Below are positions 1 through 64,000 of a stretch of DNA of 64,000 nucleotides, piece after piece. This DNA is from Dehalococcoidia bacterium (GTDB lineage Bacteria > Chloroflexota > Dehalococcoidia > SZUA-161 > SpSt-899): positions 226 through 64,225 of the forward strand of contig JAWOBX010000036.1 of the NCBI GenBank assembly GCA_046484125.1. The letters are read 5' to 3'. Positions within the stretch are counted from its first letter, which is position 1, and every line of letters starts with the position of its first letter. Made by a program: the position numbers and the translations under genes. The notes beneath the pieces were generated by a model. That model ran no database searches, had not been told where the DNA came from, and worked only from the letters and a program-made list of their open reading frames with translations.

Positions 1-247
1 AAAAGGTTCCCACACTAGATGAGACAATCCGGATGCAATTACCAAATACGCGCTTTTAATATTGACCATCAGCAAATACCCGTGATATCCTTTTACCAAA
101 ATTTAGTTATTCAACCTGGAAACCAATTTGAACTGCAACGGGAGTCATTGCAGTATATGGGTAACAATAGAGCATCCAGCTTTTATGAGCCTTATTAGTA
201 ATCCGCTGCGTCGGATGTCATTGTCTGTGATATATAAGGGAGAGGCT

Positions 248-2959
248 ATGCGGGCGAATCACTTTGAAGCCACCAGAACAAGTGATTGGGGATTGCTGAT
301 ATATCAGTTCGGAAATAGCGATGTATACTTTAATGACGAGGGACCATTACCCCGCATAGAGAACTTTGCAGCGCACCTAGAGTTGCTCGCGACGTGTCTG
401 AACGAAGGTGGAGGAACTCCCGTTCCGGTGAACGGGCCTTCGGGGAGCCCCTCAGGGATTGACATCAGTGATTTTCAAGAGAGCCGGCGAACAATATGTC
501 GCAGGGCCAAGAATGATGAGGAACCGGTTATCGTGAATAATTTCCACTTCCCGATTCTTAGTGAAGTACTGCGTAATATTATTTTTTCATACCCTAACTT
601 AACATCATGGAAGATATGCCCCATCCTTACTGATCAAGAACCCAGGCAGCACCAGGATACGCGCGATATCATTCCGCTGTTAGTAACCTACCTGCAAGCC
701 TTCGAAAAGGTTTCTCACTGTTTTGAGCAGGTTGACCCTATGATTATAGAAAAGGAACCTCACAATTATAATACCGTACTGGAGTGTTACGAGTATTTCC
801 GCAATCAGCTTGAACCGAAGGTCCGCGAAGCCCGGGCGGTATTGTTCAACATTACTACTGGTACACCTGCAATGAGCTTTGCCGCTGGACAGATTTTTGC
901 CACCAACCCACGAATCAGCTTCCTTTATTCCCCGTGGAACGAATCCCCAAAGCCGTTGGAGATCAAGGCTTTTCACCAAAGGGTTAAGGCGAACACTCTT
1001 GATAAAGTACGCCGCATGCTGGCGCGATATGAGTTCCAGGGAGCGGCTGATGTGCTGGAATCGGAGGATAACGGATTCAGAGAGGAAGACATCGGTAACT
1101 CCCTGCAAATAATAAAGGCCCTGGCTGCCTGGAAGAACTATGATTTTACCCTGGCAAATAAGCTTCTGAAAGATTACCAGCTATTTTCTGAGGTAACACC
1201 AGGTATGAAGTCGGTATGTGAAAGGTTATCTTCCGAACAGGATCCCTTTACACCTGACTTCTGGCAGGCCAAGCTCCAGGACGTAGTTGCCCGGATGGAA
1301 GGGGACGTTTATAGCGAAGCTTACGCCGATTTGCTGGTGCATCTTCACAATTTTCATGACGTTTCTCTGCAGCGGGCGCTTAACTACCAATACCCAAATA
1401 TAAATTTTTCCGAGAACCAACTGGGAGATGATATATTAAGTCAACTCGGCGAAATCCACACAGAACATGTGCCTATAGACCAAAAGAAGTTGTACAGAGA
1501 GAATGATAGATTCCATTTTGTTTACTGGTTAAACTCAAAATACGGTAATGATCATTTCTTCAAACAGTGGTTTGAATGGTACGAAATATTCAGGTGGTTT
1601 AAGACCCAGTATGTGGATGAAAAACGTCATGAACTCATCCATACATCGCTCAACCTCCAACGCGCGTTTTATGATAACATCATCGGAAATTGGATAACGG
1701 TCCCCGAAAACCATGGCCCACGGTATTTGCTGGCGCTTGTACGTAGAAGTCTGCCTGATGATTCCTATCGGTGTCACATCCCCGGGCTGATCGAATCGGT
1801 TTGGTCGGCTCTGAATTCTGAAATGGAGTGTGACGAAATTTTACCTGATATCTCAGCCTCCAACGAGGAGATATTGGTCTCCAAACTCGAAGAAAGTTTT
1901 GGCAATATGAAAAACAGGGAGGTTGACACTATCGTTAAGTTCCTTAACGATTGGAAAGATAAGGAGCTTTCTGTTGATATAGAAAGGCTTACCGTTAATG
2001 CCCAAATGAAGCAAAAAATGAAAGATGAGCTGGAAAAGAGCGGAATAAAGCCTTTACCTCAATGGAATTATCTCATCCATGAGCAAGGTAAAAAAGAGGA
2101 TGCTCAAAAAGAGTTTAAAGTAGGCATGCTTACCCGGCTTCATCCCTGTTTGCAACCCGAGCAGAAAAAGACCCAAAATGAAGTGCGGTCAGCTTTGATA
2201 GCATATTTGAAAAACGAGAAAACCCTTGAAGAGGTATTCCGCACCTACTGCTCTCCGAAAGACAGCAGGAAAAAGTCAAGTTCTACCGGAAAGGCGGCAA
2301 ATTCTACCCGTAAAAAACCGGGATCGCAGCCCAAAAATGGCGAGAGGAAAGAGCCACTGAAAAACATTATACTAAAAAGCAATACTGTAAAAACTGAAAT
2401 GACCAGTTCTGCGGCGCTGAGCACCAATAACATCATCACCTCGGCCACTGCTCACGGAATCCTGGTAGCGGCTTCACTGCTTCGATTGGAGGGAATAAGG
2501 GAAGAAGTGAGTGTCTATTTTCATCTCAGCGAGTGTGTGAAACAGCTCGAGCAAGTTAACCGGGTCACGGTAAAGTACATATATTTAATCGGACTCGATT
2601 CGAATGCTATTGATAGAGATTCATGGGTAAGCTTTGTAGAAATGGTGAATAATAAAGAATTCAACGTACGTCTGTTCAATAAGAATAGAGAAGTTCAGAA
2701 AATCATACGGGGCGCACACCCGCAAAACGAAACTGAATATTGTTCAATTGAGTTCATCGAAACCGGTTATCCAGTATGGATGCGGGAAAAGTACCTGGAG
2801 GAACTACAAAACGATAAGAAAGCCGATACTTACTTGAAAGCAGTCAGGGCTAACTCCCGTGATAATTCGCTGTTTTCTCAGGCCAGGCAGGCCGTTGATA
2901 ATGGTAAAGATGAACCGATGAGACTGGTCTTAGAGTTGATTTCCCGACAGGACGAATGA
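248..2959 (+). CDS. Large hypothetical protein (~904 aa from ATG 248; ORF open from 128) with a CARF-like Rossmann signature (NITTGTPAMSFAAG) and an uncharacterised C-terminal region
   Basis: Long ORF. GGGAGAGG ribosome-binding site 6 nt before ATG 248. 'N-I-T-T-G-T-P-A-M-S' resembles the CARF strand-4 motif DxTxGTKAMS of Csm6-type proteins. A R-x4-H (KRHELIH) motif and an HG...SEC pair lie in the C-terminal half. 4-nt gap to the next gene. Confidence 0.5.
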   Translation: MRANHFEATRTSDWGLLIYQFGNSDVYFNDEGPLPRIENFAAHLELLATCLNEGGGTPVPVNGPSGSPSGIDISDFQESRRTICRRAKNDEEPVIVNNFHFPILSEVLRNIIFSYPNLTSWKICPILTDQEPRQHQDTRDIIPLLVTYLQAFEKVSHCFEQVDPMIIEKEPHNYNTVLECYEYFRNQLEPKVREARAVLFNITTGTPAMSFAAGQIFATNPRISFLYSPWNESPKPLEIKAFHQRVKANTLDKVRRMLARYEFQGAADVLESEDNGFREEDIGNSLQIIKALAAWKNYDFTLANKLLKDYQLFSEVTPGMKSVCERLSSEQDPFTPDFWQAKLQDVVARMEGDVYSEAYADLLVHLHNFHDVSLQRALNYQYPNINFSENQLGDDILSQLGEIHTEHVPIDQKKLYRENDRFHFVYWLNSKYGNDHFFKQWFEWYEIFRWFKTQYVDEKRHELIHTSLNLQRAFYDNIIGNWITVPENHGPRYLLALVRRSLPDDSYRCHIPGLIESVWSALNSEMECDEILPDISASNEEILVSKLEESFGNMKNREVDTIVKFLNDWKDKELSVDIERLTVNAQMKQKMKDELEKSGIKPLPQWNYLIHEQGKKEDAQKEFKVGMLTRLHPCLQPEQKKTQNEVRSALIAYLKNEKTLEEVFRTYCSPKDSRKKSSSTGKAANSTRKKPGSQPKNGERKEPLKNIILKSNTVKTEMTSSAALSTNNIITSATAHGILVAASLLRLEGIREEVSVYFHLSECVKQLEQVNRVTVKYIYLIGLDSNAIDRDSWVSFVEMVNNKEFNVRLFNKNREVQKIIRGAHPQNETEYCSIEFIETGYPVWMREKYLEELQNDKKADTYLKAVRANSRDNSLFSQARQAVDNGKDEPMRLVLELISRQDE

Positions 2960-2962
2960 GTT

Positions 2963-3817
2963 GTGAAAAAGAAGGTTGTAATACAAAAAATTGACCTTGA
3001 TACCTGCCTGACAGCATTCATCCTCGATGTTTCTGAGGAAGATGATGTTGTATCAGTTCAGTCGCAGGCAACGGATGAAGATCTGCGCAATCCTGAAGTC
3101 ATCTGTATTGAATGCGGGGGAAGTGGTCAGGTTCATTTGAACAACTTCGACCACCATGAAAGTGGAGTTTCCGAGCCGGCCTGCCTGCAGGTATTCAAGC
3201 TGATAGACGGCAGTTCGGAACTGGAAAGAGTGGTGGAATATGTTGCGAAGGTTGATACTGATCCAAAATCTATAGAACAACCTGACCGACCGGATTTCAT
3301 TTCTCTTTCCAGCCTTTTCTCCGGAATGCTTCTAGAACAAAAGGATCCGGGGCGGCAGCTTTTTGAAGGAATGGGTATATATGAAACGATCTTAGCTGAG
3401 GGAATTGATCCGTTCGGTGCCATGCCTCGGCTGTCGGAGTGGGAAGATTATTTTCAGGCCAAACAAGCCAATAGACTGTTACTCAGCCGGGAAAGTGCTC
3501 GAGTTGAGGTGTTTGAAACCGCAGGAGGCCTTAAATGCGGCTACTTGGAAAGTGAAGTCATTGGAGGACCCGGATTGATCTACAACAAGGGCTGCGATGT
3601 TGCTATTGTGTATAGCACTGAATTTGGTGAGGCAAAAATCCCTAAATTCACCATTGCCGGGAAAAACGGCATCAGGGTTGATGGATTGCTTGCCAGCCTG
3701 AACGAACTTGAGCCAGGTTGGGGCGGACCCGGACACGGGACAATTATTGCTTCACCAAAGACCGGGAGCTGGCTTCCGGCAAAAGAGGTATGCCGCATTG
3801 TGTCAAGGAACCTTTGA
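2963..3817 (+). CDS. DHH/DHHA1-family phosphoesterase-like protein (NrnA/nanoRNase-like fold)
   Basis: Motifs DLD (motif I-like), NNFDHHE (DHH motif III) and a C-terminal GWGGPGHG (DHHA1 GGGH-like) are present. Translationally coupled to the upstream gene. Confidence 0.5.
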   Translation: MKKKVVIQKIDLDTCLTAFILDVSEEDDVVSVQSQATDEDLRNPEVICIECGGSGQVHLNNFDHHESGVSEPACLQVFKLIDGSSELERVVEYVAKVDTDPKSIEQPDRPDFISLSSLFSGMLLEQKDPGRQLFEGMGIYETILAEGIDPFGAMPRLSEWEDYFQAKQANRLLLSRESARVEVFETAGGLKCGYLESEVIGGPGLIYNKGCDVAIVYSTEFGEAKIPKFTIAGKNGIRVDGLLASLNELEPGWGGPGHGTIIASPKTGSWLPAKEVCRIVSRNL

Positions 3818-3912
3818 TAAATATAATCGCTGTTCGAGCGATCAGACTGGCGAAACTATCACATTGAAAGGGCAATGCTATAGACAATTTCACACCAGTC
3901 GAATTACTCCCG

Positions 3913-3936
3913 AAAACAGCGTTTCAAATACAAAGG
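3913..3936. repeat. Copy a of a recurring intergenic motif AAAACAGCGTTTCAAATA(C/T)AAA
   Basis: Near-identical copies at 31585-31608 and 37674-37696. Partial AAAACAGCG cores at 3993-4001, 4028-4036 (reverse) and 37561-37569. Confidence 0.5.
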
Positions 3937-3977
3937 AATTCACCCTGCGGACGTCTTGTGAAATTGGGAACAATCCG

Positions 3978-4036
3978 TTTTCCCCTGACCGGGGAAAACA
4001 GCGATGCTGATATGCATCCGAATCAATCGCTGTTTT
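3978..4036. promoter_or_regulatory. Nested palindromes upstream of the sigma-factor gene: an 8-bp stem hairpin (TTTTCCCC-5nt-GGGGAAAA) and an 11-bp perfect inverted repeat (AAAACAGCGAT-N20-ATCGCTGTTTT)
   Basis: Read directly. Arms at 3978-3985/3991-3998 and 3995-4005/4026-4036. Lies about 75 nt upstream of ATG 4110. Confidence 0.35.
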
Positions 4037-4109
4037 AGGGTTACTTGCAGGTATTGACATGCCTGCTTCATTACTGTAAGATACCCTGATTGCCTTCTGG
4101 GAAAGATTC

Positions 4110-4892
4110 ATGGCCATAAACGAAAAATATAGTTATCTCACAGAAGAACTTTTCCAGGCCTGGCAGGGGGGTGACTCCACTGCCAGAAATATCTTTTATG
4201 AAGCAATTTTTGATTATTACTGGCCGGTTATAACTAAAAAACTTGGAGAGAAGTTTATCAGATATGACGATACCGTTAATGTTTTTTCGGAAGAACAAGC
4301 AGCGGCAATGGATATAATTGAAAAGGAATTTGATTTTTTTGAAAATAAACACCTTAATAATAAGGAAAAATTTATAGGGTGGCGTGACCCTGGCCAGTTT
4401 TTCGGCTATCTATGGAAGAACCGACTGGTACGACTTATATACGATTATTGGCAAGATAAGCCAAAAAGACCAATCTCGGGAGACGAACCGATTTATTTAG
4501 ATGATGAGAACGAGACAAGCATTCTCGATCAACAGATAAGCGGAGATTTTGATCCAGTCGATGAGGTAGCCAATGAGGATCTCAAACAACAGTTAATCCA
4601 GTGGATATTGAATAATAAAGATAGAGTCTCAGTAACAAACTGGTTGACCCTGGGCGCGTATTGTGTTGCATTGACTGAAGGTTACAATAATCAAGGCAAA
4701 GGCAAGCACGAGTTTAACGCTAGAGTCGCTGAATTGATGGGAATACCTGTTGGGAACCAGCTCAGGACGAGAATCAACCATATGTTGAATCAAATCAGAG
4801 ACATTATGAAGGATACAGGTGATTGGGAGCAATTTCGCTATTTTTTTGAAGATAGTGATGATGAAAACGGTGGTGAAGATGAGAATGGGTGA
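4110..4892 (+). CDS. ECF-type sigma-70 family RNA polymerase sigma factor with an internal insert and an acidic C-terminal tail
   Basis: The N-terminus (EELFQAWQGGDSTARNIFYEAIFDYYWPVITKKL) matches sigma-70 region 2. A region-4 helix-turn-helix (AELMGIPVGNQLRTRINHMLNQIRDIM) is present. The C-terminus is DE-rich. Confidence 0.6.
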   Translation: MAINEKYSYLTEELFQAWQGGDSTARNIFYEAIFDYYWPVITKKLGEKFIRYDDTVNVFSEEQAAAMDIIEKEFDFFENKHLNNKEKFIGWRDPGQFFGYLWKNRLVRLIYDYWQDKPKRPISGDEPIYLDDENETSILDQQISGDFDPVDEVANEDLKQQLIQWILNNKDRVSVTNWLTLGAYCVALTEGYNNQGKGKHEFNARVAELMGIPVGNQLRTRINHMLNQIRDIMKDTGDWEQFRYFFEDSDDENGGEDENG

Positions 4893-4994
4893 AATGAAAT
4901 GTCGTTTACAGCCGCTAGATTATTATGGAATTGTAAATCAGCATATTTTGACTGAGTAGCAAGATGGGATAAAAATAATACTGGTGAAGAAAGA

Positions 4995-7397
4995 ATGAGT
5001 TCGGAAAAGGCACTAACGTGTACTCAATACGCGCCGTATATATTTGATTACATCGAGGGGGCGCTTGATCAGGAACAGAAATTATCTGTAGCCTCTCATC
5101 TATCGCGGTGCACCGATTGCCTGCAACTGCTAGCCACTTTGAAGCAGAAACAGGCAGACTATACAGATGCACGGCCGATTGGCGGGATACTGACGCTAGA
5201 TCTTGCCGATAGATCGGTTATCGATGATATTGTTCAATATCTATTGCATAATGAGGCCCAGCAGAAACATATCGGGCTATGCAATATGCTGATATCGGCG
5301 CAATGGCAACTGCGTTCCCTGTGGCTGTTACAGGGGCGGCTATACAACGAGCTGCGCAGACAGGGGAAAAAGGCGATGATGATCTCCCCTGTAGTACTGC
5401 CGGAAATCATGACAGAAGGAATAGAATCATCAGAATGTGAATATATCTTGATATATAACATCGGGCATTTTCCTGATTGCTGGGAAGCGATTCAGGAGTT
5501 ATCGGCGGCAGGCATTAATGTCGTTGCCAGTATTAGTGAGAACGATCTGCAGCTTGGTGAGGAATTGAGCCAGGGCGTTGTTACGGCGAATTGTCATATC
5601 ATATCATTTGCGAATAGAGATCCGGCCACGGTTTATGCTACAGAGCAAAACCGGTTTAATCAGTACCTGAACCAGCGAAAATCAGCACTGATCAATGAAC
5701 TGAATCAGCGCCCGGATATTAAGGAACTGGTCGCGTATCTATATTTATTTGACACTTTGGGAATCGCGGCACCGGCTTCACTGCTGGCTCGAATCCTCAA
5801 AACGGATGAAAATGAGATAATAATGAGCCTTGATGGTACGACTTCACTAGCCTATAGAATCAGGAAAAAGCCTCCAGTATTCTATTGCACTGAAAACGAG
5901 CTTGTAGCCAACGCCATGCGCCATGAACTAATCAAAGACGCTGATCGGGAAAACAAATACAAAGGCATCATAGCGGCAGCCGGGCCCCAAAATAGAGATG
6001 AATCCTTCACAGTAATGATGCTCTTTCACATGCTCGAAAGGCGAGGCGAGCGGATACTCGCCAGAAATCTGTATAAGGATAATCAGGAACAAATCGAAAA
6101 TCTATGGAAAGAACTGGGTGCGCGGGAACTCGTTTCATGGGGTATTACATTGCGTGATCTCTGCCTGTATGAGGGTGCCAAGAATGTGTTGAGGAAAGGC
6201 ATTGAAAAGCAACCAGAAAATATCTATCTTCGGCATGCTCTGGCTACTGTCATGGAAAGACAACGTAAATATCCCGAAGCGGAAGCCGAATTCCGTCAGG
6301 GATATGATATAGATCCAGACAATATCTTCTTGCTCCAGGCCTGGGGCGATATGGAACGGAAACGATCTGTTCAAAGCCGAACAGAGGACAGGCGCAGTGA
6401 GGCCCTCGGACTTTTCCAGAAAGCTCAGTCTATTGATCCTGAAAATCTGCATGTTCTGGTGTCACTGGGGAACCTGGAAGCTGAGACCGGTGACCATCGA
6501 ACTGCTACCGATTACTTCGATAGAGCACTGGAAATTGATCGTTATAACCTTTACGCATTACATTCCAGGGGAGAATTGTTTAGGAGGCAACGGAAGTGGG
6601 CCGAAGCCGCTTCCGATTATGAGAAGGTTATTGAAATAATGCCGAAAAACGTTCCGGCTCATCATGCACTGGGGCAGATTGATTTGGAGCGGGGTCATTT
6701 TAAAAAGGCGATGGAGCGTTTTCATAAGAGAATTTATAAAATTGATCGGGAAAGTAAATATACCCTTCATTCTATCGGTAACCTGTACATCGAACTGGCT
6801 GATATTACTGGTAATGATAATTACATGAGCAATGCGTTCAATTACCTTGAACGTGCCCGCCAGGTCGACCAAGAAAACATTGAAACCTATACTTCGCTGG
6901 CCAAGCTGGAGAGAAAACAGGGCAACTATACAGCGGCGCTGGAAAATCTCAATTTGGCGGAAAACAGGGATCCTGAAAACCTCTACGTGAAGTTGGGACG
7001 TGTGGAGGTGCTGAAGGCCCAGAGGGATATGGATAGAGTAACAGAACTGGCATATCAAGTACTTGATGATAATCCGAAAAACGTAGTAGCTATGGTATTG
7101 TATGCCAAGCTGAGAGCGGAAAGCGGGTTCTACGATGAGGCGCGAAGACTCCTTAAGGATGCCAGAACGATGGATCCCGGGAATCTTAGAATATACAATG
7201 ACTGGGGAGAAATGGAAGCTTCGGTTGGTAATTATGAAAAGGCGGTAGAAATACTAGGTGATGCTCTTGATATAGATGATGAAAACTCCTATGTTAATTT
7301 GAAGTATTCCGAGATACTCAAACGATTGGGGAACTTTGATGAGGCAGAGGAGTACCACAAGAAAGCAGGCAATTTAATGGGGTTGGATAGCTTGTGA
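4995..7397 (+). CDS. Putative anti-sigma factor: N-terminal zf-HC2 zinc finger followed by about 15 TPR repeats, with no transmembrane segment
   Basis: The N-terminus CTQYAPYIFDYIEGALDQEQKLSVASHLSRCTDCL fits the zf-HC2 anti-sigma pattern. The remainder is degenerate 34-residue TPR repeats. Sits immediately downstream of the ECF sigma gene. Confidence 0.55.
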   Translation: MSSEKALTCTQYAPYIFDYIEGALDQEQKLSVASHLSRCTDCLQLLATLKQKQADYTDARPIGGILTLDLADRSVIDDIVQYLLHNEAQQKHIGLCNMLISAQWQLRSLWLLQGRLYNELRRQGKKAMMISPVVLPEIMTEGIESSECEYILIYNIGHFPDCWEAIQELSAAGINVVASISENDLQLGEELSQGVVTANCHIISFANRDPATVYATEQNRFNQYLNQRKSALINELNQRPDIKELVAYLYLFDTLGIAAPASLLARILKTDENEIIMSLDGTTSLAYRIRKKPPVFYCTENELVANAMRHELIKDADRENKYKGIIAAAGPQNRDESFTVMMLFHMLERRGERILARNLYKDNQEQIENLWKELGARELVSWGITLRDLCLYEGAKNVLRKGIEKQPENIYLRHALATVMERQRKYPEAEAEFRQGYDIDPDNIFLLQAWGDMERKRSVQSRTEDRRSEALGLFQKAQSIDPENLHVLVSLGNLEAETGDHRTATDYFDRALEIDRYNLYALHSRGELFRRQRKWAEAASDYEKVIEIMPKNVPAHHALGQIDLERGHFKKAMERFHKRIYKIDRESKYTLHSIGNLYIELADITGNDNYMSNAFNYLERARQVDQENIETYTSLAKLERKQGNYTAALENLNLAENRDPENLYVKLGRVEVLKAQRDMDRVTELAYQVLDDNPKNVVAMVLYAKLRAESGFYDEARRLLKDARTMDPGNLRIYNDWGEMEASVGNYEKAVEILGDALDIDDENSYVNLKYSEILKRLGNFDEAEEYHKKAGNLMGLDSL

Positions 7398-7425
7398 TAA
7401 GACTAATGTCGGCAAATGAAAAAAA

Positions 7426-7449
7426 GCACCCGTTTCGGGTGCTTTTTTT
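7426..7449 (+). terminator. Rho-independent terminator after the anti-sigma gene
   Basis: GCACCCG-TTT-CGGGTGC stem-loop followed by TTTTTTT. Confidence 0.7.
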
Positions 7450-7625
7450 ATGGGATTGAAATGATTTGTGGTGGGCTGAGGCTTATATATTTAGAAAGAT
7501 GATTACAGAATCAAAAGAGCGAAAAAATTGGCATTTGAATTATTCCGGGGAATAAGCGGCTTTTAATAATGTGGAGAGGATGATATCGGGGCAGGGTATT
7601 TCAGAAAAATTTCAGGAGGCAAACC

Positions 7626-10600
7626 ATGAGACAGCCAACAATTTTTAACAGGGTAATTTTCGCAATCATATCATGCTTGCTGGTGGTTTCGGTGTTCGGG
7701 ACGTTTCCGGTTATGCTGGCGGGGGCAAGTGGATTTAATACCGGGGACACAGTCAAAACAACCGATCTGCTGAATGTTCGAACAGGGCCGGGACTCAGCT
7801 ATGACGAAATCTCGGACCCTGATTATGCCGCCAACAACTGGTGCGCACCCGCAGGGGAGGAAGGTGTTGTTCTCGCCGGACCTTCCTACGCGGATGGATA
7901 TACCTGGTACAAAATTGATTTCGGCCCTGGATTGTATACCGGGTGGTCGTCTGATCATCGCCTCGTAAAGGTGGAGGCACAAACGTTTTCAGCCGGCATC
8001 GTCGATTATGTGCCTACCAGCATAACAGAGGTAGAGGCTGGTGATTCGGTGACCATTGGTGCGAGTTTCGTCAACACCGGTAATACCGCCTGGCAATTCG
8101 TAGCCGGGGCCACGGTGTGGGATTCCAATGGGAATCAGGTGGCCAATTACAGCGAGACTCTTTCCAGCGCGCTGCAGCCGGATGAGCAGCATACCGTTAC
8201 CTGGCGCCATCCGGTAACTACTGAAGGCGATTACTGGGTCCAGTTTGGGGTATGGAAAGACACCCCCTATATATCGGAGAATTTACTGGATAAAGCACCC
8301 AGTCCATCGCAAAAGCTTATTTCAGTAACAGAACCTCAAGTTGTAGATAATGCACCCCCTGTAATTGAGAATCTTTCTGCATATCCATCTTCCATAACCG
8401 AAGGCGAAAGTGTGACGATCTCATTCTCGGTGAGTGACAGCGGTGGAAGCGGCCTGAACCGGGCTGAGTTGTGGAAAAAGTTTGGCTCTGGTAACTGGGA
8501 AGAGGTTGATCATAAATATTTAAACGGAGACCAATCTGAAGGAAGTTTTACAGATATACCTCAATCGGCAGGTAACTTTCAGTATAGTCTTCACGTGGCC
8601 GACAATGCCGGGAATCTGGTCTCTGAAGATCGGCAGGTTGAAGTCGAAGCAGATGAACCAGAACCGACGGTTTCGCCTGTTCAACCGGACCCCGCGGATA
8701 TAATTCCACCTTCGGTTGATTACTTCAACATATCACCGACCGAGATATCACCGGGCGAAAGCGTTAATGTCGATTACACTGTCTCCGATTCAGGTAGCGG
8801 TCTTAAAACAATAGAACTCTGGAGAAAGCGCGAGGCAGGGAGCTGGGAAATAATAGACCTCACGGTTATCGATGGTACTGGCGATACTCACACAACCAGC
8901 TTTATTGATAGCCTGACTTCAAGTGGCACATTTTACTATGCGCTCAATGTTTTTGATAAAGATGGTAATCAAGTTTATGAGGAATACGGCACGTCGGTAC
9001 TTGTGGTTGAGAATGACCCAACTACGACGCCAACTCCCACACCAACTGAGCCATCACCCGAATTAAACCAGCCTCCCTATGTTCCTGAAAACCCTTTCCC
9101 CGCCGATGGCGAAAGCGGGATTAAAGTCAACTCAATCCTGAATTGGAATGGCGGAGATCCTGATGGTGATGCTGTTTTCTATGATGTTTACCTAGAAAAG
9201 GAAAACTCTTCCCCGGATAAACTGCTTGTGGAAAATCTCACACATACTAGTTTTGATCCCGAAAATCTTGAATATGACAGCCACTACTACTGGCGAGTGA
9301 AAGCAGAGGATACTAAAGGCAATGTGGCGGAAGGTCCTGTGTGGGATTTCTATACCGATTCCTGTCCAGTGAATATATCCGCCCAAATTGATTCTTATAT
9401 TCCTTCGGGTTTAACGGAGGTAGAGGCTGGTAATCCGGTGACCATTGGAGTGAGTTTCGCCAATACCGGTAATACTACCTGGCAATTCATAGCCGGAGCG
9501 ACGGTGTGGGATTCCAACGGGAACCAAGTGGCCAATTACAGCGAGACTCTTTCCAGCGCGCTGCAGCCGGATGAGCAGCATATCGTTACCTGGAGCCATC
9601 CGGTAACTGCTGAAGGTGATTACTGGGTTCAGTTTGGGGTATGGAAAGACACCCCATTTATAGCGGAGAATTTGCTGGATAAAGCCCCCAGTCCATCGCA
9701 AAAGCTTATTTCAGTAACCGAATCTCCTGTTGTAGATGATACCTCCCCTGTAATCGAGGATCTTTCTGTATACCCATCTTCCATAACCGAAGGTGAAAGT
9801 GTGACGATCAATTTCAGTCTCAGAGACCGCGGAGGCAGCGGGTTGAAACAAGTGGAGTTATGGAGGAGGCAAGATACGAGTGATTGGCAGGAAGTGAATC
9901 ATAAGAAGATTTCCGGGAACTATTATACCGGCACTTTCAGCGATACCCCGCCATCAGCGGGCACCTGGGAATACGGACTTCACGTATTGGACAACGCAGG
10001 TAACATTACCTATGAGGATCAGCCGTTAAGTGTTCTGGTGGAAGAACCGGAACGGACGCCTTCACCCACGCCTTCTTCTACTCCAACCCCGTCAACCCAT
10101 CCGTATCATACTGATTTTGATTTGCACAATATGTTTGGCTTTGACAATGGCTCGATAACCGGATCGGATATTGAGAGTTACATTTCAAGCACATACCCGA
10201 CCTCTCCCATGCTACAGGAGAAGGCAATCGGAGATGCGTTTATCAATGCCGGACAAGAGTACCAAGTGAACCCTGCATTTTTAGTTGCCACTGCTCAACA
10301 TGAAGGTGGTTTTGGCACGTTAGGCTGGGCCAGTTCCCATTACCACTGCCACAACACTATGGGTTGGTGTGTTAACCCTGATCACCCCCATCCGGATAGC
10401 TGCAACTGCTACGATAGCTGGTCAGATTGCATACAAACGACAGCAGAAAGAATAGCCAACGGACCGTACTATTACAGATATTCCCCGTCAAGAGAGACTG
10501 TGGACGAAATAAGAGACGTATATGCAGAACACAAGAATACCGATACTATAGTGCGATATATGAATGATCTGTACTGGTTTTCTCAGGTCGACGTAGATAT

Positions 10601-11990
10601 CACCAATTGGGGGCCGACGGAAATAACCGTCGAAGCACGAAAATCTGCCGATAACGATATCAAAGTCAGTTATGAGTTAATTGATAAGAATAACAAAGCT
10701 ATCGAAATACCCCATGTGGCACATGCGAATCCTCCGTCAGTCAATTTAAATGGTCAATCACTAACCTTAGGTTCGTCTAATTTAGTTTTTCTGCATATTT
10801 GTTTGATGCCTCAAAATAATAGTAATTTGGATGAAATTAATGACATACGATTAAGAATAGTATTTCAGGGAGAAAAGCTGCGTCGCGTATATTATTTGGA
10901 ACCCGGTTTTGACAAAATTCTAAACATTGTTAGTTCGGGATTTGATATTACTCGTGATGGCTACAGCTTTTCAAATAATTCGTTCAACAAGGGTAAATGT
11001 TACGGCATGGCTGCAACGAGCATACTTTATTTCAATGACGAACTGGCAAGGCCATCTGGTTTTAACACTACATATGCTCTCGATACTAACACCGCGGAAC
11101 CGGCTATTGATAGATATCAAGATGAGCCTTTTCTAAACAATATCGATGACAGATCCGCATTGTTCGAGGACAACAAACTAGATATGACGGAATATGCCGA
11201 ATTAAGACGAATTCTTGGTCAACGGGGACCAGTCATAGTTATCCTACACCAGGGAATACTCACCGGGCATCATGCGGTGGTCGCTTACAAGCTAATTGAA
11301 GAGGACAATAAATCATACATTGCAATATACGATCCAAACTGGCCGTATAAACCGGTACCTAGCAACATTAAAAACGCTTTCACTTATATTGAATATGATC
11401 ATCTGACCAATGAGCTTGAGTATGGCGACTATAACCGTTTCAAATTTATTGAGGCGCGGAAGGACCCTTGGTACCAGCGTATAGAAATATTCAGTCCGGC
11501 GGAGGTTAGAGTTCGCGATTCCCAGGGCAGAACTACGGGAATGATAAACGGTCAAATTTTAGAGGAAATACCTTTCTCTTGCTACGATAATGAAACTGAG
11601 ACAGTTACTGTTTACCACCCTGATGATACGTTTATGTACGAAGTCGCTGGTAATGATAACGGATATTATGGTTTGGAGATCACATCAACAGAATTTGGTA
11701 AGACAAAGACAATTACCCTCAATGATGTACCTACCACCGGTAATTCGTCTCATCTTTACTCTATAGACTGGAAGGAATTAACTGCCGACGGTCATGGTAT
11801 CACCGTTGAGATCGATTCTGACGGAGACGGTATATTTGAAGAGAAAAGTATTCCGAACAAGAAAAGTCTGACTGTCATAACAGATAAACATGTGCCGGCT
11901 GGCAAAGCTGACGACCGGTGGAGTAACTGGGGAATTGCCATTGTGATAATTGGCCTCGCCGCTGTTGGCTACGTCGTCTTAAGGTTATAG
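7626..11990 (+). CDS. Giant secreted, membrane-anchored multidomain protein: signal peptide, SH3b, two ~145-aa repeat modules (plus a related third Ig-like module), FN3, a glucosaminidase-like muramidase domain, a papain-like (C39_2/CHAP-like) Cys peptidase and a C-terminal transmembrane anchor
   Basis: N-terminal signal peptide, then an SH3b-like segment (LNVRTGPGLSY...GWSSDHRLVKV). An FN3-like segment (YWRVKAEDTKGN). ATAQHEGGFGT resembles the glucosaminidase LESGWG motif. GKCYGMAATS...GHHAVVAY...YDPNWPY resembles a Cys-His-Asp peptidase. The C-terminal hydrophobic helix is followed by RL. AGGAGG ribosome-binding site. Confidence 0.7.
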   Translation: MRQPTIFNRVIFAIISCLLVVSVFGTFPVMLAGASGFNTGDTVKTTDLLNVRTGPGLSYDEISDPDYAANNWCAPAGEEGVVLAGPSYADGYTWYKIDFGPGLYTGWSSDHRLVKVEAQTFSAGIVDYVPTSITEVEAGDSVTIGASFVNTGNTAWQFVAGATVWDSNGNQVANYSETLSSALQPDEQHTVTWRHPVTTEGDYWVQFGVWKDTPYISENLLDKAPSPSQKLISVTEPQVVDNAPPVIENLSAYPSSITEGESVTISFSVSDSGGSGLNRAELWKKFGSGNWEEVDHKYLNGDQSEGSFTDIPQSAGNFQYSLHVADNAGNLVSEDRQVEVEADEPEPTVSPVQPDPADIIPPSVDYFNISPTEISPGESVNVDYTVSDSGSGLKTIELWRKREAGSWEIIDLTVIDGTGDTHTTSFIDSLTSSGTFYYALNVFDKDGNQVYEEYGTSVLVVENDPTTTPTPTPTEPSPELNQPPYVPENPFPADGESGIKVNSILNWNGGDPDGDAVFYDVYLEKENSSPDKLLVENLTHTSFDPENLEYDSHYYWRVKAEDTKGNVAEGPVWDFYTDSCPVNISAQIDSYIPSGLTEVEAGNPVTIGVSFANTGNTTWQFIAGATVWDSNGNQVANYSETLSSALQPDEQHIVTWSHPVTAEGDYWVQFGVWKDTPFIAENLLDKAPSPSQKLISVTESPVVDDTSPVIEDLSVYPSSITEGESVTINFSLRDRGGSGLKQVELWRRQDTSDWQEVNHKKISGNYYTGTFSDTPPSAGTWEYGLHVLDNAGNITYEDQPLSVLVEEPERTPSPTPSSTPTPSTHPYHTDFDLHNMFGFDNGSITGSDIESYISSTYPTSPMLQEKAIGDAFINAGQEYQVNPAFLVATAQHEGGFGTLGWASSHYHCHNTMGWCVNPDHPHPDSCNCYDSWSDCIQTTAERIANGPYYYRYSPSRETVDEIRDVYAEHKNTDTIVRYMNDLYWFSQVDVDITNWGPTEITVEARKSADNDIKVSYELIDKNNKAIEIPHVAHANPPSVNLNGQSLTLGSSNLVFLHICLMPQNNSNLDEINDIRLRIVFQGEKLRRVYYLEPGFDKILNIVSSGFDITRDGYSFSNNSFNKGKCYGMAATSILYFNDELARPSGFNTTYALDTNTAEPAIDRYQDEPFLNNIDDRSALFEDNKLDMTEYAELRRILGQRGPVIVILHQGILTGHHAVVAYKLIEEDNKSYIAIYDPNWPYKPVPSNIKNAFTYIEYDHLTNELEYGDYNRFKFIEARKDPWYQRIEIFSPAEVRVRDSQGRTTGMINGQILEEIPFSCYDNETETVTVYHPDDTFMYEVAGNDNGYYGLEITSTEFGKTKTITLNDVPTTGNSSHLYSIDWKELTADGHGITVEIDSDGDGIFEEKSIPNKKSLTVITDKHVPAGKADDRWSNWGIAIVIIGLAAVGYVVLRL
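8024..8456 (+). repeat. Intragenic direct repeat, copy 1 (~433 bp), with very high nucleotide identity to copy 2
   Basis: Long identical runs, e.g. ggccaattacagcgagactctttccagcgcgctgcagccggatgagcagcata, occur in both copies. Copy offset is exactly 1390 bp. Confidence 0.8.
9414..9846 (+). repeat. Intragenic direct repeat, copy 2
   Basis: See copy 1. The encoded modules (AGIVDYVPTSITEVEAG... / AQIDSYIPSGLTEVEAG...) are near identical. Confidence 0.8.
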
Positions 11991-12089
11991 TAATATCCAC
12001 TGAAATGATTCTCCGTTACTAGTCGTTTTACTTAATAGAAGGGGCTGAATCTCTCGAACTGTCAGTCACTTTTCGGTAGGAGGTTAGAG

Positions 12090-12365
12090 ATGGCTATAGT
12101 AAGTCTGATAACAAGGACTCATTCCTGGGAGGTAATACCCAATAACGGTAGTTTTTTTGGTCGATATACCGACCATATATCTGGTAAGGCAATACAATTC
12201 ATGTATAACAAGGCGGACGACCATGCGAAATTATTCGGCAAGTACGAAATAGAAATACCTATCGGGAATAGCATTGCTGTTAATGTTCTGGATATGATGA
12301 TTAGCGAACGAGTATGGCTGCTCACCTGTGTTGACGAATCCATAAAATCAAAATCTCTCAAGTGA
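12090..12365 (+). CDS. Hypothetical small protein
   Basis: AGGAGG ribosome-binding site 7 nt upstream of the ATG. No recognisable domain. Confidence 0.35.
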   Translation: MAIVSLITRTHSWEVIPNNGSFFGRYTDHISGKAIQFMYNKADDHAKLFGKYEIEIPIGNSIAVNVLDMMISERVWLLTCVDESIKSKSLK

Positions 12366-12422
12366 ACTGGGAATTGAAAGATCAACCTACTCGGCAATGT
12401 TTATGTTAATAGGAAGCAGAAA

Positions 12423-12620
12423 ATGGGCATCATAAAAGCTCTCGTCAAAATATCCATAATTATCATCCTTTTCTGGTTCGTTTTCAGGCTTGGTGCGGTA
12501 GGTAGCGACCCTTTGTGTGCCGACACTTATTGCCAAGTGGTAAACCAGATGCTTGATGATGTACGTGAGCTCACTCATAATCTAGAGAAAGTATTATCGG
12601 AACACGAAAACGGCAGGTAA
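12423..12620 (+). CDS. Hypothetical small membrane protein
   Basis: AGGAAG ribosome-binding site. One predicted transmembrane helix. Weak support. Confidence 0.25.
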   Translation: MGIIKALVKISIIIILFWFVFRLGAVGSDPLCADTYCQVVNQMLDDVRELTHNLEKVLSEHENGR

Positions 12621-13071
12621 TCCTGTATTTTGCAACCCAGCCAGCTCTTCGCAGGTTTACTGACCAGGATAGCTACAAAGAATAGCAACTAATACTAATA
12701 ACGGCCGACTATAAAAGAAGGAAGGGATTTTCCTCTGAAGAAGTTTCTACTTAATTAACGAGGTAACAGTAAAAAGGCCCGAAGCGGAGAATCTCGGAAG
12801 GAATAAATTTAAGCTGAAAAAGGCCTTGCCCTTTTACCCAGAAGCATTTTTTCAGGCTCATCCACCACTGGAAATCATTACCCCTTTCAGGCTCATTTTC
12901 CATTGGAAGAGAGTCAAACTTGACCAAAGTAAATATACCTGATACAATAATGGACACTTCGTCGGCGACCTCAAAAATGGGGCGCCAAGCGAAAGAGACA
13001 AAGCAAAAAACTGAATATTGAGGCTGCTTGGATCCGCAGGGACTGAGACGGCGAAATTGTTGAATAATAGA

Positions 13072-13103
13072 AGCCTTCTTGGTATGACCGGGAAGGCTTT
13101 TTT
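13072..13103 (+). terminator. Hairpin followed by a T-run (possible terminator or attenuator) in a 530-bp non-coding stretch upstream of the pantothenate genes
   Basis: AGCCTTC-13nt loop-GAAGGCT followed by TTTTTT. The loop is unusually large. Confidence 0.3.
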
Positions 13104-13172
13104 GGTTTAGCTGGGTTATGCAATATTTTTAAAAGATGATCCATATCCTTGAGAGTTGTGGAGGTTACAATC

Positions 13173-14096
13173 ATGGGAGTTGAACGTTCTACAAACAACC
13201 AGAAACCGACAATAGGGTTCATCGGGGCGGGTACCGTAGGTACCGCTCTTGCCGTAAGGCTTTTCGAGCAAGGTTATCCGGTTATTGCGGTAGCCAGCCG
13301 CTCGAGGTCCTCTGCCGATAAGCTGGCGGAGAAGGTAAATGAGTGTAAAGCATACGAAAACAAACAGGCCGTGGCCGACAGATGCGACCTGGTTTTCGTA
13401 ACAACCCCGGATGACGACGTGCTCGACGTGGTAAACGAGTTGAAATGGCACGGGGCACAATCAGTAGTCCATTGCAGCGGTGTTGATTCCCTCGATGTCC
13501 TGGAGAAGGCAAAGACCGACGGCGCGCAGGTCGGCGGATTTCACCCCCTCCAGACTTTCGCCAGCGTCACTCATGCCATTCAGAATCTTCCCGGCTCCAC
13601 TTTCGCCCTTGAGGCGGAGGGGCCACTACTGGAAACGCTCAGGGAAATGGCGGAATCCCTGCAGGGCAAGTGTGTTACCCTGGGGGAAGGTGATAAACCG
13701 CTTTATCACGCTGCGGCAGTTATTGCCTGCAACTACATGGTCACCCTGATGAAGATGGCCACCGATCTCTGGCAAACCTTCGGTGTCTCGCCGGAGGAAG
13801 CAACCGAAGCGCTGATGCCCCTGGTTCGCGGAACGGTGAACAATATCGAGAATGTCGGCCTGCCCGATTGCCTCACCGGTCCGATTGCTCGCGGAGATAT
13901 AGGTACCATCACCAAGCACCTGGAGATTATGGAGGAAAGAGTACCGGAGATCGCCAGCACATATCGAGAGCTGGCCTTAAAAACCATTCCGGTCGCCTTA
14001 AGCAAAGGTAAAATCGATCTGGCCAGAGCGGAGGAACTTCGCCTGCTGCTCACTGGTTCCGAAAAGTATTCATACACGGAGGTATGGCGTCAATGA
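13173..14096 (+). CDS. DUF2520/Rossmann-fold NAD(P)-binding oxidoreductase; candidate ketopantoate reductase by its pan-operon context
   Basis: [16 protein letters not shown] dinucleotide-binding motif. GGAGG ribosome-binding site before ATG 13173 (ORF open from 13149). Operonic with panD and panB. Confidence 0.6.
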
Positions 14097-14455
14097 GGAT
14101 GATGATGAAGAGCAAGATTCACCGGGCAAGCGTAACTGAAGCCAATCTGGATTACGAAGGCAGCATCACCATCGACCGGACTTTAATGGAAGCCGCGGAT
14201 ATCCTGCCCTACGAGAAGGTTCAGGTCCTCGATGTTACCAACGGTTCCCGTCTGGAAACCTATGCTATAGAGGGCGGCCCCGGTGAAATATGCATTAACG
14301 GAGCGGCCGCTCACCTTGTCCAGGAGGGTGATACCGTCATTATCATTACCTATCAGTGGGTACCTGAGGAAGAGGCGAGAGAATACCACCCGACAAAGGT
14401 CTTTGTTGATTCAAGGAACAGGATCGTCTCCAGCGAACTTTGCGCTGCGGTTTAA
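14084..14455 (+). CDS. panD: Aspartate 1-decarboxylase (true start probably an internal Met near 14105)
   Basis: [25 protein letters not shown]...GAAAHLV closely matches PanD, including the Gly-Ser self-cleavage site context. Confidence 0.85.
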
Positions 14456-14464
14456 TCCCGCCCA

Positions 14465-15304
14465 ATGGAGAGCTATATGCCTGTGACCATCAGTCAAATA
14501 CTAGAGATGAAAGAGCGAGGGGAGAAATTCTCCATGCTCACCGCTTATGATTATTCCACGGCCAGACTGGTCGACGAAGCCGGTGTGCCACTTATACTGG
14601 TGGGAGACAGCCTGGGCATGGTGGTGCTGGGATACGATTCCACGATACCCGTGACCATTGACGACATGTTACACCATACCAAAGCGGTTAGCAGGGGTGC
14701 CAGGAATTCGCTCGTGATCGGGGATATGCCGTTCATGACTTATCACATCTCAACCGAGGACGCCCTTCGAAACGCGGGCAGATTCCTCCAGGAAGGCGGC
14801 GCGCAGGCGGTGAAGCTGGAGGGCGGTGAAGCTGTAGCCGAAAAAGTCAGCCGAATAGTCTCATCAGGAATACCCGTCATGGGGCATCTTGGCTACACTC
14901 CCCAGTCAACGCATCAGCTGGGAGGACCCAGAGCCGTCGGAAAGAGCGTCGAGGCCGCTCAACAACTGCTTTACGATGCCCAGATTCTTGAGGAGGCCGG
15001 CGTTTTTTCCATTGTGCTGGAACTGGTTCCAGCGCCGCTGGCGAAACTGGTAACTGAAAAAGTCGGTGTTCCCACAATAGGGATCGGCGCGGGCAGTGAT
15101 TGCGACGGGCAGGTTCAAGTAATCAACGACATCCTGGGACTGATTGCCGATTTTGTTCCCAGGCACGCAAAGCAATACGCAAGGCTTCATGAGATCATCA
15201 GAGACGCTATCTCTGAATACGTCTCGGAGGTAGGAACAGGCTCCTTCCCGACCGCTGATAACAGTCCAAAAATGGATGAGAGCATCCTCGAGCAGATGCG
15301 ATAA
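14465..15304 (+). CDS. panB: 3-methyl-2-oxobutanoate hydroxymethyltransferase
   Basis: FSMLTAYDYSTARLVDEAGVPLILVGDSLGMVVLGYDST is the conserved PanB core. Confidence 0.9.
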   Translation: MESYMPVTISQILEMKERGEKFSMLTAYDYSTARLVDEAGVPLILVGDSLGMVVLGYDSTIPVTIDDMLHHTKAVSRGARNSLVIGDMPFMTYHISTEDALRNAGRFLQEGGAQAVKLEGGEAVAEKVSRIVSSGIPVMGHLGYTPQSTHQLGGPRAVGKSVEAAQQLLYDAQILEEAGVFSIVLELVPAPLAKLVTEKVGVPTIGIGAGSDCDGQVQVINDILGLIADFVPRHAKQYARLHEIIRDAISEYVSEVGTGSFPTADNSPKMDESILEQMR

Positions 15305-15379
15305 CCCCGTTTTCCCACGTTTTCCGTCTGTGTATGATATAATGTGATTCTGTCGGATAAATAGTGCGCGGAAAGTAAA

Positions 15380-17566
15380 ATGCCAAAAAACGGTTTTATA
15401 ACGCTGATCATAATAGTGGCGATTATAGCCATTCTATTTACCATATTCTCTCCCGGGGGCGATGAAGTCACAGAGGATATATCGCTGGATAAACTGATCA
15501 CAATGGTAAAGGCAGGCGACGTTGCCGAGATAGAGGTCAAGGGTGATTCGCTCAAGGTCACAACGTATGCCGGCGAGGAACTCAAGTCCAGGAAAGGCTC
15601 AGAAACCGACCTCCTGCAGCTTTTCAGAGAGGAAGGCATTCCCCTCAGCGCTGTGTCCATCGTGTACGAGGAAGAGGGGGGTGGACTGGGTGAGGGGTGG
15701 TCACTGGTACTGATCCAATTCCTTCCCCTGATCTTGTTCGGGGCGCTGCTGATATTCCTGTTGCGCCGGGCACAGGGTGGAGCTAATCAGGCTATGGGCT
15801 TTGCCAAGAGCAAGGCAAAGATGTTCACCGGAGATATGCCCACTGTGACCTTCGCTGATGTCGCCGGAGCGGAGGAAGCCAAAGAGGGCCTGGAAGAGAT
15901 AGTTGAATTCCTGAAACACTCACAAAAGTTCATTTCTCTGGGAGCCAAAATACCTCGCGGCGTACTCATGGTCGGGCCGCCGGGAACAGGTAAGACTCTC
16001 CTGAGCCGGGCTGTGGCCGGAGAGGCCGGCGTGCCCTTCTTTTCTATAAGCGGGAGCGAGTTCGTGGAGATGTTTGTTGGCGTTGGCGCGTCCCGGGTTC
16101 GAGACCTATTTGATCAGGCCAAAAGAAACGCTCCATGCCTCATATTCATAGATGAAATAGACGCGGTCGGCCGCCACCGTGGAGCCGGAGTTGGTGGGGG
16201 ACATGATGAACGGGAACAAACCTTGAATCAGATACTCTCAGAGATGGACGGTTTTGAGGTCAACACAAATATAATAATACTTGCCGCCACCAACCGGCCT
16301 GATATTCTCGACCCAGCCCTGCTGCGACCAGGCAGGTTTGATCGTCGAGTCGTGCTCGATCAGCCGGATATCAAAGGGCGAAAAGCGATACTTGAAGTTC
16401 ATATGAAAGGCAAGCCAACCGATGAGGCTGTCGACCTTGAAGTCATCGCCAAGCAGACCCCGGGATTCAGCGGGGCCGACCTTGCAAACCTTGTCAATGA
16501 GGCGGCCATCCTCGCCGTCCGGAGAGGAAAGAAAACAATCAGCCTCGCCGAACTGGAGGAGTCCATCGACCGGGTTCAGCTTGGCCCGGAGAGAAAAAGC
16601 CGCGTCATCAGTGATAAGGAGAAAAGAATCGTCGCCTACCATGAGACCGGCCACGCTCTGGTAGCCAGGATGCTGCCCAATGCCGATCCCGTTCATAAAA
16701 TCTCCATTATAGCAAGAGGTCTGGCCGGTGGTTACACCAAGCAACTGCCTACGGAGGATCGGTATCTTACGTCGCGTTCCCAGTTTGAAGACATGCTGGC
16801 CACTATGCTGGGAGGGCATGCCGCCGAGGAGATCGCCTTTGGCGATATCACTACCGGTGCGAGCAACGATCTGGAACGTGCGACACAAATAGCGCGGACA
16901 ATGGTCATGCGTTACGGGATGAGTGAAAGAATCGGGTATGAAGAGATCCCGATCAGCGATGCGCTGGTCGAAGCCCGAAAAGGGAATGTCGAGTATTTCG
17001 AGGTTTACGGGGATGACCTCCTGTTAAAGACCAGAGATGGACGTATACTGCAATCGCGCAAAGAGGAGGAATCGCCCCTTTCCCAGTTGCTGCATGAACA
17101 CGGGATTGATCCGGAATCATCCGGAATAAAGATCTTCGTCAAGGAATCCGCCGGACTTAACGGCCTGGGACTTCGTGTGTATGGTAAGAGACAGGAGATG
17201 GTTTTCCTGGGCAAGGAGATATCGGAAGAACGGGACTATGGCGAAAAGATAGCAAATGAAATCGACGGAGCCGTTCATCGACTAATCGAAAACGCGTACG
17301 ATACCGCCAGAGAAATTCTGACAGATAATCATTCAAAGCTTGTTCAGATAGCTGAAAATCTCATTGTAGAGGAAACAATAGAGGGTGAGGCGTTGAACCG
17401 GCTTTTTGACTCTCCTACGGTGGAACCCGCGCCGGAATCGGGGGTCGAGGAGCCCGCTACCAAAGCCACCGAAATCATAAACAGACCATCGGAGAAAAAA
17501 CACCGGCACCTACCCGGTGACGCTTATCCCGGCGGTGATTCACCTCCGGAACCACAGACCCAATAA
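15380..17566 (+). CDS. ftsH: ATP-dependent zinc metalloprotease FtsH
   Basis: N-terminal transmembrane helix. AAA Walker A GPPGTGKT. Second region of homology. HETGHA zinc motif. Long C-terminal tail. Confidence 0.9.
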
Positions 17567-17674
17567 CGAGTAAGTATTATCCCCCAAAACAAACAACAAT
17601 TAGAACTGGTATCTTCAGGTATTGCGTCAATGCTGGCCATTTCTCCTCCAGAAGAACGTCCTCAGGTTTTCACA

Positions 17675-18688
17675 TTAAACAACCAGCTTTAACAAGTGAG
17701 TCAGTACCCATCCTAAACCGATACAAATAGGGAAGGTCATTATCCACGCGGAGATTATATTCCCGGTAACCCCCCACCGGACTGCCGAGAGGCGCTGAGT
17801 TGCCCCCACGCCCATGACCGACGCGACAGTGCAATGAGTGGTGCTCACTGGAATTCCAAGTTGTGAAGCAAGCTCGATAACACCTCCAGCGGAGAAATCA
17901 GACGTAAAACCATGTGGCGGATCCAGACGGGTAACCTTGAATCCAACTGTCTTTATAACCCTCCATCCACCCAATGCCGTCCCCAGTGATATGGAAGCAG
18001 CCGCGGCAAAGACTATTCCAAGGGGTATATCGTCCCAGTAATCAGTTTTTTCATAATACAGCACAAACGCCATTACCATGAGGGCGATCGGCATTTGACC
18101 GTCGTTTTTACCATGCGCGTAGGCCAGAAACGCGGTGGTAAGGTACTGCAGTTTGCGAAAGATTGACATCACCCGGCCCGGGGCACTCCTGTGAAATATC
18201 CACATCACGATTATCATCAATACAAAGGCGCCTATAAATCCCAGAGCAGGCGCGCATATTACCGCAGCCAGAGTCAGTTCGAATTTACCCCACCCGATCG
18301 AGCTCCCTGTGGCCAATCCCGCCCCGACAAGAGCCGCCACCAGAGAGTGGCTGACACTGATTGGTAAAGCCAGCCGCGTAGCAGTCACGGTCCAGATGAT
18401 GGCCGCGGCAACAGCTCCTATCACTATGCTGTAACCATAATCACCGGCAACCGCTTCCTCGGTCAGAATCCCCTTGCCTATGGTCTTGGCGACGGCGGCA
18501 CCTACGAGCGCTCCGTGAATTGCCCCAAGCAGGTTACCTGTAGCGGCAATCGCGATCGCCTTACGAGGAGATAGAGCGCGGCTTCCGATTGACGCAGCTA
18601 CCGCGTTGGCTGCGTCATTCAGTCCGTTTGAGAAACCGAATCCAAGCGCAACCGCTAAGATCAGAACCAGCAGGAAAACATCAAGCAT
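17675..18688 (-). CDS. Inorganic phosphate transporter, PiT family
   Basis: GFSNGLNDAANAVAASIG signature, duplicated in the second half. Polytopic membrane protein. Confidence 0.85.
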   Translation of the reverse strand: MLDVFLLVLILAVALGFGFSNGLNDAANAVAASIGSRALSPRKAIAIAATGNLLGAIHGALVGAAVAKTIGKGILTEEAVAGDYGYSIVIGAVAAAIIWTVTATRLALPISVSHSLVAALVGAGLATGSSIGWGKFELTLAAVICAPALGFIGAFVLMIIVMWIFHRSAPGRVMSIFRKLQYLTTAFLAYAHGKNDGQMPIALMVMAFVLYYEKTDYWDDIPLGIVFAAAASISLGTALGGWRVIKTVGFKVTRLDPPHGFTSDFSAGGVIELASQLGIPVSTTHCTVASVMGVGATQRLSAVRWGVTGNIISAWIMTFPICIGLGWVLTHLLKLVV

Positions 18689-19313
18689 ATTTCAATACGA
18701 TACCTTCCAGTACGTTGGCCACATCCTCGCCGCGGTCAACGGCCTTCTCCAGGTTCTCGTATATATCACGCCATTTTATGATCTCGAGCACGTCCGCCTC
18801 TTCGTCGAACAAATCGACCAGGGCGGCATTCTGAAGGTCATCCGCCTCGTTTTCCAGACGGTGTATCTCCACACAGTGAGTGAGAATCTTGCGGCGCTGA
18901 GAGTGATTACGCACGAGGGGAACCGCCTTAGCCAGTTCAATGACCACTTTATTGATGATATAGGTGATCTCTATTGCCCTGGGTGTCGGCTGCTCGATTC
19001 TATAGAGAAATAGCCGTTTGGTGACACCCTCGATAAAATCCAGCACATCATCAAGGCTGTTGGCCAGGAGCGCGATGTCCTCCCGGTCAATCGGGGTGAC
19101 AAAGCTGCGATGCAGGCTCTCTATAATCCTGTGGGTTATCTCATCACCATCGCGTTCAATCTTCTTTATCTCTCGAGCTTTCTCCCGGGTATCGGTGAAA
19201 TCGTCAAACAGATTGACCAGCCTGGCTGAGGCGGCGGACAGATTTACAGCGCTTTGCTCGAACAAATCGAAAAATTTCTCATTTTGCGGTACCAGTCGGA
19301 TTCTGGCCAACAT
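18681..19313 (-). CDS. DUF47/TIGR00153 PhoU-like protein, the usual PiT partner
   Basis: Overlaps the PiT start. Helical protein with PhoU-like repeats. Conserved gene pair. Confidence 0.7.
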   Translation of the reverse strand: MLARIRLVPQNEKFFDLFEQSAVNLSAASARLVNLFDDFTDTREKAREIKKIERDGDEITHRIIESLHRSFVTPIDREDIALLANSLDDVLDFIEGVTKRLFLYRIEQPTPRAIEITYIINKVVIELAKAVPLVRNHSQRRKILTHCVEIHRLENEADDLQNAALVDLFDEEADVLEIIKWRDIYENLEKAVDRGEDVANVLEGIVLKYA

Positions 19314-19513
19314 CCACCTCCTTTATGCCACATATTTATCGAGAAAACGAAGGGGAAGTAAAATTCGTTGCAAAGGATCGGGTGCGGTTCCTGGATCGGC
19401 GATGTGATGCATGTATACGGCAGGGAGCATTGAAGAGTTTTCCATAATATCGAGCCGCGCGATAGCCGGATTTACGGATTGGGCTGCCATCTAAGGGGAA
19501 AATAACATGTGAA

Positions 19514-19552
19514 TGTTAATGGAAGTTTAACGGAAGTTTAACGGAATGTTAA
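19514..19552 (-). promoter_or_regulatory. Pho-box-like array: four hexamers TTAACA/TTAAAC/TTAAAC/TTAACA (minus strand) at exact 11-bp periodicity, upstream of the DUF47-PiT operon
   Basis: Read directly. Plus-strand hexamers start at 19514, 19525, 19536 and 19547. Matches the TT(A/T/C)ACA-N5 direct-repeat architecture of PhoP/PhoB boxes. Confidence 0.55.
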
Positions 19553-19630
19553 CGAGTTAATTTACCGGGTTGCACAGGGGTTGACCAGAGGTTCCTTAAA
19601 TACCTCCAGTTGGCGTGGGATGGTACCAAT

Positions 19631-20290
19631 CTATAACGCTGACATTTCCTCCATTCTGCCTGTCACGGCGAATACCACGCGTTCACAGATGTTGGTTGCC
19701 CTGTCACCAATGCGTTCAAGCTTGTGTGCCACCCAGATGATACGGGTGCCAATGGCAACGAAAGCGCTATCCTCGGTCATCAAAGCGATACACTGCTGGA
19801 GCACCTTATGATAAATCGAATCGATTTCATCATCCCGTTCGGCTATATCCCTGGCTTTACGTTCGTCTTTATCGACGAAAGCCCTGAGACTTTCACGCAA
19901 CATCTCACTGCCGATATTGGCCATAGCCGGGATATCAACGAGCGGCCTGCATGGCGGGTCATCGCGTAAAAGCAGTGAGATTTCAGCGACACCCGAAGCG
20001 TAATCGCCCATCCTCTCCAGGTCGGTAACTATGCTCAGAACACTGAGTATTGTTCGGAGGTCACCTGCCATAGGCTGCTGCTTGGCGATCAACTTCACGC
20101 AGGTTTCCTCTATCTCGAAGCGCTTCTGGTTGATCTTTTCATCATCCTGGCATACCTGCTCAGCTAGGTCGAAATCACGCCTGTTGAGGGATTCCACCGC
20201 ACGGGCAATAGCCTTCTCTACCATACTGCCCATAACGAGCGTCTCATCCTGAAGATCCCGCAATTGATGTGAAAATGCCTGCCGTGTCAT
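19631..20290 (-). CDS. phoU: Phosphate signalling complex protein PhoU
   Basis: Two PhoU repeats. Positioned immediately downstream of pstB. Confidence 0.85.
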   Translation of the reverse strand: MTRQAFSHQLRDLQDETLVMGSMVEKAIARAVESLNRRDFDLAEQVCQDDEKINQKRFEIEETCVKLIAKQQPMAGDLRTILSVLSIVTDLERMGDYASGVAEISLLLRDDPPCRPLVDIPAMANIGSEMLRESLRAFVDKDERKARDIAERDDEIDSIYHKVLQQCIALMTEDSAFVAIGTRIIWVAHKLERIGDRATNICERVVFAVTGRMEEMSAL

Positions 20291-20302
20291 ATGACCTCCT
20301 TT

Positions 20303-21058
20303 CTATCCGAACCGGCCGGTGATATAATCCTCGGTCCTCTTGTCGCGGGGCCTGGAAAAAATTTCATCAGTAGGTCCGAATTCCACCATCTCACCCATCA
20401 GGAAGAATCCGGTCCGATCCGATACCCGGGCGGCCTGCTGCATATTATGGGTGACGATAACTATAGTGTACTTCTTCTTGAGCTCTTGCATTAACTCCTC
20501 TATTTTAAGTGTGGCTACTGGATCAAGAGCTGAGCAGGGCTCATCCATAAGGATGACCTCAGGTTCCACTGCCAGAACTCGAGCTATGCACAACCGTTGC
20601 TGCTGTCCTCCGGAGAGTGATAGTCCTGATTTATGTACATCATCCTTTATCTCGTCCCAGAGCGCGGCCGCTCTAAGACTCCGCTCGACTAAATTCTCAA
20701 GTCTGCTTTTATTGTTAATACCCTGACGCCTCGGTCCAAAGGCGACGTTCTCAAAGATCGATTTGGGGAAAGGATTTGGCTGCTGGAAGACCATGCCAAC
20801 CCGCTTACGCAATTCCACCACATCTATACCCGGTCTGTAGATATCCTCATCATCAAGCATGACCCGGCCTTCCAGGCGAGTCTTTGGGATGGTATCATTC
20901 ATTCGATTCAAACACCTCAGAAAAGTGGACTTCCCACAACCGGAGGGTCCAATAAGGGCTGTGATTTCGTTTTCGTTCACTTCCAGGGAGATTTCGTTCA
21001 GCGCCTGGACCTCATCATAAAAGAAACTGATCTTCCTGGCGTCGATCTTCTTGCTCAT
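20303..21058 (-). CDS. pstB: Phosphate ABC transporter ATP-binding protein (ORF open to 21094; start probably at MSKKID)
   Basis: Walker [13 protein letters not shown] signature LSGGQQQRL. Walker B ILMDEP. Confidence 0.9.
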
Positions 21059-21071
21059 GTCAGCCTCCTGT

Positions 21072-21926
21072 TCAGCGCCCCTCCATCCTTGCAATCCAGC
21101 GACTGGAAACCCATCGCGTAGTCAGGTTGATTACCACAACGGTCGCGACCAGTATAACTCCCGCACCGAAGGCTGCCTCATAATCAAGGGTATTCATCGC
21201 GCGGTACAGCAGCTCCAGAGAAAGCGTACGAGCAGGATCTGTGGGCGATTCGGGAATAATCAGGCCCTGGTTGCCCATTGTTACATACAGGCACGCCGTT
21301 TCCTCAACCGCACGGCCCAGTGCCAGTATCACCGCGGTTACAATTCCGGGCAGAGCACCCGGCAGTACCACGTGACGAATGCTTTGCCACTTGGTGGCGC
21401 CCAGAGAATAACCGGCTTCACGGTATGAACGCGGAACGGTTTTTATCGCCTCCTCCGTCGTACGAATAACGGTGGGCAGCACCAGGCATGAGAGGGTAAG
21501 GGCACCGGCGAATATGGAGAGGCCGAAGTTGAGCACCATTACAAAGAGAGCGAACCCGAACATTCCAAAGATGATCGAAGGGATGCCGGCCAGTGTCTCA
21601 ATCACCCATCGAACGATGGCGGTGATCCAGTTGTCCTTCGCGTATTCGGCCATATAGATACCGGCACCTATGCCGATGGGGCAGGCAAAACCTATTGTCA
21701 GGCCGACTATCCACAGGGTACCTATAATGGCCGTTCGAATTCCTCCGGTCGCGCCTGCGTGAATCCCTCCTTTGGGATCCGTGGAAAGGAAGTTCCAGTC
21801 GATGGACCCTACTCCCTTGACCATCACATAGCCGATGATAATCACGAGAGCCGATATGGCGACTATCGCTGCTGCCCAGCAAAGTGCCCATGCTATCATC
21901 TGAGTCGTCCTCGGGGAAAGCTTCAC
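21072..21926 (-). CDS. pstA: Phosphate ABC transporter permease PstA
   Basis: Polytopic permease with an EAA-like motif. Overlaps pstC by 4 nt. Confidence 0.85.
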
Positions 21927-22807
21927 CTCATCTGCCTCCGTCTCAGGATCATCCCTATGCTATTGAGGAGAAGTATAAAAACAAGCAGTACCACACCGTC
22001 AGCGAACAGGGCATTCCAGTGATTCCCGGCAGCATAGCCTATCTCCAGGGCAGGCGTCGTGGTCAGTGTCCGGGCGGGCTCAGTGGGGAGGAGGGGCATG
22101 GTTAGAGAATTCCCCATCACCATGTATACAGCCATGGTTTCCCCGATGGCCCTTCCCATTCCCAGCACGATGGCTGCCAGTATGCCTGATCTGGCCGATG
22201 GCAACACCACGTGCCACATCATCTGCCAGCGAGTTGCCCCGAGTGCCAGAGCTCCTTCCCTGTAATCACGAGGCACCGCCCGCATGCTGTCCTCGCTGAT
22301 GCTGACAACAGTCGGCAATACCATAATGGAAACTACAATGGCGCCTGCGAGGATACTGTCGCCAGTCATTGCGCCGGGAAGCCCGGCAATTCTGGGCACC
22401 AGAAGGGTAAGTCCCACCAGACCGTAAACCACAGAGGGGATACCCACCAGTAGTTCGATAGCCGGACGGACTATCTGCCGCACTCGAAGGGGAGCGACTT
22501 CGGCGAGGAAAATGGCACAGAATATGCCGAGCGGTACGGCCATGACCAGGGCCAGCGAGGTTACATACAAGGTGCCTACTATAAACTGAAGAATGCCGAA
22601 CTCGCCCCGGCTCGGTTTCCATTCCGTCCCTGAGATCATGTCCCAGAGTCCCACGTCGGCAATAACCGGCCATGCCTCACGAAGTATAAAAAGCATTACA
22701 AGGGCAAGAACCAGAATCCCGCTGAGACCGCAGATGAATATGGCCCAGCGCCATGCCTGATCGGTCACATAGCGGATTCTGATGCCCCTTAACCTTTTTC
22801 TAAACAT
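21923..22807 (-). CDS. pstC: Phosphate ABC transporter permease PstC
   Basis: Polytopic permease positioned between pstS and pstA. Confidence 0.85.
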   Translation of the reverse strand: MFRKRLRGIRIRYVTDQAWRWAIFICGLSGILVLALVMLFILREAWPVIADVGLWDMISGTEWKPSRGEFGILQFIVGTLYVTSLALVMAVPLGIFCAIFLAEVAPLRVRQIVRPAIELLVGIPSVVYGLVGLTLLVPRIAGLPGAMTGDSILAGAIVVSIMVLPTVVSISEDSMRAVPRDYREGALALGATRWQMMWHVVLPSARSGILAAIVLGMGRAIGETMAVYMVMGNSLTMPLLPTEPARTLTTTPALEIGYAAGNHWNALFADGVVLLVFILLLNSIGMILRRRQMR

Positions 22808-22842
22808 TACACAATCCCGGCGCGGTTTTTTACGGTGGCTCA

Positions 22843-22975
22843 GCTAGTGTGCTGCCCCTAACGGTTCTATACAAACGTTCCGCATTGCTCTTTTCACCGC
22901 ATTGCTACACTTAAAAAGCTGACTGCTCCGGTAACGCACTGGCAACCGCGAGTGCGTTACCGAGTCGCCGTAGCT
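22843..22975. repeat. Intergenic repeat element copy 1 (~68-nt conserved core plus hairpin) between pstS and pstC
   Basis: The core gctagtgtgctgcccctaacggttctatacaaacgttccgcattgctcttttcac is about 80% identical to 59664-59735. Followed by the inverted repeat CGGTAACGCACT...AGTGCGTTACCG. Confidence 0.6.
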
Positions 22976-23022
22976 TGCTGAGTCGTGTCTCTTTTCGATT
23001 TGCCTGTAAGGTATCCGCGCTA

Positions 23023-23871
23023 TTACTTCATCAGCGGAATGTACCCCTCCTTTTCGGCTATCTGCTGCCCTTCGTCACTCCTGCAGAAATCCACAAACGC
23101 CTTCTCCACGCCGCCGGGAATCTCTCTGCTCAGGAGGTTAAGGCGTCGTAAGACCGGGTATTCGCCACTCATACAGGTTTCCAGAGTGGGCTCAAGACCG
23201 TTAAGGGACAGAGCCTTCAGTCCCTCAACATAGCCAAGCGAGAGAAATCCGATCGCATCGGATTGAGCCGCCACCTTCGACCTGATAGCACCGTTAGAAT
23301 CAAAGAACAGGGAGTCGTTTTTGATCTCTTTGGTTACTCTGGATTCAAAACAATCCCTCGTGCCTGAGCCTTCCTCACGTGATATCACAACAATGGACTT
23401 GTCATCACCACCAACTTCCTTCCAGTTGGTTATCTTTCCTTCGTATATCTTCTTTACCTGGTCCAGGCTCAAATCCGAAACCGGATTGCTGGAATGCACC
23501 GCTATGGCCACCGCATCCCGGGCAATGGCAATCGGGATGAGGTCCTGCTCCGTTATCTTGATGTCTCTTGATGCAGCGCCCAGGTCCACGGCCCCCTGCG
23601 CGCAGGCCCTGACGCCTGCACTGGATCCGCCGCCTGAAATGTTTACCCTGACACTCTGATGTCGATCCATGAACGCCACAGCCATCATCTCCGCCAGCGG
23701 TTGCACGCTGGTTGAGCCGGCTACATCGATGGTACCGGAAAGCGTAGTATTCGTCTGATCGTCGTTGGAGCCCTTTGCCCCATTGTCGTCATCACCGCAG
23801 GCAGCCAGCAGAGGTGCCAGTGCCAGCAGCAATATACACATCAACCCCACAAAAGACCATGTTCCTTTCAT
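23023..23871 (-). CDS. pstS: Phosphate-binding protein PstS (lipoprotein)
   Basis: Signal peptide with lipobox LAAC. PBP-2 phosphate-binding fold motifs (GSTS, SREEGSGTR). Confidence 0.85.
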   Translation of the reverse strand: MKGTWSFVGLMCILLLALAPLLAACGDDDNGAKGSNDDQTNTTLSGTIDVAGSTSVQPLAEMMAVAFMDRHQSVRVNISGGGSSAGVRACAQGAVDLGAASRDIKITEQDLIPIAIARDAVAIAVHSSNPVSDLSLDQVKKIYEGKITNWKEVGGDDKSIVVISREEGSGTRDCFESRVTKEIKNDSLFFDSNGAIRSKVAAQSDAIGFLSLGYVEGLKALSLNGLEPTLETCMSGEYPVLRRLNLLSREIPGGVEKAFVDFCRSDEGQQIAEKEGYIPLMK

Positions 23872-24544
23872 TTTTCCTCCTTTTTCTCTCTTTTTTACTA
23901 TTTATATCTTCGCAGTCGCCACTCATTTCGAGAACTGGCACCTGTTTCCATCAGGTCAGTCGAGAGTTACCATTGTCCCCGATTCACCACTGCTTGGGGC
24001 GTCCTGTTCATTTGCACTTCTTTCCGATTCAATACAGATTCCATCAGGGGTCTGGCGGTAGCCCGGTTGGTTGCCACAGGTACATTGATATACATCGCAG
24101 ATATCGGCCCCTCTTCAAGAAAAGGTATATTCAGGCCAGTCTTCGCTTTAACCGGTTGTCCTGTACCCCTGGTAGTTGCCAAATAGATACTCTCCTCGAT
24201 ATCCGGGAGAGATAAAAGCCGGGGCAAGTCGCTGTTTGGCGGGAACGCTCGCGGGTATGGATGGCTCTGAGGATTCTCGTATTTGGCGGTGTATTTTAAC
24301 TGTAACCTGAAACCCGAGGTTAATATTTCGTGTTTTTTATACGCTGAATAAATATCCACCTGCTGTCTCTTCCTCAGTGAGTGGAGGGTAATCTTTTCTA
24401 TCACTTTCCATCGAAAGTAGAAACGCGGTTCTGCGAGAATGAAGAAAGCCTGAGATACCCGGCTCCGGTGTGGTTGGTGAGTGAAAGTGACTGAGGTTTG
24501 TTACCATCTCCATAACAAAAGATAGCACGCTGAATTTAAACAGG

Positions 24545-24572
24545 TGTTAAGCTTTTGTAAAGGAAATGTTAA
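24545..24572 (-). promoter_or_regulatory. Pho-box-like triplet TTAACA-N5-TTTACA-N5-TTAACA (minus strand), overlapping the phoR stop and about 675 nt upstream of the pstS start
   Basis: Plus-strand hexamers tgttaa/tgtaaa/tgttaa at 24545, 24556 and 24567, exactly 11 bp apart. Confidence 0.5.
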
Positions 24573-26359
24573 ACTTCGGGGCTGGTTGAGGGATGATCTG
24601 ACTGAGTATAAAAAGGAAGACCGAAGTAAAAAGTCGAGCCCTTTCCCAATTCACTCTCCACCCAGATTCTTCCGCCATGAGCCTGAACCAGGTGTTTGGC
24701 TATGGCCAGCCCCAGCCCGGTACCCTCGCTGGCCCGGGCCTTATCCGCCTTGTAGAACCGTTCAAACACTCGCGGGAGATCATCAGGAGGTATTCCCACT
24801 CCGGTATCAATGACGGATACAGTAACCATTTCATCTTCCTGTACCGCGCTGATTGCTACACTGCCACCCTCGGGCGTGAATTTTATGGCATTGTGCAACA
24901 AGTTGACGAGCACCTGTAGAATCCGGTCCTCCTCGGCCTTCACACGGTTCAGCGAAGGATCGATTTTCGTCTTTACCTTTATATTCTTTCGCTCCGCCTG
25001 CGGTTCCAGTTCACTTACAGCGCGGTCAATTAACGGCGCCAGGTCAACCGGGGAGATTTCCAGCTCAACCTGACCTGTCTCTATGCGCGAGAGCTCGGTC
25101 AGCTCCCTGATCAACTGAGTCATACGGTCTATCTCATTGTCAATCCGCTCGAAAAACGATCTAACGGTACCGGGATCGTCGATTGTGCCCTCACTGAGTG
25201 TCTCCACAACAGCCTTGATGGAGGCCAGAGGAGTCCGCAGCTCATGAGAGATATTCCCTATGAATTGCTGTCTCACCGTCTGTAAACGCCTGACCTCGGT
25301 TAGATTCTGAAATATCAGCAGGGCACCTACCGCGTCATGATAGAAGACCGGAGAGGCGATCACCCGCAACAGTCTTCCCCTGGAGACCTGCTCGACCTGG
25401 CCCGCTTGCTGCTGTCCGGTCCGCATATACGAGCGGAAAACGGCATAAACTTCAGAATCCGGGATCAACTCCTTCAGGCGCCAGCCGACCGCTGTTCTGG
25501 AATCGAACCCAAACAGCTCCCCGGCCGCCGGGTTGGCCATGATAACCGTTCCGCTCACGTCAGTCATCACTACGCCATCAACCATTGTACTCAATACCGT
25601 GACCAGCTTGTTTCTTTCAGCTGAGAGGTCTCCGATAGTAGCGTTCAGACTCCGTGCCATATCGTTGAAAGCGGATTCCAGCTCAGCTGCCTCACCCCCG
25701 CTCGCTCCATAGATCTCCTGACCGAACTCGCCATCCGACATCTTCTTCGCCGCAGCAATCACCCTGTTTATGGGTCTGCCAATAACCGTGGAAACATAAA
25801 CCCCCACTATAACCGACAATAAGGTGACCAGCGCCACACCAAGGCCGACAGTTCTTGCCAGATCAGCCACTGAATTGTTTATTTTCTCTGTAGAGAGCGC
25901 CACGCGCGCCACCCCGAGAACAGAGTCGTTTGATTCTATTCGAATCCCCACAAACATCATGTTTTCATCAATAAGCTCACTGTATCTTGTGCTTTTTCCT
26001 TTACCGGAGAGTAACGCCTCCTGTACCTCGGGGCTATCGGCAAGGTTTACCATTTCGCCGGCCTCCTGGTGAGAATCAACCCGGACAACCCCGTCAGGAG
26101 CGATAACAGTCACCCTGCCGCCAATCCTTTGCCCAAAGTCCTCGATCAACTGTTTGAGACGACCCTCCCCATCTTCGTCACCGATATTGGAAACAGCGGC
26201 CTGAGCAACCAGTCCAGCCTCATACTCAAGATGCTCCTGGAGATCATTCATGCGAACATCTTTGACATAAGCTACCAGGAAAAAACCGAGTATGCTCATG
26301 CCGATGAGAACCAGGAGGCCGAAGGGGAGAGTTACCTGCCATCTTATACTGCTTAACAA
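24569..26359 (-). CDS. phoR: Sensor histidine kinase, PhoR-like (transmembrane, HAMP/PAS, HisKA, HATPase_c)
   Basis: H-box SHELRTPL. N, G1 and G2 boxes (GTGLGLAI). Adjacent to the pst operon and to the response regulator. Confidence 0.75.
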   Translation of the reverse strand: MLSSIRWQVTLPFGLLVLIGMSILGFFLVAYVKDVRMNDLQEHLEYEAGLVAQAAVSNIGDEDGEGRLKQLIEDFGQRIGGRVTVIAPDGVVRVDSHQEAGEMVNLADSPEVQEALLSGKGKSTRYSELIDENMMFVGIRIESNDSVLGVARVALSTEKINNSVADLARTVGLGVALVTLLSVIVGVYVSTVIGRPINRVIAAAKKMSDGEFGQEIYGASGGEAAELESAFNDMARSLNATIGDLSAERNKLVTVLSTMVDGVVMTDVSGTVIMANPAAGELFGFDSRTAVGWRLKELIPDSEVYAVFRSYMRTGQQQAGQVEQVSRGRLLRVIASPVFYHDAVGALLIFQNLTEVRRLQTVRQQFIGNISHELRTPLASIKAVVETLSEGTIDDPGTVRSFFERIDNEIDRMTQLIRELTELSRIETGQVELEISPVDLAPLIDRAVSELEPQAERKNIKVKTKIDPSLNRVKAEEDRILQVLVNLLHNAIKFTPEGGSVAISAVQEDEMVTVSVIDTGVGIPPDDLPRVFERFYKADKARASEGTGLGLAIAKHLVQAHGGRIWVESELGKGSTFYFGLPFYTQSDHPSTSPEV

Positions 26360-26360
26360 A

Positions 26361-27059
26361 TCAGCCTCCCAGCTTGTAACCGATGCCCCTGATGGTGATG
26401 ATACGCTGAGGATTAGACGGGTCTTTCTCGATTTTCTCCCTGAGCCATCTTATATGCACATCCACGGTCCGGGTTCCTCCGACATAATCGTAACCCCAGA
26501 CCTTATCGAGGAGGGCTTCCCGTGTGAAGACCCGGCCTTTGTTCCGGGCCAGGAAGGCCAGCAGGTCAAATTCCTTTGGCTTTAAAACAACGGGCTGCCC
26601 TGTAACAGTGACCGTATGCCGGGATAAGTCGATCGCGATATCGCCCATCTCTATAGCCGGTCCGTCGGGACCTTCGGGGGGTGTCTGCATCATTTCCATA
26701 CGCCGGAGCATCGCTTTCACCCTTGCCTTGAGCTCACGAATACTGAATGGCTTGGTAATATAATCATCGGCCCCGAGTTCAAGTCCAAGCACCCGGTCGA
26801 TCTCCTCCTCTTTGGCAGTCAGCATCAGTATGGGAACTGTAAGTTCGCTCCTGAGCTGGCGACATACCTCAAAACCGTCGAGTCCGGGCAGCATGATATC
26901 CAGAATTACCAGCTCAGGTGATTTCGTTCTGGCCAGTTCGACTGCCTTGAGTCCATCGGCCGCCTCAATTACCTCGTAGCCTTCGACCTCAAAATTGTAT
27001 CTGAGCATCTCGCGTAGCGTGTCCTCGTCCTCTACAATTAATATCCTGTTCATCGTCAC
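26361..27059 (-). CDS. OmpR-family response regulator, PhoB/PhoP-type
   Basis: Receiver domain (D-D-K) plus a winged-helix output domain. Stop overlaps the kinase start. Confidence 0.85.
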
Positions 27060-27062
27060 AAT

Positions 27063-28418
27063 TTACTTCCCAATACAGAATTGACTAAAGATGGTATTAA
27101 GAAGATCCTCGGTTACCGTCTCACCCGTTATCTCCCCTAACGCATTCAACGAAGCTGTAAGATCAATGGTTACAAAGTCATCCGGCAATTCGGTTTCAAG
27201 GCCTCTTTCGGCTTCTGAGATGTGGTGTTCGGCCCTTACAAGAGCATCCTTATGACGCGCGTTCGTTACCAGTAATCCATCGGAGGCGCTTGCTCTGCCT
27301 CCAAGTGCAGCTTCTACCATCTCATATTCAAGGGTTTCCAGGCCCTCACCTGTTAAAGCTGATGTATAAAAAATAGGCCATGGCACTTCGGAAAGGTCGG
27401 CCTCGATGGGAAGATCGCACTTATTGGCCACCACCAGGACCGTTTTGTTATGCGATAGTTTCATTATTTCCCTGTCTGTCCTATTGAGCGGTTCACTGCT
27501 ATCCAGAACCATCAGGATCAGGGACGCATTCTCAATAGCATTTCGACTCCTCTCCACACCGAGGGATTCAACCAGTTCTCTGCTTTCGATGATCCCCGCG
27601 GTATCAACAAGCACGAAGGGAACTCCCTTCAGGTTCACCACTTCCTCAAGAGTGTCTCTGGTTGTGCCGGGAACAGAAGTGACTATAGCGCGACTCTTCC
27701 TGAGTAGAAGGTTAAGCAGGCTCGATTTGCCCACATTTGGCCTTCCAACTATGGCAGTATGAATCCCCTGGCGATACACCATACCGGCATCAGCGGTTTC
27801 GATCAATTTCTGTAGAACGCGGCGGGCTTCCTTAACCGGGGGAAGAGGGTCTCTTCCCTCAATCTCGTCCTCGGGGAAGTCTATCCTGGCTGTCAAATAA
27901 GCCAGGACGGATAACAGGTCTTGCCTTATGCCACGCACTTGTGCCGAGAGTCTTCCCGCCAGTCCTTCAACAGCGAAATGAAGACTGGACTGTGTTTTAG
28001 CCCGGACGATATCCATGACCGACTCCGCCTGAGCCAGGTCAATACGGCCGTTAAGAAACGCCCTCAGGGTAAACTCCCCCGGCTCCGCCAGCCTGGCCCC
28101 GTTTTTCAGAGCCAGCTCGAGAATTCGCCGCACCGGTACGATACCGGCATGGCAGTTGATCTCAACTATATCCTCCCTCGTATATGTATGAGGCCCGGCC
28201 ATGTATGACGCCAGAACCTCATCCACGGTTTCCGATCCATCTGGATCGATAATATGTCCATATACCAGTCGACGGTTTTCGAGACCTCCGGTAAATAATC
28301 GTTCCGCTATAGAGCGAGCTTTTTCCCCGCTCAAGCGGACGATGCCGATACCACCCTCACCCACAGGGGTGGAAATTGCTGCAATCGTATCCTGATACAT
28401 AAACGTTCTCTTTGGCAC
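27063..28418 (-). CDS. mnmE: tRNA modification GTPase MnmE
   Basis: G-domain motifs GRPNVGKSS and DTAG. C-terminal CIGK tetrapeptide characteristic of MnmE/TrmE. Confidence 0.9.
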   Translation of the reverse strand: MPKRTFMYQDTIAAISTPVGEGGIGIVRLSGEKARSIAERLFTGGLENRRLVYGHIIDPDGSETVDEVLASYMAGPHTYTREDIVEINCHAGIVPVRRILELALKNGARLAEPGEFTLRAFLNGRIDLAQAESVMDIVRAKTQSSLHFAVEGLAGRLSAQVRGIRQDLLSVLAYLTARIDFPEDEIEGRDPLPPVKEARRVLQKLIETADAGMVYRQGIHTAIVGRPNVGKSSLLNLLLRKSRAIVTSVPGTTRDTLEEVVNLKGVPFVLVDTAGIIESRELVESLGVERSRNAIENASLILMVLDSSEPLNRTDREIMKLSHNKTVLVVANKCDLPIEADLSEVPWPIFYTSALTGEGLETLEYEMVEAALGGRASASDGLLVTNARHKDALVRAEHHISEAERGLETELPDDFVTIDLTASLNALGEITGETVTEDLLNTIFSQFCIGK

Positions 28419-28655
28419 TAAGTATATCTTCTGGGCGTGTTACCGACAAGTAAAGCGGAATATTAAGGTTGACATATGCCGTAATAATGGCAACCAGAAA
28501 AACGTATCAACTTTCCAGCCGGTACATCGTTGACACTTTAAACCGGGCACATGGTTGACATTAAGCCAAAACACAAGATTTTGTAGGCTTTTTTCAGGAT
28601 AAGAAGGGTCACGTGTCTAACAATTTATGATAGAGTAGATTACGAGGGGTGTGGA

Positions 28656-29636
28656 ATGAACCAGCATGAAGAACAGCAGGTAATCCAGTGGAGCAAAGGA
28701 ATATCCGGAGAGATCCGGATTCAGCTAAATACTACCGGTGATGAGAGAAGCGGGGCGTTACGCGATTTCTGTGAAAAGCTGGAAACAATGGCCTCAAACG
28801 TCAGGGTTATAGAGAACGAGCCTGATCCCGGCGGATTGCCTTCTATTCAGGTCGGTAGCAATCTGCGTTACTCAGCGATACCGGCGGGTCCGGAGATGCC
28901 GCTTTTTCTGGATGCCCTCTCCTTACTGCATGGGGGAACCGTTCCTGTCTCTCAGGTTATTCGGGATAGAGTGGGAAGAATTGAAGAAGCGACAGGGGTC
29001 AGAGCGGTTATCACCCAGCAATGCCCGACCTGTCCCGCTGTAATACGGCAATTAATAACCCTCACCGCAATCAATCGGAAAATCCAGCTCGATATCATTG
29101 ACGCAATGCTGTTCCCCGAATTAGCGCAGGAACTCGACGTCCAGGGCGTGCCAACTGTATTTGTCGGTGAACGGTTTAGATGGACCGGCTACACCGAGCT
29201 GGAGGAAATACTTGACGCGATCACCGGCAATAAGCCGTCGGACTTCAGCGCCAACACGATCGATAGAATGCTGCAGGAAGGGAACGCCTCAGAGGTGGCC
29301 GAGATGATACTGGAGCAGCGGGAGGTATTCCCGGCCATAATCGAGCTACTGGTGGATGAAAAATTCGCCACGCGGCTGGGGGCAATGGCGGCCATGGAGA
29401 TGGTAACAGACCGGGATGTGAACGTAGCCAACCAGATTGTCGAACCGCTCTGGCGCCGTTTCGACCAGGTGATCGAACCCATGCAGATAGATATCCTGTA
29501 TTTAATCGGTGAAGCGGGGACAACGGAGAGCATCCCTTTGATGGAATCGGTGCTCAACGGTCCGCACCGGGAACATGTTAAAGAGATCGCTCAGGAGGCT
29601 ATTGACAGTATAAAAGAGAGGTATGCGTTAAGCTGA
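28656..29636 (+). CDS. Thioredoxin-like (CPTC) protein with C-terminal HEAT-like repeats
   Basis: CPTCP redox motif in a thioredoxin-like context. C-terminal alpha-solenoid repeats. Confidence 0.4.
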   Translation: MNQHEEQQVIQWSKGISGEIRIQLNTTGDERSGALRDFCEKLETMASNVRVIENEPDPGGLPSIQVGSNLRYSAIPAGPEMPLFLDALSLLHGGTVPVSQVIRDRVGRIEEATGVRAVITQQCPTCPAVIRQLITLTAINRKIQLDIIDAMLFPELAQELDVQGVPTVFVGERFRWTGYTELEEILDAITGNKPSDFSANTIDRMLQEGNASEVAEMILEQREVFPAIIELLVDEKFATRLGAMAAMEMVTDRDVNVANQIVEPLWRRFDQVIEPMQIDILYLIGEAGTTESIPLMESVLNGPHREHVKEIAQEAIDSIKERYALS

Positions 29637-29790
29637 GAGATGAATTCACCGCCTGGGTGCCCGCCGTTTTCCACCCATCCGTTAGCCTTAATGAACCTCT
29701 GATCAAACCCTTTAAATAACCCTGTCCCGGGGGAAGCCTGAACACGGGGGATGCCTCCACCGCCGAAGTTACTACTTGATTAAGGGTTCC

Positions 29791-30744
29791 TCAGATAAAA
29801 TCCAGCCAGTGATGGTATTTTTCATCCTTTCCATTAACGATGTCGAAGAATCTCGACTGGATTTTCTCTGTCAGCTCACCGCGGCCATTATTGCCAATGA
29901 ACCTTCCATCCACTTCTCTAATCGGTGTTATCTCCGCGGCCGTCCCGGTGAAAAACGCTTCATCAGCGAGGAAAAGCTCTTCCCGAATTATATCCCTGAT
30001 AACAACCGGAATGTTCATCTCCTGAGCGATAGTTATAGCCGCGTCTCTGGTAATACCGGGGAGGGCCCCCGCGCTTGGAGGAGGAGTTATGAGCGCACCA
30101 TCCTTGACAATAAAAAGGTTCTCGCCACTTCCTTCACAGAGCATTCCATGGGAATTGAGCATGATGGCCTCGTCATATCCGAGTCCCAGCGCCTCCTGTT
30201 TAGCCAGCACCGAATTCAAGTAGTGGCCGGCTGCTTTGGCATGCGGCGGTAGAGAACGGGTATCTATTCTCTGCCACGAAGAGACCATCACGCGAATTCC
30301 GTTCTGTATACCGTCATCGCCGAGATAGGCACCCCATTTCCAGACGATACAGGCGACATCGACCGGATTATTGGCGGGGTTCACTCCCATCTCTCCATAT
30401 CCGCGGAACGCTATAGGGCGAATATAGCACCAGGTATAGTTGTTTGCTCTCACCGTCTCCCTGCAAGCGTTACAAAGCTCGTCGAGGGAATAAGGGATAG
30501 GCATCAGGTAGATCTTGGCGCCGTTGAGCATCCGCCGCATGTGCTCCCTGAGGCGAAAAATCGCCGGTCCCCTCACAGTTTCATAACACTTGATACCCTC
30601 GAAGACGGCTGTTCCATAGTGGAGGGCATGGGTCAGGACGTGAATCCTGGCCTCGTCCCACGGTATAAGTTCACCATTAAGCCATATCTTATCCGCTTTC
30701 TCCATATTACCTTCCTCAGGAAAGCTCTGATAAACCCTCACCAT
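29791..30744 (-). CDS. ilvE: Branched-chain amino acid aminotransferase (fold-type IV PLP enzyme)
   Basis: WLNGELIPWDEARIHVLTHALHYGTAVFEGIKCY N-terminus and class IV aminotransferase motifs. Confidence 0.8.
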   Translation of the reverse strand: MVRVYQSFPEEGNMEKADKIWLNGELIPWDEARIHVLTHALHYGTAVFEGIKCYETVRGPAIFRLREHMRRMLNGAKIYLMPIPYSLDELCNACRETVRANNYTWCYIRPIAFRGYGEMGVNPANNPVDVACIVWKWGAYLGDDGIQNGIRVMVSSWQRIDTRSLPPHAKAAGHYLNSVLAKQEALGLGYDEAIMLNSHGMLCEGSGENLFIVKDGALITPPPSAGALPGITRDAAITIAQEMNIPVVIRDIIREELFLADEAFFTGTAAEITPIREVDGRFIGNNGRGELTEKIQSRFFDIVNGKDEKYHHWLDFI

Positions 30745-30824
30745 CCCTGATCGCGGGGGAATAAAGGATTTTACATTTCAGGAAGATCCCCGGCCCCCCA
30801 TAGTCACCACCTGTTCAGAGTTTC

Positions 30825-31520
30825 TTAGATATACTCGATGATTTCCGTCAGCGTGCTGATCCGTTTGCAGTCCACATGATCCTCAAACACACCGTCCCGG
30901 TCAAGCCAGAGGGGCGTGAGACCTGCCCGAAGTGCTCCGGCAATATCGGTGTGATACTGGTCTCCCACCATTATGACCTCGGCGGCTTCGGCCCGAGACC
31001 TCTTCAAGGCAGCTTCAAATATCTCCTGATGCGGCTTCTCAAAACCAACCTCATGAGATACTATTACAAAATCCAGATGAGAAGCCAGATCGAAACCGGG
31101 GCAGAATCGCTCAAGTGTTGTATCCAGATTGGAAACAAGGCCCACCGACAAACCGCGGTGGCGCAATTCCGTCAGGGCGGGTACGGCATCATCGAAGGGA
31201 ACCACCCCCGGGTTCTCGCTCCGCATCAAATGGAGCAACTCAAGGGCGAGTTCTCTGGTAACCTCCACTCCCGCCTCCCTCAGCCAGGTCCGTTCAAACT
31301 CAACAAATACCTCCAGCTTATCCTGAGGGGGACGCTTTTCCACTGGAGACTGCGAGCTTTCCCAGCTGAAATAATCATTGGCAGCCCAGAACCCGCGCCG
31401 CAGGTCCGTCCTCGGAATATCGATACCAAAACGCCTTAACGCCAGTTGCTGCCGTTCCTCTGGCGGTGGATCATGCCTGACCAGCGTATTCACCAGGTCG
31501 AAAAATACAGCCTTGACCAT
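30825..31520 (-). CDS. HAD-superfamily hydrolase (ORF open to 31583; start probably at MVKAVFFD)
   Basis: DxD-type motif I FFDLVNTLV and motif IV GDQYHTD. Confidence 0.65.
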   Translation of the reverse strand: MVKAVFFDLVNTLVRHDPPPEERQQLALRRFGIDIPRTDLRRGFWAANDYFSWESSQSPVEKRPPQDKLEVFVEFERTWLREAGVEVTRELALELLHLMRSENPGVVPFDDAVPALTELRHRGLSVGLVSNLDTTLERFCPGFDLASHLDFVIVSHEVGFEKPHQEIFEAALKRSRAEAAEVIMVGDQYHTDIAGALRAGLTPLWLDRDGVFEDHVDCKRISTLTEIIEYI

Positions 31521-31584
31521 TGTGCAACGGGACATATTATAGCATAATGAATTTGTAAAAAGGTAGGAAACGGATATACTCAAA

Positions 31585-31608
31585 AAAACAGCGTTTCAAA
31601 TATAAAGC
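31585..31608. repeat. Copy b of the intergenic motif AAAACAGCGTTTCAAATATAAAGC
   Basis: See 3913-3936. Located in the divergent HAD/NfeD promoter region. Confidence 0.5.
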
Positions 31609-31801
31609 CTTCATCGCGCGGGTAAAGGAAGCCCCGCATCCCACCAGGAGTCAGTTATCATGCCCCCTCAGTTCGCATCCCTCGAACTGAGGGGGCATGA
31701 TAACTAATTTTAAGTCGGCGGAGAACGCCAACACGGATTTGTTTCAATAGATATTTTTAGGATATAATGAAATCCATTAAAAACAGGGCGATAAATTCGA
31801 G

Positions 31802-33169
31802 ATGAGAAAGTACGCCAGGGCACTTATTTTTATCTTACTGCTGGTCGCGGGGGCTGTCTCACTGGCCAGTGCTGAATCAGAGTCTCCAGCGGTCCATGTA
31901 CTTAAGGTAGACGGAACCATTGTCCCTGTGGTAGCCGATTATATAGATCGCGGGATTGATAAAGCTGAAAAAGATGGGGCCTCAGCTCTTGTAATAGAGT
32001 TAAAAACGCCGGGAGGAATGCTCTCAACCACAGAAGATATTGTTGACCTTATACTCGAATCTCAGGTACCGATCGTGGTTTATGTCGATCGCTGGGCAGG
32101 CTCAGCGGGCACCTTCATTACCATGGCTTCGCACGTGGCAGCTATGGCTCCGGCCAGCCGGATTGGTGCCGCCAGTCCAGTATCCGGCAGCGGGGAGGAG
32201 ATTTCCGACACGCTCAAGAGGAAGTTGAATGAGGATACCGCCGCTCATATACGGAGCCTGGCTGACCTCAGAGGTCGAAACCAGAAGGCGGCAGAAGCCA
32301 CGGTGTTTGAGGCACTTTCATTCACCGACCAGGAGGCGCTGGGAATTGCCCCTCTTCCGGAGACACACCAGGAAGTACTGGGGCAGGATTCTCAATTACT
32401 TGATCCCCCGCTTGTCGATCTTGGAGCCCGTGATATCGAGGAACTCCTGAAAAAGATTGACGGCTGGCAGGTGGAGATTGGAGATCAACAAGTCACTATC
32501 CGGACCGAAGGTTACACGCTGGAGGAAAACGATATGAACTTTATCGAACGCTTCCTCCACGCCCTCAGTGATCCAAATATCGCATACATACTGCTGAGCA
32601 TTGGCTCCCTTGGAATAATACTGGAACTGTACAGTCCGGGAGCTATAATACCGGGAGTGGTGGGTGCTCTCAGCCTCCTGATGGCGTTCTATTCACTTTC
32701 GGTACTGAACGCGTACTGGGCAGGGGTTCTTCTGATATTGCTGGCGTTCGCGCTGTTTGCTATCGAGCTGTTCACAACCAGCTTCGGATTACTCACCACC
32801 GGAGGCATAGCCTCCCTGGTCATTGGTTCAGTAATACTCTTTTCGGGAGGGCCATCGATGAATGATCTGGGTGTGGACTGGTGGCTGATTGCCATCGTCG
32901 TAGCCATGATAGTCGCCTTTCTCATATTCGCTATTCACGCAGCGGTCCGTACACAGCGTGGCAAGCAACCCACCGGTACGGACGGAATGGCGGGTATGAA
33001 AGGGATAGTCAGGACAACTCTCAATCCAAAGGGAACCATACTCGTTCACGGGGAGCTTTGGGAAGCTATTCTGGATGAGGGAGAAGCCAAACCTGAAGAG
33101 GAGGTGATAGTAACGCATGTAGATGGGCTGAAGCTGCGGGTTACCAGGAAAAAACAGGAGGTGATTTAA
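31802..33169 (+). CDS. NfeD-like membrane-bound serine protease (ClpP-class fold)
   Basis: Signal peptide, ClpP-like protease domain, transmembrane segments and a C-terminal OB domain. Precedes the SPFH gene as in NfeD-stomatin operons. Confidence 0.8.
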   Translation: MRKYARALIFILLLVAGAVSLASAESESPAVHVLKVDGTIVPVVADYIDRGIDKAEKDGASALVIELKTPGGMLSTTEDIVDLILESQVPIVVYVDRWAGSAGTFITMASHVAAMAPASRIGAASPVSGSGEEISDTLKRKLNEDTAAHIRSLADLRGRNQKAAEATVFEALSFTDQEALGIAPLPETHQEVLGQDSQLLDPPLVDLGARDIEELLKKIDGWQVEIGDQQVTIRTEGYTLEENDMNFIERFLHALSDPNIAYILLSIGSLGIILELYSPGAIIPGVVGALSLLMAFYSLSVLNAYWAGVLLILLAFALFAIELFTTSFGLLTTGGIASLVIGSVILFSGGPSMNDLGVDWWLIAIVVAMIVAFLIFAIHAAVRTQRGKQPTGTDGMAGMKGIVRTTLNPKGTILVHGELWEAILDEGEAKPEEEVIVTHVDGLKLRVTRKKQEVI

Positions 33170-33919
33170 ATGATAGTTGCAATCCCGGTAATACTAATAT
33201 TTCTATTAATACTGGCTACTTCCGCCATTAAAATCGTACAACAGTATGAACTGGGTGTGGTTTTCCGCCTTGGAAGACTGGTGGGAACCCGAAAGCCCGG
33301 TATCCGGCTGATAATTCCCTTCATCGATACGATGAAGAAAGTGGATACCCGAGTCGTTACCATAGATGTCCCGACGCAGGAAATCCTCACCAAGGACAAT
33401 GTAACCACTCGGGTTAACGCGGTCGTCTTCATGAGGGTGATGAACGCTGAGAATGCTGTTATCGAAGTGTTTGATTACAAGCTTGCCACCTACCAGATGG
33501 CCCAGACAACGCTTCGAAGCGTCCTGGGCCAGCACGACCTCGATGAATTACTTGCTGAGAGAGACAAGCTGAATGAAAAGATCAGGAAGATCATTGACGA
33601 GGTAACCGATCCGTGGGGTGTGAAGGTGGTGGGTGTGGAGATCAAGGATGTCGAGTTGCCAGATAACATGCAGCGCTCAATGGCAGCGCAGGCGGAGGCA
33701 GAGCGCGTTAAAAGGGCAAAAATCATCCATGCCGATGGTGAGTATCAGGCCGCAGCCAAACTGCTGGACGCAAGCAGACTGATTTCCCAGGATCCTTCTG
33801 CCCTGCAATTGCGTTATCTCCAGACGCTTACAGATATATCACAGGAGAAGGCCAGCACAGTGATTTTCCCTCTGCCAATGGATATGCTCCGGGCTTTCAT
33901 GCCTCACATCAAGGAGTAA
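33170..33919 (+). CDS. SPFH/band-7 (stomatin-like) protein
   Basis: N-terminal transmembrane helix and an SPFH domain. Start overlaps the NfeD stop. Confidence 0.85.
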   Translation: MIVAIPVILIFLLILATSAIKIVQQYELGVVFRLGRLVGTRKPGIRLIIPFIDTMKKVDTRVVTIDVPTQEILTKDNVTTRVNAVVFMRVMNAENAVIEVFDYKLATYQMAQTTLRSVLGQHDLDELLAERDKLNEKIRKIIDEVTDPWGVKVVGVEIKDVELPDNMQRSMAAQAEAERVKRAKIIHADGEYQAAAKLLDASRLISQDPSALQLRYLQTLTDISQEKASTVIFPLPMDMLRAFMPHIKE

Positions 33920-34221
33920 ATATCTCTTAACCGGTTTTTTGTCACAAACTATAACCGAGAATACAGAGCGGACGGGAGCGTAAAGAGGGCCTGCCAGTTG
34001 GACTGTAATTGACAGCGTTCAGACAGTACGCGGGTGCCCTCGCTCCCGTCCGAGGTCAATTAAAGAGAGTTAAGGAACCTCCTGGAGCATGTGAGTGGCG
34101 ACCTTTGGGGGGTGAGGGCAGCGTTTTATCGAGGCCGCGACGAGACACGTCCCTACGAAATTCCGCCAACATTGAGGACTCACTGTTTTATCAGAGGTCC
34201 CTTTAAGAGGAATCTGCTAAT

Positions 34222-35223
34222 TTGGTCTGGATCAACTTTATAATTTGCGCCGCGATTGTTCTCATAGCGGGCACAAAGCTTTCCAAATACGGCGATGCCA
34301 TCTCAGAGAAGACTCATATCTCCGGAGCATGGATTGGGTTCCTGCTCCTCGCTACCATCACCTCCATGCCGGAACTTGTTACGGGTATAAGTTCCGTCGC
34401 TGTTGTTGAGGTCCCCGATATGGCCATCGGTATGGTTCTGGGAAGCAACCTATTCAACCTTGCCATTATCGCTGTTCTGGATATCCAGTCCGGCCGAACC
34501 TCACTGATTGCCGCCGCGAGCAGTAAACACATGCTCTCGGGAGCGTTTTGCATCCTCATAATCAGCATGGCGGGTATAGGAATACTTGTAAGTACGGAGA
34601 TAGCCGAGATCAGCGTTGGGGACTTCGACCTTTTCAGCTTTCTACTTCTGGCATCATACCTCATTATTCTCAGGGTAATATACAATTCAGACCGGAAACC
34701 GGGAATCGAGGCAGGCCAGCCCGAGCGGGAGTCCATCTATGGGAACATGTCCCTTCGGCGTACCTATATCAGTTTCGTTGTCGCTACGCTGGCTATAATC
34801 GGGTCAAGTATCTGGCTGGCCACTATCGGCGATGAGATCGTAGAGGAAACCGGCTGGGAGGCGGGCTTTGTGGGTAACCTCTTCCTGGCTGTAATAAGCT
34901 CATTACCGGAGCTCACCGTTTGTATGGCTGCGATCAAACTCGGGGCAGTGGATATGGCCATCGGGGACATACTGGGAAGCAACATGTTCAACACAGGGAT
35001 AATTATCGCGGCCTGCGATATCGCTTACCGTTCGGATTCCATCTTCGCTTCCACGTCGACCAGTCTGGCGTTGCCGGCGCTTACCGCTATAGCTATGACC
35101 TTAGTTGTTATGATCGGACTGAGACGCCGGTCCAGGAGGAAACTGTTTGTGGTAGCGGGCTGGGAGGCTCCTCTATTGCTGGGATTGTGGGTCGCCGGGT
35201 CCTATTTGCTCTTTGTTTTCTGA
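34222..35223 (+). CDS. Ca2+:cation antiporter (CaCA/YrbG family)
   Basis: Duplicated alpha-repeat signatures GSNLFNL and GSNMFNT. Polytopic membrane protein. Confidence 0.75.
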   Translation: MVWINFIICAAIVLIAGTKLSKYGDAISEKTHISGAWIGFLLLATITSMPELVTGISSVAVVEVPDMAIGMVLGSNLFNLAIIAVLDIQSGRTSLIAAASSKHMLSGAFCILIISMAGIGILVSTEIAEISVGDFDLFSFLLLASYLIILRVIYNSDRKPGIEAGQPERESIYGNMSLRRTYISFVVATLAIIGSSIWLATIGDEIVEETGWEAGFVGNLFLAVISSLPELTVCMAAIKLGAVDMAIGDILGSNMFNTGIIIAACDIAYRSDSIFASTSTSLALPALTAIAMTLVVMIGLRRRSRRKLFVVAGWEAPLLLGLWVAGSYLLFVF

Positions 35224-35245
35224 GTGCGTCCTGGCGGCACGCTGT

Positions 35246-36259
35246 TTACAGTTCCCTTCCTACCGCTTCGGCAAACAGGTGTAATTCTTGTACAAGACGA
35301 GAAAACTGTTCCGGATAAAGCGACTGGTGACCATCTGACAGAGCCACCTTTGGGTTCACATGAACTTCGATTAACAGTCCGTCGGCCCCACAGGCGACAG
35401 CGGCCCTGGCCATGGGAGCCACATAATCCCGTATACCCGTTCCATGGGAGGGATCGACGATTACGGGCAAATGACTGTGCTGTTTGATGAAAGGGATAGC
35501 GTTGAGATCGAGAGTATTCCTCGTGGCAGTCTCAAATGTCCTGATACCTCTCTCGCAGAGAACGACGTTTGGATTCCCTTCCGATACAACGTACTCAGCA
35601 GCGAGTAGAAGGTCCTCCACGGAAGCGGCCATGCCACGCTTTAAAATAACAGGTTTCCGGCTCTGGCCCACTCTCTTCAGCAGACGGAAGTTCTGCATAT
35701 TTCGGGCACCAACCTGGAATGCGTCAGCCCACCTTTCAACAGTAGCCACGTCCCCGGCCTCGACCACCTCGGTTAACGCGGGAAGGCCGGTTTTCCGGGA
35801 AACATCGCTTAAAATATGCAGTCCCTTCAACCCCAGCCCCTGAAAACTGTATGGACTGGAACGCGGTTTATAGGCCCCCCCTCGAATCAGGTGGGCTCCA
35901 GCCTCTTTTACCGCCCAGGCAGTATCCATCATTTGTTCTCTGCTCTCAACAGCACAGGGTCCGGCGATTATTGTGATCCTCTTTCCCCCTATGGGTACAC
36001 CACCCACTTCAACGATGGTATCAGCCGGGTGGAGATCACGGGCCACGAGCTTGTATGGGGTAAGTATCGGCGTGATTCGCTCAACCAGCGGATGGCTTTC
36101 CAGGTGGAGGCTTGCCAGTACCCGCTCGTCACCGATCGCACCCAGTACGGTCCTCTCGGTACCGGGCATGTAAAGCGGTTTTAATCCGAGACTATCGATT
36201 TGCGATATGATTTCATCGGCATCTCGCTTTGTGGCCGCCGGCTTGAGAATGATGATCAT
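35246..36259 (-). CDS. 3-deoxy-7-phosphoheptulonate (DAHP) synthase, class I-beta, with an N-terminal regulatory domain
   Basis: KDSR/DAHP synthase TIM-barrel motifs (GPCAVES, KRGMAA) and a ferredoxin-like N-terminal domain. Confidence 0.8.
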   Translation of the reverse strand: MIIILKPAATKRDADEIISQIDSLGLKPLYMPGTERTVLGAIGDERVLASLHLESHPLVERITPILTPYKLVARDLHPADTIVEVGGVPIGGKRITIIAGPCAVESREQMMDTAWAVKEAGAHLIRGGAYKPRSSPYSFQGLGLKGLHILSDVSRKTGLPALTEVVEAGDVATVERWADAFQVGARNMQNFRLLKRVGQSRKPVILKRGMAASVEDLLLAAEYVVSEGNPNVVLCERGIRTFETATRNTLDLNAIPFIKQHSHLPVIVDPSHGTGIRDYVAPMARAAVACGADGLLIEVHVNPKVALSDGHQSLYPEQFSRLVQELHLFAEAVGREL

Positions 36260-37462
36260 CTAACCACCCCGGGGAAATTGAAATGAATCACACAGCTTAA
36301 TTTCAAATATCAACGTGGAATTGGGCGGAATCGTTCCACGTTCCTGCTCTCCAAAGGCCAGTTGGGGAGGAATTACCAGTTGACGTTTTCCGCCAACCCT
36401 CATAGTGGCAATACCTTCTTCAAAACCCTCAACCATCTGGCCCTTACCGGGTTCGAATATGACGGGCTGACCCCGTTCGATTGAGCTGTCTATTTTGGTA
36501 CCATCTTCAAGCCACCCGGTATAATGGATCGCCACATGTTGATCAGGTTCGAGCAAGGGTCCGTCGCCCGCCTCGATATCATAGTATTTCAACCCGCTGT
36601 CCGTGACTTCATAATCTTCTTCACTGACCTGTGTCATGCTGCCCGGGGCCGGGACTGGAACAACCGATATCAGATCAACCTCGGCTATCAGAGTGGTGTC
36701 AGGTGGTATTGATTCACCCGCTCCCTGCTCTCCAAAGGCGAGTTCAGGCGGAATCACCATCTGGCGCTCACCCCCCACCTTCATAGTGGATATCCCTTCC
36801 TGCCACCCCGGAAACAGTTGCCCCGATCCCAGAACGGCTACAAGTGGCGTTCCCTCGATTTGCGCGTTGCCCAGCGACAAACCATCCTCTCTCCACAGGA
36901 AGTAATCCATAATTACAGCATCGCCATCCTGTGGGAGGCGCCCATCACCTGTTACGAAATCATAATATCTCAAACCGCTTTCAGTAACCTCATACTCAGC
37001 TTCATCCACTGAAGTCGGGGGCTCAGCCCGCTCCACGCTCAGCAACTCGACTTCAAAGATAAGAGTCGAGTTGGGCGGTATATTACCCCGTTCCTGATCA
37101 CCATAACCCAGTTCCGGAGGGATCACAAACTTTGCCCTGCCGCCCTCTTTCAACATGGTTATGCCTTCATCAAAACCCTCGATCACCTGTCCCAGGCCTA
37201 CCATGAAGACCATGGGCTGACCTGCATCCAGTGAGCTGTCAAATTTGGTGCCGTCCTTCAGAGTACCCGTGTAATGGACTTGTACAGTATCTCCCGGCTC
37301 GGGCTGGAGGCCGGTACCCTCTTCAAGTTGAATGTACCGCAGTCCGCTTTCGGTTGTTATACCTTCTTCTGTATCGGACTCTCCCCCACCGCACGCAACC
37401 GGGAAAGCAACCATCAAAGTGGCAAGCACAAGTCCTGCCGCCGCCATCAGCGTTTTCTTCAT
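36260..37462 (-). CDS. FKBP-type peptidyl-prolyl isomerase lipoprotein with three tandem FKBP domains
   Basis: Lipobox VACGG. Three repeats of the ...Y.G.L.DGT.FDSS....P....G.G.VI.G... motif. Confidence 0.8.
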   Translation of the reverse strand: MKKTLMAAAGLVLATLMVAFPVACGGGESDTEEGITTESGLRYIQLEEGTGLQPEPGDTVQVHYTGTLKDGTKFDSSLDAGQPMVFMVGLGQVIEGFDEGITMLKEGGRAKFVIPPELGYGDQERGNIPPNSTLIFEVELLSVERAEPPTSVDEAEYEVTESGLRYYDFVTGDGRLPQDGDAVIMDYFLWREDGLSLGNAQIEGTPLVAVLGSGQLFPGWQEGISTMKVGGERQMVIPPELAFGEQGAGESIPPDTTLIAEVDLISVVPVPAPGSMTQVSEEDYEVTDSGLKYYDIEAGDGPLLEPDQHVAIHYTGWLEDGTKIDSSIERGQPVIFEPGKGQMVEGFEEGIATMRVGGKRQLVIPPQLAFGEQERGTIPPNSTLIFEIKLCDSFQFPRGG

Positions 37463-37673
37463 CCTTCACCCCCCTTGTTAATGTCGCAGGTAAATTTTAG
37501 TCTCATGTGTTGACTATACAGAAAAAGCAAGGCATATTCAAACATGACGATCGTCCCTAAAAACAGCGCTTGATGGACTCTATCCCTGTGGGGGGAGGGT
37601 TTTCTCTGATCCTGGGGAATACGGAATATTTCGATTAATTGGCTACCCGCATGATGAAAGTAATCTTATTTGA

Positions 37674-37696
37674 AGCGCCGTTTCAAATACAAACGG
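37674..37696. repeat. Copy c of the intergenic motif (AGCGCCGTTTCAAATACAAACGG)
   Basis: See 3913-3936. Confidence 0.45.
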
Positions 37697-37790
37697 AATG
37701 ACACACTTTTGCTATACCAATGACGAATGTATTAAAAAGCAGCCCCCGTTTCCGGGGGCTGCTCTATGACCTTGAAAATATAACTGATAA

Positions 37791-38804
37791 CTAGGCTAAG
37801 CCTTCAAGTGCGTTATAATCCACGGCGTTACTGAACTGATCAAGGGAGGCCTTGGTATCAGCCTGGACGAAAACAACGAATCTTTCAGCCACAAGTATCA
37901 CGCGTGTATAATCGTCGGGCTTATCATAGATCTCCCATGCCTGGTACCCATTGAATGAGGTGGTTTTGGCGTAACCGTCAGAGGTTTGATAGTTGAAGAA
38001 CATTGACTCATCGTAAAGCTGGAACCAGGCGAAGCCATCGTAATAGGCAGAGTCATATATAGTTACATTAACGCGCTCGCCGCCGGAGATATTGTCATAA
38101 TCGCGGTCAACAAGGGTATAAGCATAACCACCCATCCCCGTCATGGTCATTCCGTAAGGGTCACCCCCGTCCCAGCCTGACGGCACAGCGGGTAATGCAG
38201 GGATCAACCGCTCGAAATTCAGTGGGTCCACCTCTCCGGGCGCAGGGACGTCACCACCAGTGGACGGGGAGGTTTCTACAGGTGTCGTTTCTTCGGGTAT
38301 TTCTCCACCCACGCTGCCACCATCTCCATCAGCACCCTGGCCCCGCCACATCCACAACATGGTCTCCCCTCCCTCTTCAACAACGCCGATATACGCACCG
38401 GTATTGCCGTTGTTTTTCTCCCAGTACCCATACCACATTTCGCCCATATCCATGGCCATCACCTTGTTCCAGCCACTGCCCGGCATCTCACCCTCATAGA
38501 AGCTGGCTACATCATCCATGCTGTCGCCCGTGGAGTAATACCTCCACTCGATCCTATCGAAATCCTCATCCTGGCCGACACTCGTGGCCATGGAGAACGA
38601 CTCTTCCTCATCAGCGCCGGGATAGACGGGAACATCCGCCCATGTAAATTCTCCCGAACCGGCAGGGGTTGTATCCTGCTCACCCGGTTGCTGCCAGGAT
38701 GTTTCTCCGGTTTCATCCCCATCATCACCGTCACCACAGGCAGCTATCGCTACACAACCGGCCATTAACATCAGAACCAATAGCAACGCCATTATTTTAT
38801 TCAT
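37791..38804 (-). CDS. Secreted lipoprotein, function unknown (acidic, Gly/Asp-rich)
   Basis: Signal peptide with lipobox IAACG. No recognisable domain. Confidence 0.5.
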   Translation of the reverse strand: MNKIMALLLVLMLMAGCVAIAACGDGDDGDETGETSWQQPGEQDTTPAGSGEFTWADVPVYPGADEEESFSMATSVGQDEDFDRIEWRYYSTGDSMDDVASFYEGEMPGSGWNKVMAMDMGEMWYGYWEKNNGNTGAYIGVVEEGGETMLWMWRGQGADGDGGSVGGEIPEETTPVETSPSTGGDVPAPGEVDPLNFERLIPALPAVPSGWDGGDPYGMTMTGMGGYAYTLVDRDYDNISGGERVNVTIYDSAYYDGFAWFQLYDESMFFNYQTSDGYAKTTSFNGYQAWEIYDKPDDYTRVILVAERFVVFVQADTKASLDQFSNAVDYNALEGLA

Positions 38805-38944
38805 ATTTTCTCCCTCTTAAATATTGATTCAATTTGCTTAAAAACGCGATTGACTGTTATAAGTGACCGTATGTTTTTGCTCCAGAAAACACCTCCGGGA
38901 ACAGGATCTACCTCATCTCTCTATTCGCCTACTCAACGCACAGC

Positions 38945-39346
38945 CTATATATGCCTTTCAGCAAAATCGCCGGCCCAGGGGATTTTGTACCGCTGGCCCT
39001 GGTATGCCTTGACCATCAGGAGAATCCAGAGAACAAGCGACAACAGGCTTACAATCAAACCTAGTGGCCAGAAAACGATATTCAGGACGATCATCAGCAC
39101 GTGAAGCGGGGCAAATACCGCAATCGACTGCATGGCATGAAAACGAACATACTGGTCTTCCTTTTCTATCAAGATGAATATCAGGCCGGTGAGCCATCCA
39201 AGCACGTAGCATAACAACCCGGCTATATTGGGTTCCAGACTGGTCCCGGTTTTGGCTGGCGCACCGGAAGGACCCAAAGATGCTCCACACTGCCTGCAAA
39301 AGCCGCTGGTTTCGTCATTTTCGGCACCACATTTGCTGCAATACAT
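38945..39346 (-). CDS. Zinc-ribbon plus DUF4870-like small membrane protein
   Basis: N-terminal CxxC-N12-CxxC zinc ribbon (CSKCGAENDETSGFCRQCG). DUF4870-like transmembrane core (YVLGWLTGLIFILIEKEDQYVRFHAMQS). Confidence 0.6.
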   Translation of the reverse strand: MYCSKCGAENDETSGFCRQCGASLGPSGAPAKTGTSLEPNIAGLLCYVLGWLTGLIFILIEKEDQYVRFHAMQSIAVFAPLHVLMIVLNIVFWPLGLIVSLLSLVLWILLMVKAYQGQRYKIPWAGDFAERHI

Positions 39347-39429
39347 GTTGCCTCCTTAACCTAATAGAAACACAATAATTTTGAGCTGGCTTGTCAGCCA
39401 GTATGTTCAAACATTCGTTCCTTAAATCG

Positions 39430-49602: not shown

Positions 49603-49781
49603 AGGGCTACCCCCTCGAAGAAATGTTCGAGGAGGTAGCCTACATCGCTTATTATCTCCACTGGCCGCTGGATGACATCCTGGAAATGGAGCACGATGAT
49701 CGTCGCGAATGGGTCGAGAAAATCGCCGAGATCAACCAGAGATTGAATGAAGGGGAAGGGGGGATAGGGGATTTTCGATGA
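49593..49781 (+). other. Candidate -1 programmed ribosomal frameshift site (G GGG GGA, 49593-49599) and its -1-frame extension to a TGA stop at 49779-49781
   Basis: The -1 frame reads PGG-IKGYPLEEMFEEVAYIAYYLHWPLDDILEMEHDDRREWVEKIAEINQRLNEGEGGIGDFR with no stops. The X_XXY_YYZ heptamer sits immediately before the 0-frame stop. Confidence 0.4.
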
Positions 49782-49812
49782 TGGCAGGGCAAGCTTCTGA
49801 AATGGGGGCCAT

Positions 49813-50106
49813 TTGGAAGGCAATTTGAGGGATATTCGTATACACGATAGTTCCCAGACGGGTGCGCTCAACCGCCGGCTTGGCGGGGAGGTGCGTGAAT
49901 TGGGCCGAAAGCCCGTACGATTGCCACTAGCCGCGAGGGGAGATGGTCATGATCCTCAGGTGAAACCAGCGATAATGAAGGTCGAAGAGTCCGCACCAGC
50001 GGAAAACCCGGCGTCGGCAAGGCAGGCGGATCCGGAGATAATAGCGGATATGGTATATCGCTTGATGAAGAAAGACCTGGTGCTGGAACGAGAGCGGCGG
50101 CGCTAG
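49813..50106 (+). CDS. Hypothetical small Arg-rich protein whose C-terminus (IADMVYRLMKKDLVLERERRR) mimics the C-terminus of the tape-measure candidate
   Basis: ORF fills the gap between the chaperone candidate and tube 2. C-terminal similarity to 'IARQVYAIIKRRLAVEKERSGYR' at 52750-52824. Confidence 0.3.
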   Translation: MEGNLRDIRIHDSSQTGALNRRLGGEVRELGRKPVRLPLAARGDGHDPQVKPAIMKVEESAPAENPASARQADPEIIADMVYRLMKKDLVLERERRR

Positions 50107-50171
50107 TGAACCTTTGAAGGGGTTATGACCAGGGGAGTGTACTCCGGGTTTCAATCCGCCGCTCTTTTCCT

Positions 50172-50630
50172 GTGCCGGCCGGGAGAAGAACAATGACAAA
50201 GACAGGCAAACGATTCGACGGGCTTGCCACCGCCAAGTTTGGCGTTGAAATGGGGAATATAGTAGCGGCCGAGTTCACCGAGGTCTCGGGGCTGGAAGTG
50301 GAGCTGGAAATACTCGAATACCAGGAAGGCGGGAACAACCTTTTCAGCCACAAGCTGCCCGGCAGGGTAAAGTTCCCCAACGTTACCCTCAAGAGCGGGG
50401 TGACCGAAAGTAACGAGCTCTGGGAATGGTTCGTGAAGGGCACTTATGGTAAAATCGAACGCCAGAATATTTCGATAGTTCTTTATGACCAGACAAACAC
50501 TGAGGTAAGGCGCTGGAACCTGGCGAACGCATACCCGATAAAATGGACCGGCCCCTCATTTAAGGCAAGCGAAAATACGATTTCTATAGAAACCCTCGAA
50601 TTTGCTCACGAAGGCATAGTCCCGCAGTAG
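50172..50630 (+). CDS. Second tail tube protein (Afp5-like)
   Basis: Tube-family sequence (FGVEMGNIVAAEFTEVSGLEVELEILEYQEGGNN...) of about 152 aa. Confidence 0.85.
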   Translation: MPAGRRTMTKTGKRFDGLATAKFGVEMGNIVAAEFTEVSGLEVELEILEYQEGGNNLFSHKLPGRVKFPNVTLKSGVTESNELWEWFVKGTYGKIERQNISIVLYDQTNTEVRRWNLANAYPIKWTGPSFKASENTISIETLEFAHEGIVPQ

Positions 50631-50634
50631 TGAG

Positions 50635-52824
50635 ATGACGGATAACAGCAACGAGCAGCACGATCAACTTAACCGGGAACACGGGGCTGATAGTGAACTC
50701 GCTTCACGAATAGCCACCCGGCATCTGAGCCTAGCTGAGCAAGTCTCAGCCCGTATATTGTTGCCATTGAGGGCATTTTCTATGGGGCCAACAGGACTTC
50801 CTGCCCTGGCGCGGACGCTGTTTGACCGGGTACAATGGGGAAACGCTGTGATTGGCCGGGCGGGAGCTCTCTCAGACCGGATTCATCGGTCTGTGCAAAA
50901 AACGCTGTTCCCTGTCAGACCGATCGAGAAGGCATGGTTTCGAAAGAGCCGTTCTGTTGATGATAGCGCTTTCCCTGTTGAAGAGGAAGAGTACGAAATT
51001 CCTGTAGTCGAGCCACCGGATGCTGATCTTGAAAAAGGAACTCCAGCGATCGCTGGCCGGAAGCCCTCTCCGGCAGGGGCGGCGGCCTTTGCAACAGCCC
51101 ACCACAACAGGGTACAAAGAACGCCGGTGGTTGGCTTCTCCCCATCGATACTCGAGAGCATGGGAATTTCGCGGCGCCCGGCTACGCTCGTGGAAGAGGG
51201 AATTCAAAGTATCACCGGCGACACTGAGCTACAACATAAGCCGGAACCTCGCAAGTCAGTAACTCAGCCTCTGACGCTGAGGCAAAAATCTGAGGCCGGG
51301 AAAACGGAAACGGTACAGAAACAGTTCCGGCCAACTCAGACATCACCAGAGCAACAAAGGGACTTTAGTTTTGAGAAGAGGCAGAAGCGAATTAGTGGGG
51401 AGGCGTACATGCCTCAGCCCACTCTGTACAAGAAAGGACTGGCCGCTCTTTCCGCTCTGAAAGGCCGGATTCCTTTTGTCGGCAGTCGCAAAGAGGAACT
51501 ACCTCCCGGGACAGAGGAACAACCTGATGCGGCACCCTCCCCGCCCGACGTTACCTACCCCTCAACTCCGGAAACAGGGGAGAGAGAGCAAATCGAGAGC
51601 CCCGTTCACTCTCAGACTGAGAAGCCCTTCTCAATCCGTGAAAGCAGGCTGTTGCCATCAAAGAACGCATTCAAAGGAATCATTGCCCGAAAGCCACTCA
51701 GGCTGAATGTATTCCGCGCGCCCTCCCAACGTCGGCCTGCCGGATTGAGGGAATTGCCCATGTATAAACCGGCGTTGTTGATGGGTAAAGAGGGTCGAAT
51801 TACCGGAGAGAGCTCTCCTGTAGCGCCGGAAACCCCGTACCCATCGCCGGAAAATCGCGTCAGCGGGGCCGCGCGATTAGAAGAATCCCGGCCGGCACAA
51901 GAGAGCGCCGTGCCGGGAAAAGTCCCTGTTTCAGGTGTTGAAGATCTCCCTGTCACACGTAAAAGCCTGGCGGAAGAGATCGCCGGGAAGTATCAGCATG
52001 AGGAAATCGAAACGTCAAATTCACTGGAGATGGTTCCCCGGCTGGATCAAAAACCGGATGCTTTGACGATGAGTGAGGAGGAATCAGGGAGGGGAGCAGA
52101 AGCTTCGGCAAGCGAAGTACCAGAGAGGACCACTGAGGGAGAATACAGGAGTGGGAGAGTACCGGGTACACCGCCTGAACAACGGGAGCAGGAGGCAGAC
52201 ACTCACCTAAGAGAAATTTTTAGCTCCCGGCTCACCCGGAAATATATTCCGGGGAAAATGACCACCGGTTACCTTCCGTTCGTCCAGCGCATGGTAAGTT
52301 CGGAGTCAGCCTACGGAGGGATGACGGTCACCGAACTGGCCAGGGCTCTGAGTGCGAAGCACCTTCCTTTGGAAGATAAAGAATCACCTTTATACGAATC
52401 AACTGTGGAGCGTCCCGGTGACATCTCTCCCGGCAGAGAAATAAGGCGTATGCCCCATGTACTTCAAAAAGGGGGACCCGTTCCCGGAAAGAAGGCATCG
52501 GGTTACACTGAGACTTTGGCCGGCAGGGCTCCTGCTAGAGTCTTACGTAGAAGAAGGGCCGAACCCATTTATGGTGCTGGTCATTCTCTTGCAATGATCC
52601 ACGGGGAGTTCGAACGGCCGGAGCAGGCACTGGCTCGTACTGGAGCCGGGCCGGCTGAGGACGGCGTGTCTGACTTGATCTCGCGGATGGAGGTTGATAC
52701 GAACCAGCAAACGGAGCAACGAGGCGCGGGGGAAGAAGATAACACCGAAGCCATCGCACGCCAGGTATACGCGATCATCAAAAGAAGGCTTGCTGTCGAA
52801 AAGGAAAGGTCGGGATACCGATAG
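50635..52824 (+). CDS. Probable tape-measure/tail-length protein (729 aa, low-complexity P/E/R/S-rich middle, conserved termini)
   Basis: Position between tube 2 and the LysM initiator. Compositionally biased. C-terminal amphipathic motif. Confidence 0.5.
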   Translation: MTDNSNEQHDQLNREHGADSELASRIATRHLSLAEQVSARILLPLRAFSMGPTGLPALARTLFDRVQWGNAVIGRAGALSDRIHRSVQKTLFPVRPIEKAWFRKSRSVDDSAFPVEEEEYEIPVVEPPDADLEKGTPAIAGRKPSPAGAAAFATAHHNRVQRTPVVGFSPSILESMGISRRPATLVEEGIQSITGDTELQHKPEPRKSVTQPLTLRQKSEAGKTETVQKQFRPTQTSPEQQRDFSFEKRQKRISGEAYMPQPTLYKKGLAALSALKGRIPFVGSRKEELPPGTEEQPDAAPSPPDVTYPSTPETGEREQIESPVHSQTEKPFSIRESRLLPSKNAFKGIIARKPLRLNVFRAPSQRRPAGLRELPMYKPALLMGKEGRITGESSPVAPETPYPSPENRVSGAARLEESRPAQESAVPGKVPVSGVEDLPVTRKSLAEEIAGKYQHEEIETSNSLEMVPRLDQKPDALTMSEEESGRGAEASASEVPERTTEGEYRSGRVPGTPPEQREQEADTHLREIFSSRLTRKYIPGKMTTGYLPFVQRMVSSESAYGGMTVTELARALSAKHLPLEDKESPLYESTVERPGDISPGREIRRMPHVLQKGGPVPGKKASGYTETLAGRAPARVLRRRRAEPIYGAGHSLAMIHGEFERPEQALARTGAGPAEDGVSDLISRMEVDTNQQTEQRGAGEEDNTEAIARQVYAIIKRRLAVEKERSGYR

Positions 52825-52845
52825 ACAGCGCTCAGGGAGGAAAGC

Positions 52846-53511
52846 ATGGCAACCAAGGGCGGTCTTGAAAAAGCGCAGATCATCAATCTGGACACAAACG
52901 AAGCCATAGAGTGTATGTTCCGTCCAAAGGAATACACCTTCACCAAAATCAACCAGTGGCAGGCCGGAATGGTGGCCGGCAAGAATGTTCCCAAGCTGGA
53001 GTTCAGCGGCGGCCAGGCGATGAAACTGGATATGGAGCTGTTCTTTGATACCTACGAGACCGGGAAGGACGTGCGGAAGAAATATACCGATAAAATCTGG
53101 AAACTCATGATGATAAATCCGGAAAACAAGGATAAGGGCAATAAAGGCTGGCCTCCGCAATGTGAATTCCGGTGGGGGCAGGCCTGGTCGTTTAAGGCTG
53201 TGATCACCAAAATTACACAGAAATTCACGCTGTTTCTACCGGATGGTACTCCGGTAAGGTCCACCATGAACGTGGGCTTCCAACAGGCCGCAGAGGAGGG
53301 CGTTTATCCGGGACAAAACCCGACGACAGTGAGTAAACCGGGCTACAAAACCAGAATGGTTAAGCAGGGCGAGACACTGGACTGGATTGCCTTTGAGGAA
53401 TATGGCGATGCCGGCAAATGGCGCTTCCTGGCAGAGATAAATAAACTGGATAATCCGAAGGGGCTCAAGCCGGGCCAGGTCCTCGCCATCGCCCCGCTTG
53501 GCCAGGGCTAA
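52846..53511 (+). CDS. Tube-initiator/baseplate-hub protein with a C-terminal LysM domain (Afp7-like)
   Basis: C-terminal LysM (KQGETLDWIAFEEYGDAGKWRFLAEINKLDNPKGLKPGQVLAIAP). N-terminal gp53/tube-like region. Confidence 0.75.
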   Translation: MATKGGLEKAQIINLDTNEAIECMFRPKEYTFTKINQWQAGMVAGKNVPKLEFSGGQAMKLDMELFFDTYETGKDVRKKYTDKIWKLMMINPENKDKGNKGWPPQCEFRWGQAWSFKAVITKITQKFTLFLPDGTPVRSTMNVGFQQAAEEGVYPGQNPTTVSKPGYKTRMVKQGETLDWIAFEEYGDAGKWRFLAEINKLDNPKGLKPGQVLAIAPLGQG

Positions 53512-53636
53512 ATTGTGGATTATGGCGAGACTGGGCCCCGCCATCTTAAGCGAAATATGTTGGTAACCGATGCAAAACAGGGCGGGTTGACGTGAAACAC
53601 ACAAATAAAAGAAACTGGGTATCGGGGAGATAGCTA

Positions 53637-55370
53637 ATGGGATCGACAACACAACTGGCGCCGAGAATATACCTGAAATTCGATGGCACCGAAGCTTCCG
53701 AGCGTGTTACCGATGCCATTATCTTCATAGAGGTTGATGACAGCCTCACGCTTCCGGATATGTTCACGATTCACTTGAGGGATCCTAATCTCGAATGGAT
53801 CGATGACGATACCTTCTCGCTCGGTACGCCGGTGGAGATATCAGCCAAGGCCGAGGGTGGCTCAGAGGTCAAGTTGCTCTCAGGAGAGATAACCGGCATA
53901 GAGCCGCAACTGAGACAGGGCATCGGGCCTACCCTGATATTGCGCGGCTATGACAAATCCCACCGCCTCAACAGGGATAAAAAAACCCAGTCGTTTCTGC
54001 AGATGACCGATAGCGATATAGCCAAAAAGGTGGCTCGGAATGCCGGACTAAGAAGCCAGGTGGACTCCACCAGCGAAGTATATGATTATGTCCTGCAGCA
54101 TAATCAGACAGACTGGGAATTCCTTATGGCGCAAGCCGGCAGGGTTGGGTTCCGGGTGCTGGTCAAGGATGACACCCTTCATTTTCAGCAATTTCCCGAT
54201 ACAACCGAAAACACCCCCGAGCTGGAGTGGGCAGTTGACCTGCTGCAATTCGACGCTCGCCTGACTACTGCCCGGCAGGTATCCGAAGTGATCGTTCAGG
54301 GTTGGGACCCCGAAAGGCAGCAGCAGATCGTGGGCCGGGCTACGCAAGCAAACGATATGCCGGATATTGGAGAGAGCCACCAGGGTGGTGAGGCCTCGCA
54401 GCAGGCTTTCGGAGGTTCTGCCAGGGAGATCATAGTCGACCGGCCGGTCAGCACCCAGGCGGAAGCGGATATGCTGGCTCAGGCGATATGCGATGAAATA
54501 GGCCAGGGATTTGTAGAAGCCGAATGCGTGTGCTTTGGCAACCCGGGTGTACAGGCAGGCGCGATGATCACAATGAATGGCCTTGGAGACCGCTTTTCTG
54601 GAAGCTATCGGGTGACTCATGCCTCGCACCGCTACGATGAATCGGGCTACAGGACCGAGTTCACGGTTGGAGGACGGCATGCCTCGACGATTGGTGAATT
54701 ACTGTATAACATGAACGATAGCGGATTCCGCCAGGGTCCGGTGCTCGGTGTTGTAACCAACAATGAAGATCCCGATGATGAGTGCAGGGTGAAGGTGAAG
54801 ATACCTTCAATCAAGGACAGCGAGGAAAGCGCCTGGGCCAGGCTGATCGCTGCCGGTGCCGGGAAGGACCGGGGATTGCAGTGGCTGCCCGAGGTAAATG
54901 ACGAGGTTCTGGTTGTATTCGAGAATAACGATATTAACCGTCCGCTGGTGATCGGCGGCCTCTGGAGTGCCAGGAATACACCTCCGTTACCATCCAGCGG
55001 ATGTCTCGACTCCGGCAAGGTTAAAACCAGACAGATTGTTACTCGAAGCGGGACGAAGATCGTTCTGGAGGATGATGACAACATAATCACCATTTCGAAT
55101 CCGGATGAAAGCTATCATTTGAAGATCTCGGAAAAGGATACCAAAATAGAGATTATCTCCGGTGGTGACGTCTCCGTTGAGGCGCAACAGAACGCCACGG
55201 TTAAAACGCAGGGTGACGTGAATGTTGAGGCAACGGGAAATATTGCCGTAAAGGGCCAGCAGGTCGAGGTGAGCGCCAATACCAATGCCAAGATAACGGC
55301 GTCAGCAAACATGAACCTGGAAGCCTCAGGCATAATGACCATAAAGGGAGCACAGGTCAAGCTGAACTAG
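53637..55370 (+). CDS. VgrG/gpD-like central spike (Afp8-like)
   Basis: Phage late-control-D / gp27-like N-domain. C-terminal beta-helix repeats (VKTQGDVNVEATGNIAVKGQQVEVSANTNAKITASANMNLEASG). Confidence 0.85.
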   Translation: MGSTTQLAPRIYLKFDGTEASERVTDAIIFIEVDDSLTLPDMFTIHLRDPNLEWIDDDTFSLGTPVEISAKAEGGSEVKLLSGEITGIEPQLRQGIGPTLILRGYDKSHRLNRDKKTQSFLQMTDSDIAKKVARNAGLRSQVDSTSEVYDYVLQHNQTDWEFLMAQAGRVGFRVLVKDDTLHFQQFPDTTENTPELEWAVDLLQFDARLTTARQVSEVIVQGWDPERQQQIVGRATQANDMPDIGESHQGGEASQQAFGGSAREIIVDRPVSTQAEADMLAQAICDEIGQGFVEAECVCFGNPGVQAGAMITMNGLGDRFSGSYRVTHASHRYDESGYRTEFTVGGRHASTIGELLYNMNDSGFRQGPVLGVVTNNEDPDDECRVKVKIPSIKDSEESAWARLIAAGAGKDRGLQWLPEVNDEVLVVFENNDINRPLVIGGLWSARNTPPLPSSGCLDSGKVKTRQIVTRSGTKIVLEDDDNIITISNPDESYHLKISEKDTKIEIISGGDVSVEAQQNATVKTQGDVNVEATGNIAVKGQQVEVSANTNAKITASANMNLEASGIMTIKGAQVKLN

Positions 55371-55456
55371 GGAATCTCGGAACGGGTGGTGATTCCGGGG
55401 GGTGGGGTGTACCGCCGGAATACATGAAATGGAAAAGGTCAATGGAGTGTTAAGTC

Positions 55457-55861
55457 ATGAACGATGATGATATCATAAAGGATGTTCTGGGAACGGGTTT
55501 ACATTTCCCGCTGGCGGTCGACGCCCGTGGCGGGATAGCAATGGTTCGTGGCGAACAGGATATCGACGAATCGATTCGAACCATATTGAGCACTGCCCGG
55601 GGCGAACGGCCTATGCGCCCCATGTTCGGCTCGCGCGTTCACGAGCTGGTCTTTGCCCCCAATAACGCCACCACCTCAGGTCTTATGCAGCAGTATGTGG
55701 AAGAAGCACTTGGCTGGTGGGAACCGCGCATAGAAGTGCTTGACGTCGATGTGAGCGCCGACCCCGATGATACCAGCCGCATCCTGGTGAACATTCTCTA
55801 CAAGGTGAAAGCTACCAGCGACAAGCGTACCCTGGTATACCCATTCTATCTCTCAGGTTGA
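55457..55861 (+). CDS. Baseplate wedge protein, gp25/GPW family (Afp9-like)
   Basis: Classic gp25 motif (DIDESIRTILSTARGERPMRPMFGSRVHELVF). Confidence 0.9.
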   Translation: MNDDDIIKDVLGTGLHFPLAVDARGGIAMVRGEQDIDESIRTILSTARGERPMRPMFGSRVHELVFAPNNATTSGLMQQYVEEALGWWEPRIEVLDVDVSADPDDTSRILVNILYKVKATSDKRTLVYPFYLSG

Positions 55862-55880
55862 GGTTGCCAAGGAGGAGACA

Positions 55881-57854
55881 ATGGCACTGCCGGCACCGAA
55901 TTTGGACGATCGAAAATTTCAGGACCTGGTCCGTGAAGCCAGGGCGAGGATACCGCGCTATTGCCCCGAATGGACGGATCACAATTTGAGTGATCCCGGT
56001 ATAACCTTGATCGAGCTCTTCGCCTGGATGGTGGATGTTCTCCTCTACAGAGTGAACAGGGTACCGGAAAAGACCCATATCAAATTCATGGAAATGATGG
56101 GAATCAAGCTGGAACCACCACAGCCCGCCAGAGCCGATGTGACCTTTCGCCTGTCCGCGCCTCAACCGGAGGCGATAACTGTTCCCCGTGGAACCGAGGT
56201 GGCCACTGTGCGAACGGAAACCCGTGACGCCATTAACTTCACAACCGATGAGGACTTGACCATAGTCCCCCCCGTGCTGACTCACGTTATGACTTCTCCT
56301 GATGGAAATGAATTCGAGGACAGTATGCCGGCGCTCAAAAACCCCGATCGACGGATAAGCATTTTCCAAAATCCTCCTCAGGAAAACAACGCGCTTTATC
56401 TGGGATTCGAAACCAATCTGCAGGCCCAGACGCTCGCACTGACTATAGAGAGCAATATCGAGGGTATCGGTGTTGACCCCAACAATCCTCCGCTGGCCTG
56501 GGAATTCTGGGATGGCCAGGAGGAAACCTGGGCTCCTCTCAAGTTGGAAACCGATACCACAGGCGGGCTGAATACCAATGGACGTGTTAGTCTGCATGTT
56601 CCATATGCATGTGCCATGAAAGCGATAAACGGTGAGTATGCCTGCTGGGTCAGGTGCCGTGCTGTTGCTCCACAACAAGGACAGCGGCCGTATTCCACTT
56701 CGCCCGAGGTAGCCAGTATAACTCCGGAGGCCGTCGGGGGCACCGCCCGAGTCTTGCACGCCACAAGAATAGACAACGAGATTCTGGGAAGGAGTGACGG
56801 AACTTCCGGTCAGACTTTCCACCTCCAGAATACCCCCGTCCTTGAGAGGGAAGAGGGGGAAACTATCGAGGTGGAGACGGATATTCCGGGTCAATTTGAA
56901 CCCTGGCAAGAGGTTGATGACTTATCGGGTTCCGGTCCCGATGACCGGCATTTTACCTGTGACAGTGTCACCGGAGAGATACAGTTCGGAGTTTCCATAA
57001 GGGAACCATCGGGTCAGGAGCGGTGGTATGGAATGATTCCGCCAAGTAGCCGTCAGGTCAGGTTCACAAGCTATCGATACGGCGGCGGTACCATCGGCAA
57101 CGTGGGACCCGGCACCATCACGGTGCTTAAATCCTCCATTCCGTATATAGCCTCAGTCAATAATATAGGACCGGCCACGGGCGGTACGGAGCCCGAAAGC
57201 ATCGAACGGGCCAAGATGCGGGCACGACAGGTTATCAAAGCCCGGACGAGAGCGGTTACCGCTGATGATTTTGAATATCTGGCGTGTGAGGCTTCACCTA
57301 TGATAGCCAGGGCGAAATGTCTCACAGCAGGTTCAACCGTGGCGAGCCAGACTCTGCCACCGGGAATGGTGATGCTGCTTCTGGTTCCTTTCGTCTCCGA
57401 TACAGGCGCCCCAATACCTTTGGAGCAACTGGGACTGACGAAGAAGCTCAGAGAGCAGGTTGAGTACTATCTGAATGAGAGGAAGTTGCTGGGCACACGA
57501 ATGGAGATCGCTGAACCCAGGTACACTCCTGTATCTATAGAGGCGAGAATTAAAGGAAAGCCCGGAACCGATTTCACGCTCGTAGCAGCCGGAATCGAAA
57601 GAGCCCTGTATCGTTATATTAATCCTGTCCGGGGAGGGGTGGACAGCAAAGGCTGGCCATTCGGTCGAGGAGTATCACCGGCTGAAGTTTACTCGGCGAT
57701 TCAGGAAGCCGGCGATATCGACTTCATACGTGAGGCGAAAGTCTTCATGGTAGATCCGGATACCGGGGAGCGAGACGAGATCACTGACGAGATGGTTCTG
57801 TCGGCTGAGAGCGTATTGTGCTCTCACCAGCATAAAGTGACGGTGGAGGAGTGA
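55881..57854 (+). CDS. Baseplate J/gp6-like protein (Afp11-like)
   Basis: Baseplate_J N-terminal signature (IPRYCPEWTDHNLSDPGITLIELFAWMVD). Size of about 650 aa. Confidence 0.85.
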   Translation: MALPAPNLDDRKFQDLVREARARIPRYCPEWTDHNLSDPGITLIELFAWMVDVLLYRVNRVPEKTHIKFMEMMGIKLEPPQPARADVTFRLSAPQPEAITVPRGTEVATVRTETRDAINFTTDEDLTIVPPVLTHVMTSPDGNEFEDSMPALKNPDRRISIFQNPPQENNALYLGFETNLQAQTLALTIESNIEGIGVDPNNPPLAWEFWDGQEETWAPLKLETDTTGGLNTNGRVSLHVPYACAMKAINGEYACWVRCRAVAPQQGQRPYSTSPEVASITPEAVGGTARVLHATRIDNEILGRSDGTSGQTFHLQNTPVLEREEGETIEVETDIPGQFEPWQEVDDLSGSGPDDRHFTCDSVTGEIQFGVSIREPSGQERWYGMIPPSSRQVRFTSYRYGGGTIGNVGPGTITVLKSSIPYIASVNNIGPATGGTEPESIERAKMRARQVIKARTRAVTADDFEYLACEASPMIARAKCLTAGSTVASQTLPPGMVMLLLVPFVSDTGAPIPLEQLGLTKKLREQVEYYLNERKLLGTRMEIAEPRYTPVSIEARIKGKPGTDFTLVAAGIERALYRYINPVRGGVDSKGWPFGRGVSPAEVYSAIQEAGDIDFIREAKVFMVDPDTGERDEITDEMVLSAESVLCSHQHKVTVEE

Positions 57855-57864
57855 AGGGGGAAAG

Positions 57865-58458
57865 ATGACGGTTTCAGGCAATCATGACCAGCCGGAGCTT
57901 CAAAGCAGTTATACTCAATACCTGCCCGGGACGTACCGTCAGGATGAGTTTCTGGGCCGCTTTCTGCTGATATTCGAGAGCGTGCTTGGCCCTGTAGAAA
58001 ATCAGGTGGATAACCTGCATATGTACTTTGATCCGCTCACTGCTCCGCGTGAGCTGCTCCCATGGTTGGGCTTGTGGGTGGACCTGGTCCTGGACCAGAA
58101 TTGGCCTGAGGAACCCCGCCGGAAGCTGGTTAAGTCAGCAGCCTGGCTCTACAGGTGGAGGGGTACCAGGCGGGGGTTGCGCGAGTATCTGCGAATATAT
58201 ACCGGCACAAGCCCGGAGATCACTGAATACATCCCCGGCATGAAACTCGGTAAGGAAACAGAGCTGGGAGTTAATACACGCCTCGGCAGTTCGGGTGGTG
58301 GCTATCATTTCACTGTCACGTTGCACCTGGAGGGGGTGAGCCATGTCAAAACCGAAATCATTCGAGCCATCATTGATTCCCAGAAACCCGCCCACACAGT
58401 ATACACACTTCAAATAAGAGGTAATAGCCCGGAAAGGGAGGAGAACCATGGAGCTTGA
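57865..58458 (+). CDS. Baseplate protein, P2 gpI/gp7-like (Afp12-like)
   Basis: Tail_P2_I-like motifs (LLPWLGLWVDL..., AAWLYRWRGTRRGLREYL). Confidence 0.75.
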   Translation: MTVSGNHDQPELQSSYTQYLPGTYRQDEFLGRFLLIFESVLGPVENQVDNLHMYFDPLTAPRELLPWLGLWVDLVLDQNWPEEPRRKLVKSAAWLYRWRGTRRGLREYLRIYTGTSPEITEYIPGMKLGKETELGVNTRLGSSGGGYHFTVTLHLEGVSHVKTEIIRAIIDSQKPAHTVYTLQIRGNSPEREENHGA

Positions 58459-59668
58459 TGACATCACCCGTTTCCAGCTTAAGAGGGAGAATCCGTTCGA
58501 AGGACTGGTAATTGACGCCGAAACCTGGAGGGACGCTCACCAGTATCATCGAGATAGTCAGCGGCTTCATGTTCTCACTTTTCACCGAACCGGAATAGTG
58601 GGCGGTCTGGAGGTTGCGGCAAGCGATCCGCCGAGCCTCACCGTGATCATCCAGCCTGGAATAGGCATTGATCCCCAGGGGAATACCATCGTCATAGCCG
58701 ATACACAGAAGTACAAGATCCAGGCTCGCAAAAAGGGTACCATCTATCTTGTAATACTTTTCAGGGAAATCCCTGGCGGTCCCTTTCAGCCCGCTGAAGG
58801 TGGACAACCGACTCGAATCGTCGAAGGGTATCGGATAGAGGAGAGATCCGAGTTGCCCCCGGAGCCGCACCTGGAACTGGCGCGTATCGATTTTGACCCG
58901 GAAAATGATGCTATCAGGGAGCCTCAAACCCCATCAAAACCCGGGAAAAACGAGATAGACTATCGTTTCCGGCAGAGCGCCGCCGCTGTTGCCCCGGCGG
59001 CACAGGCAGCAGTCCCGGCGCCACAGCAACAGGCTGCGCCGCCACCATCAAATACGGATAAGCCAAAACCAGCCTCTGAACCTCCGGCCAGGAACCGTAC
59101 AACCCTCACAATAGGGCATGCCGTACTTGGAGACGCGGGCAAAGACCTGCATTTGAAAGGTCTTCAGAACCTCGCTCGGGAGATCAACCAGCGTTACGAT
59201 ATGGAGATCAAGATTGAGAAAGCCAGCTCTCTGGCCAAGAACCTGGGTAAATATCAGGTCCTGTATCTCACCGGAAATGGCAATTTTGAGCTCAGCGATG
59301 AAGAACAATCGTCGCTCAGCAAGTTTGTTGAATCCGGCGGAATGGTTTTCGGTGAAGGATGCTCTGAGGGTGAGGCCCAATCCAGGGGAGCGAAGGAATT
59401 CGGCCTGGCATTCAACAAGATAGCGGGACAATTTAAAAGCAAACTTGAAAATGTTCAGCGCGGCCACCCCCTGCTTTCATCCGCCCACATATTCTCCTCT
59501 GTTCCGCAGGGAGCCGGACCGGGCATGCTTCTTGAGGGGGGGCGCATGGTCTACAGCGGCAGCGACTATGGATGCGCCTGGCAGGGAGGCTACCAGGATG
59601 TTCCGCTTGAGAGGGAAGTGATTCGAACCGCCATCGAGATGGCGGTAAATATCATGTCTTATCGCTAG
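58448..59668 (+). CDS. eCIS-associated protein of unknown function (406 aa) occupying the position of the tail fiber. N-terminal baseplate-proximal region, Pro/Ala/Gln linker, C-terminal globular domain
   Basis: Overlaps the upstream gene by 11 nt (operonic). No fiber-like repeats. The C-terminal domain is unassigned. Confidence 0.5.
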   Translation: MELDDITRFQLKRENPFEGLVIDAETWRDAHQYHRDSQRLHVLTFHRTGIVGGLEVAASDPPSLTVIIQPGIGIDPQGNTIVIADTQKYKIQARKKGTIYLVILFREIPGGPFQPAEGGQPTRIVEGYRIEERSELPPEPHLELARIDFDPENDAIREPQTPSKPGKNEIDYRFRQSAAAVAPAAQAAVPAPQQQAAPPPSNTDKPKPASEPPARNRTTLTIGHAVLGDAGKDLHLKGLQNLAREINQRYDMEIKIEKASSLAKNLGKYQVLYLTGNGNFELSDEEQSSLSKFVESGGMVFGEGCSEGEAQSRGAKEFGLAFNKIAGQFKSKLENVQRGHPLLSSAHIFSSVPQGAGPGMLLEGGRMVYSGSDYGCAWQGGYQDVPLEREVIRTAIEMAVNIMSYR

Positions 59669-59792
59669 TGTATTGTCCCTAACGCTTCTATACAAATGTT
59701 TCGCAATGTTCTTTTTAACTCATTGCTTCACTGGAAGGGTTTGTTACTCGGTGAGCGAATTCGGATTCCGAGTTCGCTCACCGAGTAACAAC
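59664..59792. repeat. Intergenic repeat element copy 2 (conserved core 59664-59735) followed by a 47-bp near-perfect palindrome (59743-59789)
   Basis: The core is about 80% identical to 22843-22912. The palindrome GTTACTCGGTGAGCGAATTCGGA / TCCGAGTTCGCTCACCGAGTAAC has a single mismatch. Confidence 0.6.
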
Positions 59793-59935
59793 ACAGGGTG
59801 GCGGGGCGGGAAATGTAGTAAGTTCATATAATTGATGTTATCAGATAATCTAAAGTCCGGTTATTTACGGGACGATCTAGTATGAACCGAGCTGTTGATG
59901 TTTTCGATTTTACAATTCAATCCGGGAGTTAGAGT

Positions 59936-61882
59936 ATGCCAGAAAGAACAGAATTAATGGTAGAGCCCTCTTCGGTGACCATGTTGCCGGGTGAGACCGT
60001 CGAGATTAAGGCCAACATCCGGAACTTGAGCCAGACGGTGGATCAGCTTGTCATTACCGTGGAGGGTATAGACCCCACCTGGTACACGATACCTGTCTCC
60101 AGTGTGGCGCTCTTCCCGAATGACCAGGATAGCTTATCCATCTCTTTACATCCCCCCAGAGCCGCCGAGAGATCCGCGGGGACGTATACTCTCACTATCA
60201 AAGTCACTTCACAGGAGGATCCATCCCACGTAGCTACTGCCGAGGTAGCCGTTGAACTCAAAGCGGTCCTCGAAGTGGAAGTGGGAATTACACCGGAAAA
60301 CCTGGCTGGAAGGAAAGGAACATATCAGGTAACTATTAACAATCCGGGAGATCAGCCGGCCACTGTTCAGCTCGTAGCGAGCGACTTTAAAAACAGGCTG
60401 CGCTACGCCTTCAACATGAGCCGGCTTACGGTTGAGGGGGGCGCCCGTTCGGGTGCCAGCCTTGAGGTCGGACTGCGATGGCTGGCTATGCTTGGCGGTG
60501 AGAAAACTTTTGAGTTTAAGGTGGCAGCTATGCCGGCGGATGAAATACCTTCTCCGGCTTTCTGCCCTTACTGTGGAAAGGGGATTAAACCCAAAAACCT
60601 GGCCTCACGGGTATTCTGTCCGCACTGCAGCCAGAATTTGAGCGAAAAAGCGAAGGTTGCTACAGCTAACTTCATTCGAACGCCTTTAATAAAAGGACTG
60701 CCGAAGATCAGTTTCCCATGGTTTACCAGAAAACCTGTTGTTCAAAACTTTGAGGCTGCCACTGAGGACAAAAGGGAATTCATACTCAGTTGGTCCGTAA
60801 AGCGGGCCAAGGCCGTTATGCTCGGAACCGAAAGCGTGGATAATGAAGGGGAAAAGTCGGTATTCCCCGACGAGCCCGCCACATATACGCTTACGGCGAG
60901 TAATAAAGGAAAGTCCGTAAGCCAGTCTGTACAGGTCCATCCGCTTCCGGTTCCAAAGGAGACATCGGAGAGAATAAGGGCCTCGCTTTCTCCCGCTGAG
61001 CTTCAGGTTCACGCCGGAACCGTACCCGGCCAGGCTACCCTGCACCTGCAGAACATGGGGGAAATAGTCGACAAATTCCTGATTGATATAGCGGGCCTTG
61101 ATACTTCATGGTACAGCACATCAGCCTCAAGCGTGGCTTTGATGCCTCAGGCCTCAGACCAGGTACAGATCAGTTTCCAGCCCCCCAAAAAAGAGGGAGT
61201 AAGGGCCGGGAAGTATCCGTATGTCATCCGTGTTCGCTCCGAAAGTGTTCCGGAAGATATTACCGCGGTCACCGGAGAGCTTCACATACTCCCGCTGCCT
61301 GAATTCAAGCTTCAGGTCCGTCCGTTCCGGGTAACCTGCCGGAAGAAGGGAACGTTCCGTATTGGTCTGAGCAATACCGGTGTAAGCGATATCAACTTCA
61401 ATCTGGAAGCCACGGATATGGAGGAGGGCTGCAGGTTCCGTTTTGAGGACTCGGCGCCCGCCGTCGCCGCCTGGAAGGCCGCTGAGGTTCCGATGAGGAC
61501 CAAACCGAAGCGTGGCTGGTTTGTGGGTGAGAAGAAAGCCTATAACGTTACCGTCACCGCGAGTGACGGAACCAATTCGCAGACAGGCAACTGTGAACTG
61601 ACTCATAAACCGCTGTTCGGTTCCTGGAAAACGGTTTTCAAGATAATCCGGGCTGTGGTGGTAATCATCATCATAGTCGTTATCGTTTATCTGGCGATAC
61701 ACTGGGGTGGGGGGTGGAGCCAGTTAACCAGCGACCCCGGCAGATGGGCAGAGGAACTGACGGATGAGTGGCCTCCATGGAAGGGCCCGTTTGACGAGAT
61801 CGCGGGTGAGGAAAGCACACATGAAGAAATTCCCAGGCCTGAGCTCGAGGAACCACGGCCCGATTTGCGCGACGGGCCATAG
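59936..61882 (+). CDS. Membrane-anchored protein with two tandem beta-sandwich repeat modules, a central CxxC...CxxC zinc ribbon and a transmembrane helix near the C-terminus
   Basis: Internal duplication (GIDPTWYTIPVSSVALFPNDQDSLSIS / GLDTSWYSTSASSVALMPQASDQVQISF). Zinc ribbon CPYCGKG...CPHCSQN. Transmembrane helix AVVVIIIIVVIVYLAI. Confidence 0.6.
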   Translation: MPERTELMVEPSSVTMLPGETVEIKANIRNLSQTVDQLVITVEGIDPTWYTIPVSSVALFPNDQDSLSISLHPPRAAERSAGTYTLTIKVTSQEDPSHVATAEVAVELKAVLEVEVGITPENLAGRKGTYQVTINNPGDQPATVQLVASDFKNRLRYAFNMSRLTVEGGARSGASLEVGLRWLAMLGGEKTFEFKVAAMPADEIPSPAFCPYCGKGIKPKNLASRVFCPHCSQNLSEKAKVATANFIRTPLIKGLPKISFPWFTRKPVVQNFEAATEDKREFILSWSVKRAKAVMLGTESVDNEGEKSVFPDEPATYTLTASNKGKSVSQSVQVHPLPVPKETSERIRASLSPAELQVHAGTVPGQATLHLQNMGEIVDKFLIDIAGLDTSWYSTSASSVALMPQASDQVQISFQPPKKEGVRAGKYPYVIRVRSESVPEDITAVTGELHILPLPEFKLQVRPFRVTCRKKGTFRIGLSNTGVSDINFNLEATDMEEGCRFRFEDSAPAVAAWKAAEVPMRTKPKRGWFVGEKKAYNVTVTASDGTNSQTGNCELTHKPLFGSWKTVFKIIRAVVVIIIIVVIVYLAIHWGGGWSQLTSDPGRWAEELTDEWPPWKGPFDEIAGEESTHEEIPRPELEEPRPDLRDGP

Positions 61883-61906
61883 CCCGAAAGAAGGAGGTAA
61901 ACTGAA

Positions 61907-62803
61907 ATGCAGAGGCTTTTTTCATTAGCGATGATTACACTGCTGGTAACTCTTCTGGCGGTCTCTTTCGCGGGTATCACCGCCGGCCAGGCCAGCGCCC
62001 AGGCCGGACCGAATATCAGATTAAGTCCAACATCGGGATTCTGCTCGGTCACAATCGAGGGAACAGGCTTTTCGGCCTGGACTGGAATCACCGTATACTG
62101 GGATGAAAAAGAGGTCCCGGCAATTATCGATACAGATCAGGAGACCAATTTCACAGCCATAATAACGGTGCCGACCCAGACAAGTCCGGGCGATCATGAA
62201 GTAAGAGTAGTAGACGGATATGGTGATGGGGATAGAGCTATATTCAGAGTCATCGATATGACCGGACCTCAGGGGATACCGGGTGTATCGGTCACAGGGC
62301 CGGCCGGGGAGGATGGTATCAACTGCTGGGATCTCAATGAAAACGGCCAGCCCGATGATGAGGAGGATATCAACGGTGACGGTGTTGTCGATGTACTGGA
62401 TTGCCGGGGACCGGAGGGTCCTCAGGGGCCTCCGGGAGAATCGACGGTGATAGAAGGAGCCCAGGGGCCAGCGGGGCCGGAAGGACCACCAGGGGAGCCG
62501 GGTGAGGATGGACTCGGCATTATCTGGCGTGGTGAATGGAATCCGGATGAAGAATATCTGGTTAATCACGCGGTTAACTACGAAGGAAGTGCATATATCT
62601 CCATTGCTCCATCGAGTGGCGCAGTTCCTGCTGAAGCTGGTGACAAGTGGGACCTGATGGTGGTAAAGGGTGAGGCCGGTGAGGTTGGAGAGGCCGGGGA
62701 AGCTGGGGGTGGGGGGGCCGTTGGCACAACGGGGTTCTTCCTGGGTCTTGCAGCCTTGATATTGATAGGAGCGGGTAAGGTGAAGGGCTGGATATTCGGG
62801 TAA
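61907..62803 (+). CDS. Secreted collagen-like (Gly-X-Y) repeat protein with a C-terminal Gly-rich/hydrophobic anchor
   Basis: Signal peptide. Runs of GPQGIPG / GPEGPQGPPGE / GPAGPEGPPGEPGEDG. C-terminus GGGGAVGTTGFFLGLAALILIGAGKVKGWIFG. Confidence 0.65.
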   Translation: MQRLFSLAMITLLVTLLAVSFAGITAGQASAQAGPNIRLSPTSGFCSVTIEGTGFSAWTGITVYWDEKEVPAIIDTDQETNFTAIITVPTQTSPGDHEVRVVDGYGDGDRAIFRVIDMTGPQGIPGVSVTGPAGEDGINCWDLNENGQPDDEEDINGDGVVDVLDCRGPEGPQGPPGESTVIEGAQGPAGPEGPPGEPGEDGLGIIWRGEWNPDEEYLVNHAVNYEGSAYISIAPSSGAVPAEAGDKWDLMVVKGEAGEVGEAGEAGGGGAVGTTGFFLGLAALILIGAGKVKGWIFG

Positions 62804-62996
62804 AATCCGAATCATCTTGGCGGAGTTAAAAAGGGCCATTGGCTGAAATGCATTTACAGGAACCAAACCCGAGCGAGAGGATGCCGTGTGCATCCAGATT
62901 ATACGCGGTTTTGGGGTGAAACCCACAACATAACTTGCGAAGACCGGCCATCCCCAGCTATAATTAATGATTGTCACGCCAGTGTGACCGGCTTAG

Positions 62997-63070
62997 TGGG
63001 GATTCGTCTAGTGGTAGGACGCGTGACTCTGGATCACGAGGCTCAGGTTCGAATCCTGGATCCCCAGCCA
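62997..63070 (+). tRNA. tRNA-Gln (anticodon CTG)
   Basis: Manually folded cloverleaf. U1-A72 acceptor stem with G73 discriminator and encoded CCA. D-arm GTCT/GGAC. Anticodon stem CGTGA/TCACG with loop CTCTGGA (U33, CTG at 34-36). T-arm with TTCGAAT loop. Confidence 0.8.
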
Positions 63071-63396
63071 TCATAAAGCCCCCCGCATCCCCTACCACGC
63101 CCACTATTCCTGATCGCTGCGACCGAGAAAACACATACGCCTTCATACCCTGATGAACTCCAGCAAACAATCCTTCCGGCATCTTTCTTGTGGCTCCGGA
63201 CTGACATATCAACGGCAGGCTGAACCGCTTAAGGCTAAACGGGTGTTAATTTGACACGTGTCAAATTATTTAATCAGGTAACCGAAGAACCTCCCTTCCG
63301 GTTACATTTTAGATGAGTGAATACGGACTACTCTTAATTATCCACATATAATTTTCAGTTACACATAATAGCTTGTTATGTTTCCCTGGTTTTTAG

Positions 63397-63741
63397 CTAC
63401 AAAGACATTGACAATCGGAGACCATTGTTGACGGTCTCCATAAGATGGGATGGCAGCTTACCAATTTTCTCAGTGAGAAATGCTTTATCTACAGTAATTA
63501 CCTGAGATACATTTACTACCGAATCTTTTTGCAATCCGCTTTCTTTGGTTTTAACGAATACATTGCCAGGAGCTTTAGCCAGATTTAGCTTTGAGGTTAT
63601 GACCGCAGCCATTACGGTATTTAAACGACTGCGGTTGAAATCATCGGATTGGATAACCAGTATTGGTCTACGATAACCGGGTTCTGAACCGCTGGGCTTT
63701 CTGAGCGAGGCCCACCAGATTTCGCCTCGCTTGATTACCAT
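63397..63741 (-). CDS. mazF: MazF/PemK/Kid-family endoribonuclease toxin
   Basis: RGEIWWASLRKPSGSEPGYRRPILVIQSDDFNRS...VMAAVITSK...GLQKDSVVNVSQVITVDKAFL matches the PemK/MazF core. Confidence 0.85.
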   Translation of the reverse strand: MVIKRGEIWWASLRKPSGSEPGYRRPILVIQSDDFNRSRLNTVMAAVITSKLNLAKAPGNVFVKTKESGLQKDSVVNVSQVITVDKAFLTEKIGKLPSHLMETVNNGLRLSMSL

Positions 63742-63881
63742 TTTTCCTCTGTTATAGACTGAAGCTGTAACTCGACCAAATCGGGATCAATGCTATGTTC
63801 CTCTTCTTCTTTACTATAAATCTCATTTAATTTCTCAGTAATCCCCTCGTTTGACCGGATGCGCAATCGAACTGAATCCAA
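63735..63881 (-). CDS. Putative cognate antitoxin ORF with uncertain start (no in-frame ATG; possibly a TTG start or an assembly issue)
   Basis: The minus-strand frame ends ...ITEKLNEIYSKEEEEHSIDPDLVELQLQSITEEKW*. Its TAA stop overlaps the toxin ATG within ATGGTAA. GAGG ribosome-binding site for the toxin. An in-frame TGA lies at 63936-63938. Confidence 0.3.
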   Translation of the reverse strand: MDSVRLRIRSNEGITEKLNEIYSKEEEEHSIDPDLVELQLQSITEEKW

Positions 63882-64000
63882 AACCCCGACCTGACTCGCG
63901 TCGTGTCTCAGTGCCGTCTGATTCGATGCAGAGACTCAATATCTTGCGCCAGGTCGTCAATCCTTCCTATCAATGTGAGGGGGTTTCGAATGGCTCTCAA

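Follow-up and report, generated by a model that had tools for sequence, protein, structure and literature searches.

Four successive genes at the start of the window (the whole 64-kb stretch of DNA analysed here) raise the question of whether a CRISPR messenger can control a sigma factor and by what route it might do so. In type III CRISPR systems, messenger-activated nucleases kill or arrest infected cells. Transcriptional outputs of these systems have emerged only recently and, to our knowledge, every solved case uses a protease. The original prediction described the four genes as a CARF-like protein, a DHH/DHHA1 enzyme, an ECF sigma factor and a non-membrane anti-sigma factor, linked them to cyclic oligoadenylate (cOA) signalling, and proposed that the large CARF protein frees the sigma factor in the manner of the Calp and Craspase systems. 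As described below, the gene identities and the signalling link have largely stood up, the proposed release mechanism has not.

A four-gene cassette at the contig edge

The open reading frame list shows four consecutive ORFs on the plus strand, g1 to g4, all intact and matching the original gene calls. Two features are typical of an operon: the g2 start lies 3 nt from the g1 stop, and a strong hairpin with a T-run, AAAAAAAGCACCCGTTTCGGGTGCTTTTTTT (7420-7450, no strand assigned), read directly from the sequence, forms a terminator 3′ of g4, at the cassette's 3′ end. Two sites on the plus strand resemble promoters by consensus match only: a sigma-70-like, TG-extended match, TTGACC-18-TATCCT (62-91), that precedes g1, and a TTGACA-17-TAAGAT site (4054-4082) inside the 292-nt gap between g2 and g3. 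The cassette is followed by a gene for a 1454-aa secreted protein, the adjacent envelope protein gene at 7626-11990.

The original observation that no cas10 is visible was correct, and neither a cyclase gene nor a CRISPR array was found within the 64-kb window; positions 1-247, when searched for the remains of a CRISPR repeat, yielded random 11-mers only. The 1-12 kb region is a low-GC island at the end of the contig, where no cas genes are visible, and past 13 kb the window consists of housekeeping genes. Lacking cas10, cyclase and CRISPR array in the window, the cassette could be an orphan. Inspection of the DNA upstream of position 1, proposed originally as a check, is bounded by the length of the contig (64,231 bp), which leaves at most 231 bp 5′ of the window; in other genomes, cas10 adjoins relatives of g1 and g2.

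These relatives sit within type III-A and III-B loci, and the order g2, sigma, zf-HC2-TPR protein is kept in five further loci (L011, L045, L077, L079 and L142), which belong to different lineages; these findings bear out the link to cOA signalling. One locus, L140/L142 of assembly GCA_041478595.1, is complete: it comprises cas10 with GGDD, csm2-5, cas6, a Csm6-like gene, g2 and 37-nt CRISPR arrays, together with a 239-aa sigma, a 786-aa zf-HC2-TPR protein and, on the other side, the closest relative of g1. Genes g1 to g4 are probably the accessory portion of a type III CRISPR-Cas immune locus truncated by the contig edge, with a predicted messenger-activated RNase, a phosphodiesterase and a sigma/anti-sigma pair. 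Their domain identities, fold, conservation and genomic linkage were observed; their activities, above all the trigger by which g4 would release sigma, are predicted.

The CARF-HEPN protein and the phosphoesterase

ORF call, profile matches and alignment identify g1 (248-2959, plus strand) as a Csx1-family CARF-HEPN protein of 903 aa plus stop, counted originally as 904 aa. The start was placed at the ATG at 248, an in-frame TTG at 128 being less likely since the conserved N-terminus, LLIYxFGNSD, begins at residue 16. PADLOC profiles matched for Csx1 (PDLC01509, 2.9e-22 over aa 92-388) and for Csx1/Csm6 CARF+HEPN (PDLC01031, 2.7e-19, model aligned to aa 472), whereas all Pfam CARF models, including CARF_Card1, fell below threshold and no other Pfam match exceeded its cutoff. 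The CARF domain (about aa 14-300; 287-1147, plus strand) contains TTGTPAMSFAAG at aa 203-214, a segment invariant across homologs in the alignment, and matches the CARF motif of 8z4i; the CARF-like motif noted originally is genuine. The HEPN catalytic motif (R-x4-H) reads R460-H-E-L-I-H465 (1625-1642, plus strand). Neither R460 nor H465 varies among the four aligned sequences, which are about 30% identical, and their equivalents could be read directly in P0126, P0127 and P0129. The fold check advised for this protein thus yielded, by profile searches, CARF and HEPN, and none of SAVED, Lon, CHAT or caspase.

Like Csx1 and Csm6, g1 has its CARF domain at the N-terminus, with a ligand loop rich in glycine and threonine, carries the HEPN motif R-x4-H, and has relatives encoded beside cas10 operons. 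Such relatives adjoin a cmr operon or a CRISPR array together with a csm operon. It differs in belonging to a long (about 720 aa), rare subfamily that lacks Pfam matches above threshold and counts 31 representatives among 1.8 billion proteins. Furthermore, g1 alone carries an additional C-terminal domain of ~200 aa (about aa 705-903; 2360-2956, plus strand), which the alignment shows in no relative. This extension found no counterpart among all ORFs of 139 loci, and comparison with the g2 family gave a P of 0.31. A match to the extension, P0153, proved to be a low-complexity tandem-repeat artefact.

The DHH/DHHA1 enzyme placed originally at 2963-3817 (g2, plus strand, 284 aa) was recovered from its model, motifs and neighbourhoods. 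The predicted structure (pLDDT 95) has the two-domain DHH + DHHA1 fold, and the catalytic motifs are kept across 77 sequences: D11, D13, D63-H64-H65 and D98 are conserved, the DHHA1 GGGH motif reads GGPGH, and motif II is E50 rather than D. The protein is divergent, with no match to Pfam DHH/DHHA1 models up to E=10; nor did the family profile find solved DHH proteins or NrN by sequence. The family was not among the enzymes in the ring-nuclease surveys compared. Accordingly placed by fold and motifs, g2 is apparently a member of an undescribed, type III CRISPR-linked phosphodiesterase family of predicted activity and probably a messenger-turnover enzyme, as guessed at the outset.

The predicted sigma/anti-sigma pair and its possible release

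The third gene, g3 (4110-4892, plus strand), encodes a 260-aa, highly divergent ECF-type sigma-like protein with sigma2-like helices, an acidic linker and a sigma4-like HTH (aa 206-235). It had no match in Pfam, NCBIfam or PDB, was an orphan in a search of 5.8 billion proteins, and gave an unusable single-sequence AlphaFold (AF2) model (pLDDT 38.8). Its kinship emerged from profile-profile comparison: when the g3 family (g3 with L079 and L077, with or without L011) was compared with c12, a sigma family linked to CRISPR, the two shared no sequences and yet aligned across about 205 columns, with a probability of 96-97% and an E of 8e-9 to 3.5e-10, and c12 itself matched solved ECF sigmas in PDB at E 3e-8. 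Comparison of RpoE and SigW with the sigma4 HTH of g3 gave a P of 1.8e-4, and none of 120 shuffled controls reached the real score. A first hhalign E of 1e-24 was dropped, one sequence being common to both alignments, and the comparison was repeated without overlap. The data support g3 as a divergent ECF-type sigma whose homology is transitive via c12. The original assignment is supported as probable distant kinship; a direct sigma HMM match is absent.

The g4 gene (4995-7397, plus strand) begins 102 nt 3′ of g3 and encodes an 800-aa anti-sigma-like protein. Its zf-HC2 (ZAS) motif, H35-x3-C39-x2-C42 (aa 9-42; 5019-5120, plus strand), matched PF13490 at 25.2 bits (cutoff 22.2), and the protein showed no hydrophobic segment, in agreement with the non-membrane anti-sigma factor originally proposed. 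The HxxxCxxC motif recurs in the relatives from L011, L060 and L079, while a metagenome scan with the alignment of the g4 N-terminus returned nothing. Many Pfam TPR matches make up an array (6174-7370, plus strand) that extends to the C-terminus. The middle domain (about aa 60-385; 5172-6149, plus strand) is conserved in five relatives; we infer a STAND/AAA-type NTPase without P-loop, plus a winged helix. This domain matched neither PDB sequences, nor Pfam (E≤1), nor any of 11 neighbour families, all CARF types included. As in the ZAS-type anti-sigma factors RsrA and ChrR, HxxxCxxC is N-terminal and the gene lies directly 3′ of an ECF-type sigma gene, but in g4 the motif is fused to a middle domain of ~320 aa and a TPR array of ~400 aa, and occurs in CRISPR loci.

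A plausible sequence of events is as follows. Upon detection of target RNA, Cas10 would make cyclic oligoadenylate, which would bind the CARF domain of g1 and switch on the HEPN RNase, as in Csx1/Csm6. The g2 protein, as a metal-dependent DHH/DHHA1 phosphodiesterase, would hydrolyse the messenger or its linear products, resetting the system. The ECF-type sigma g3 would be held by g4, a cytoplasmic zinc-finger protein whose NTPase-like and TPR part may be the input module of the transcriptional arm accompanying these loci. The trigger for release could be either direct messenger control or a separate signal that the TPRs detect; the cassette encodes no protease.

Direct control would imply that the messenger, or the product of g2, targets either g4 alone, through its middle domain, or g4 in complex with g1, and so releases sigma without proteolysis. 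We consider this unlikely, despite the co-inheritance of g2, sigma and anti-sigma-TPR genes with CARF-HEPN genes in six loci, the conservation of the middle domain, and the preference of g2 for CARF partners of the transcription type (28 loci with an RtcR-like partner, 20 with CARF-wHTH and ECF sigma, 8 with Lon-CARF). A search of g4 for a CARF- or SAVED-like messenger sensor found none, and TPR-STAND-type proteins usually have proteins or peptides as ligands. If true, protease-free sigma control would add a fourth way of coupling CRISPR sensing to transcription, with a mechanism unlike those of the three known routes.

The possibility that the genes are chance neighbours or a decayed orphan island, with the sigma/anti-sigma pair serving the envelope gene at 7626-11990 or general stress rather than CRISPR signalling, appears improbable. 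Envelope genes are often under ECF sigma control, a secreted protein is indeed encoded next to the cassette, and the setting (a low-GC contig end devoid of visible cas genes) would suit such an island. However, the gene order recurs in the five other loci beside cas or CARF genes, a strong terminator lies between g4 and the gene that follows, and none of the four ORFs is disrupted.

Very improbable, finally, is the release by proteolysis suggested originally, in which g1, activated by the messenger, would act on g4 as a protease or a binding partner, cleaving it or stripping it off to free sigma, as in Calp or Craspase-Csx30-RpoE. In the first of these systems, CalpL, CalpT and CalpS are a SAVED-Lon protease, an anti-sigma and an ECF-like sigma (PMC11229360). 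The cassette likewise combines, in a probable type III locus, an ECF-like sigma with a cytoplasmic anti-sigma-like partner, and hence a transcriptional output is implied; but the window contains no Lon protease or SAVED, the anti-sigma is an 800-aa zf-HC2 protein with TPRs, and the CARF protein is a predicted RNase. With the type III-E Craspase (gRAMP-TPR-CHAT (Csx29), Csx30, Csx31 and CASP-sigma/RpoE) it shares a TPR protein and a sigma for which the same locus encodes a sequestering partner, in the cassette a predicted one. Here, in contrast, the TPRs sit on the anti-sigma itself, CHAT and gRAMP are missing (no RAMP gene was found within the window), and target RNA would not act via a bound protease.

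Proteolysis is the known mode of release for sigma/anti-sigma pairs of type III loci, and the g1 extension is missing from relatives in sigma-less loci. Its only Pfam match, to Peptidase_C97/PPPDE, is sub-threshold (E 0.035; 14.4 bits against a cutoff of 29.2), with no catalytic His in register. Some other g2 loci have a Lon-CARF beside sigma, and L060 has a C39 peptidase two genes 5′ of g2. Against this, g1 has HEPN as its effector domain, profile searches of g1 to g4 returned no Lon, CHAT, caspase or SAVED, and no evidence ties the CARF protein to the anti-sigma. Moreover, the sigma/anti-sigma-TPR pair of the five further loci has a CARF-HEPN partner that belongs to a different Csx1/Csm6 subfamily and lacks the extension. 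The c40 protein (234 aa), which adjoins Lon-CARF, showed no sequence tie to CalpT.

The g2 family and its probable role in messenger turnover

Among 127 g2-family loci, cas or CARF genes could be recognised in 91, and in 71 a CARF gene lies no more than 1.5 kb away, figures obtained with HMMs built from the same loci and including near-duplicate metagenome contigs. A large DHH/DHHA1 family stands beside CARF proteins in most loci examined, and the sigma/anti-sigma-TPR pair recurs without a protease. That g2 is instead an enzyme like NrN, the CorA-associated DHH phosphodiesterase that degrades SAM-AMP (PMC10600005), and that the locus signals via SAM-AMP rather than cyclic oligoadenylate, is scarcely credible: no CorA-type partner appeared in about 130 g2 neighbourhoods (judged by neighbour gene clusters), the neighbours are CARF proteins, and there is no detectable similarity to NrN, all of which makes an oligoadenylate the more likely substrate.

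With messenger turnover by g2 as the preferred reading, the family might represent a new, widespread DHH/DHHA1 class of type III ring nucleases or oligoadenylate phosphodiesterases for loci with transcriptional outputs and, in six loci, the messenger or the g2 product might control sigma through g4 without a protease; we offer this combined proposal tentatively and regard it as rather doubtful. If g2 degrades cOA, a metal-dependent fold would be added to the ring-nuclease repertoire and the estimate of self-limiting type III loci would change; if the sigma responds to the messenger, CRISPR sensing would be tied to gene regulation by a new mechanism. One enzyme with which g2 may be compared, MAD, was reportedly presented in its original report as membrane-associated and not as part of a CRISPR locus. 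MAD is a cOA-degrading, membrane-associated DHH-DHHA1 nuclease from Sulfolobus islandicus (PMC7841402). The g2 protein is of the same superfamily and shares the proposed messenger-degrading role, but is soluble, 284 aa long and encoded within the locus.

A four-gene cassette at the contig end

ORF calling confirmed the four consecutive same-strand genes of the original prediction, all on the + strand: g1 (248-2959), g2 (2963-3817), which starts 3 nt past the g1 stop, g3 (4110-4892) and g4 (4995-7397). A hairpin and then a T-run (7420-7450) close the group. Within the g2-g3 gap, an inverted repeat at 3998-4037 (ACAGCGAT ... ATCGCTGT, then TTTT) sits just 5′ of a promoter-like site (4054-4082) and may mark a split between g1-g2 and g3-g4 transcription.

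G+C content is 43-48% in the first 12 kb versus 51-55% across the remaining window, with housekeeping genes (panD, panB, ftsH, pit, phoU, pst) beyond 13 kb. The low-GC part (1-12500), which holds the cassette and a giant surface protein gene, suggests an acquired island located at the end of the contig; the window contains no CRISPR array, and at most 231 bp of contig DNA lie 5′ of its position 1. The surface protein gene (7626-11990, + strand) forms its own transcription unit, 3′ of the terminator at 7420-7450. Its 1454-aa product, secreted or anchored, carries hydrophobic segments at the N- and C-terminus, two internal modules that are nearly identical (aa ~120-340 and ~580-800), DUF7743/CARDB domains, a weak glucosaminidase match and a C-terminal papain-like Cys/His pattern (GKCYGMA ... 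TGHHAVV).

The g1 product belongs to the Csx1-type CARF-HEPN proteins. PADLOC profiles match aa 21-472 (Csx1, 2.9e-22; Csx1/Csm6 CARF+HEPN, 2.7e-19), while Pfam CARF models score under their cutoffs. The deposited NCBI annotation (808 aa, P0001) begins g1 95 codons too late, and the conserved CARF N-terminus, LLIYxFGNSD (aa 16-25), lies 5′ of the annotated start. The family is rare: an indexed search returned 3 relatives at ~30% identity and an exhaustive HMMER search 31 representatives. Neither the CARF loop TTGTPAMSFAAG nor the motif YVDxxRHxLxH varies in the family alignment, and R460 and H465 of g1 form an R-x4-H motif. This invariant motif, together with the CARF+HEPN profile matches, argues for an effector domain of the HEPN RNase type rather than a protease. 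The segment at aa ~705-903 is missing from every relative; its sole match in any collected locus or library is to a PPPDE peptidase, sub-threshold and with no catalytic His in register.

The probable sigma and anti-sigma genes

Direct searches with g3 gave no sigma match, and its single-sequence model was unusable, though all-helical (four helices, a 40-residue acidic linker, four helices). Transitive homology nonetheless points to an ECF-type sigma. The link is provided by c12, a CRISPR-linked sigma family found after g2 and a CARF-winged-helix gene, which matches solved ECF sigmas at 3e-8 and RpoE+SigW at 87-91% probability. Relatives of g3 occupy the same position in three loci, L079 (239 aa), L077 (280 aa) and L011 (242 aa); a profile built from these, with g3 left out, finds g3 at 2e-6. 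The g3 family in turn matches c12, with no sequence in common, at 96-97% probability over ~205 columns (E 8e-9 to 3.5e-10). RpoE+SigW align to the g3 HTH (aa 206-235; P 1.8e-4), and 0 of 120 shuffled sequences reached the real score of 35.8 (shuffle mean 13.3, sd 2.3).

Judged from its sequence, g4 encodes a probable anti-sigma protein of the ZAS type, cytoplasmic and equipped with a large input module. Its zf-HC2 domain scores over the Pfam cutoff and carries H35-x3-C39-x2-C42; a search for a hydrophobic segment found none. The region at aa ~60-385, conserved in five relatives (motifs GGLxxI, hhhhDDAP, VIATG, GIPLPxSLLAR), reads like a STAND/AAA-type NTPase devoid of P-loop, followed by a winged helix. 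It matched nothing in Pfam, the PDB or any CARF family of the g2 neighbourhoods, and these comparisons showed no messenger-binding domain in g4. TPRs make up the remainder.

The module in type III loci

The relatives of g1 sit within type III loci. The closest, P0126 (36% identity), has its start 119 nt away from a CRISPR array of 12 repeats, next to cas2 and a csm operon; P0002 lies after cmr1-6 and a Csm6-like gene and before cas6, and P0004 after a RAMP fragment and a Csm6 gene.

Five further loci repeat the order g2, sigma, zf-HC2-TPR: L077; L011, where a Csx1-type gene, cas2 and RT-cas1 precede it; L045, which also has csm5, csm6, cas6 and RT-cas1; L060; and L079, the same locus as L141-143. 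On a 532-kb contig (L140/L142) the entire module lies within a complete locus, in the order cas10 (GGDD), csm2-5, cas6, two small genes, a Csm6-like CARF protein, g2, sigma (239 aa) and zf-HC2-TPR (786 aa), with CRISPR arrays, cas2 and the closest relative of g1 on the opposite side of cas10. Most likely, therefore, the window represents the ancillary end of such a type III locus.

In L140, Cas10 (4834-7467, - strand) retains GGDD and, by eye, reads LLCDIGR at the N-terminus in the usual place of the HD motif, which suggests a signalling-only protein. In L060, a Peptidase_C39 protein (561-1109; 5e-14) is encoded two genes upstream of g2, and the g4-like protein (2261-5074; 937 aa) has ~135 additional N-terminal residues ahead of HxxxCxxC, possibly what is left of a sigma that fused with the anti-sigma.

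Partners of g2 and possible routes to the sigma

At 90% identity, the family of g2, a divergent DHH/DHHA1 phosphoesterase, splits into over 300 clusters, none of them named. Ring-nuclease surveys in the literature list Crn1-4 and Csx15/16/20; those examined contain no DHH family, the only DHH precedents being NrN (PMC10600005) and a Sulfolobus membrane enzyme (PMC7841402). Loci of g2 relatives were gathered from genomes (52), metagenomes (80) and exact look-ups (four), and their ORFs were clustered and named with Pfam and PADLOC. Among the 127 loci that contain g2, 91 have recognisable cas or CARF genes, as do 64 of the 80 whose flanks span 5 kb or more; a CARF gene lies within 1.5 kb of g2 in 71 of 127. 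RtcR-like CARF-AAA+-HTH activators are the partners in 28 loci, a CARF-winged-helix protein with an ECF sigma next in line in 20, and Lon-CARF together with a sigma in 8; Csx1/Csm6 proteins, a 700-aa tandem-CARF PD-(D/E)xK protein, CARF-RelE and a CARF-HD protein also occur as partners. All of these counts are lower bounds obtained with self-built HMMs, with near-duplicate contigs included. No CorA partner was seen across these neighbourhoods, so that context argues against g2 as an NrN-type SAM-AMP enzyme.

In the best-supported reading, g1 would be an RNase activated by the messenger (cyclic oligoadenylate made by Cas10), g2 a phosphodiesterase for messenger turnover, and g3 and g4 a co-inherited sigma/anti-sigma transcription arm. 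All three routes described in the literature by which type III sensing reaches a sigma factor proceed via a protease (CalpL, PMC11229360; TPR-CHAT; SAVED-CHAT with PCaspase). The cassette encodes none of these proteases. Direct, protease-free coupling of messenger signalling to sigma release would depart from all three, and we consider it rather unlikely. The relay proposed originally, in which the CARF protein strips the anti-sigma and frees the sigma, lacks support: the g1 effector is of HEPN type, g4 showed no messenger-binding domain, and the CARF-HEPN partner varies between loci.

The commonest g2 setting is the 700-aa tandem-CARF PD-(D/E)xK protein, g2 and the RtcR-like sigma-54 activator, in that order (L020, L025, L027, L035, L050, L083-L088, L099-L106, L117-L127 and others), often alongside RT-Cas1 and a type III-D-like effector whose RAMPs are fused. 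In L004-L007, a Multi_ubiq, Prok-E2_E and ThiF (E1-like) cluster at ~13.6-16.2 kb (locus coordinates) adjoins a type III-B locus with g2; such ubiquitin-like conjugation cassettes are known from defence islands. A ThiF gene also lies close to the g1 relative in L140.

Follow-up and report, generated by a model that had tools for sequence, protein, structure and literature searches.

Three routes are known by which type III CRISPR systems reach a sigma factor (CalpL, Craspase and SAVED-CHAT), and all of them are protease-based. [quoted passage not shown] The His-Cys dyad is spaced by 47 residues in SAVED-CHAT (H375/C422) and by 67 residues in PCaspase (H79/C146). DHH enzymes degrade type III signals, as described for NrN of CorA loci and for a membrane-associated DHH-DHHA1 degrader of cA4. 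NYN proteins are type III accessory RNases, for example in the B. fragilis Cmr/CorA locus (Chi and White 2024, PMC11346440).

The window, i.e. the whole 64-kb stretch of DNA analysed here, contains near its start an open reading frame of 903 amino acids on the forward strand (248–2959; ATG at 248, stop codon at 2957–2959). The ATG is preceded by a Shine-Dalgarno sequence, AAGGGAGAGG. The NCBI gene call for this frame (P0001) comprises 808 aa and starts at codon 96, which removes the first CARF strand (LLIYxFGNSD) conserved in the homologs. The true start of the gene is the ATG at 248, a useful if unsurprising correction of a truncated database annotation. All strings quoted in the preliminary description were found in the translation: VLFNITTGTPAMSFAAGQIF (residues 198–217, nt 839–898), KRHELIH (residues 459–465, nt 1622–1642), AHG (residues 735–737, nt 2450–2458) and HLSEC (residues 759–763, nt 2522–2536). 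The family is tiny, with 31 matches among 1.84 billion representatives; a scan of GTDB genomes with the family alignment gave no confirmed match. The protein extends the Csx1/Csm6 family by a long branch that is rare. It is likely a sensor-effector of the Csx1/Csm6 type in type III CRISPR signalling and not a protease. The conservation counts given below refer to an alignment of 31 relatives with 17–36% identity.

Residues 13–240 (approximately; nt 284–967, forward strand like all features described here) comprise a CARF domain with an insertion at about residues 55–100. The PADLOC Csx1 model PDLC01509 matched with E = 2.9e-22, and seven more PADLOC models named after Csx1, Csm6 or CARF matched at E < 1e-3; with the Pfam models CARF_Card1 and Cas_Csm6_CARF the matches were below cut-off only. 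The Csx1 profile is also matched by 29 of the 31 relatives, many of which match CARF1 CARF_HEPN models as well. CARF motif I is located after strand 1 (FGNSD, residues 21–25, nt 308–322) in the context LLIYQFGNSD, with L17, Y19 and G22 invariant and D25 conserved in at least 90% of the relatives. The block NITTGTPAMS (residues 201–210, nt 848–877) had been described as a near-canonical CARF strand-4 signature, and its conservation in orthologs had been chosen beforehand as the point on which this claim should stand or fall. In the 31 relatives the block is indeed conserved: G205 and T206 are invariant, P207 and M209 are conserved in at least 90%. In the AlphaFold2 (AF2) model it lies at a strand-to-helix junction (strand 197–202, helix 207–217) and forms the fourth strand of a Rossmann-like core. 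As judged from the alignment, the CARF-like block is far beyond chance, and the claim is borne out by the profiles, the fold matches, the conservation of the block and the type III CRISPR context of the relatives.

CARF motif II, after strand 4, reportedly reads [DN]x[ST]xxx[RK]. The sequence found here, N201-I-T203-T-G-T-P207, departs from it in having a proline where the basic residue is expected, with an invariant G-T core. The preliminary description had rightly remarked on this replacement of Lys/Arg by Pro, as the corresponding lysine of Cdn1 (FNVTGGTKLISFA) is aligned with P207. GTPAM or GMPAM is also read in neighbouring Csm6-like CARF domains of related loci. By these sequence comparisons the proline is a group trait across the family and no anomaly. 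A Foldseek search of the PDB returned CARF proteins only among its best 25 matches, led by TtCsm6 (E = 3.9e-6) and followed by EiCsm6, Card1, Cdn1, Csx1-Crn2, Cam1 and Can2. The block-mean pLDDT of the CARF part is mostly 55–84; the model is poor elsewhere, with an overall mean of 49.6. Because of this low overall quality, the evidence for the Rossmann-like α/β core of a CARF domain is moderate as far as the predicted fold is concerned.

The CARF domain is followed by a helical linker and a HEPN domain (residues about 241–500, nt 968–1747). The PADLOC model PDLC01031 ("CARF+HEPN") aligns residues 21–472 with profile positions 9–321 of 357 (E = 2.7e-19). The catalytic motif is R460-H-E-L-I-H465 (R-x4-H, nt 1625–1642), in which R460 and H465 are invariant among close homologs. 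In the relatives, the aligned motif is R-N-x(3-5)-H (RNxxxxH); an R-[NH]-x3-H motif is conserved, and in two relatives (P0021, P0030) the motif lies inside near-threshold matches to Pfam PF09670, "Csm6 HEPN". The preliminary description had mentioned KRHELIH in passing and had called the effector activity undefined. This was too pessimistic: the R-x4-H in this string corresponds to the HEPN RNase motif that Csx1/Csm6 proteins conserve. Its conservation and its alignment with the Csm6 motif argue that the protein is most likely a cyclic-oligoadenylate-activated RNase. Residues 240–670 are predicted to be all-helical, but with a pLDDT below 50 for residues 330–555; the Foldseek alignments to Csm6 span 267–347 columns with high r.m.s.d., and the HEPN fold was not confidently modeled. 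Residues 501–670 (approximately; nt 1748–2257) form a family-specific helical extension, which is conserved in P0002–P0004 and P0006 only and gave no profile match.

The homologs stop at a Lys/Ser/Thr-rich linker (residues about 671–723, nt 2258–2416). It leads to an appended α/β domain (residues about 724–903, nt 2417–2956), referred to here as Xc, which holds both AHG and HLSEC. Neither the three closest full-length homologs nor any of the 31 relatives possess the C-terminal 190 aa, and the fusion of Xc to a CARF-HEPN protein was found in one metagenome-assembled genome (MAG) only. The one region detected as homologous to Xc makes up the C-terminal half of an NYN-domain protein, encoded in a type III-A locus (L007/L008), with 34% identity over 92 aa and z = 14.9 in a shuffle test; the NYN match of the L007 protein itself is below threshold (E = 4e-4, 21.3 bits vs 24.2). 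When some 6000 ORFs from 50 loci were searched iteratively with an Xc HMM, L007/L008 alone were hit. No match was obtained for Xc alone in a word-indexed protein search, which also missed the parent protein, nor in metagenome contigs scanned with the Xc alignment and with the NYN-Xc protein; a PDB sequence search with Xc alone yielded noise only and no peptidase. Comparisons of Xc by hhalign with the 284-aa family and the sigma-like family described below gave probabilities below 1%. The same was true for the NYN half of the NYN-Xc protein, and Xc was therefore no longer considered to be a degenerate copy of NYN.

Three genes follow downstream. The first (2963–3817) starts 4 nt after the stop codon of the CARF-HEPN gene and encodes a protein of 284 aa whose family is widespread and unannotated: none of its 312 clusters has a Pfam match. 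The family occurs in cmr/csm loci of many phyla beside CARF genes; of the 34 loci that are 8 kb or longer, 24 have cas or CARF genes no more than 9 kb from the 284-aa gene, and 11 have a sigma gene, which is thus more often absent than present. The invariant residues are D11, D13, E50, D63-H64-H65 and D98. Together with a C-terminal GWGG..H, the succession DxD, E, DHH, D follows what we take to be the order of DHH motifs I–IV and the GGGH of DHHA1. The 284-aa protein may be a metal-dependent hydrolase whose substrate is the signal. A tblastn search of plasmids gave no match for it. The literature search found no description of the module or of the 284-aa family; its coverage was incomplete and an earlier description is possible.

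The next gene (4110–4892) encodes a divergent sigma-70/ECF-like protein of 260 aa at the same position as in L007. It matches the sigma-like neighbours of the 284-aa family (hhalign 93%, E = 2.8e-7), one of which passes Pfam Sigma70_r2, and bona fide ECF sigma factors are found at the corresponding position in L018, L019 and L022. The last gene (4995–7397) encodes an anti-sigma-like protein of 800 aa, cytoplasmic and of the ZAS (zinc-finger) type, that also carries a long TPR domain. Pfam zf-HC2 (25.2 bits, cut-off 22.2) and TPR families match, and the ZAS motif H35-x3-C39-x2-C42 is located at nt 5097–5120. No transmembrane-like segment was observed, and the full-length protein is 29% identical to a 786-aa protein of L007 (E = 9e-101). 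Searches with Pfam, PADLOC and NCBIfam revealed no protease in the four module proteins of the window, nor was one seen in the called genes of L007, L008 and L051. With an unannotated family beside CARF genes, and a sigma/anti-sigma pair in a subset of its loci, the neighbourhood is more interesting than the 903-aa protein itself.

A link of the protein to type III systems is suggested by its relatives. P0002 is encoded at the end of a cmr operon, flanked by a Csm6-like gene and cas6, and P0003 has the same neighbours. The closest relative, P0005, adjoins a csm operon; its contig also bears the NYN-Xc gene, a CARF gene and the 284-aa, sigma-like and ZAS-TPR genes in the order seen in the window. 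The succession 284-aa, sigma-like, ZAS-TPR recurs in other type III loci. The loci L012 and L039 have these three genes without Xc. Neither cas genes nor a CRISPR array are present within the window; the contig begins just upstream of the CARF-HEPN gene, so cas genes may lie beyond its end. The upstream 247 nt showed no meaningful match to CRISPR repeats of related loci, Rfam gave sub-threshold noise only on positions 1–8000, and exact look-ups of P0001 and P0035 for sequence past the contig end returned no record. The first 12 kb have a GC content of 0.43–0.48, compared with 0.50–0.55 in the rest of the window, which suggests acquired DNA.

Based on these results we propose the following mechanism. 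The N-terminal CARF domain would bind one of the cyclic oligoadenylates that Cas10 produces. Ligand binding would switch on the HEPN domain, whose R460-x4-H465 site would then degrade RNA non-specifically. The helical extension is an addition common to the closest relatives, and Xc is a second addition, shared only with the NYN-RNase fusion of the related type III-A locus. Without being catalytic itself, Xc would serve in docking or regulation and so connect the RNase with the neighbouring module. The gene forms an operon with the 284-aa gene, followed by the genes of the sigma-like factor and the ZAS-TPR anti-sigma factor.

The preliminary description had compared AHG and the subsequent HLSEC with a caspase/CHAT-like His-Cys pair. 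The strings are present as quoted, and His736 and Cys763 are 27 residues apart. On this view Xc would be a cysteine protease that, once activated by ligand binding to the CARF domain, cuts the anti-sigma factor encoded nearby in the way CalpL cuts CalpT. Each of the three type III routes to sigma factors described so far makes use of a protease, the sigma/anti-sigma pair is a conserved neighbour, and in the low-confidence model of Xc, predicted to be α/β, a strand-His-Gly, helix, strand-Cys layout is topologically possible. We nevertheless consider a protease very improbable. Xc is missing from all family members, and its only homolog does not keep the pair: AHG reads AKG, with Lys in place of His736, the segment FHLSE (758–762) falls into a gap and Cys763 is replaced by Gly. 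The protein contains 23 His and 12 Cys, which form 15 His-Cys pairs 20–60 residues apart; by this count the His736/Cys763 pair is no more than chance. Its spacing is shorter than those of SAVED-CHAT and PCaspase. No peptidase family was matched by the 903-aa protein in Pfam, PADLOC or NCBIfam, and Foldseek gave no caspase or CHAT match for the single-sequence AF2 model of Xc, the best hits being generic α/β folds (E = 0.088); at a pLDDT of 49 this is a weak test of the fold. The suggested connection to the anti-sigma factor is worthwhile as a matter of gene context, given that the sigma/anti-sigma pair is retained as a neighbour in type III loci; there is no indication that the 903-aa protein cleaves the anti-sigma factor.

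The anti-sigma factor might instead be released from its partner by binding. Here the ligand on the CARF domain would expose or re-orient Xc, which would bind the TPR domain of the anti-sigma factor or the 284-aa protein and free the sigma factor in the absence of proteolysis, whether or not the HEPN site is active. TPR domains are protein-binding modules, and the CARF, 284-aa, sigma-like and ZAS-TPR genes keep one order at two distant loci, exactly those in which Xc is joined to two different RNases. No recognisable protease is present in the fully visible L051/L008 locus, and Foldseek matched Xc to STAS and CheY-like folds, albeit weakly and not significantly. Interaction among the module proteins is conjecture, however, L012 and L039 do without Xc, the 284-aa family is commoner without a sigma gene, and the Xc model is of low confidence; such a switch seems unlikely. 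Finally, the gene could be an orphan, decaying accessory gene in a genome without a type III system, with a functionless C-terminal extension that arose when a stop codon was lost or when two genes were joined by mistake in the assembly. This would agree with the lack of cas genes and an array in the 64 kb, the restriction of the fusion to a single MAG, homologs that end exactly where the Lys-rich linker begins, and the lower GC content of the first 12 kb. Against this, the extension consists of 190 stop-free codons whose GC content by codon position matches that of the remaining gene, the catalytic and ligand-site motifs are all intact, and so are the four module genes, which are syntenic with L007. 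The contig stops just upstream of the gene, so cas genes may be located past its end; we hold decay to be quite improbable.

We thus prefer a Csx1/Csm6-type RNase with a docking or regulatory Xc domain. Extending this reading to the whole of 248–7397 is tentative, and we regard it as somewhat doubtful: the region may be one instance of an undescribed type III accessory module that couples cyclic-oligoadenylate signalling to transcription and uses no protease, with Xc docking the RNase to the module and the 284-aa protein acting on the signal or on the anti-sigma factor. If true, type III CRISPR would reach a sigma factor by a fourth route whose mechanism differs from those of the other three. 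A module that signals to transcription would mean that CRISPR immunity has a novel means of reprogramming gene expression, and a 284-aa protein that degrades the signal would be a new class of off-switch.

Among known systems, DHH/DHHA1 phosphoesterases resemble the 284-aa protein in residue order alone. Membership in this class, which we keep as conjecture, has no support from any profile method: 25 members of the family gave no DHH or DHHA1 match even at E ≤ 10, Pfam, PADLOC, NCBIfam and a PDB profile search found no DHH domain in the protein, and hhalign against E. coli RecJ gave 0.5%. CRISPR-associated NYN ribonucleases are linked to the locus by the only homolog of Xc, whose fusion partner in a type III-A locus is an NYN domain; the 903-aa protein itself has no NYN domain and has only the non-NYN C-terminal half in common. 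The similarity is closest to Csx1/Csm6 proteins such as Csm6 of T. thermophilus (5fsh) and of E. italicus (6tug). They share the N-terminal CARF domain, the helical middle part and the HEPN motif (R-x4-6-H) and are its best profile and fold matches, and relatives of the protein lie at the ends of cmr/csm operons. In contrast to them, the protein is about twice as long as the matched solved chains (372–468 residues), owing to a 45-residue CARF insertion, the 170-residue helical extension and the 180-residue appended domain; it also differs in the proline of CARF motif II and in its sub-threshold scores with the Pfam models. Compared with CalpL/T/S, the sensor is of the CARF rather than the SAVED type, no Lon or other protease domain is detected in any module gene, the anti-sigma factor is an 800-aa ZAS zinc-finger and TPR protein, and an extra conserved protein of 284 aa is present. 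Common to both is a cyclic-oligoadenylate sensor gene beside an anti-sigma/sigma pair in type III loci, a layout that suggests a transcriptional arm of immunity.

The open reading frame of the CARF-HEPN gene spans positions 128–2959. An ATG at position 248, just preceded by the strong Shine-Dalgarno sequence AAGGGAGAGG, is the likely start and yields a protein of 903 amino acids. The window derives from a Dehalococcoidia MAG contig of 64,231 bp, for which the deposited gene call (P0001) comprises 808 residues and starts at codon 96 of the 903-residue reading frame. This call leaves out positions 248–532 and thereby conserved strand 1 of the CARF domain along with motif I. Every sequence string quoted in the preliminary description was located in the longer reading frame: VLFNITTGTPAMSFAAGQIF at residues 198–217, KRHELIH at residues 459–465, AHG at residues 735–737 and HLSEC at residues 759–763. 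A hairpin (CTGCAA-CGGGAGTCA-TTGCAG, positions 133–153) lies approximately 100 nt 5' of the start codon and is preceded by a promoter-like site (positions 62–91). It occurs only once and matches none of the CRISPR repeats of related loci.

By profile, the 903-residue protein is assigned to the Csx1/Csm6 CARF-HEPN group. The PADLOC models for Csx1 (PDLC01509, residues 92–388) and for Csx1/Csm6 CARF+HEPN (PDLC01031, residues 21–472) match with E-values of 2.9e-22 and 2.7e-19, respectively; the Pfam matches to CARF_Card1 (E = 6.6e-4) and Cas_Csm6_CARF (E = 0.016) are both below threshold. The family is rare: a word-indexed search gave 4 matches, and an exhaustive HMMER scan across 1.84 billion representatives gave 31. 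The Csx1 profile is matched by 29 of these 31 relatives, and many match CARF1 CARF_HEPN models. In their alignment, L17, Y19, G22, P102, Q130, G205 and T206 are invariant, and D25, T128, D137, T138, P207, M209 and Y227 are conserved in at least 90%. An AlphaFold model was poor overall (pLDDT 49.6) and moderate in the CARF part, where the NITTGT stretch is located at the junction of a strand (residues 197–202) and a helix (residues 207–217). The best 25 Foldseek matches in the PDB were all CARF proteins, with Csm6 from T. thermophilus on top. Profiles, conservation and fold matches thus bear out the CARF-like block noticed earlier, which is conserved among the relatives at G205, T206, P207 and M209. 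The lack of conservation in orthologs that the preliminary description had named as a refutation thus did not occur. The remark that the usual lysine is replaced by proline was also correct, as P207 aligns with the lysine of Cdn1. Proline at this position is a trait of the group and is likewise found in Csm6-like CARF domains of related loci.

The R-x4-H pattern that had been mentioned in passing proved to be the conserved HEPN motif. R460 and H465 are invariant in close homologs, and the corresponding columns of the wider alignment read R-N/H-x(3-5)-H. In two relatives (P0021 and P0030) this motif falls inside near-threshold matches to the Pfam 'Csm6 HEPN domain'. Conservation and domain matches together point to an architecture of CARF domain, helical linker and HEPN domain, as in Csx1/Csm6. 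In the established model for these proteins, the HEPN RNase is switched on allosterically once the CARF domain has bound cyclic oligoadenylate (review PMC8284326). By analogy, cyclic oligoadenylate at the CARF domain of the 903-residue protein would activate its HEPN RNase allosterically, and both ligand binding and RNase activity are predicted.

Residues from about 715 to 903 are missing from every relative, and close homologs stop with a Lys/Arg-rich tail exactly at the point where the window protein runs on. This stretch is coding: it comprises 190 stop-free codons, and their GC pattern by codon position agrees with that of the remaining gene. The appended α/β-domain (Xc, residues about 724–903) has a single detectable homolog, which makes up the C-terminal half of a protein from the type III-A (csm) locus L007/L008; the N-terminal half of that protein resembles an NYN RNase domain (Pfam NYN, E = 4e-4, below threshold). 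Both Xc domains share 34% identity over 92 residues (pairwise E = 1e-9), with a Smith-Waterman score of 101 compared to 31.4 ± 4.7 for shuffled sequences. For the NYN-Xc protein (L007/L008 3367–4413), translation probably starts at a GTG that lies 5' of both database gene calls, which lack the conserved VALFVDHEN strand.

The preliminary description had seen in AHG and HLSEC a possible catalytic pair reminiscent of caspase/CHAT proteases. In the sole homolog, however, AHG is replaced by AKG, FHLSE falls into a five-residue gap and Cys763 is replaced by glycine. His-Cys pairs 20–60 residues apart occur 15 times in the 903-residue protein, and searches of Pfam, PADLOC, NCBIfam and PDB sequences yielded no peptidase family match. 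Foldseek, run with an unreliable single-sequence model of the C-terminal part (pLDDT 49), found no caspase or CHAT fold and only weak, generic α/β matches. Queried with the C-terminal 198 residues, the word-indexed protein search missed even the parent P0001, and its negatives for short or unusual queries need caution. We therefore regard the pair as not significant and reject the caspase-like reading of Xc, a strong but not absolute conclusion, given a single homolog and a model of low quality. Since Xc occurs fused to distinct RNases (HEPN and NYN) in two loci with the same downstream genes, we infer a docking or regulatory domain. Of the earlier reading, the CARF part stands and the protease part does not; the effector would be the HEPN domain instead.

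Three relatives are encoded close to type III genes. The P0002 gene is located at the end of a cmr operon (RAMPs, cas10, cmr3, cmr5), flanked by a Csm6-like gene and cas6, and the P0003 gene has the same two neighbours. The closest relative, P0005 (36% identity), is encoded about 2.5 kb from cas10 of a csm operon. The 64-kb window contains neither cas genes nor a CRISPR array. The CARF-HEPN gene begins 247 nt from the window start and the contig exceeds the window by only 231 nt, so that cas genes linked to it in this genome may lie beyond the contig. The gene order in L007/L008 is csm4, RAMP, cas6, a 147-residue protein, NYN-Xc, CARF (455 residues), a homolog of the 284-residue window protein, a 239-residue protein and a 786-residue zf-HC2/TPR protein. 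The window follows the same order, starting with its CARF gene. Because P0005 and L008 are located on one 532-kb contig, the window looks like a compacted version of the L008 locus with Xc fused to the CARF-HEPN gene.

Sigma-like and zf-HC2 anti-sigma-like genes recur directly 3' of the 284-residue gene in type III loci (window 4110–7397; L007 7205–10362; L018 903–2392), and no protease could be recognised in their vicinity. The 260-residue window protein (4110–4892) by itself matches no family; alignment with sigma-like neighbours from other loci gave an hhalign probability of 93% (E = 2.8e-7), and one such neighbour passes Pfam Sigma70_r2. A bona fide ECF sigma factor takes this position in L018, L019 and L022, where the next genes encode a zf-HC2-like and a CARF protein. 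The 800-residue protein (4995–7397) scores above the Pfam zf-HC2 cut-off, carries the anti-sigma zinc motif H35-x3-C39-x2-C42, has no membrane segment and, along its entire length, shares 29% identity with the 786-residue L007 protein (E = 9e-101). A long TPR domain is present in the zf-HC2 proteins of the window, L007, L012 and L039. No gene of the fully visible L008/P0005 locus encodes a recognisable protease.

The GC content of 0.43–0.48 in positions 1–12000, compared to 0.50–0.55 beyond, suggests an acquired origin for the module and the large gene that follows it. The 1454-residue protein encoded at positions 7626–11990 has an N-terminal hydrophobic segment, a C-terminal membrane anchor, an almost exactly duplicated module of about 250 residues (near residues 115–360 and 560–800) and a weak peptidoglycan hydrolase match; its gene is not kept beside the module in other loci. 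A tandem repeat at 19516–19554 consists of 3.5 copies of the 11-nt unit TTAACGGAAGT.

The gene of the 284-residue protein (2963–3817) starts four bases past the CARF gene stop. Its well-conserved family (312 clusters, 42–54% identity, bacteria and archaea) has neither a Pfam domain nor a name. Members were found inside type III loci in the first three contexts examined, and the family adjoins CARF genes in type III CRISPR loci. A GTDB genome scan gave 41 loci from many phyla. Among these, three earlier loci and the window, 34 loci of at least 8 kb were evaluated for features within 9 kb: cas genes were present in 19, CARF genes in 23, either of the two in 24, a sigma-like gene in 11 and a zf-HC2 protein in 7. 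CRISPR arrays occur in 11 of all loci collected. Type III-B loci with 284-residue and sigma-like genes, namely L004, L005, L006 (8558–8837 and 11600–12876), also encode an 89-residue GreA/GreB-like protein and have ubiquitin-like, E2-like and ThiF genes on their flanks; L008 is likewise flanked by a ThiF gene together with an AAA ATPase (L051 14681–16303).

Invariant residues of the family are D11, D13, E50, D63-H64-H65 and D98 together with a C-terminal GWGG..H. With its DxD, E, DHH and D residues, the protein may be a metal-dependent hydrolase. The order of all these invariant residues is that of the DHH/DHHA1 phosphoesterase motifs; DHH enzymes are known to degrade type III signals. No profile method supports DHH/DHHA1 membership, and we put forward such a phosphoesterase as a conjecture. 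The close proximity of its gene to CARF genes would be compatible with an enzyme acting on the signal, and its placement before the sigma/anti-sigma pair equally with a role in sigma factor release.

The literature searched, which fell short of key surveys, contained no description of the module or of the 284-residue family. This conserved, unannotated family and the protease-less sigma/anti-sigma module are of main interest. Compared to the Csx1/Csm6 CARF-HEPN group, the window protein would work alike but is unusually long, belongs to a rare branch and carries an extra domain. Proteases are used in each of the known routes by which type III systems reach sigma factors, namely CalpL/CalpT/CalpS, Craspase with Csx30/Csx31/CASP-sigma and SAVED-CHAT with PCaspase and PCc-sigma, whereas the window module combines sensor, sigma and anti-sigma components without a recognisable protease.

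Follow-up and report, generated by a model that had tools for sequence, protein, structure and literature searches.

A candidate membrane-docking module behind the baseplate genes of a cytoplasmic-type contractile injection system in a Dehalococcoidia bacterium

Does the contractile injection system (CIS) encoded by an uncultured Dehalococcoidia bacterium act at the membrane of its own producer, and which proteins would then connect the baseplate to this membrane? The window analysed here, 64,000 nt of one contig of a MAG (JAWOBX010000036.1, assembly GCA_046484125.1), contains a CIS operon extending approximately from position 40171 to 62803 on the plus strand, as delimited by the ORF list and by Pfam and NCBIfam scans. 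The original prediction had proposed a particle tethered to the producer's membrane or envelope, based on the lack of a PAAR and a tail-fibre gene and on membrane-anchored accessory proteins in the position of the fibre. The features bearing on this proposal are compiled in Table 1.

Table 1. Coordinates of the features in the distal part of the CIS operon and its surroundings.
Feature	Position	Strand	Basis
VgrG-like spike (Cis8), 577 aa	53637..55370	+	NCBIfam VgrG_rel E 5.7e-118; Pfam Phage_base_V, Phage_GPD
Spike/gp25 intergenic gap, 86 nt, without ORF	55371..55456		ORF list; tblastn map; L005/L006 sequence comparison
gp25-like sheath initiator (Cis9)	55457..55861	+	Pfam GPW_gp25 E 1.2e-24
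Cis11, Baseplate J-like wedge protein, 657 aa	55881..57854	+	Pfam Baseplate_J; full-length Streptomyces match
Cis12, P2 gpI-like wedge protein, 197 aa	57865..58458	+	Pfam Tail_P2_I; NCBIfam tail_TIGR02242 and CIS12_fam domain matches
Cis13N-DUF4159 adaptor, 406 aa	58448..59668	+	CIS13_fam; Pfam DUF4159; Foldseek; family alignment
24-bp hairpin, no T-run after	59741..59791	+	Inverted repeat; fold dG -52 kcal/mol, z -9.1
Tail-anchored Ig-array membrane protein, 648 aa	59936..61882	+	Pfam FixG_C, HYDIN-VesB Ig, DZR; AF2 pLDDT 85
Surface collagen-like protein, 298 aa	61907..62803	+	Pfam Collagen, TIG; PHROG tail-fibre families
tRNA-Gln(CTG), downstream end of locus	62997..63070	+	ARAGORN; Rfam

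The sheath protein is a full-length homologue of the S. coelicolor CIS sheath (8bky/9gtp; E 6e-167). Likewise, residues 1-655 of Cis11 were aligned to residues 1-647 of the Streptomyces Cis11 (9gtp_1K; E 7e-159), and Cis12 shows full-length homology to a component of CIS-Sc (9gtp_E; E 2.2e-20). Since these three proteins are homologous to those of CIS-Sc over their full length, the system presumably represents a Streptomyces-type "cytoplasmic" CIS of subtype IId. An Afp13-type (adenovirus-like) tail fibre domain was not detected in the 20 operon proteins by Pfam and NCBIfam scans; a protein with a Cis13-like N-terminal domain is present instead.

In 20 of the 24 related loci a PAAR gene is located between the genes encoding the spike and gp25, a position that is empty here. 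An HMM derived from 14 PAAR proteins of related loci retrieved nothing from the 1190 six-frame ORFs of the whole window, its best match (E 0.043) lying antisense within the sheath gene. The 14 single PAAR proteins used as phmmer queries and the tip ORF of locus L013 also matched nothing in the 64 kb, which confirms the predicted lack of a PAAR gene (PF05488 or PAAR-like) between spike and gp25 and extends it to the whole window. PAAR is furthermore absent from the loci L005 and L038, and among the streptomycetes S. coelicolor lacks Cis10 (PAAR) while S. venezuelae possesses it (PMC10066040). PAAR loss thus appears to be sporadic in the lineage of the window, and its absence, real within this one 64-kb contig of the genome, is therefore weakly informative. 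The cluster-encoded PAAR tip has probably been lost in the sub-lineage of the window, as in S. coelicolor. The spike retains the conserved terminal strand ("...IKGAQVKLN") in a C-terminal alignment with 15 relatives.

The gene downstream of Cis12, overlapping it by 11 nt, encodes the 406-aa protein previously regarded as unknown. It consists of a baseplate domain resembling RBP, TssK and Cis19 (aa 1-175), a Pro/Ala linker (aa 176-215) and a DUF4159 head with a flavodoxin/ThuA-like fold (aa 216-406), and it carries neither a signal peptide nor a transmembrane (TM) helix. Residues 10-160 match positions 3-161 of the 392 positions of the NCBIfam model CIS13_fam (NF053767; E 7e-13). As the score of 48.5 bits compares with a whole-protein equivalog cut-off of 370 bits, the adaptor shares a domain with CIS13_fam rather than being a member of that family. 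The same domain-level match was obtained for 107 of 109 diverse relatives, the best with an E-value of 5e-32 and none near the cut-off. A profile match to the Anabaena Cis19 (7b5h_AA; E 0.0034), which is also among the Foldseek matches, matches to phage RBP and tail-fibre models and a weak Foldseek match to TssK (5y0e; E 1e-4), obtained with a medium-confidence model, point in the same direction. The fold matches of the N-terminal domain are of modest strength, with E-values of 1e-4 to 2e-3 and low TM-scores, and parts of this domain were modelled with a pLDDT <50.

The head, in which residues 236-405 correspond to Pfam DUF4159 (PF13709; E 8e-17, 61.8 bits against a gathering cut-off of 25.9), resembles 4i66 according to Foldseek (E 9e-9, TM-score 0.72 normalised to the target). 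It is highly conserved (54-69% identity, invariant motifs), and the linker between the two conserved domains varies in length throughout the family alignment. To our knowledge DUF4159 has no known function, and the literature searched contained no link between this domain and CIS. An active amidotransferase was considered and rejected: a Gly-x-Cys elbow and a His-Pro motif occur in the close family, but in the broad alignment the Cys falls below the 90% conservation threshold. FHA domains are fused to Cis13N proteins in 7 of 109 representatives. Among 150 representatives the family appears soluble, a borderline hydrophobic segment being present in just five, and the HMM of the Ig anchor described below matched none of them, so that the idea of a Rosetta-stone fusion of the adaptor with a TM helix or with Ig-anchor domains was dropped. 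Due to the CIS13_fam and DUF4159 matches, the protein in the fibre position is not a membrane protein but a soluble one related to fibre-like baseplate proteins. The original statement that the operon lacks a tail-fibre gene does not hold in the sense of homology, as the 406-aa protein belongs with the Cis13/TssK/RBP-like baseplate proteins and the 298-aa protein is tail-fibre-like.

The 648-aa protein comprises the tandem beta-sandwich repeats, the zinc ribbon and the TM helix that had been predicted for it. Five beta-sandwich domains were identified, of which D1-D2 and D4-D5 are paralogous, together with a Zn ribbon (aa 205-240), a single TM helix (aa 564-590; nt 61625-61705) and a Trp-rich tail. 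In bacteria, such Ig-like domains are usually extracellular. Foldseek matched the protein to cytoplasmic Ig arrays of the ASH/Hydin type. A signal peptide or any other N-terminal hydrophobic segment is absent in 34 homologues, and the N-terminus is conserved from residue 1. Due to the lack of a signal peptide a cytoplasmic location is predicted for the first ~560 aa, and the protein does not seem to be an ordinary exported surface protein. The predicted N-in topology rests on the absent signal peptide together with a moderate charge bias of the helix flanks (mean of the 34 homologues +2.65/-0.09 on the N-terminal and +1.21/-0.94 on the C-terminal side).

The 298-aa protein corresponds to the predicted collagen-like protein with a signal peptide and a hydrophobic C-terminal anchor. 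The signal peptide is followed by a TIG domain, interrupted collagen repeats with a Ca-loop-like insert, a small knob, a Gly-rich segment, a TM helix and a basic tail ("KVKGWIFG"); weak matches to CBM_5_12 (knob; E 0.02) and Dockerin_1 (E 0.09) were also found. The best match to the phage collagen tail fibres (phrog_5073; E 1e-19) spans the collagen repeats and the following small domain. Part of the PHROG score stems from low-complexity Gly-X-Y repeats; several PHROG matches are confined to the non-collagen part. In contrast to these phage fibres, the protein possesses a Sec-type signal peptide and is anchored by a C-terminal TM helix, which argues against its incorporation into a cytoplasmically assembled particle. 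Its C-terminus was also considered as a sortase, exosortase or archaeosortase signal, a possibility that was abandoned since none of the NCBIfam CTERM models gave a match. The giant protein ending at position 11990, for which a similar anchor had been claimed, carries a generic C-terminal TM helix that is neither Gly-rich nor homologous, and a relationship between the two anchors was rejected.

The order of Cis12, Cis13N-DUF4159 and a signal-peptide-less Ig-domain membrane protein is conserved across ~35 Chloroflexota loci. A homologue of the Ig anchor lies 3' of the adaptor in ~30 of the 33 adaptor genes that have downstream sequence, and this adjacency spans several Chloroflexota classes and DUF4159 identities from 69% down to ~30%. 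In seven loci (L001, L003, L009, L012, L025, L026, L034) adaptor and anchor genes are still together although they lie apart from the CIS operon or diverge from it. Two loci (L018, L022) contain an in-operon adaptor without an adjacent anchor; the respective MAGs carry a further module of adaptor, anchor and collagen genes on a separate contig (L012, L020). After the adaptor gene of divergent lineages comes one whose product has two Ig domains in the cytoplasm and, beyond a TM helix, extracellular Big_7, discoidin or TIG domains, in some cases together with an N-terminal FHA domain (L037); by their predicted domain order, these proteins have a CisA-like topology. Collagen homologues, most of them without the knob, follow the Ig protein in most Dehalococcoidia loci. 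Collagen/TIG genes accompany short-tailed anchors and were not found in the loci L027, L028 and L032, whose anchors carry an ectodomain themselves.

Adaptor, inward-facing membrane anchor and surface collagen fibre form a conserved, previously undescribed trio. Considering their domain content, homologies, predicted topology features and synteny as described above, we moderately favour the reading that the three genes following the wedge genes encode a CisA-like, non-homologous docking module for a membrane-targeted CIS. The 406-aa protein, probably as a trimer, would bind the baseplate periphery (Cis11/Cis12) via its N-terminal RBP/TssK-like domain and display the DUF4159 head on the flexible Pro/Ala linker. 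The head, or the baseplate itself, may then engage the conserved cytoplasmic Ig domains of the 648-aa protein, which a single C-terminal helix would hold in the cytoplasmic membrane. In this way the particle would be brought baseplate-first to the producer's own membrane, permanently or transiently, before firing, and the exported, membrane-anchored collagen/TIG protein would form the extracellular part that is fused to the anchor in divergent lineages. We infer these physical contacts, the trimeric state and the docking as well as its outcome, which may be self-lysis or injection into neighbours. The proposal of a CIS tethered or docked at the producer membrane is therefore partly upheld: the homology to the Streptomyces CIS and the adaptor-anchor adjacency across deep divergence argue for it, providing comparative support stronger than the loose analogy originally invoked, whereas its premise of a missing tail-fibre gene fails. 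Related CIS of Chloroflexota and Deinococcota that have been imaged, including that of Roseiflexus, float free in the cytoplasm (PMC12998442), so that any docking could be transient or induced by stress.

The S. coelicolor cytoplasmic CIS requires CisA (SCO4242), a bitopic membrane adaptor proposed to contact the baseplate protein Cis11 (PMC12237407, PMC10066040). Its cluster belongs to the same CIS lineage, likewise lacks PAAR and an Afp13-type fibre and carries cisA at the position of the gene for the 648-aa protein; CisA and the 648-aa protein each span the membrane once with a cytoplasmic N-terminus, a topology that is predicted for the latter. However, CisA combines a disordered cytoplasmic N-terminus with a periplasmic substrate-binding-like C-terminal domain, whereas the 648-aa protein has five folded, predicted cytoplasmic Ig domains and an outer tail of 35-60 aa. 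Furthermore, Streptomyces lacks the soluble Cis13N-DUF4159 adaptor and a separate surface collagen protein, both of which are present in the window. Judged by domain content alone, no CisA-type protein (disordered N-terminus, TM helix and substrate-binding-like C-terminal domain) is encoded 3' of the baseplate genes.

TssK of the T6SS is a trimer derived from phage RBPs, binding the wedge through its shoulder and the membrane complex through its head. The N-terminal domain of the adaptor weakly resembles this shoulder in the fold comparison (5Y0E), and the proposed connector logic is the same; similarity at the sequence level was not detected, and the head of the adaptor is DUF4159 instead of the TssK head. 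The genes scanned in the window, which comprise the CIS operon and a selection of flanking ORFs, include no TssJ, TssL or TssM. In the thylakoid-anchored CIS of Anabaena (7B5H) the trimeric, fibre-like proteins Cis13 and Cis19 bind the baseplate with their N-terminal domains, which the adaptor N-domain resembles by its matches to CIS13_fam and the Cis19 N-terminus, and Cis13 anchors the particle to the producer membrane by a TM helix that follows a triple-helical stalk in the same protein (PMC8894136). Unlike Cis13, the baseplate protein of the window is a soluble protein bearing a DUF4159 head, and a separate protein carries the TM helix. The putative anchor of a haloarchaeal T6SS-like CIS, Hbor_38620, has been proposed to link Cis11/12/13 to the membrane (PMC11566945). 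According to its published description, it is likewise a membrane protein specific to its lineage, has a cytoplasmic part and tends to occur together with CIS clusters, but it has six TM helices, a cytoplasmic domain of ~150 aa and a gene upstream of the cluster. The candidate module of the window further suggests that baseplate-to-membrane connectors evolved repeatedly from fibre or RBP modules.

It seems unlikely that the operon encodes a free extracellular CIS released by lysis, in which the 406-aa protein would be a short tail fibre binding a target-cell receptor via its DUF4159 head and the downstream membrane proteins would act outside particle function or in release only. Such a role would suit the RBP- and tail-fibre-like fold of the N-terminal domain, the head-on-linker architecture typical of receptor-binding proteins, the eCIS-like DUF4157 and C70 cargo, the hairpin and long gap preceding the anchor gene and the adaptors of L018 and L022 without an adjoining anchor. 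However, adaptor and anchor are kept together even apart from the baseplate genes, the head is highly conserved, in contrast to receptor-binding heads, which usually vary fast, the FHA-fused relatives point to cytoplasmic regulation, and the closest characterised relatives act within the producer cell (PMC10066040, PMC12998442).

Rather improbable is a regulatory or assembly scaffold, by which the Ig-array and DUF4159 proteins would control baseplate assembly or firing, perhaps by sequestering the adaptor or by relaying a stress or phospho-signal, while the finished particle would not be kept at the membrane. The FHA fusions of Cis13N proteins and of Ig-TM proteins in L037 would fit this role, as would the unattached Roseiflexus particles (PMC12998442) and the finding that CisA is absent from purified Streptomyces particles and needed for firing, not for assembly (PMC12237407). 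Such a scaffold is not clearly separable from transient docking; the proteins of the window lack kinase, phosphatase or FHA domains in Pfam and NCBIfam scans, and the extracellular adhesin-like domains of the divergent homologues better fit a structural link outward than an internal switch. That the 648-aa and 298-aa proteins are ordinary Dehalococcoidia envelope proteins beside the operon by coincidence is very improbable, being largely refuted by the synteny of ~30/33 adaptor genes in several classes and in detached modules and opposed by the missing signal peptide of the 648-aa protein, despite the generic surface-protein-like domains of both (Ig-like, TIG, collagen), another large surface protein of the window that also ends in a TM helix, and the tRNA and locus end close by.

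Membrane contact in CIS of the Streptomyces/Chloroflexota/Deinococcota lineage is a role that CisA fills in Streptomyces, and a Roseiflexus study of 2026 noted that the mechanism may differ in Chloroflexota, as close cisA homologues are missing (PMC12998442). With the docking module, the locus and its ~35 relatives offer a concrete candidate, namely a soluble RBP/TssK-like DUF4159 adaptor and a cytoplasm-facing Ig-domain membrane protein whose extracellular adhesin-like parts reside on the same polypeptide or on a separate protein. It would provide the widespread DUF4159 domain with its first functional context. A more speculative and rather doubtful extension is a tail fibre split across the producer membrane: a receptor-sensing surface part (collagen/TIG here; Big_7, discoidin or TIG ectodomains elsewhere) would pass the signal of target contact on to the Ig anchor, from there to the DUF4159 adaptor and finally to the baseplate of a cytoplasmic CIS. 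If true, this would mean contact-dependent, T6SS-like firing in a monoderm Chloroflexota bacterium without TssJLM.

As a PADLOC search gave zero matches in the window, the docking module does not represent a known defence system. The tRNA was the sole match of the Rfam scan, and promoter and terminator scans gave signals at shuffle level that do not inform the transcription units. Two further observations speak against docking: the operon encodes cargo of the kind typical of extracellular CIS (eCIS_core/DUF4157, C70 protease), and the gap between the adaptor and anchor genes is unusually long (268 nt) and contains the hairpin, which is unique within the window.

The 406-aa protein encoded behind cis12, with which its gene overlaps by 11 nt, was matched over residues 10-160 by the NCBIfam family CIS13_fam (E 7e-13) and over residues 236-405 by Pfam DUF4159, with a Pro/Ala-rich linker in between, and is no longer the unknown protein of the original prediction. 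Since its score lies far under the equivalog cut-off of CIS13_fam, this adaptor is considered to share a domain with that family rather than to belong to it. Both domains are conserved among 34 aligned homologues (54-71% identity) while the linker varies in length, and the resulting profile found the N-terminus of the Anabaena Cis19 (All3314, 7b5h_AA; E 0.0034). In the AF2 model (mean pLDDT 70) the confident parts are the head and the N-domain core. The DUF4159 domain has the motifs 'EFGLAFN' and 'DYGCAWQGG'. According to Foldseek the head resembles 4i66 (E 9e-9), the sole solved DUF4159 structure, as well as ThuA-like and flavodoxin-like folds, and the N-domain resembles TssK (5y0e, E 1e-4) and Cis19. 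In the viral library, phage tail fibres and receptor-binding proteins of siphoviruses were matched. All these fold similarities are modest and serve as a lead.

A search with the N-domain only returned 1368 cluster representatives among 1.84 billion, 361 of them at E ≤ 1e-10. Among 109 diverse representatives 107 had a domain-level match to CIS13_fam, 95 carried DUF4159 and seven an N-terminal FHA domain; named members stem from Dehalococcoidia, Anaerolineae, SAR202 and Thermomicrobiales. Neither a signal peptide nor a TM helix was detected in the adaptor, and of 150 family representatives only five contain a borderline hydrophobic segment and none matched the HMM of the Ig anchor described below. 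Based on the CIS13_fam/Cis19/TssK/RBP-like N-domain, the DUF4159 head and the spread of the family, the fibre slot is occupied by a widespread, undescribed architecture in which a conserved globular head on a fibre/RBP-type baseplate domain replaces the shaft. The literature searched contained no paper connecting DUF4159 and CIS. The original prediction was mostly right in its description of the sequence; its statement that a fibre gene is absent is wrong by homology, as the N-domain of the adaptor is of the fibre/RBP type and the 298-aa collagen protein is tail-fibre-like.

Some proteins with the adaptor-type N-domain, Cis13N (representatives P0309, P0325, P0330 and others), start with an FHA domain. 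FHA domains are also present on the Ig-TM proteins 3' of the adaptor in the related locus L037 (11224-15983), where the anchor has the form FHA-Ig-TM. These fusions recall the TagH/Fha control of the T6SS and YscD of the T3SS, a hint that certain lineages may use phospho-dependent control. The distant locus L036 (1397-12127) encodes a 1449-aa protein at the Cis11 position, a 1059-aa WD40 beta-propeller protein before Cis12 and a 708-aa protein with three Cis13N domains in tandem and no DUF4159.

Related loci share the order Cis7, VgrG, (PAAR), gp25, Cis11, Cis12, adaptor, Ig anchor and collagen protein. Where sequence is available downstream, a homologue of the 648-aa Ig anchor follows the adaptor gene in about 30 of 33 cases, and the two remain paired where they are separated from the baseplate genes. 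The complete genome CP070645 (L001) has Cis12, adaptor, anchor and two collagen genes amid unrelated genes, in L003 the adaptor-anchor module is oriented divergently to the CIS operon, and in L009, L012, L025, L026 and L034 no baseplate genes were present within 10 kb upstream of the module. Two loci (L018, L022) have an in-operon adaptor without anchor; in the MAGs of both, a further module of adaptor, anchor and collagen genes is present on a different contig (L012, L020). Chance adjacency of the downstream genes is essentially excluded. Two adaptor paralogues were observed in some MAGs (L021, L012/L018, L020/L022), one in the operon and the other with anchor and/or collagen genes; in L021 (3202-4392 and 10001-11155) the second copy is directly 5' of a collagen-type gene.

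The adaptor-anchor gap of the window is 268 nt long; relatives have about 45-80 nt at this place. A perfect 24-bp hairpin (dG -52 kcal/mol, z -9.1), unique in the window and not followed by a T-run, lies in the gap and appears to be an insertion specific to the window, either a palindromic element or a site of RNA processing/attenuation. With this long gap and hairpin ahead of them, the anchor and collagen genes may be differentially expressed.

Features of the CIS operon and its flanks in gene order (+ strand unless marked; aa, residues of the anchor)
Feature	Position	Remark
Small Zn-ribbon protein	38945-39346 (-)	also DUF4870
Small Zn-ribbon protein	39430-39789 (-)	both Zn-ribbon genes directly upstream of ATPase gene
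CIS operon	about 40171-62803	one operon
AAA+ ATPase		gene 1; winged-helix N-terminus
eCIS_core/DUF4157 protein		
Peptidase_C70 protein	43722-44615	AvrRpt2-like
489-aa protein	44539-46008	listed start inside C70 gene
Pvc16_N cap, sheath, tube protein		
Small Zn-ribbon protein, DUF6760 protein		
97-aa ORF	49813-50106	
Second tube protein		
Tape-measure-like protein		729 aa
CIS_tube+LysM protein		
VgrG-like spike	end 55370	
gp25	start 55457	
Baseplate_J (Cis11), Tail_P2_I (Cis12)		
Adaptor	58448-59668	406 aa
Hairpin	59741-59791	adaptor-anchor gap
Ig anchor	59936-61882	648 aa; AF2 model, pLDDT 85
Beta-sandwich domains D1-D5	aa 5-108, 115-200, 268-334, 347-451, 457-557	AF2 model
Zn ribbon	aa 205-240	AF2 model
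Long helix	aa 564-590	AF2 model; plus two short helices
Collagen protein	61907-62803	298 aa
Imperfect direct repeat	62950-63077	both sides of tRNA-Gln
tRNA-Gln	62997-63070	downstream of operon
PemK/MazF toxin gene	63397-63741 (-)	after tRNA-Gln

Domains D1-D2 of the anchor are paralogous to D4-D5, and the most invariant motifs, 'WYTLPVSSVALFPNDQD' and 'WYSRSASSIALMPQA', sit in these domain pairs; the Zn ribbon is confined to one sub-clade. All homologues lack a hydrophobic segment at the N-terminus, an upstream extension of the ORF is not possible and the alignment of homologues starts at residue 1. The single TM helix is flanked by mean charges of +2.65/-0.09 on the N-side and +1.21/-0.94 on the C-side, and is followed in most homologues by an outer tail of 28-35 aa with the conserved 'WGGGW..LTS.P..W'. 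Based on these features about 560 folded residues are predicted to face the cytoplasm. This fits with the best structural matches, ASH/Hydin-type intracellular Ig arrays, a comparison in which any tandem Ig array matches well. The likeness to the end of the window's giant protein, put forward in the original prediction, turned out to be generic.

In divergent lineages, whose adaptors are 30-46% identical, the gene after the adaptor still lacks a signal peptide and starts with Ig domains that are homologues of D1-D2 or D4-D5; it continues with a TM helix at about residue 230-390 and extracellular domains (six Big_7 in L035; Kre9_KNH/Big_7/discoidin in L028; TIG in L038). Because the search for collagen/TIG genes found none in L027, L028 and L032, where the anchor bears its own ectodomain, the outside part appears to be provided either in cis or in trans. 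In most Dehalococcoidia loci collagen genes follow the Ig protein, often two in tandem. In the window's collagen protein a signal peptide and a TIG domain precede collagen repeats, which are broken by a dockerin-like Ca loop; after these come a small knob (weak CBM_5_12), a Gly-rich segment and a TM helix, and the chain ends in the basic tail 'KVKGWIFG'. Its homologues share the signal peptide, an 'ITLTPxSGF' domain, collagen repeats, the TM helix and a 'KIKKWIxG'-type tail. Its match to the phage tail-fibre family phrog_5073 (E 1e-19) is inflated by the Gly-X-Y repeats, and several weaker PHROG matches are restricted to the non-collagen part.

The lineage was assigned with the three best-conserved structural proteins. 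Over its full length the sheath matched those of the S. coelicolor and S. venezuelae CIS (8bky/9gtp, E 6e-167; 8bl4, E 4.5e-164), residues 1-655 of Cis11 matched 9gtp_1K (E 7e-159) and Cis12 matched 9gtp_E (E 2.2e-20); the Anabaena, Algoriphagus, PVC and AFP systems gave much weaker matches. Owing to this close homology to the Streptomyces cytoplasmic CIS, the system belongs to the lineage named subtype IId in the literature. Its studied members are cytoplasmic (PMC10066040, PMC12237407, PMC12998442): in Streptomyces the membrane protein CisA is required and the outcome is cell death (PMC10066040, PMC12237407), and in Roseiflexus and Deinococcota the particles have been observed unattached in the cytoplasm (PMC12998442).

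With support beyond that available to the original prediction of a membrane-tethered CIS, we infer that docking at the producer's membrane is the best-supported mechanism, with a probability somewhat above even, because five lines of evidence agree: a fibre/RBP/TssK-type baseplate protein, an adjoining membrane protein with conserved folded domains predicted toward the cytoplasm, adhesin-like domains predicted outside the cell, a CIS lineage known for action from within the producer, and a module position equal to that of CisA in Streptomyces. The main alternative, release of the particle and binding of targets through its DUF4159 head, would agree with the eCIS-type cargo; it seems unlikely, leaving the tight adaptor-anchor pairing, the slow evolution of the head and the FHA fusions unexplained. 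Slightly less probable still is a purely regulatory role of the module, which overlaps with transient docking. Docking may be permanent, in the manner of the T6SS, or transient, as has been proposed for CisA, and may lead to self-lysis or to injection into neighbours. The Roseiflexus study leaves the CisA-less mechanism explicitly open (PMC12998442); new here would be a CisA-like function via unrelated parts.

As originally predicted, no PAAR gene lies between spike and gp25, where the 86-nt gap contains no ORF. An HMM built from 14 PAAR proteins encoded between vgrG and gp25 of related loci had no hit among 1190 stop-to-stop ORFs (≥30 aa, six frames) of the whole window, the top match (E 0.043) being antisense inside the sheath gene, and single-sequence PAAR queries and the L013 tip ORF gave no match in the window. 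Among 24 related loci covering this junction PAAR is present in 20, L013 has another small Cys-rich ORF instead, and the junction is empty in the window, in its closest relative L005 from another MAG (spike 80% identical, gap 23 nt) and in the distant L038. As the window spike also retains the conserved final strand '...IKGAxVKLN', the absence at the junction is real, inherited and sporadic. The search covered the 64-kb window, which takes up nearly all of one 64,231-bp contig of a Dehalococcoidia MAG, and a PAAR protein may be encoded elsewhere in the same genome. Parallels to this absence are known: S. venezuelae has Cis10 and S. coelicolor lacks it (PMC10066040), and no member of subtype IIb has afp10 (PMC6899500). 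The ORF in L013 (1084-1439) encodes 118 aa, is Cys/Pro-rich, follows a spike with a different C-terminus ('...NNGALEVT') and possibly represents another spike-tip family.

Within the operon, the Peptidase_C70 and 489-aa proteins have a common N-terminal stretch of about 95 aa (46% identity, E 1e-19), probably a cargo-loading leader; the true start of the 489-aa ORF is probably further downstream. The 97-aa ORF between the DUF6760 and second tube genes resembles a truncated DUF4157 core ('DIRIHD...') and ends in a basic helix similar to the C-terminal end of the tape-measure-like protein. Immediately 3' of the DUF6760 gene, which is roughly where this ORF lies, L011, L027 and L028 contain a stretch matching the DUF4157 protein.

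Upstream of the operon are housekeeping genes and the two Zn-ribbon/DUF4870 membrane proteins, which may be a further CIS-associated membrane component; comparable genes with Zn ribbon and hydrophobic segment are located 3' of the Ig anchor in L014 and L015. The repeat flanking the tRNA-Gln gene is 18 nt long (83% identity) and, together with the toxin gene, could mark an integration site or island boundary. Window positions 1-12000 have a G+C content of 43-48% compared to 50-55% in the rest and encode a TPR/anti-sigma-like protein as well as a surface protein of 1454 aa, in which CARDB, DUF7743 and glucosaminidase-like parts are combined with a signal peptide and, at the C-terminus, a TM helix. 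To our knowledge, cultured Dehalococcoides are described as being without peptidoglycan, which makes the glucosaminidase-like part worth noting.
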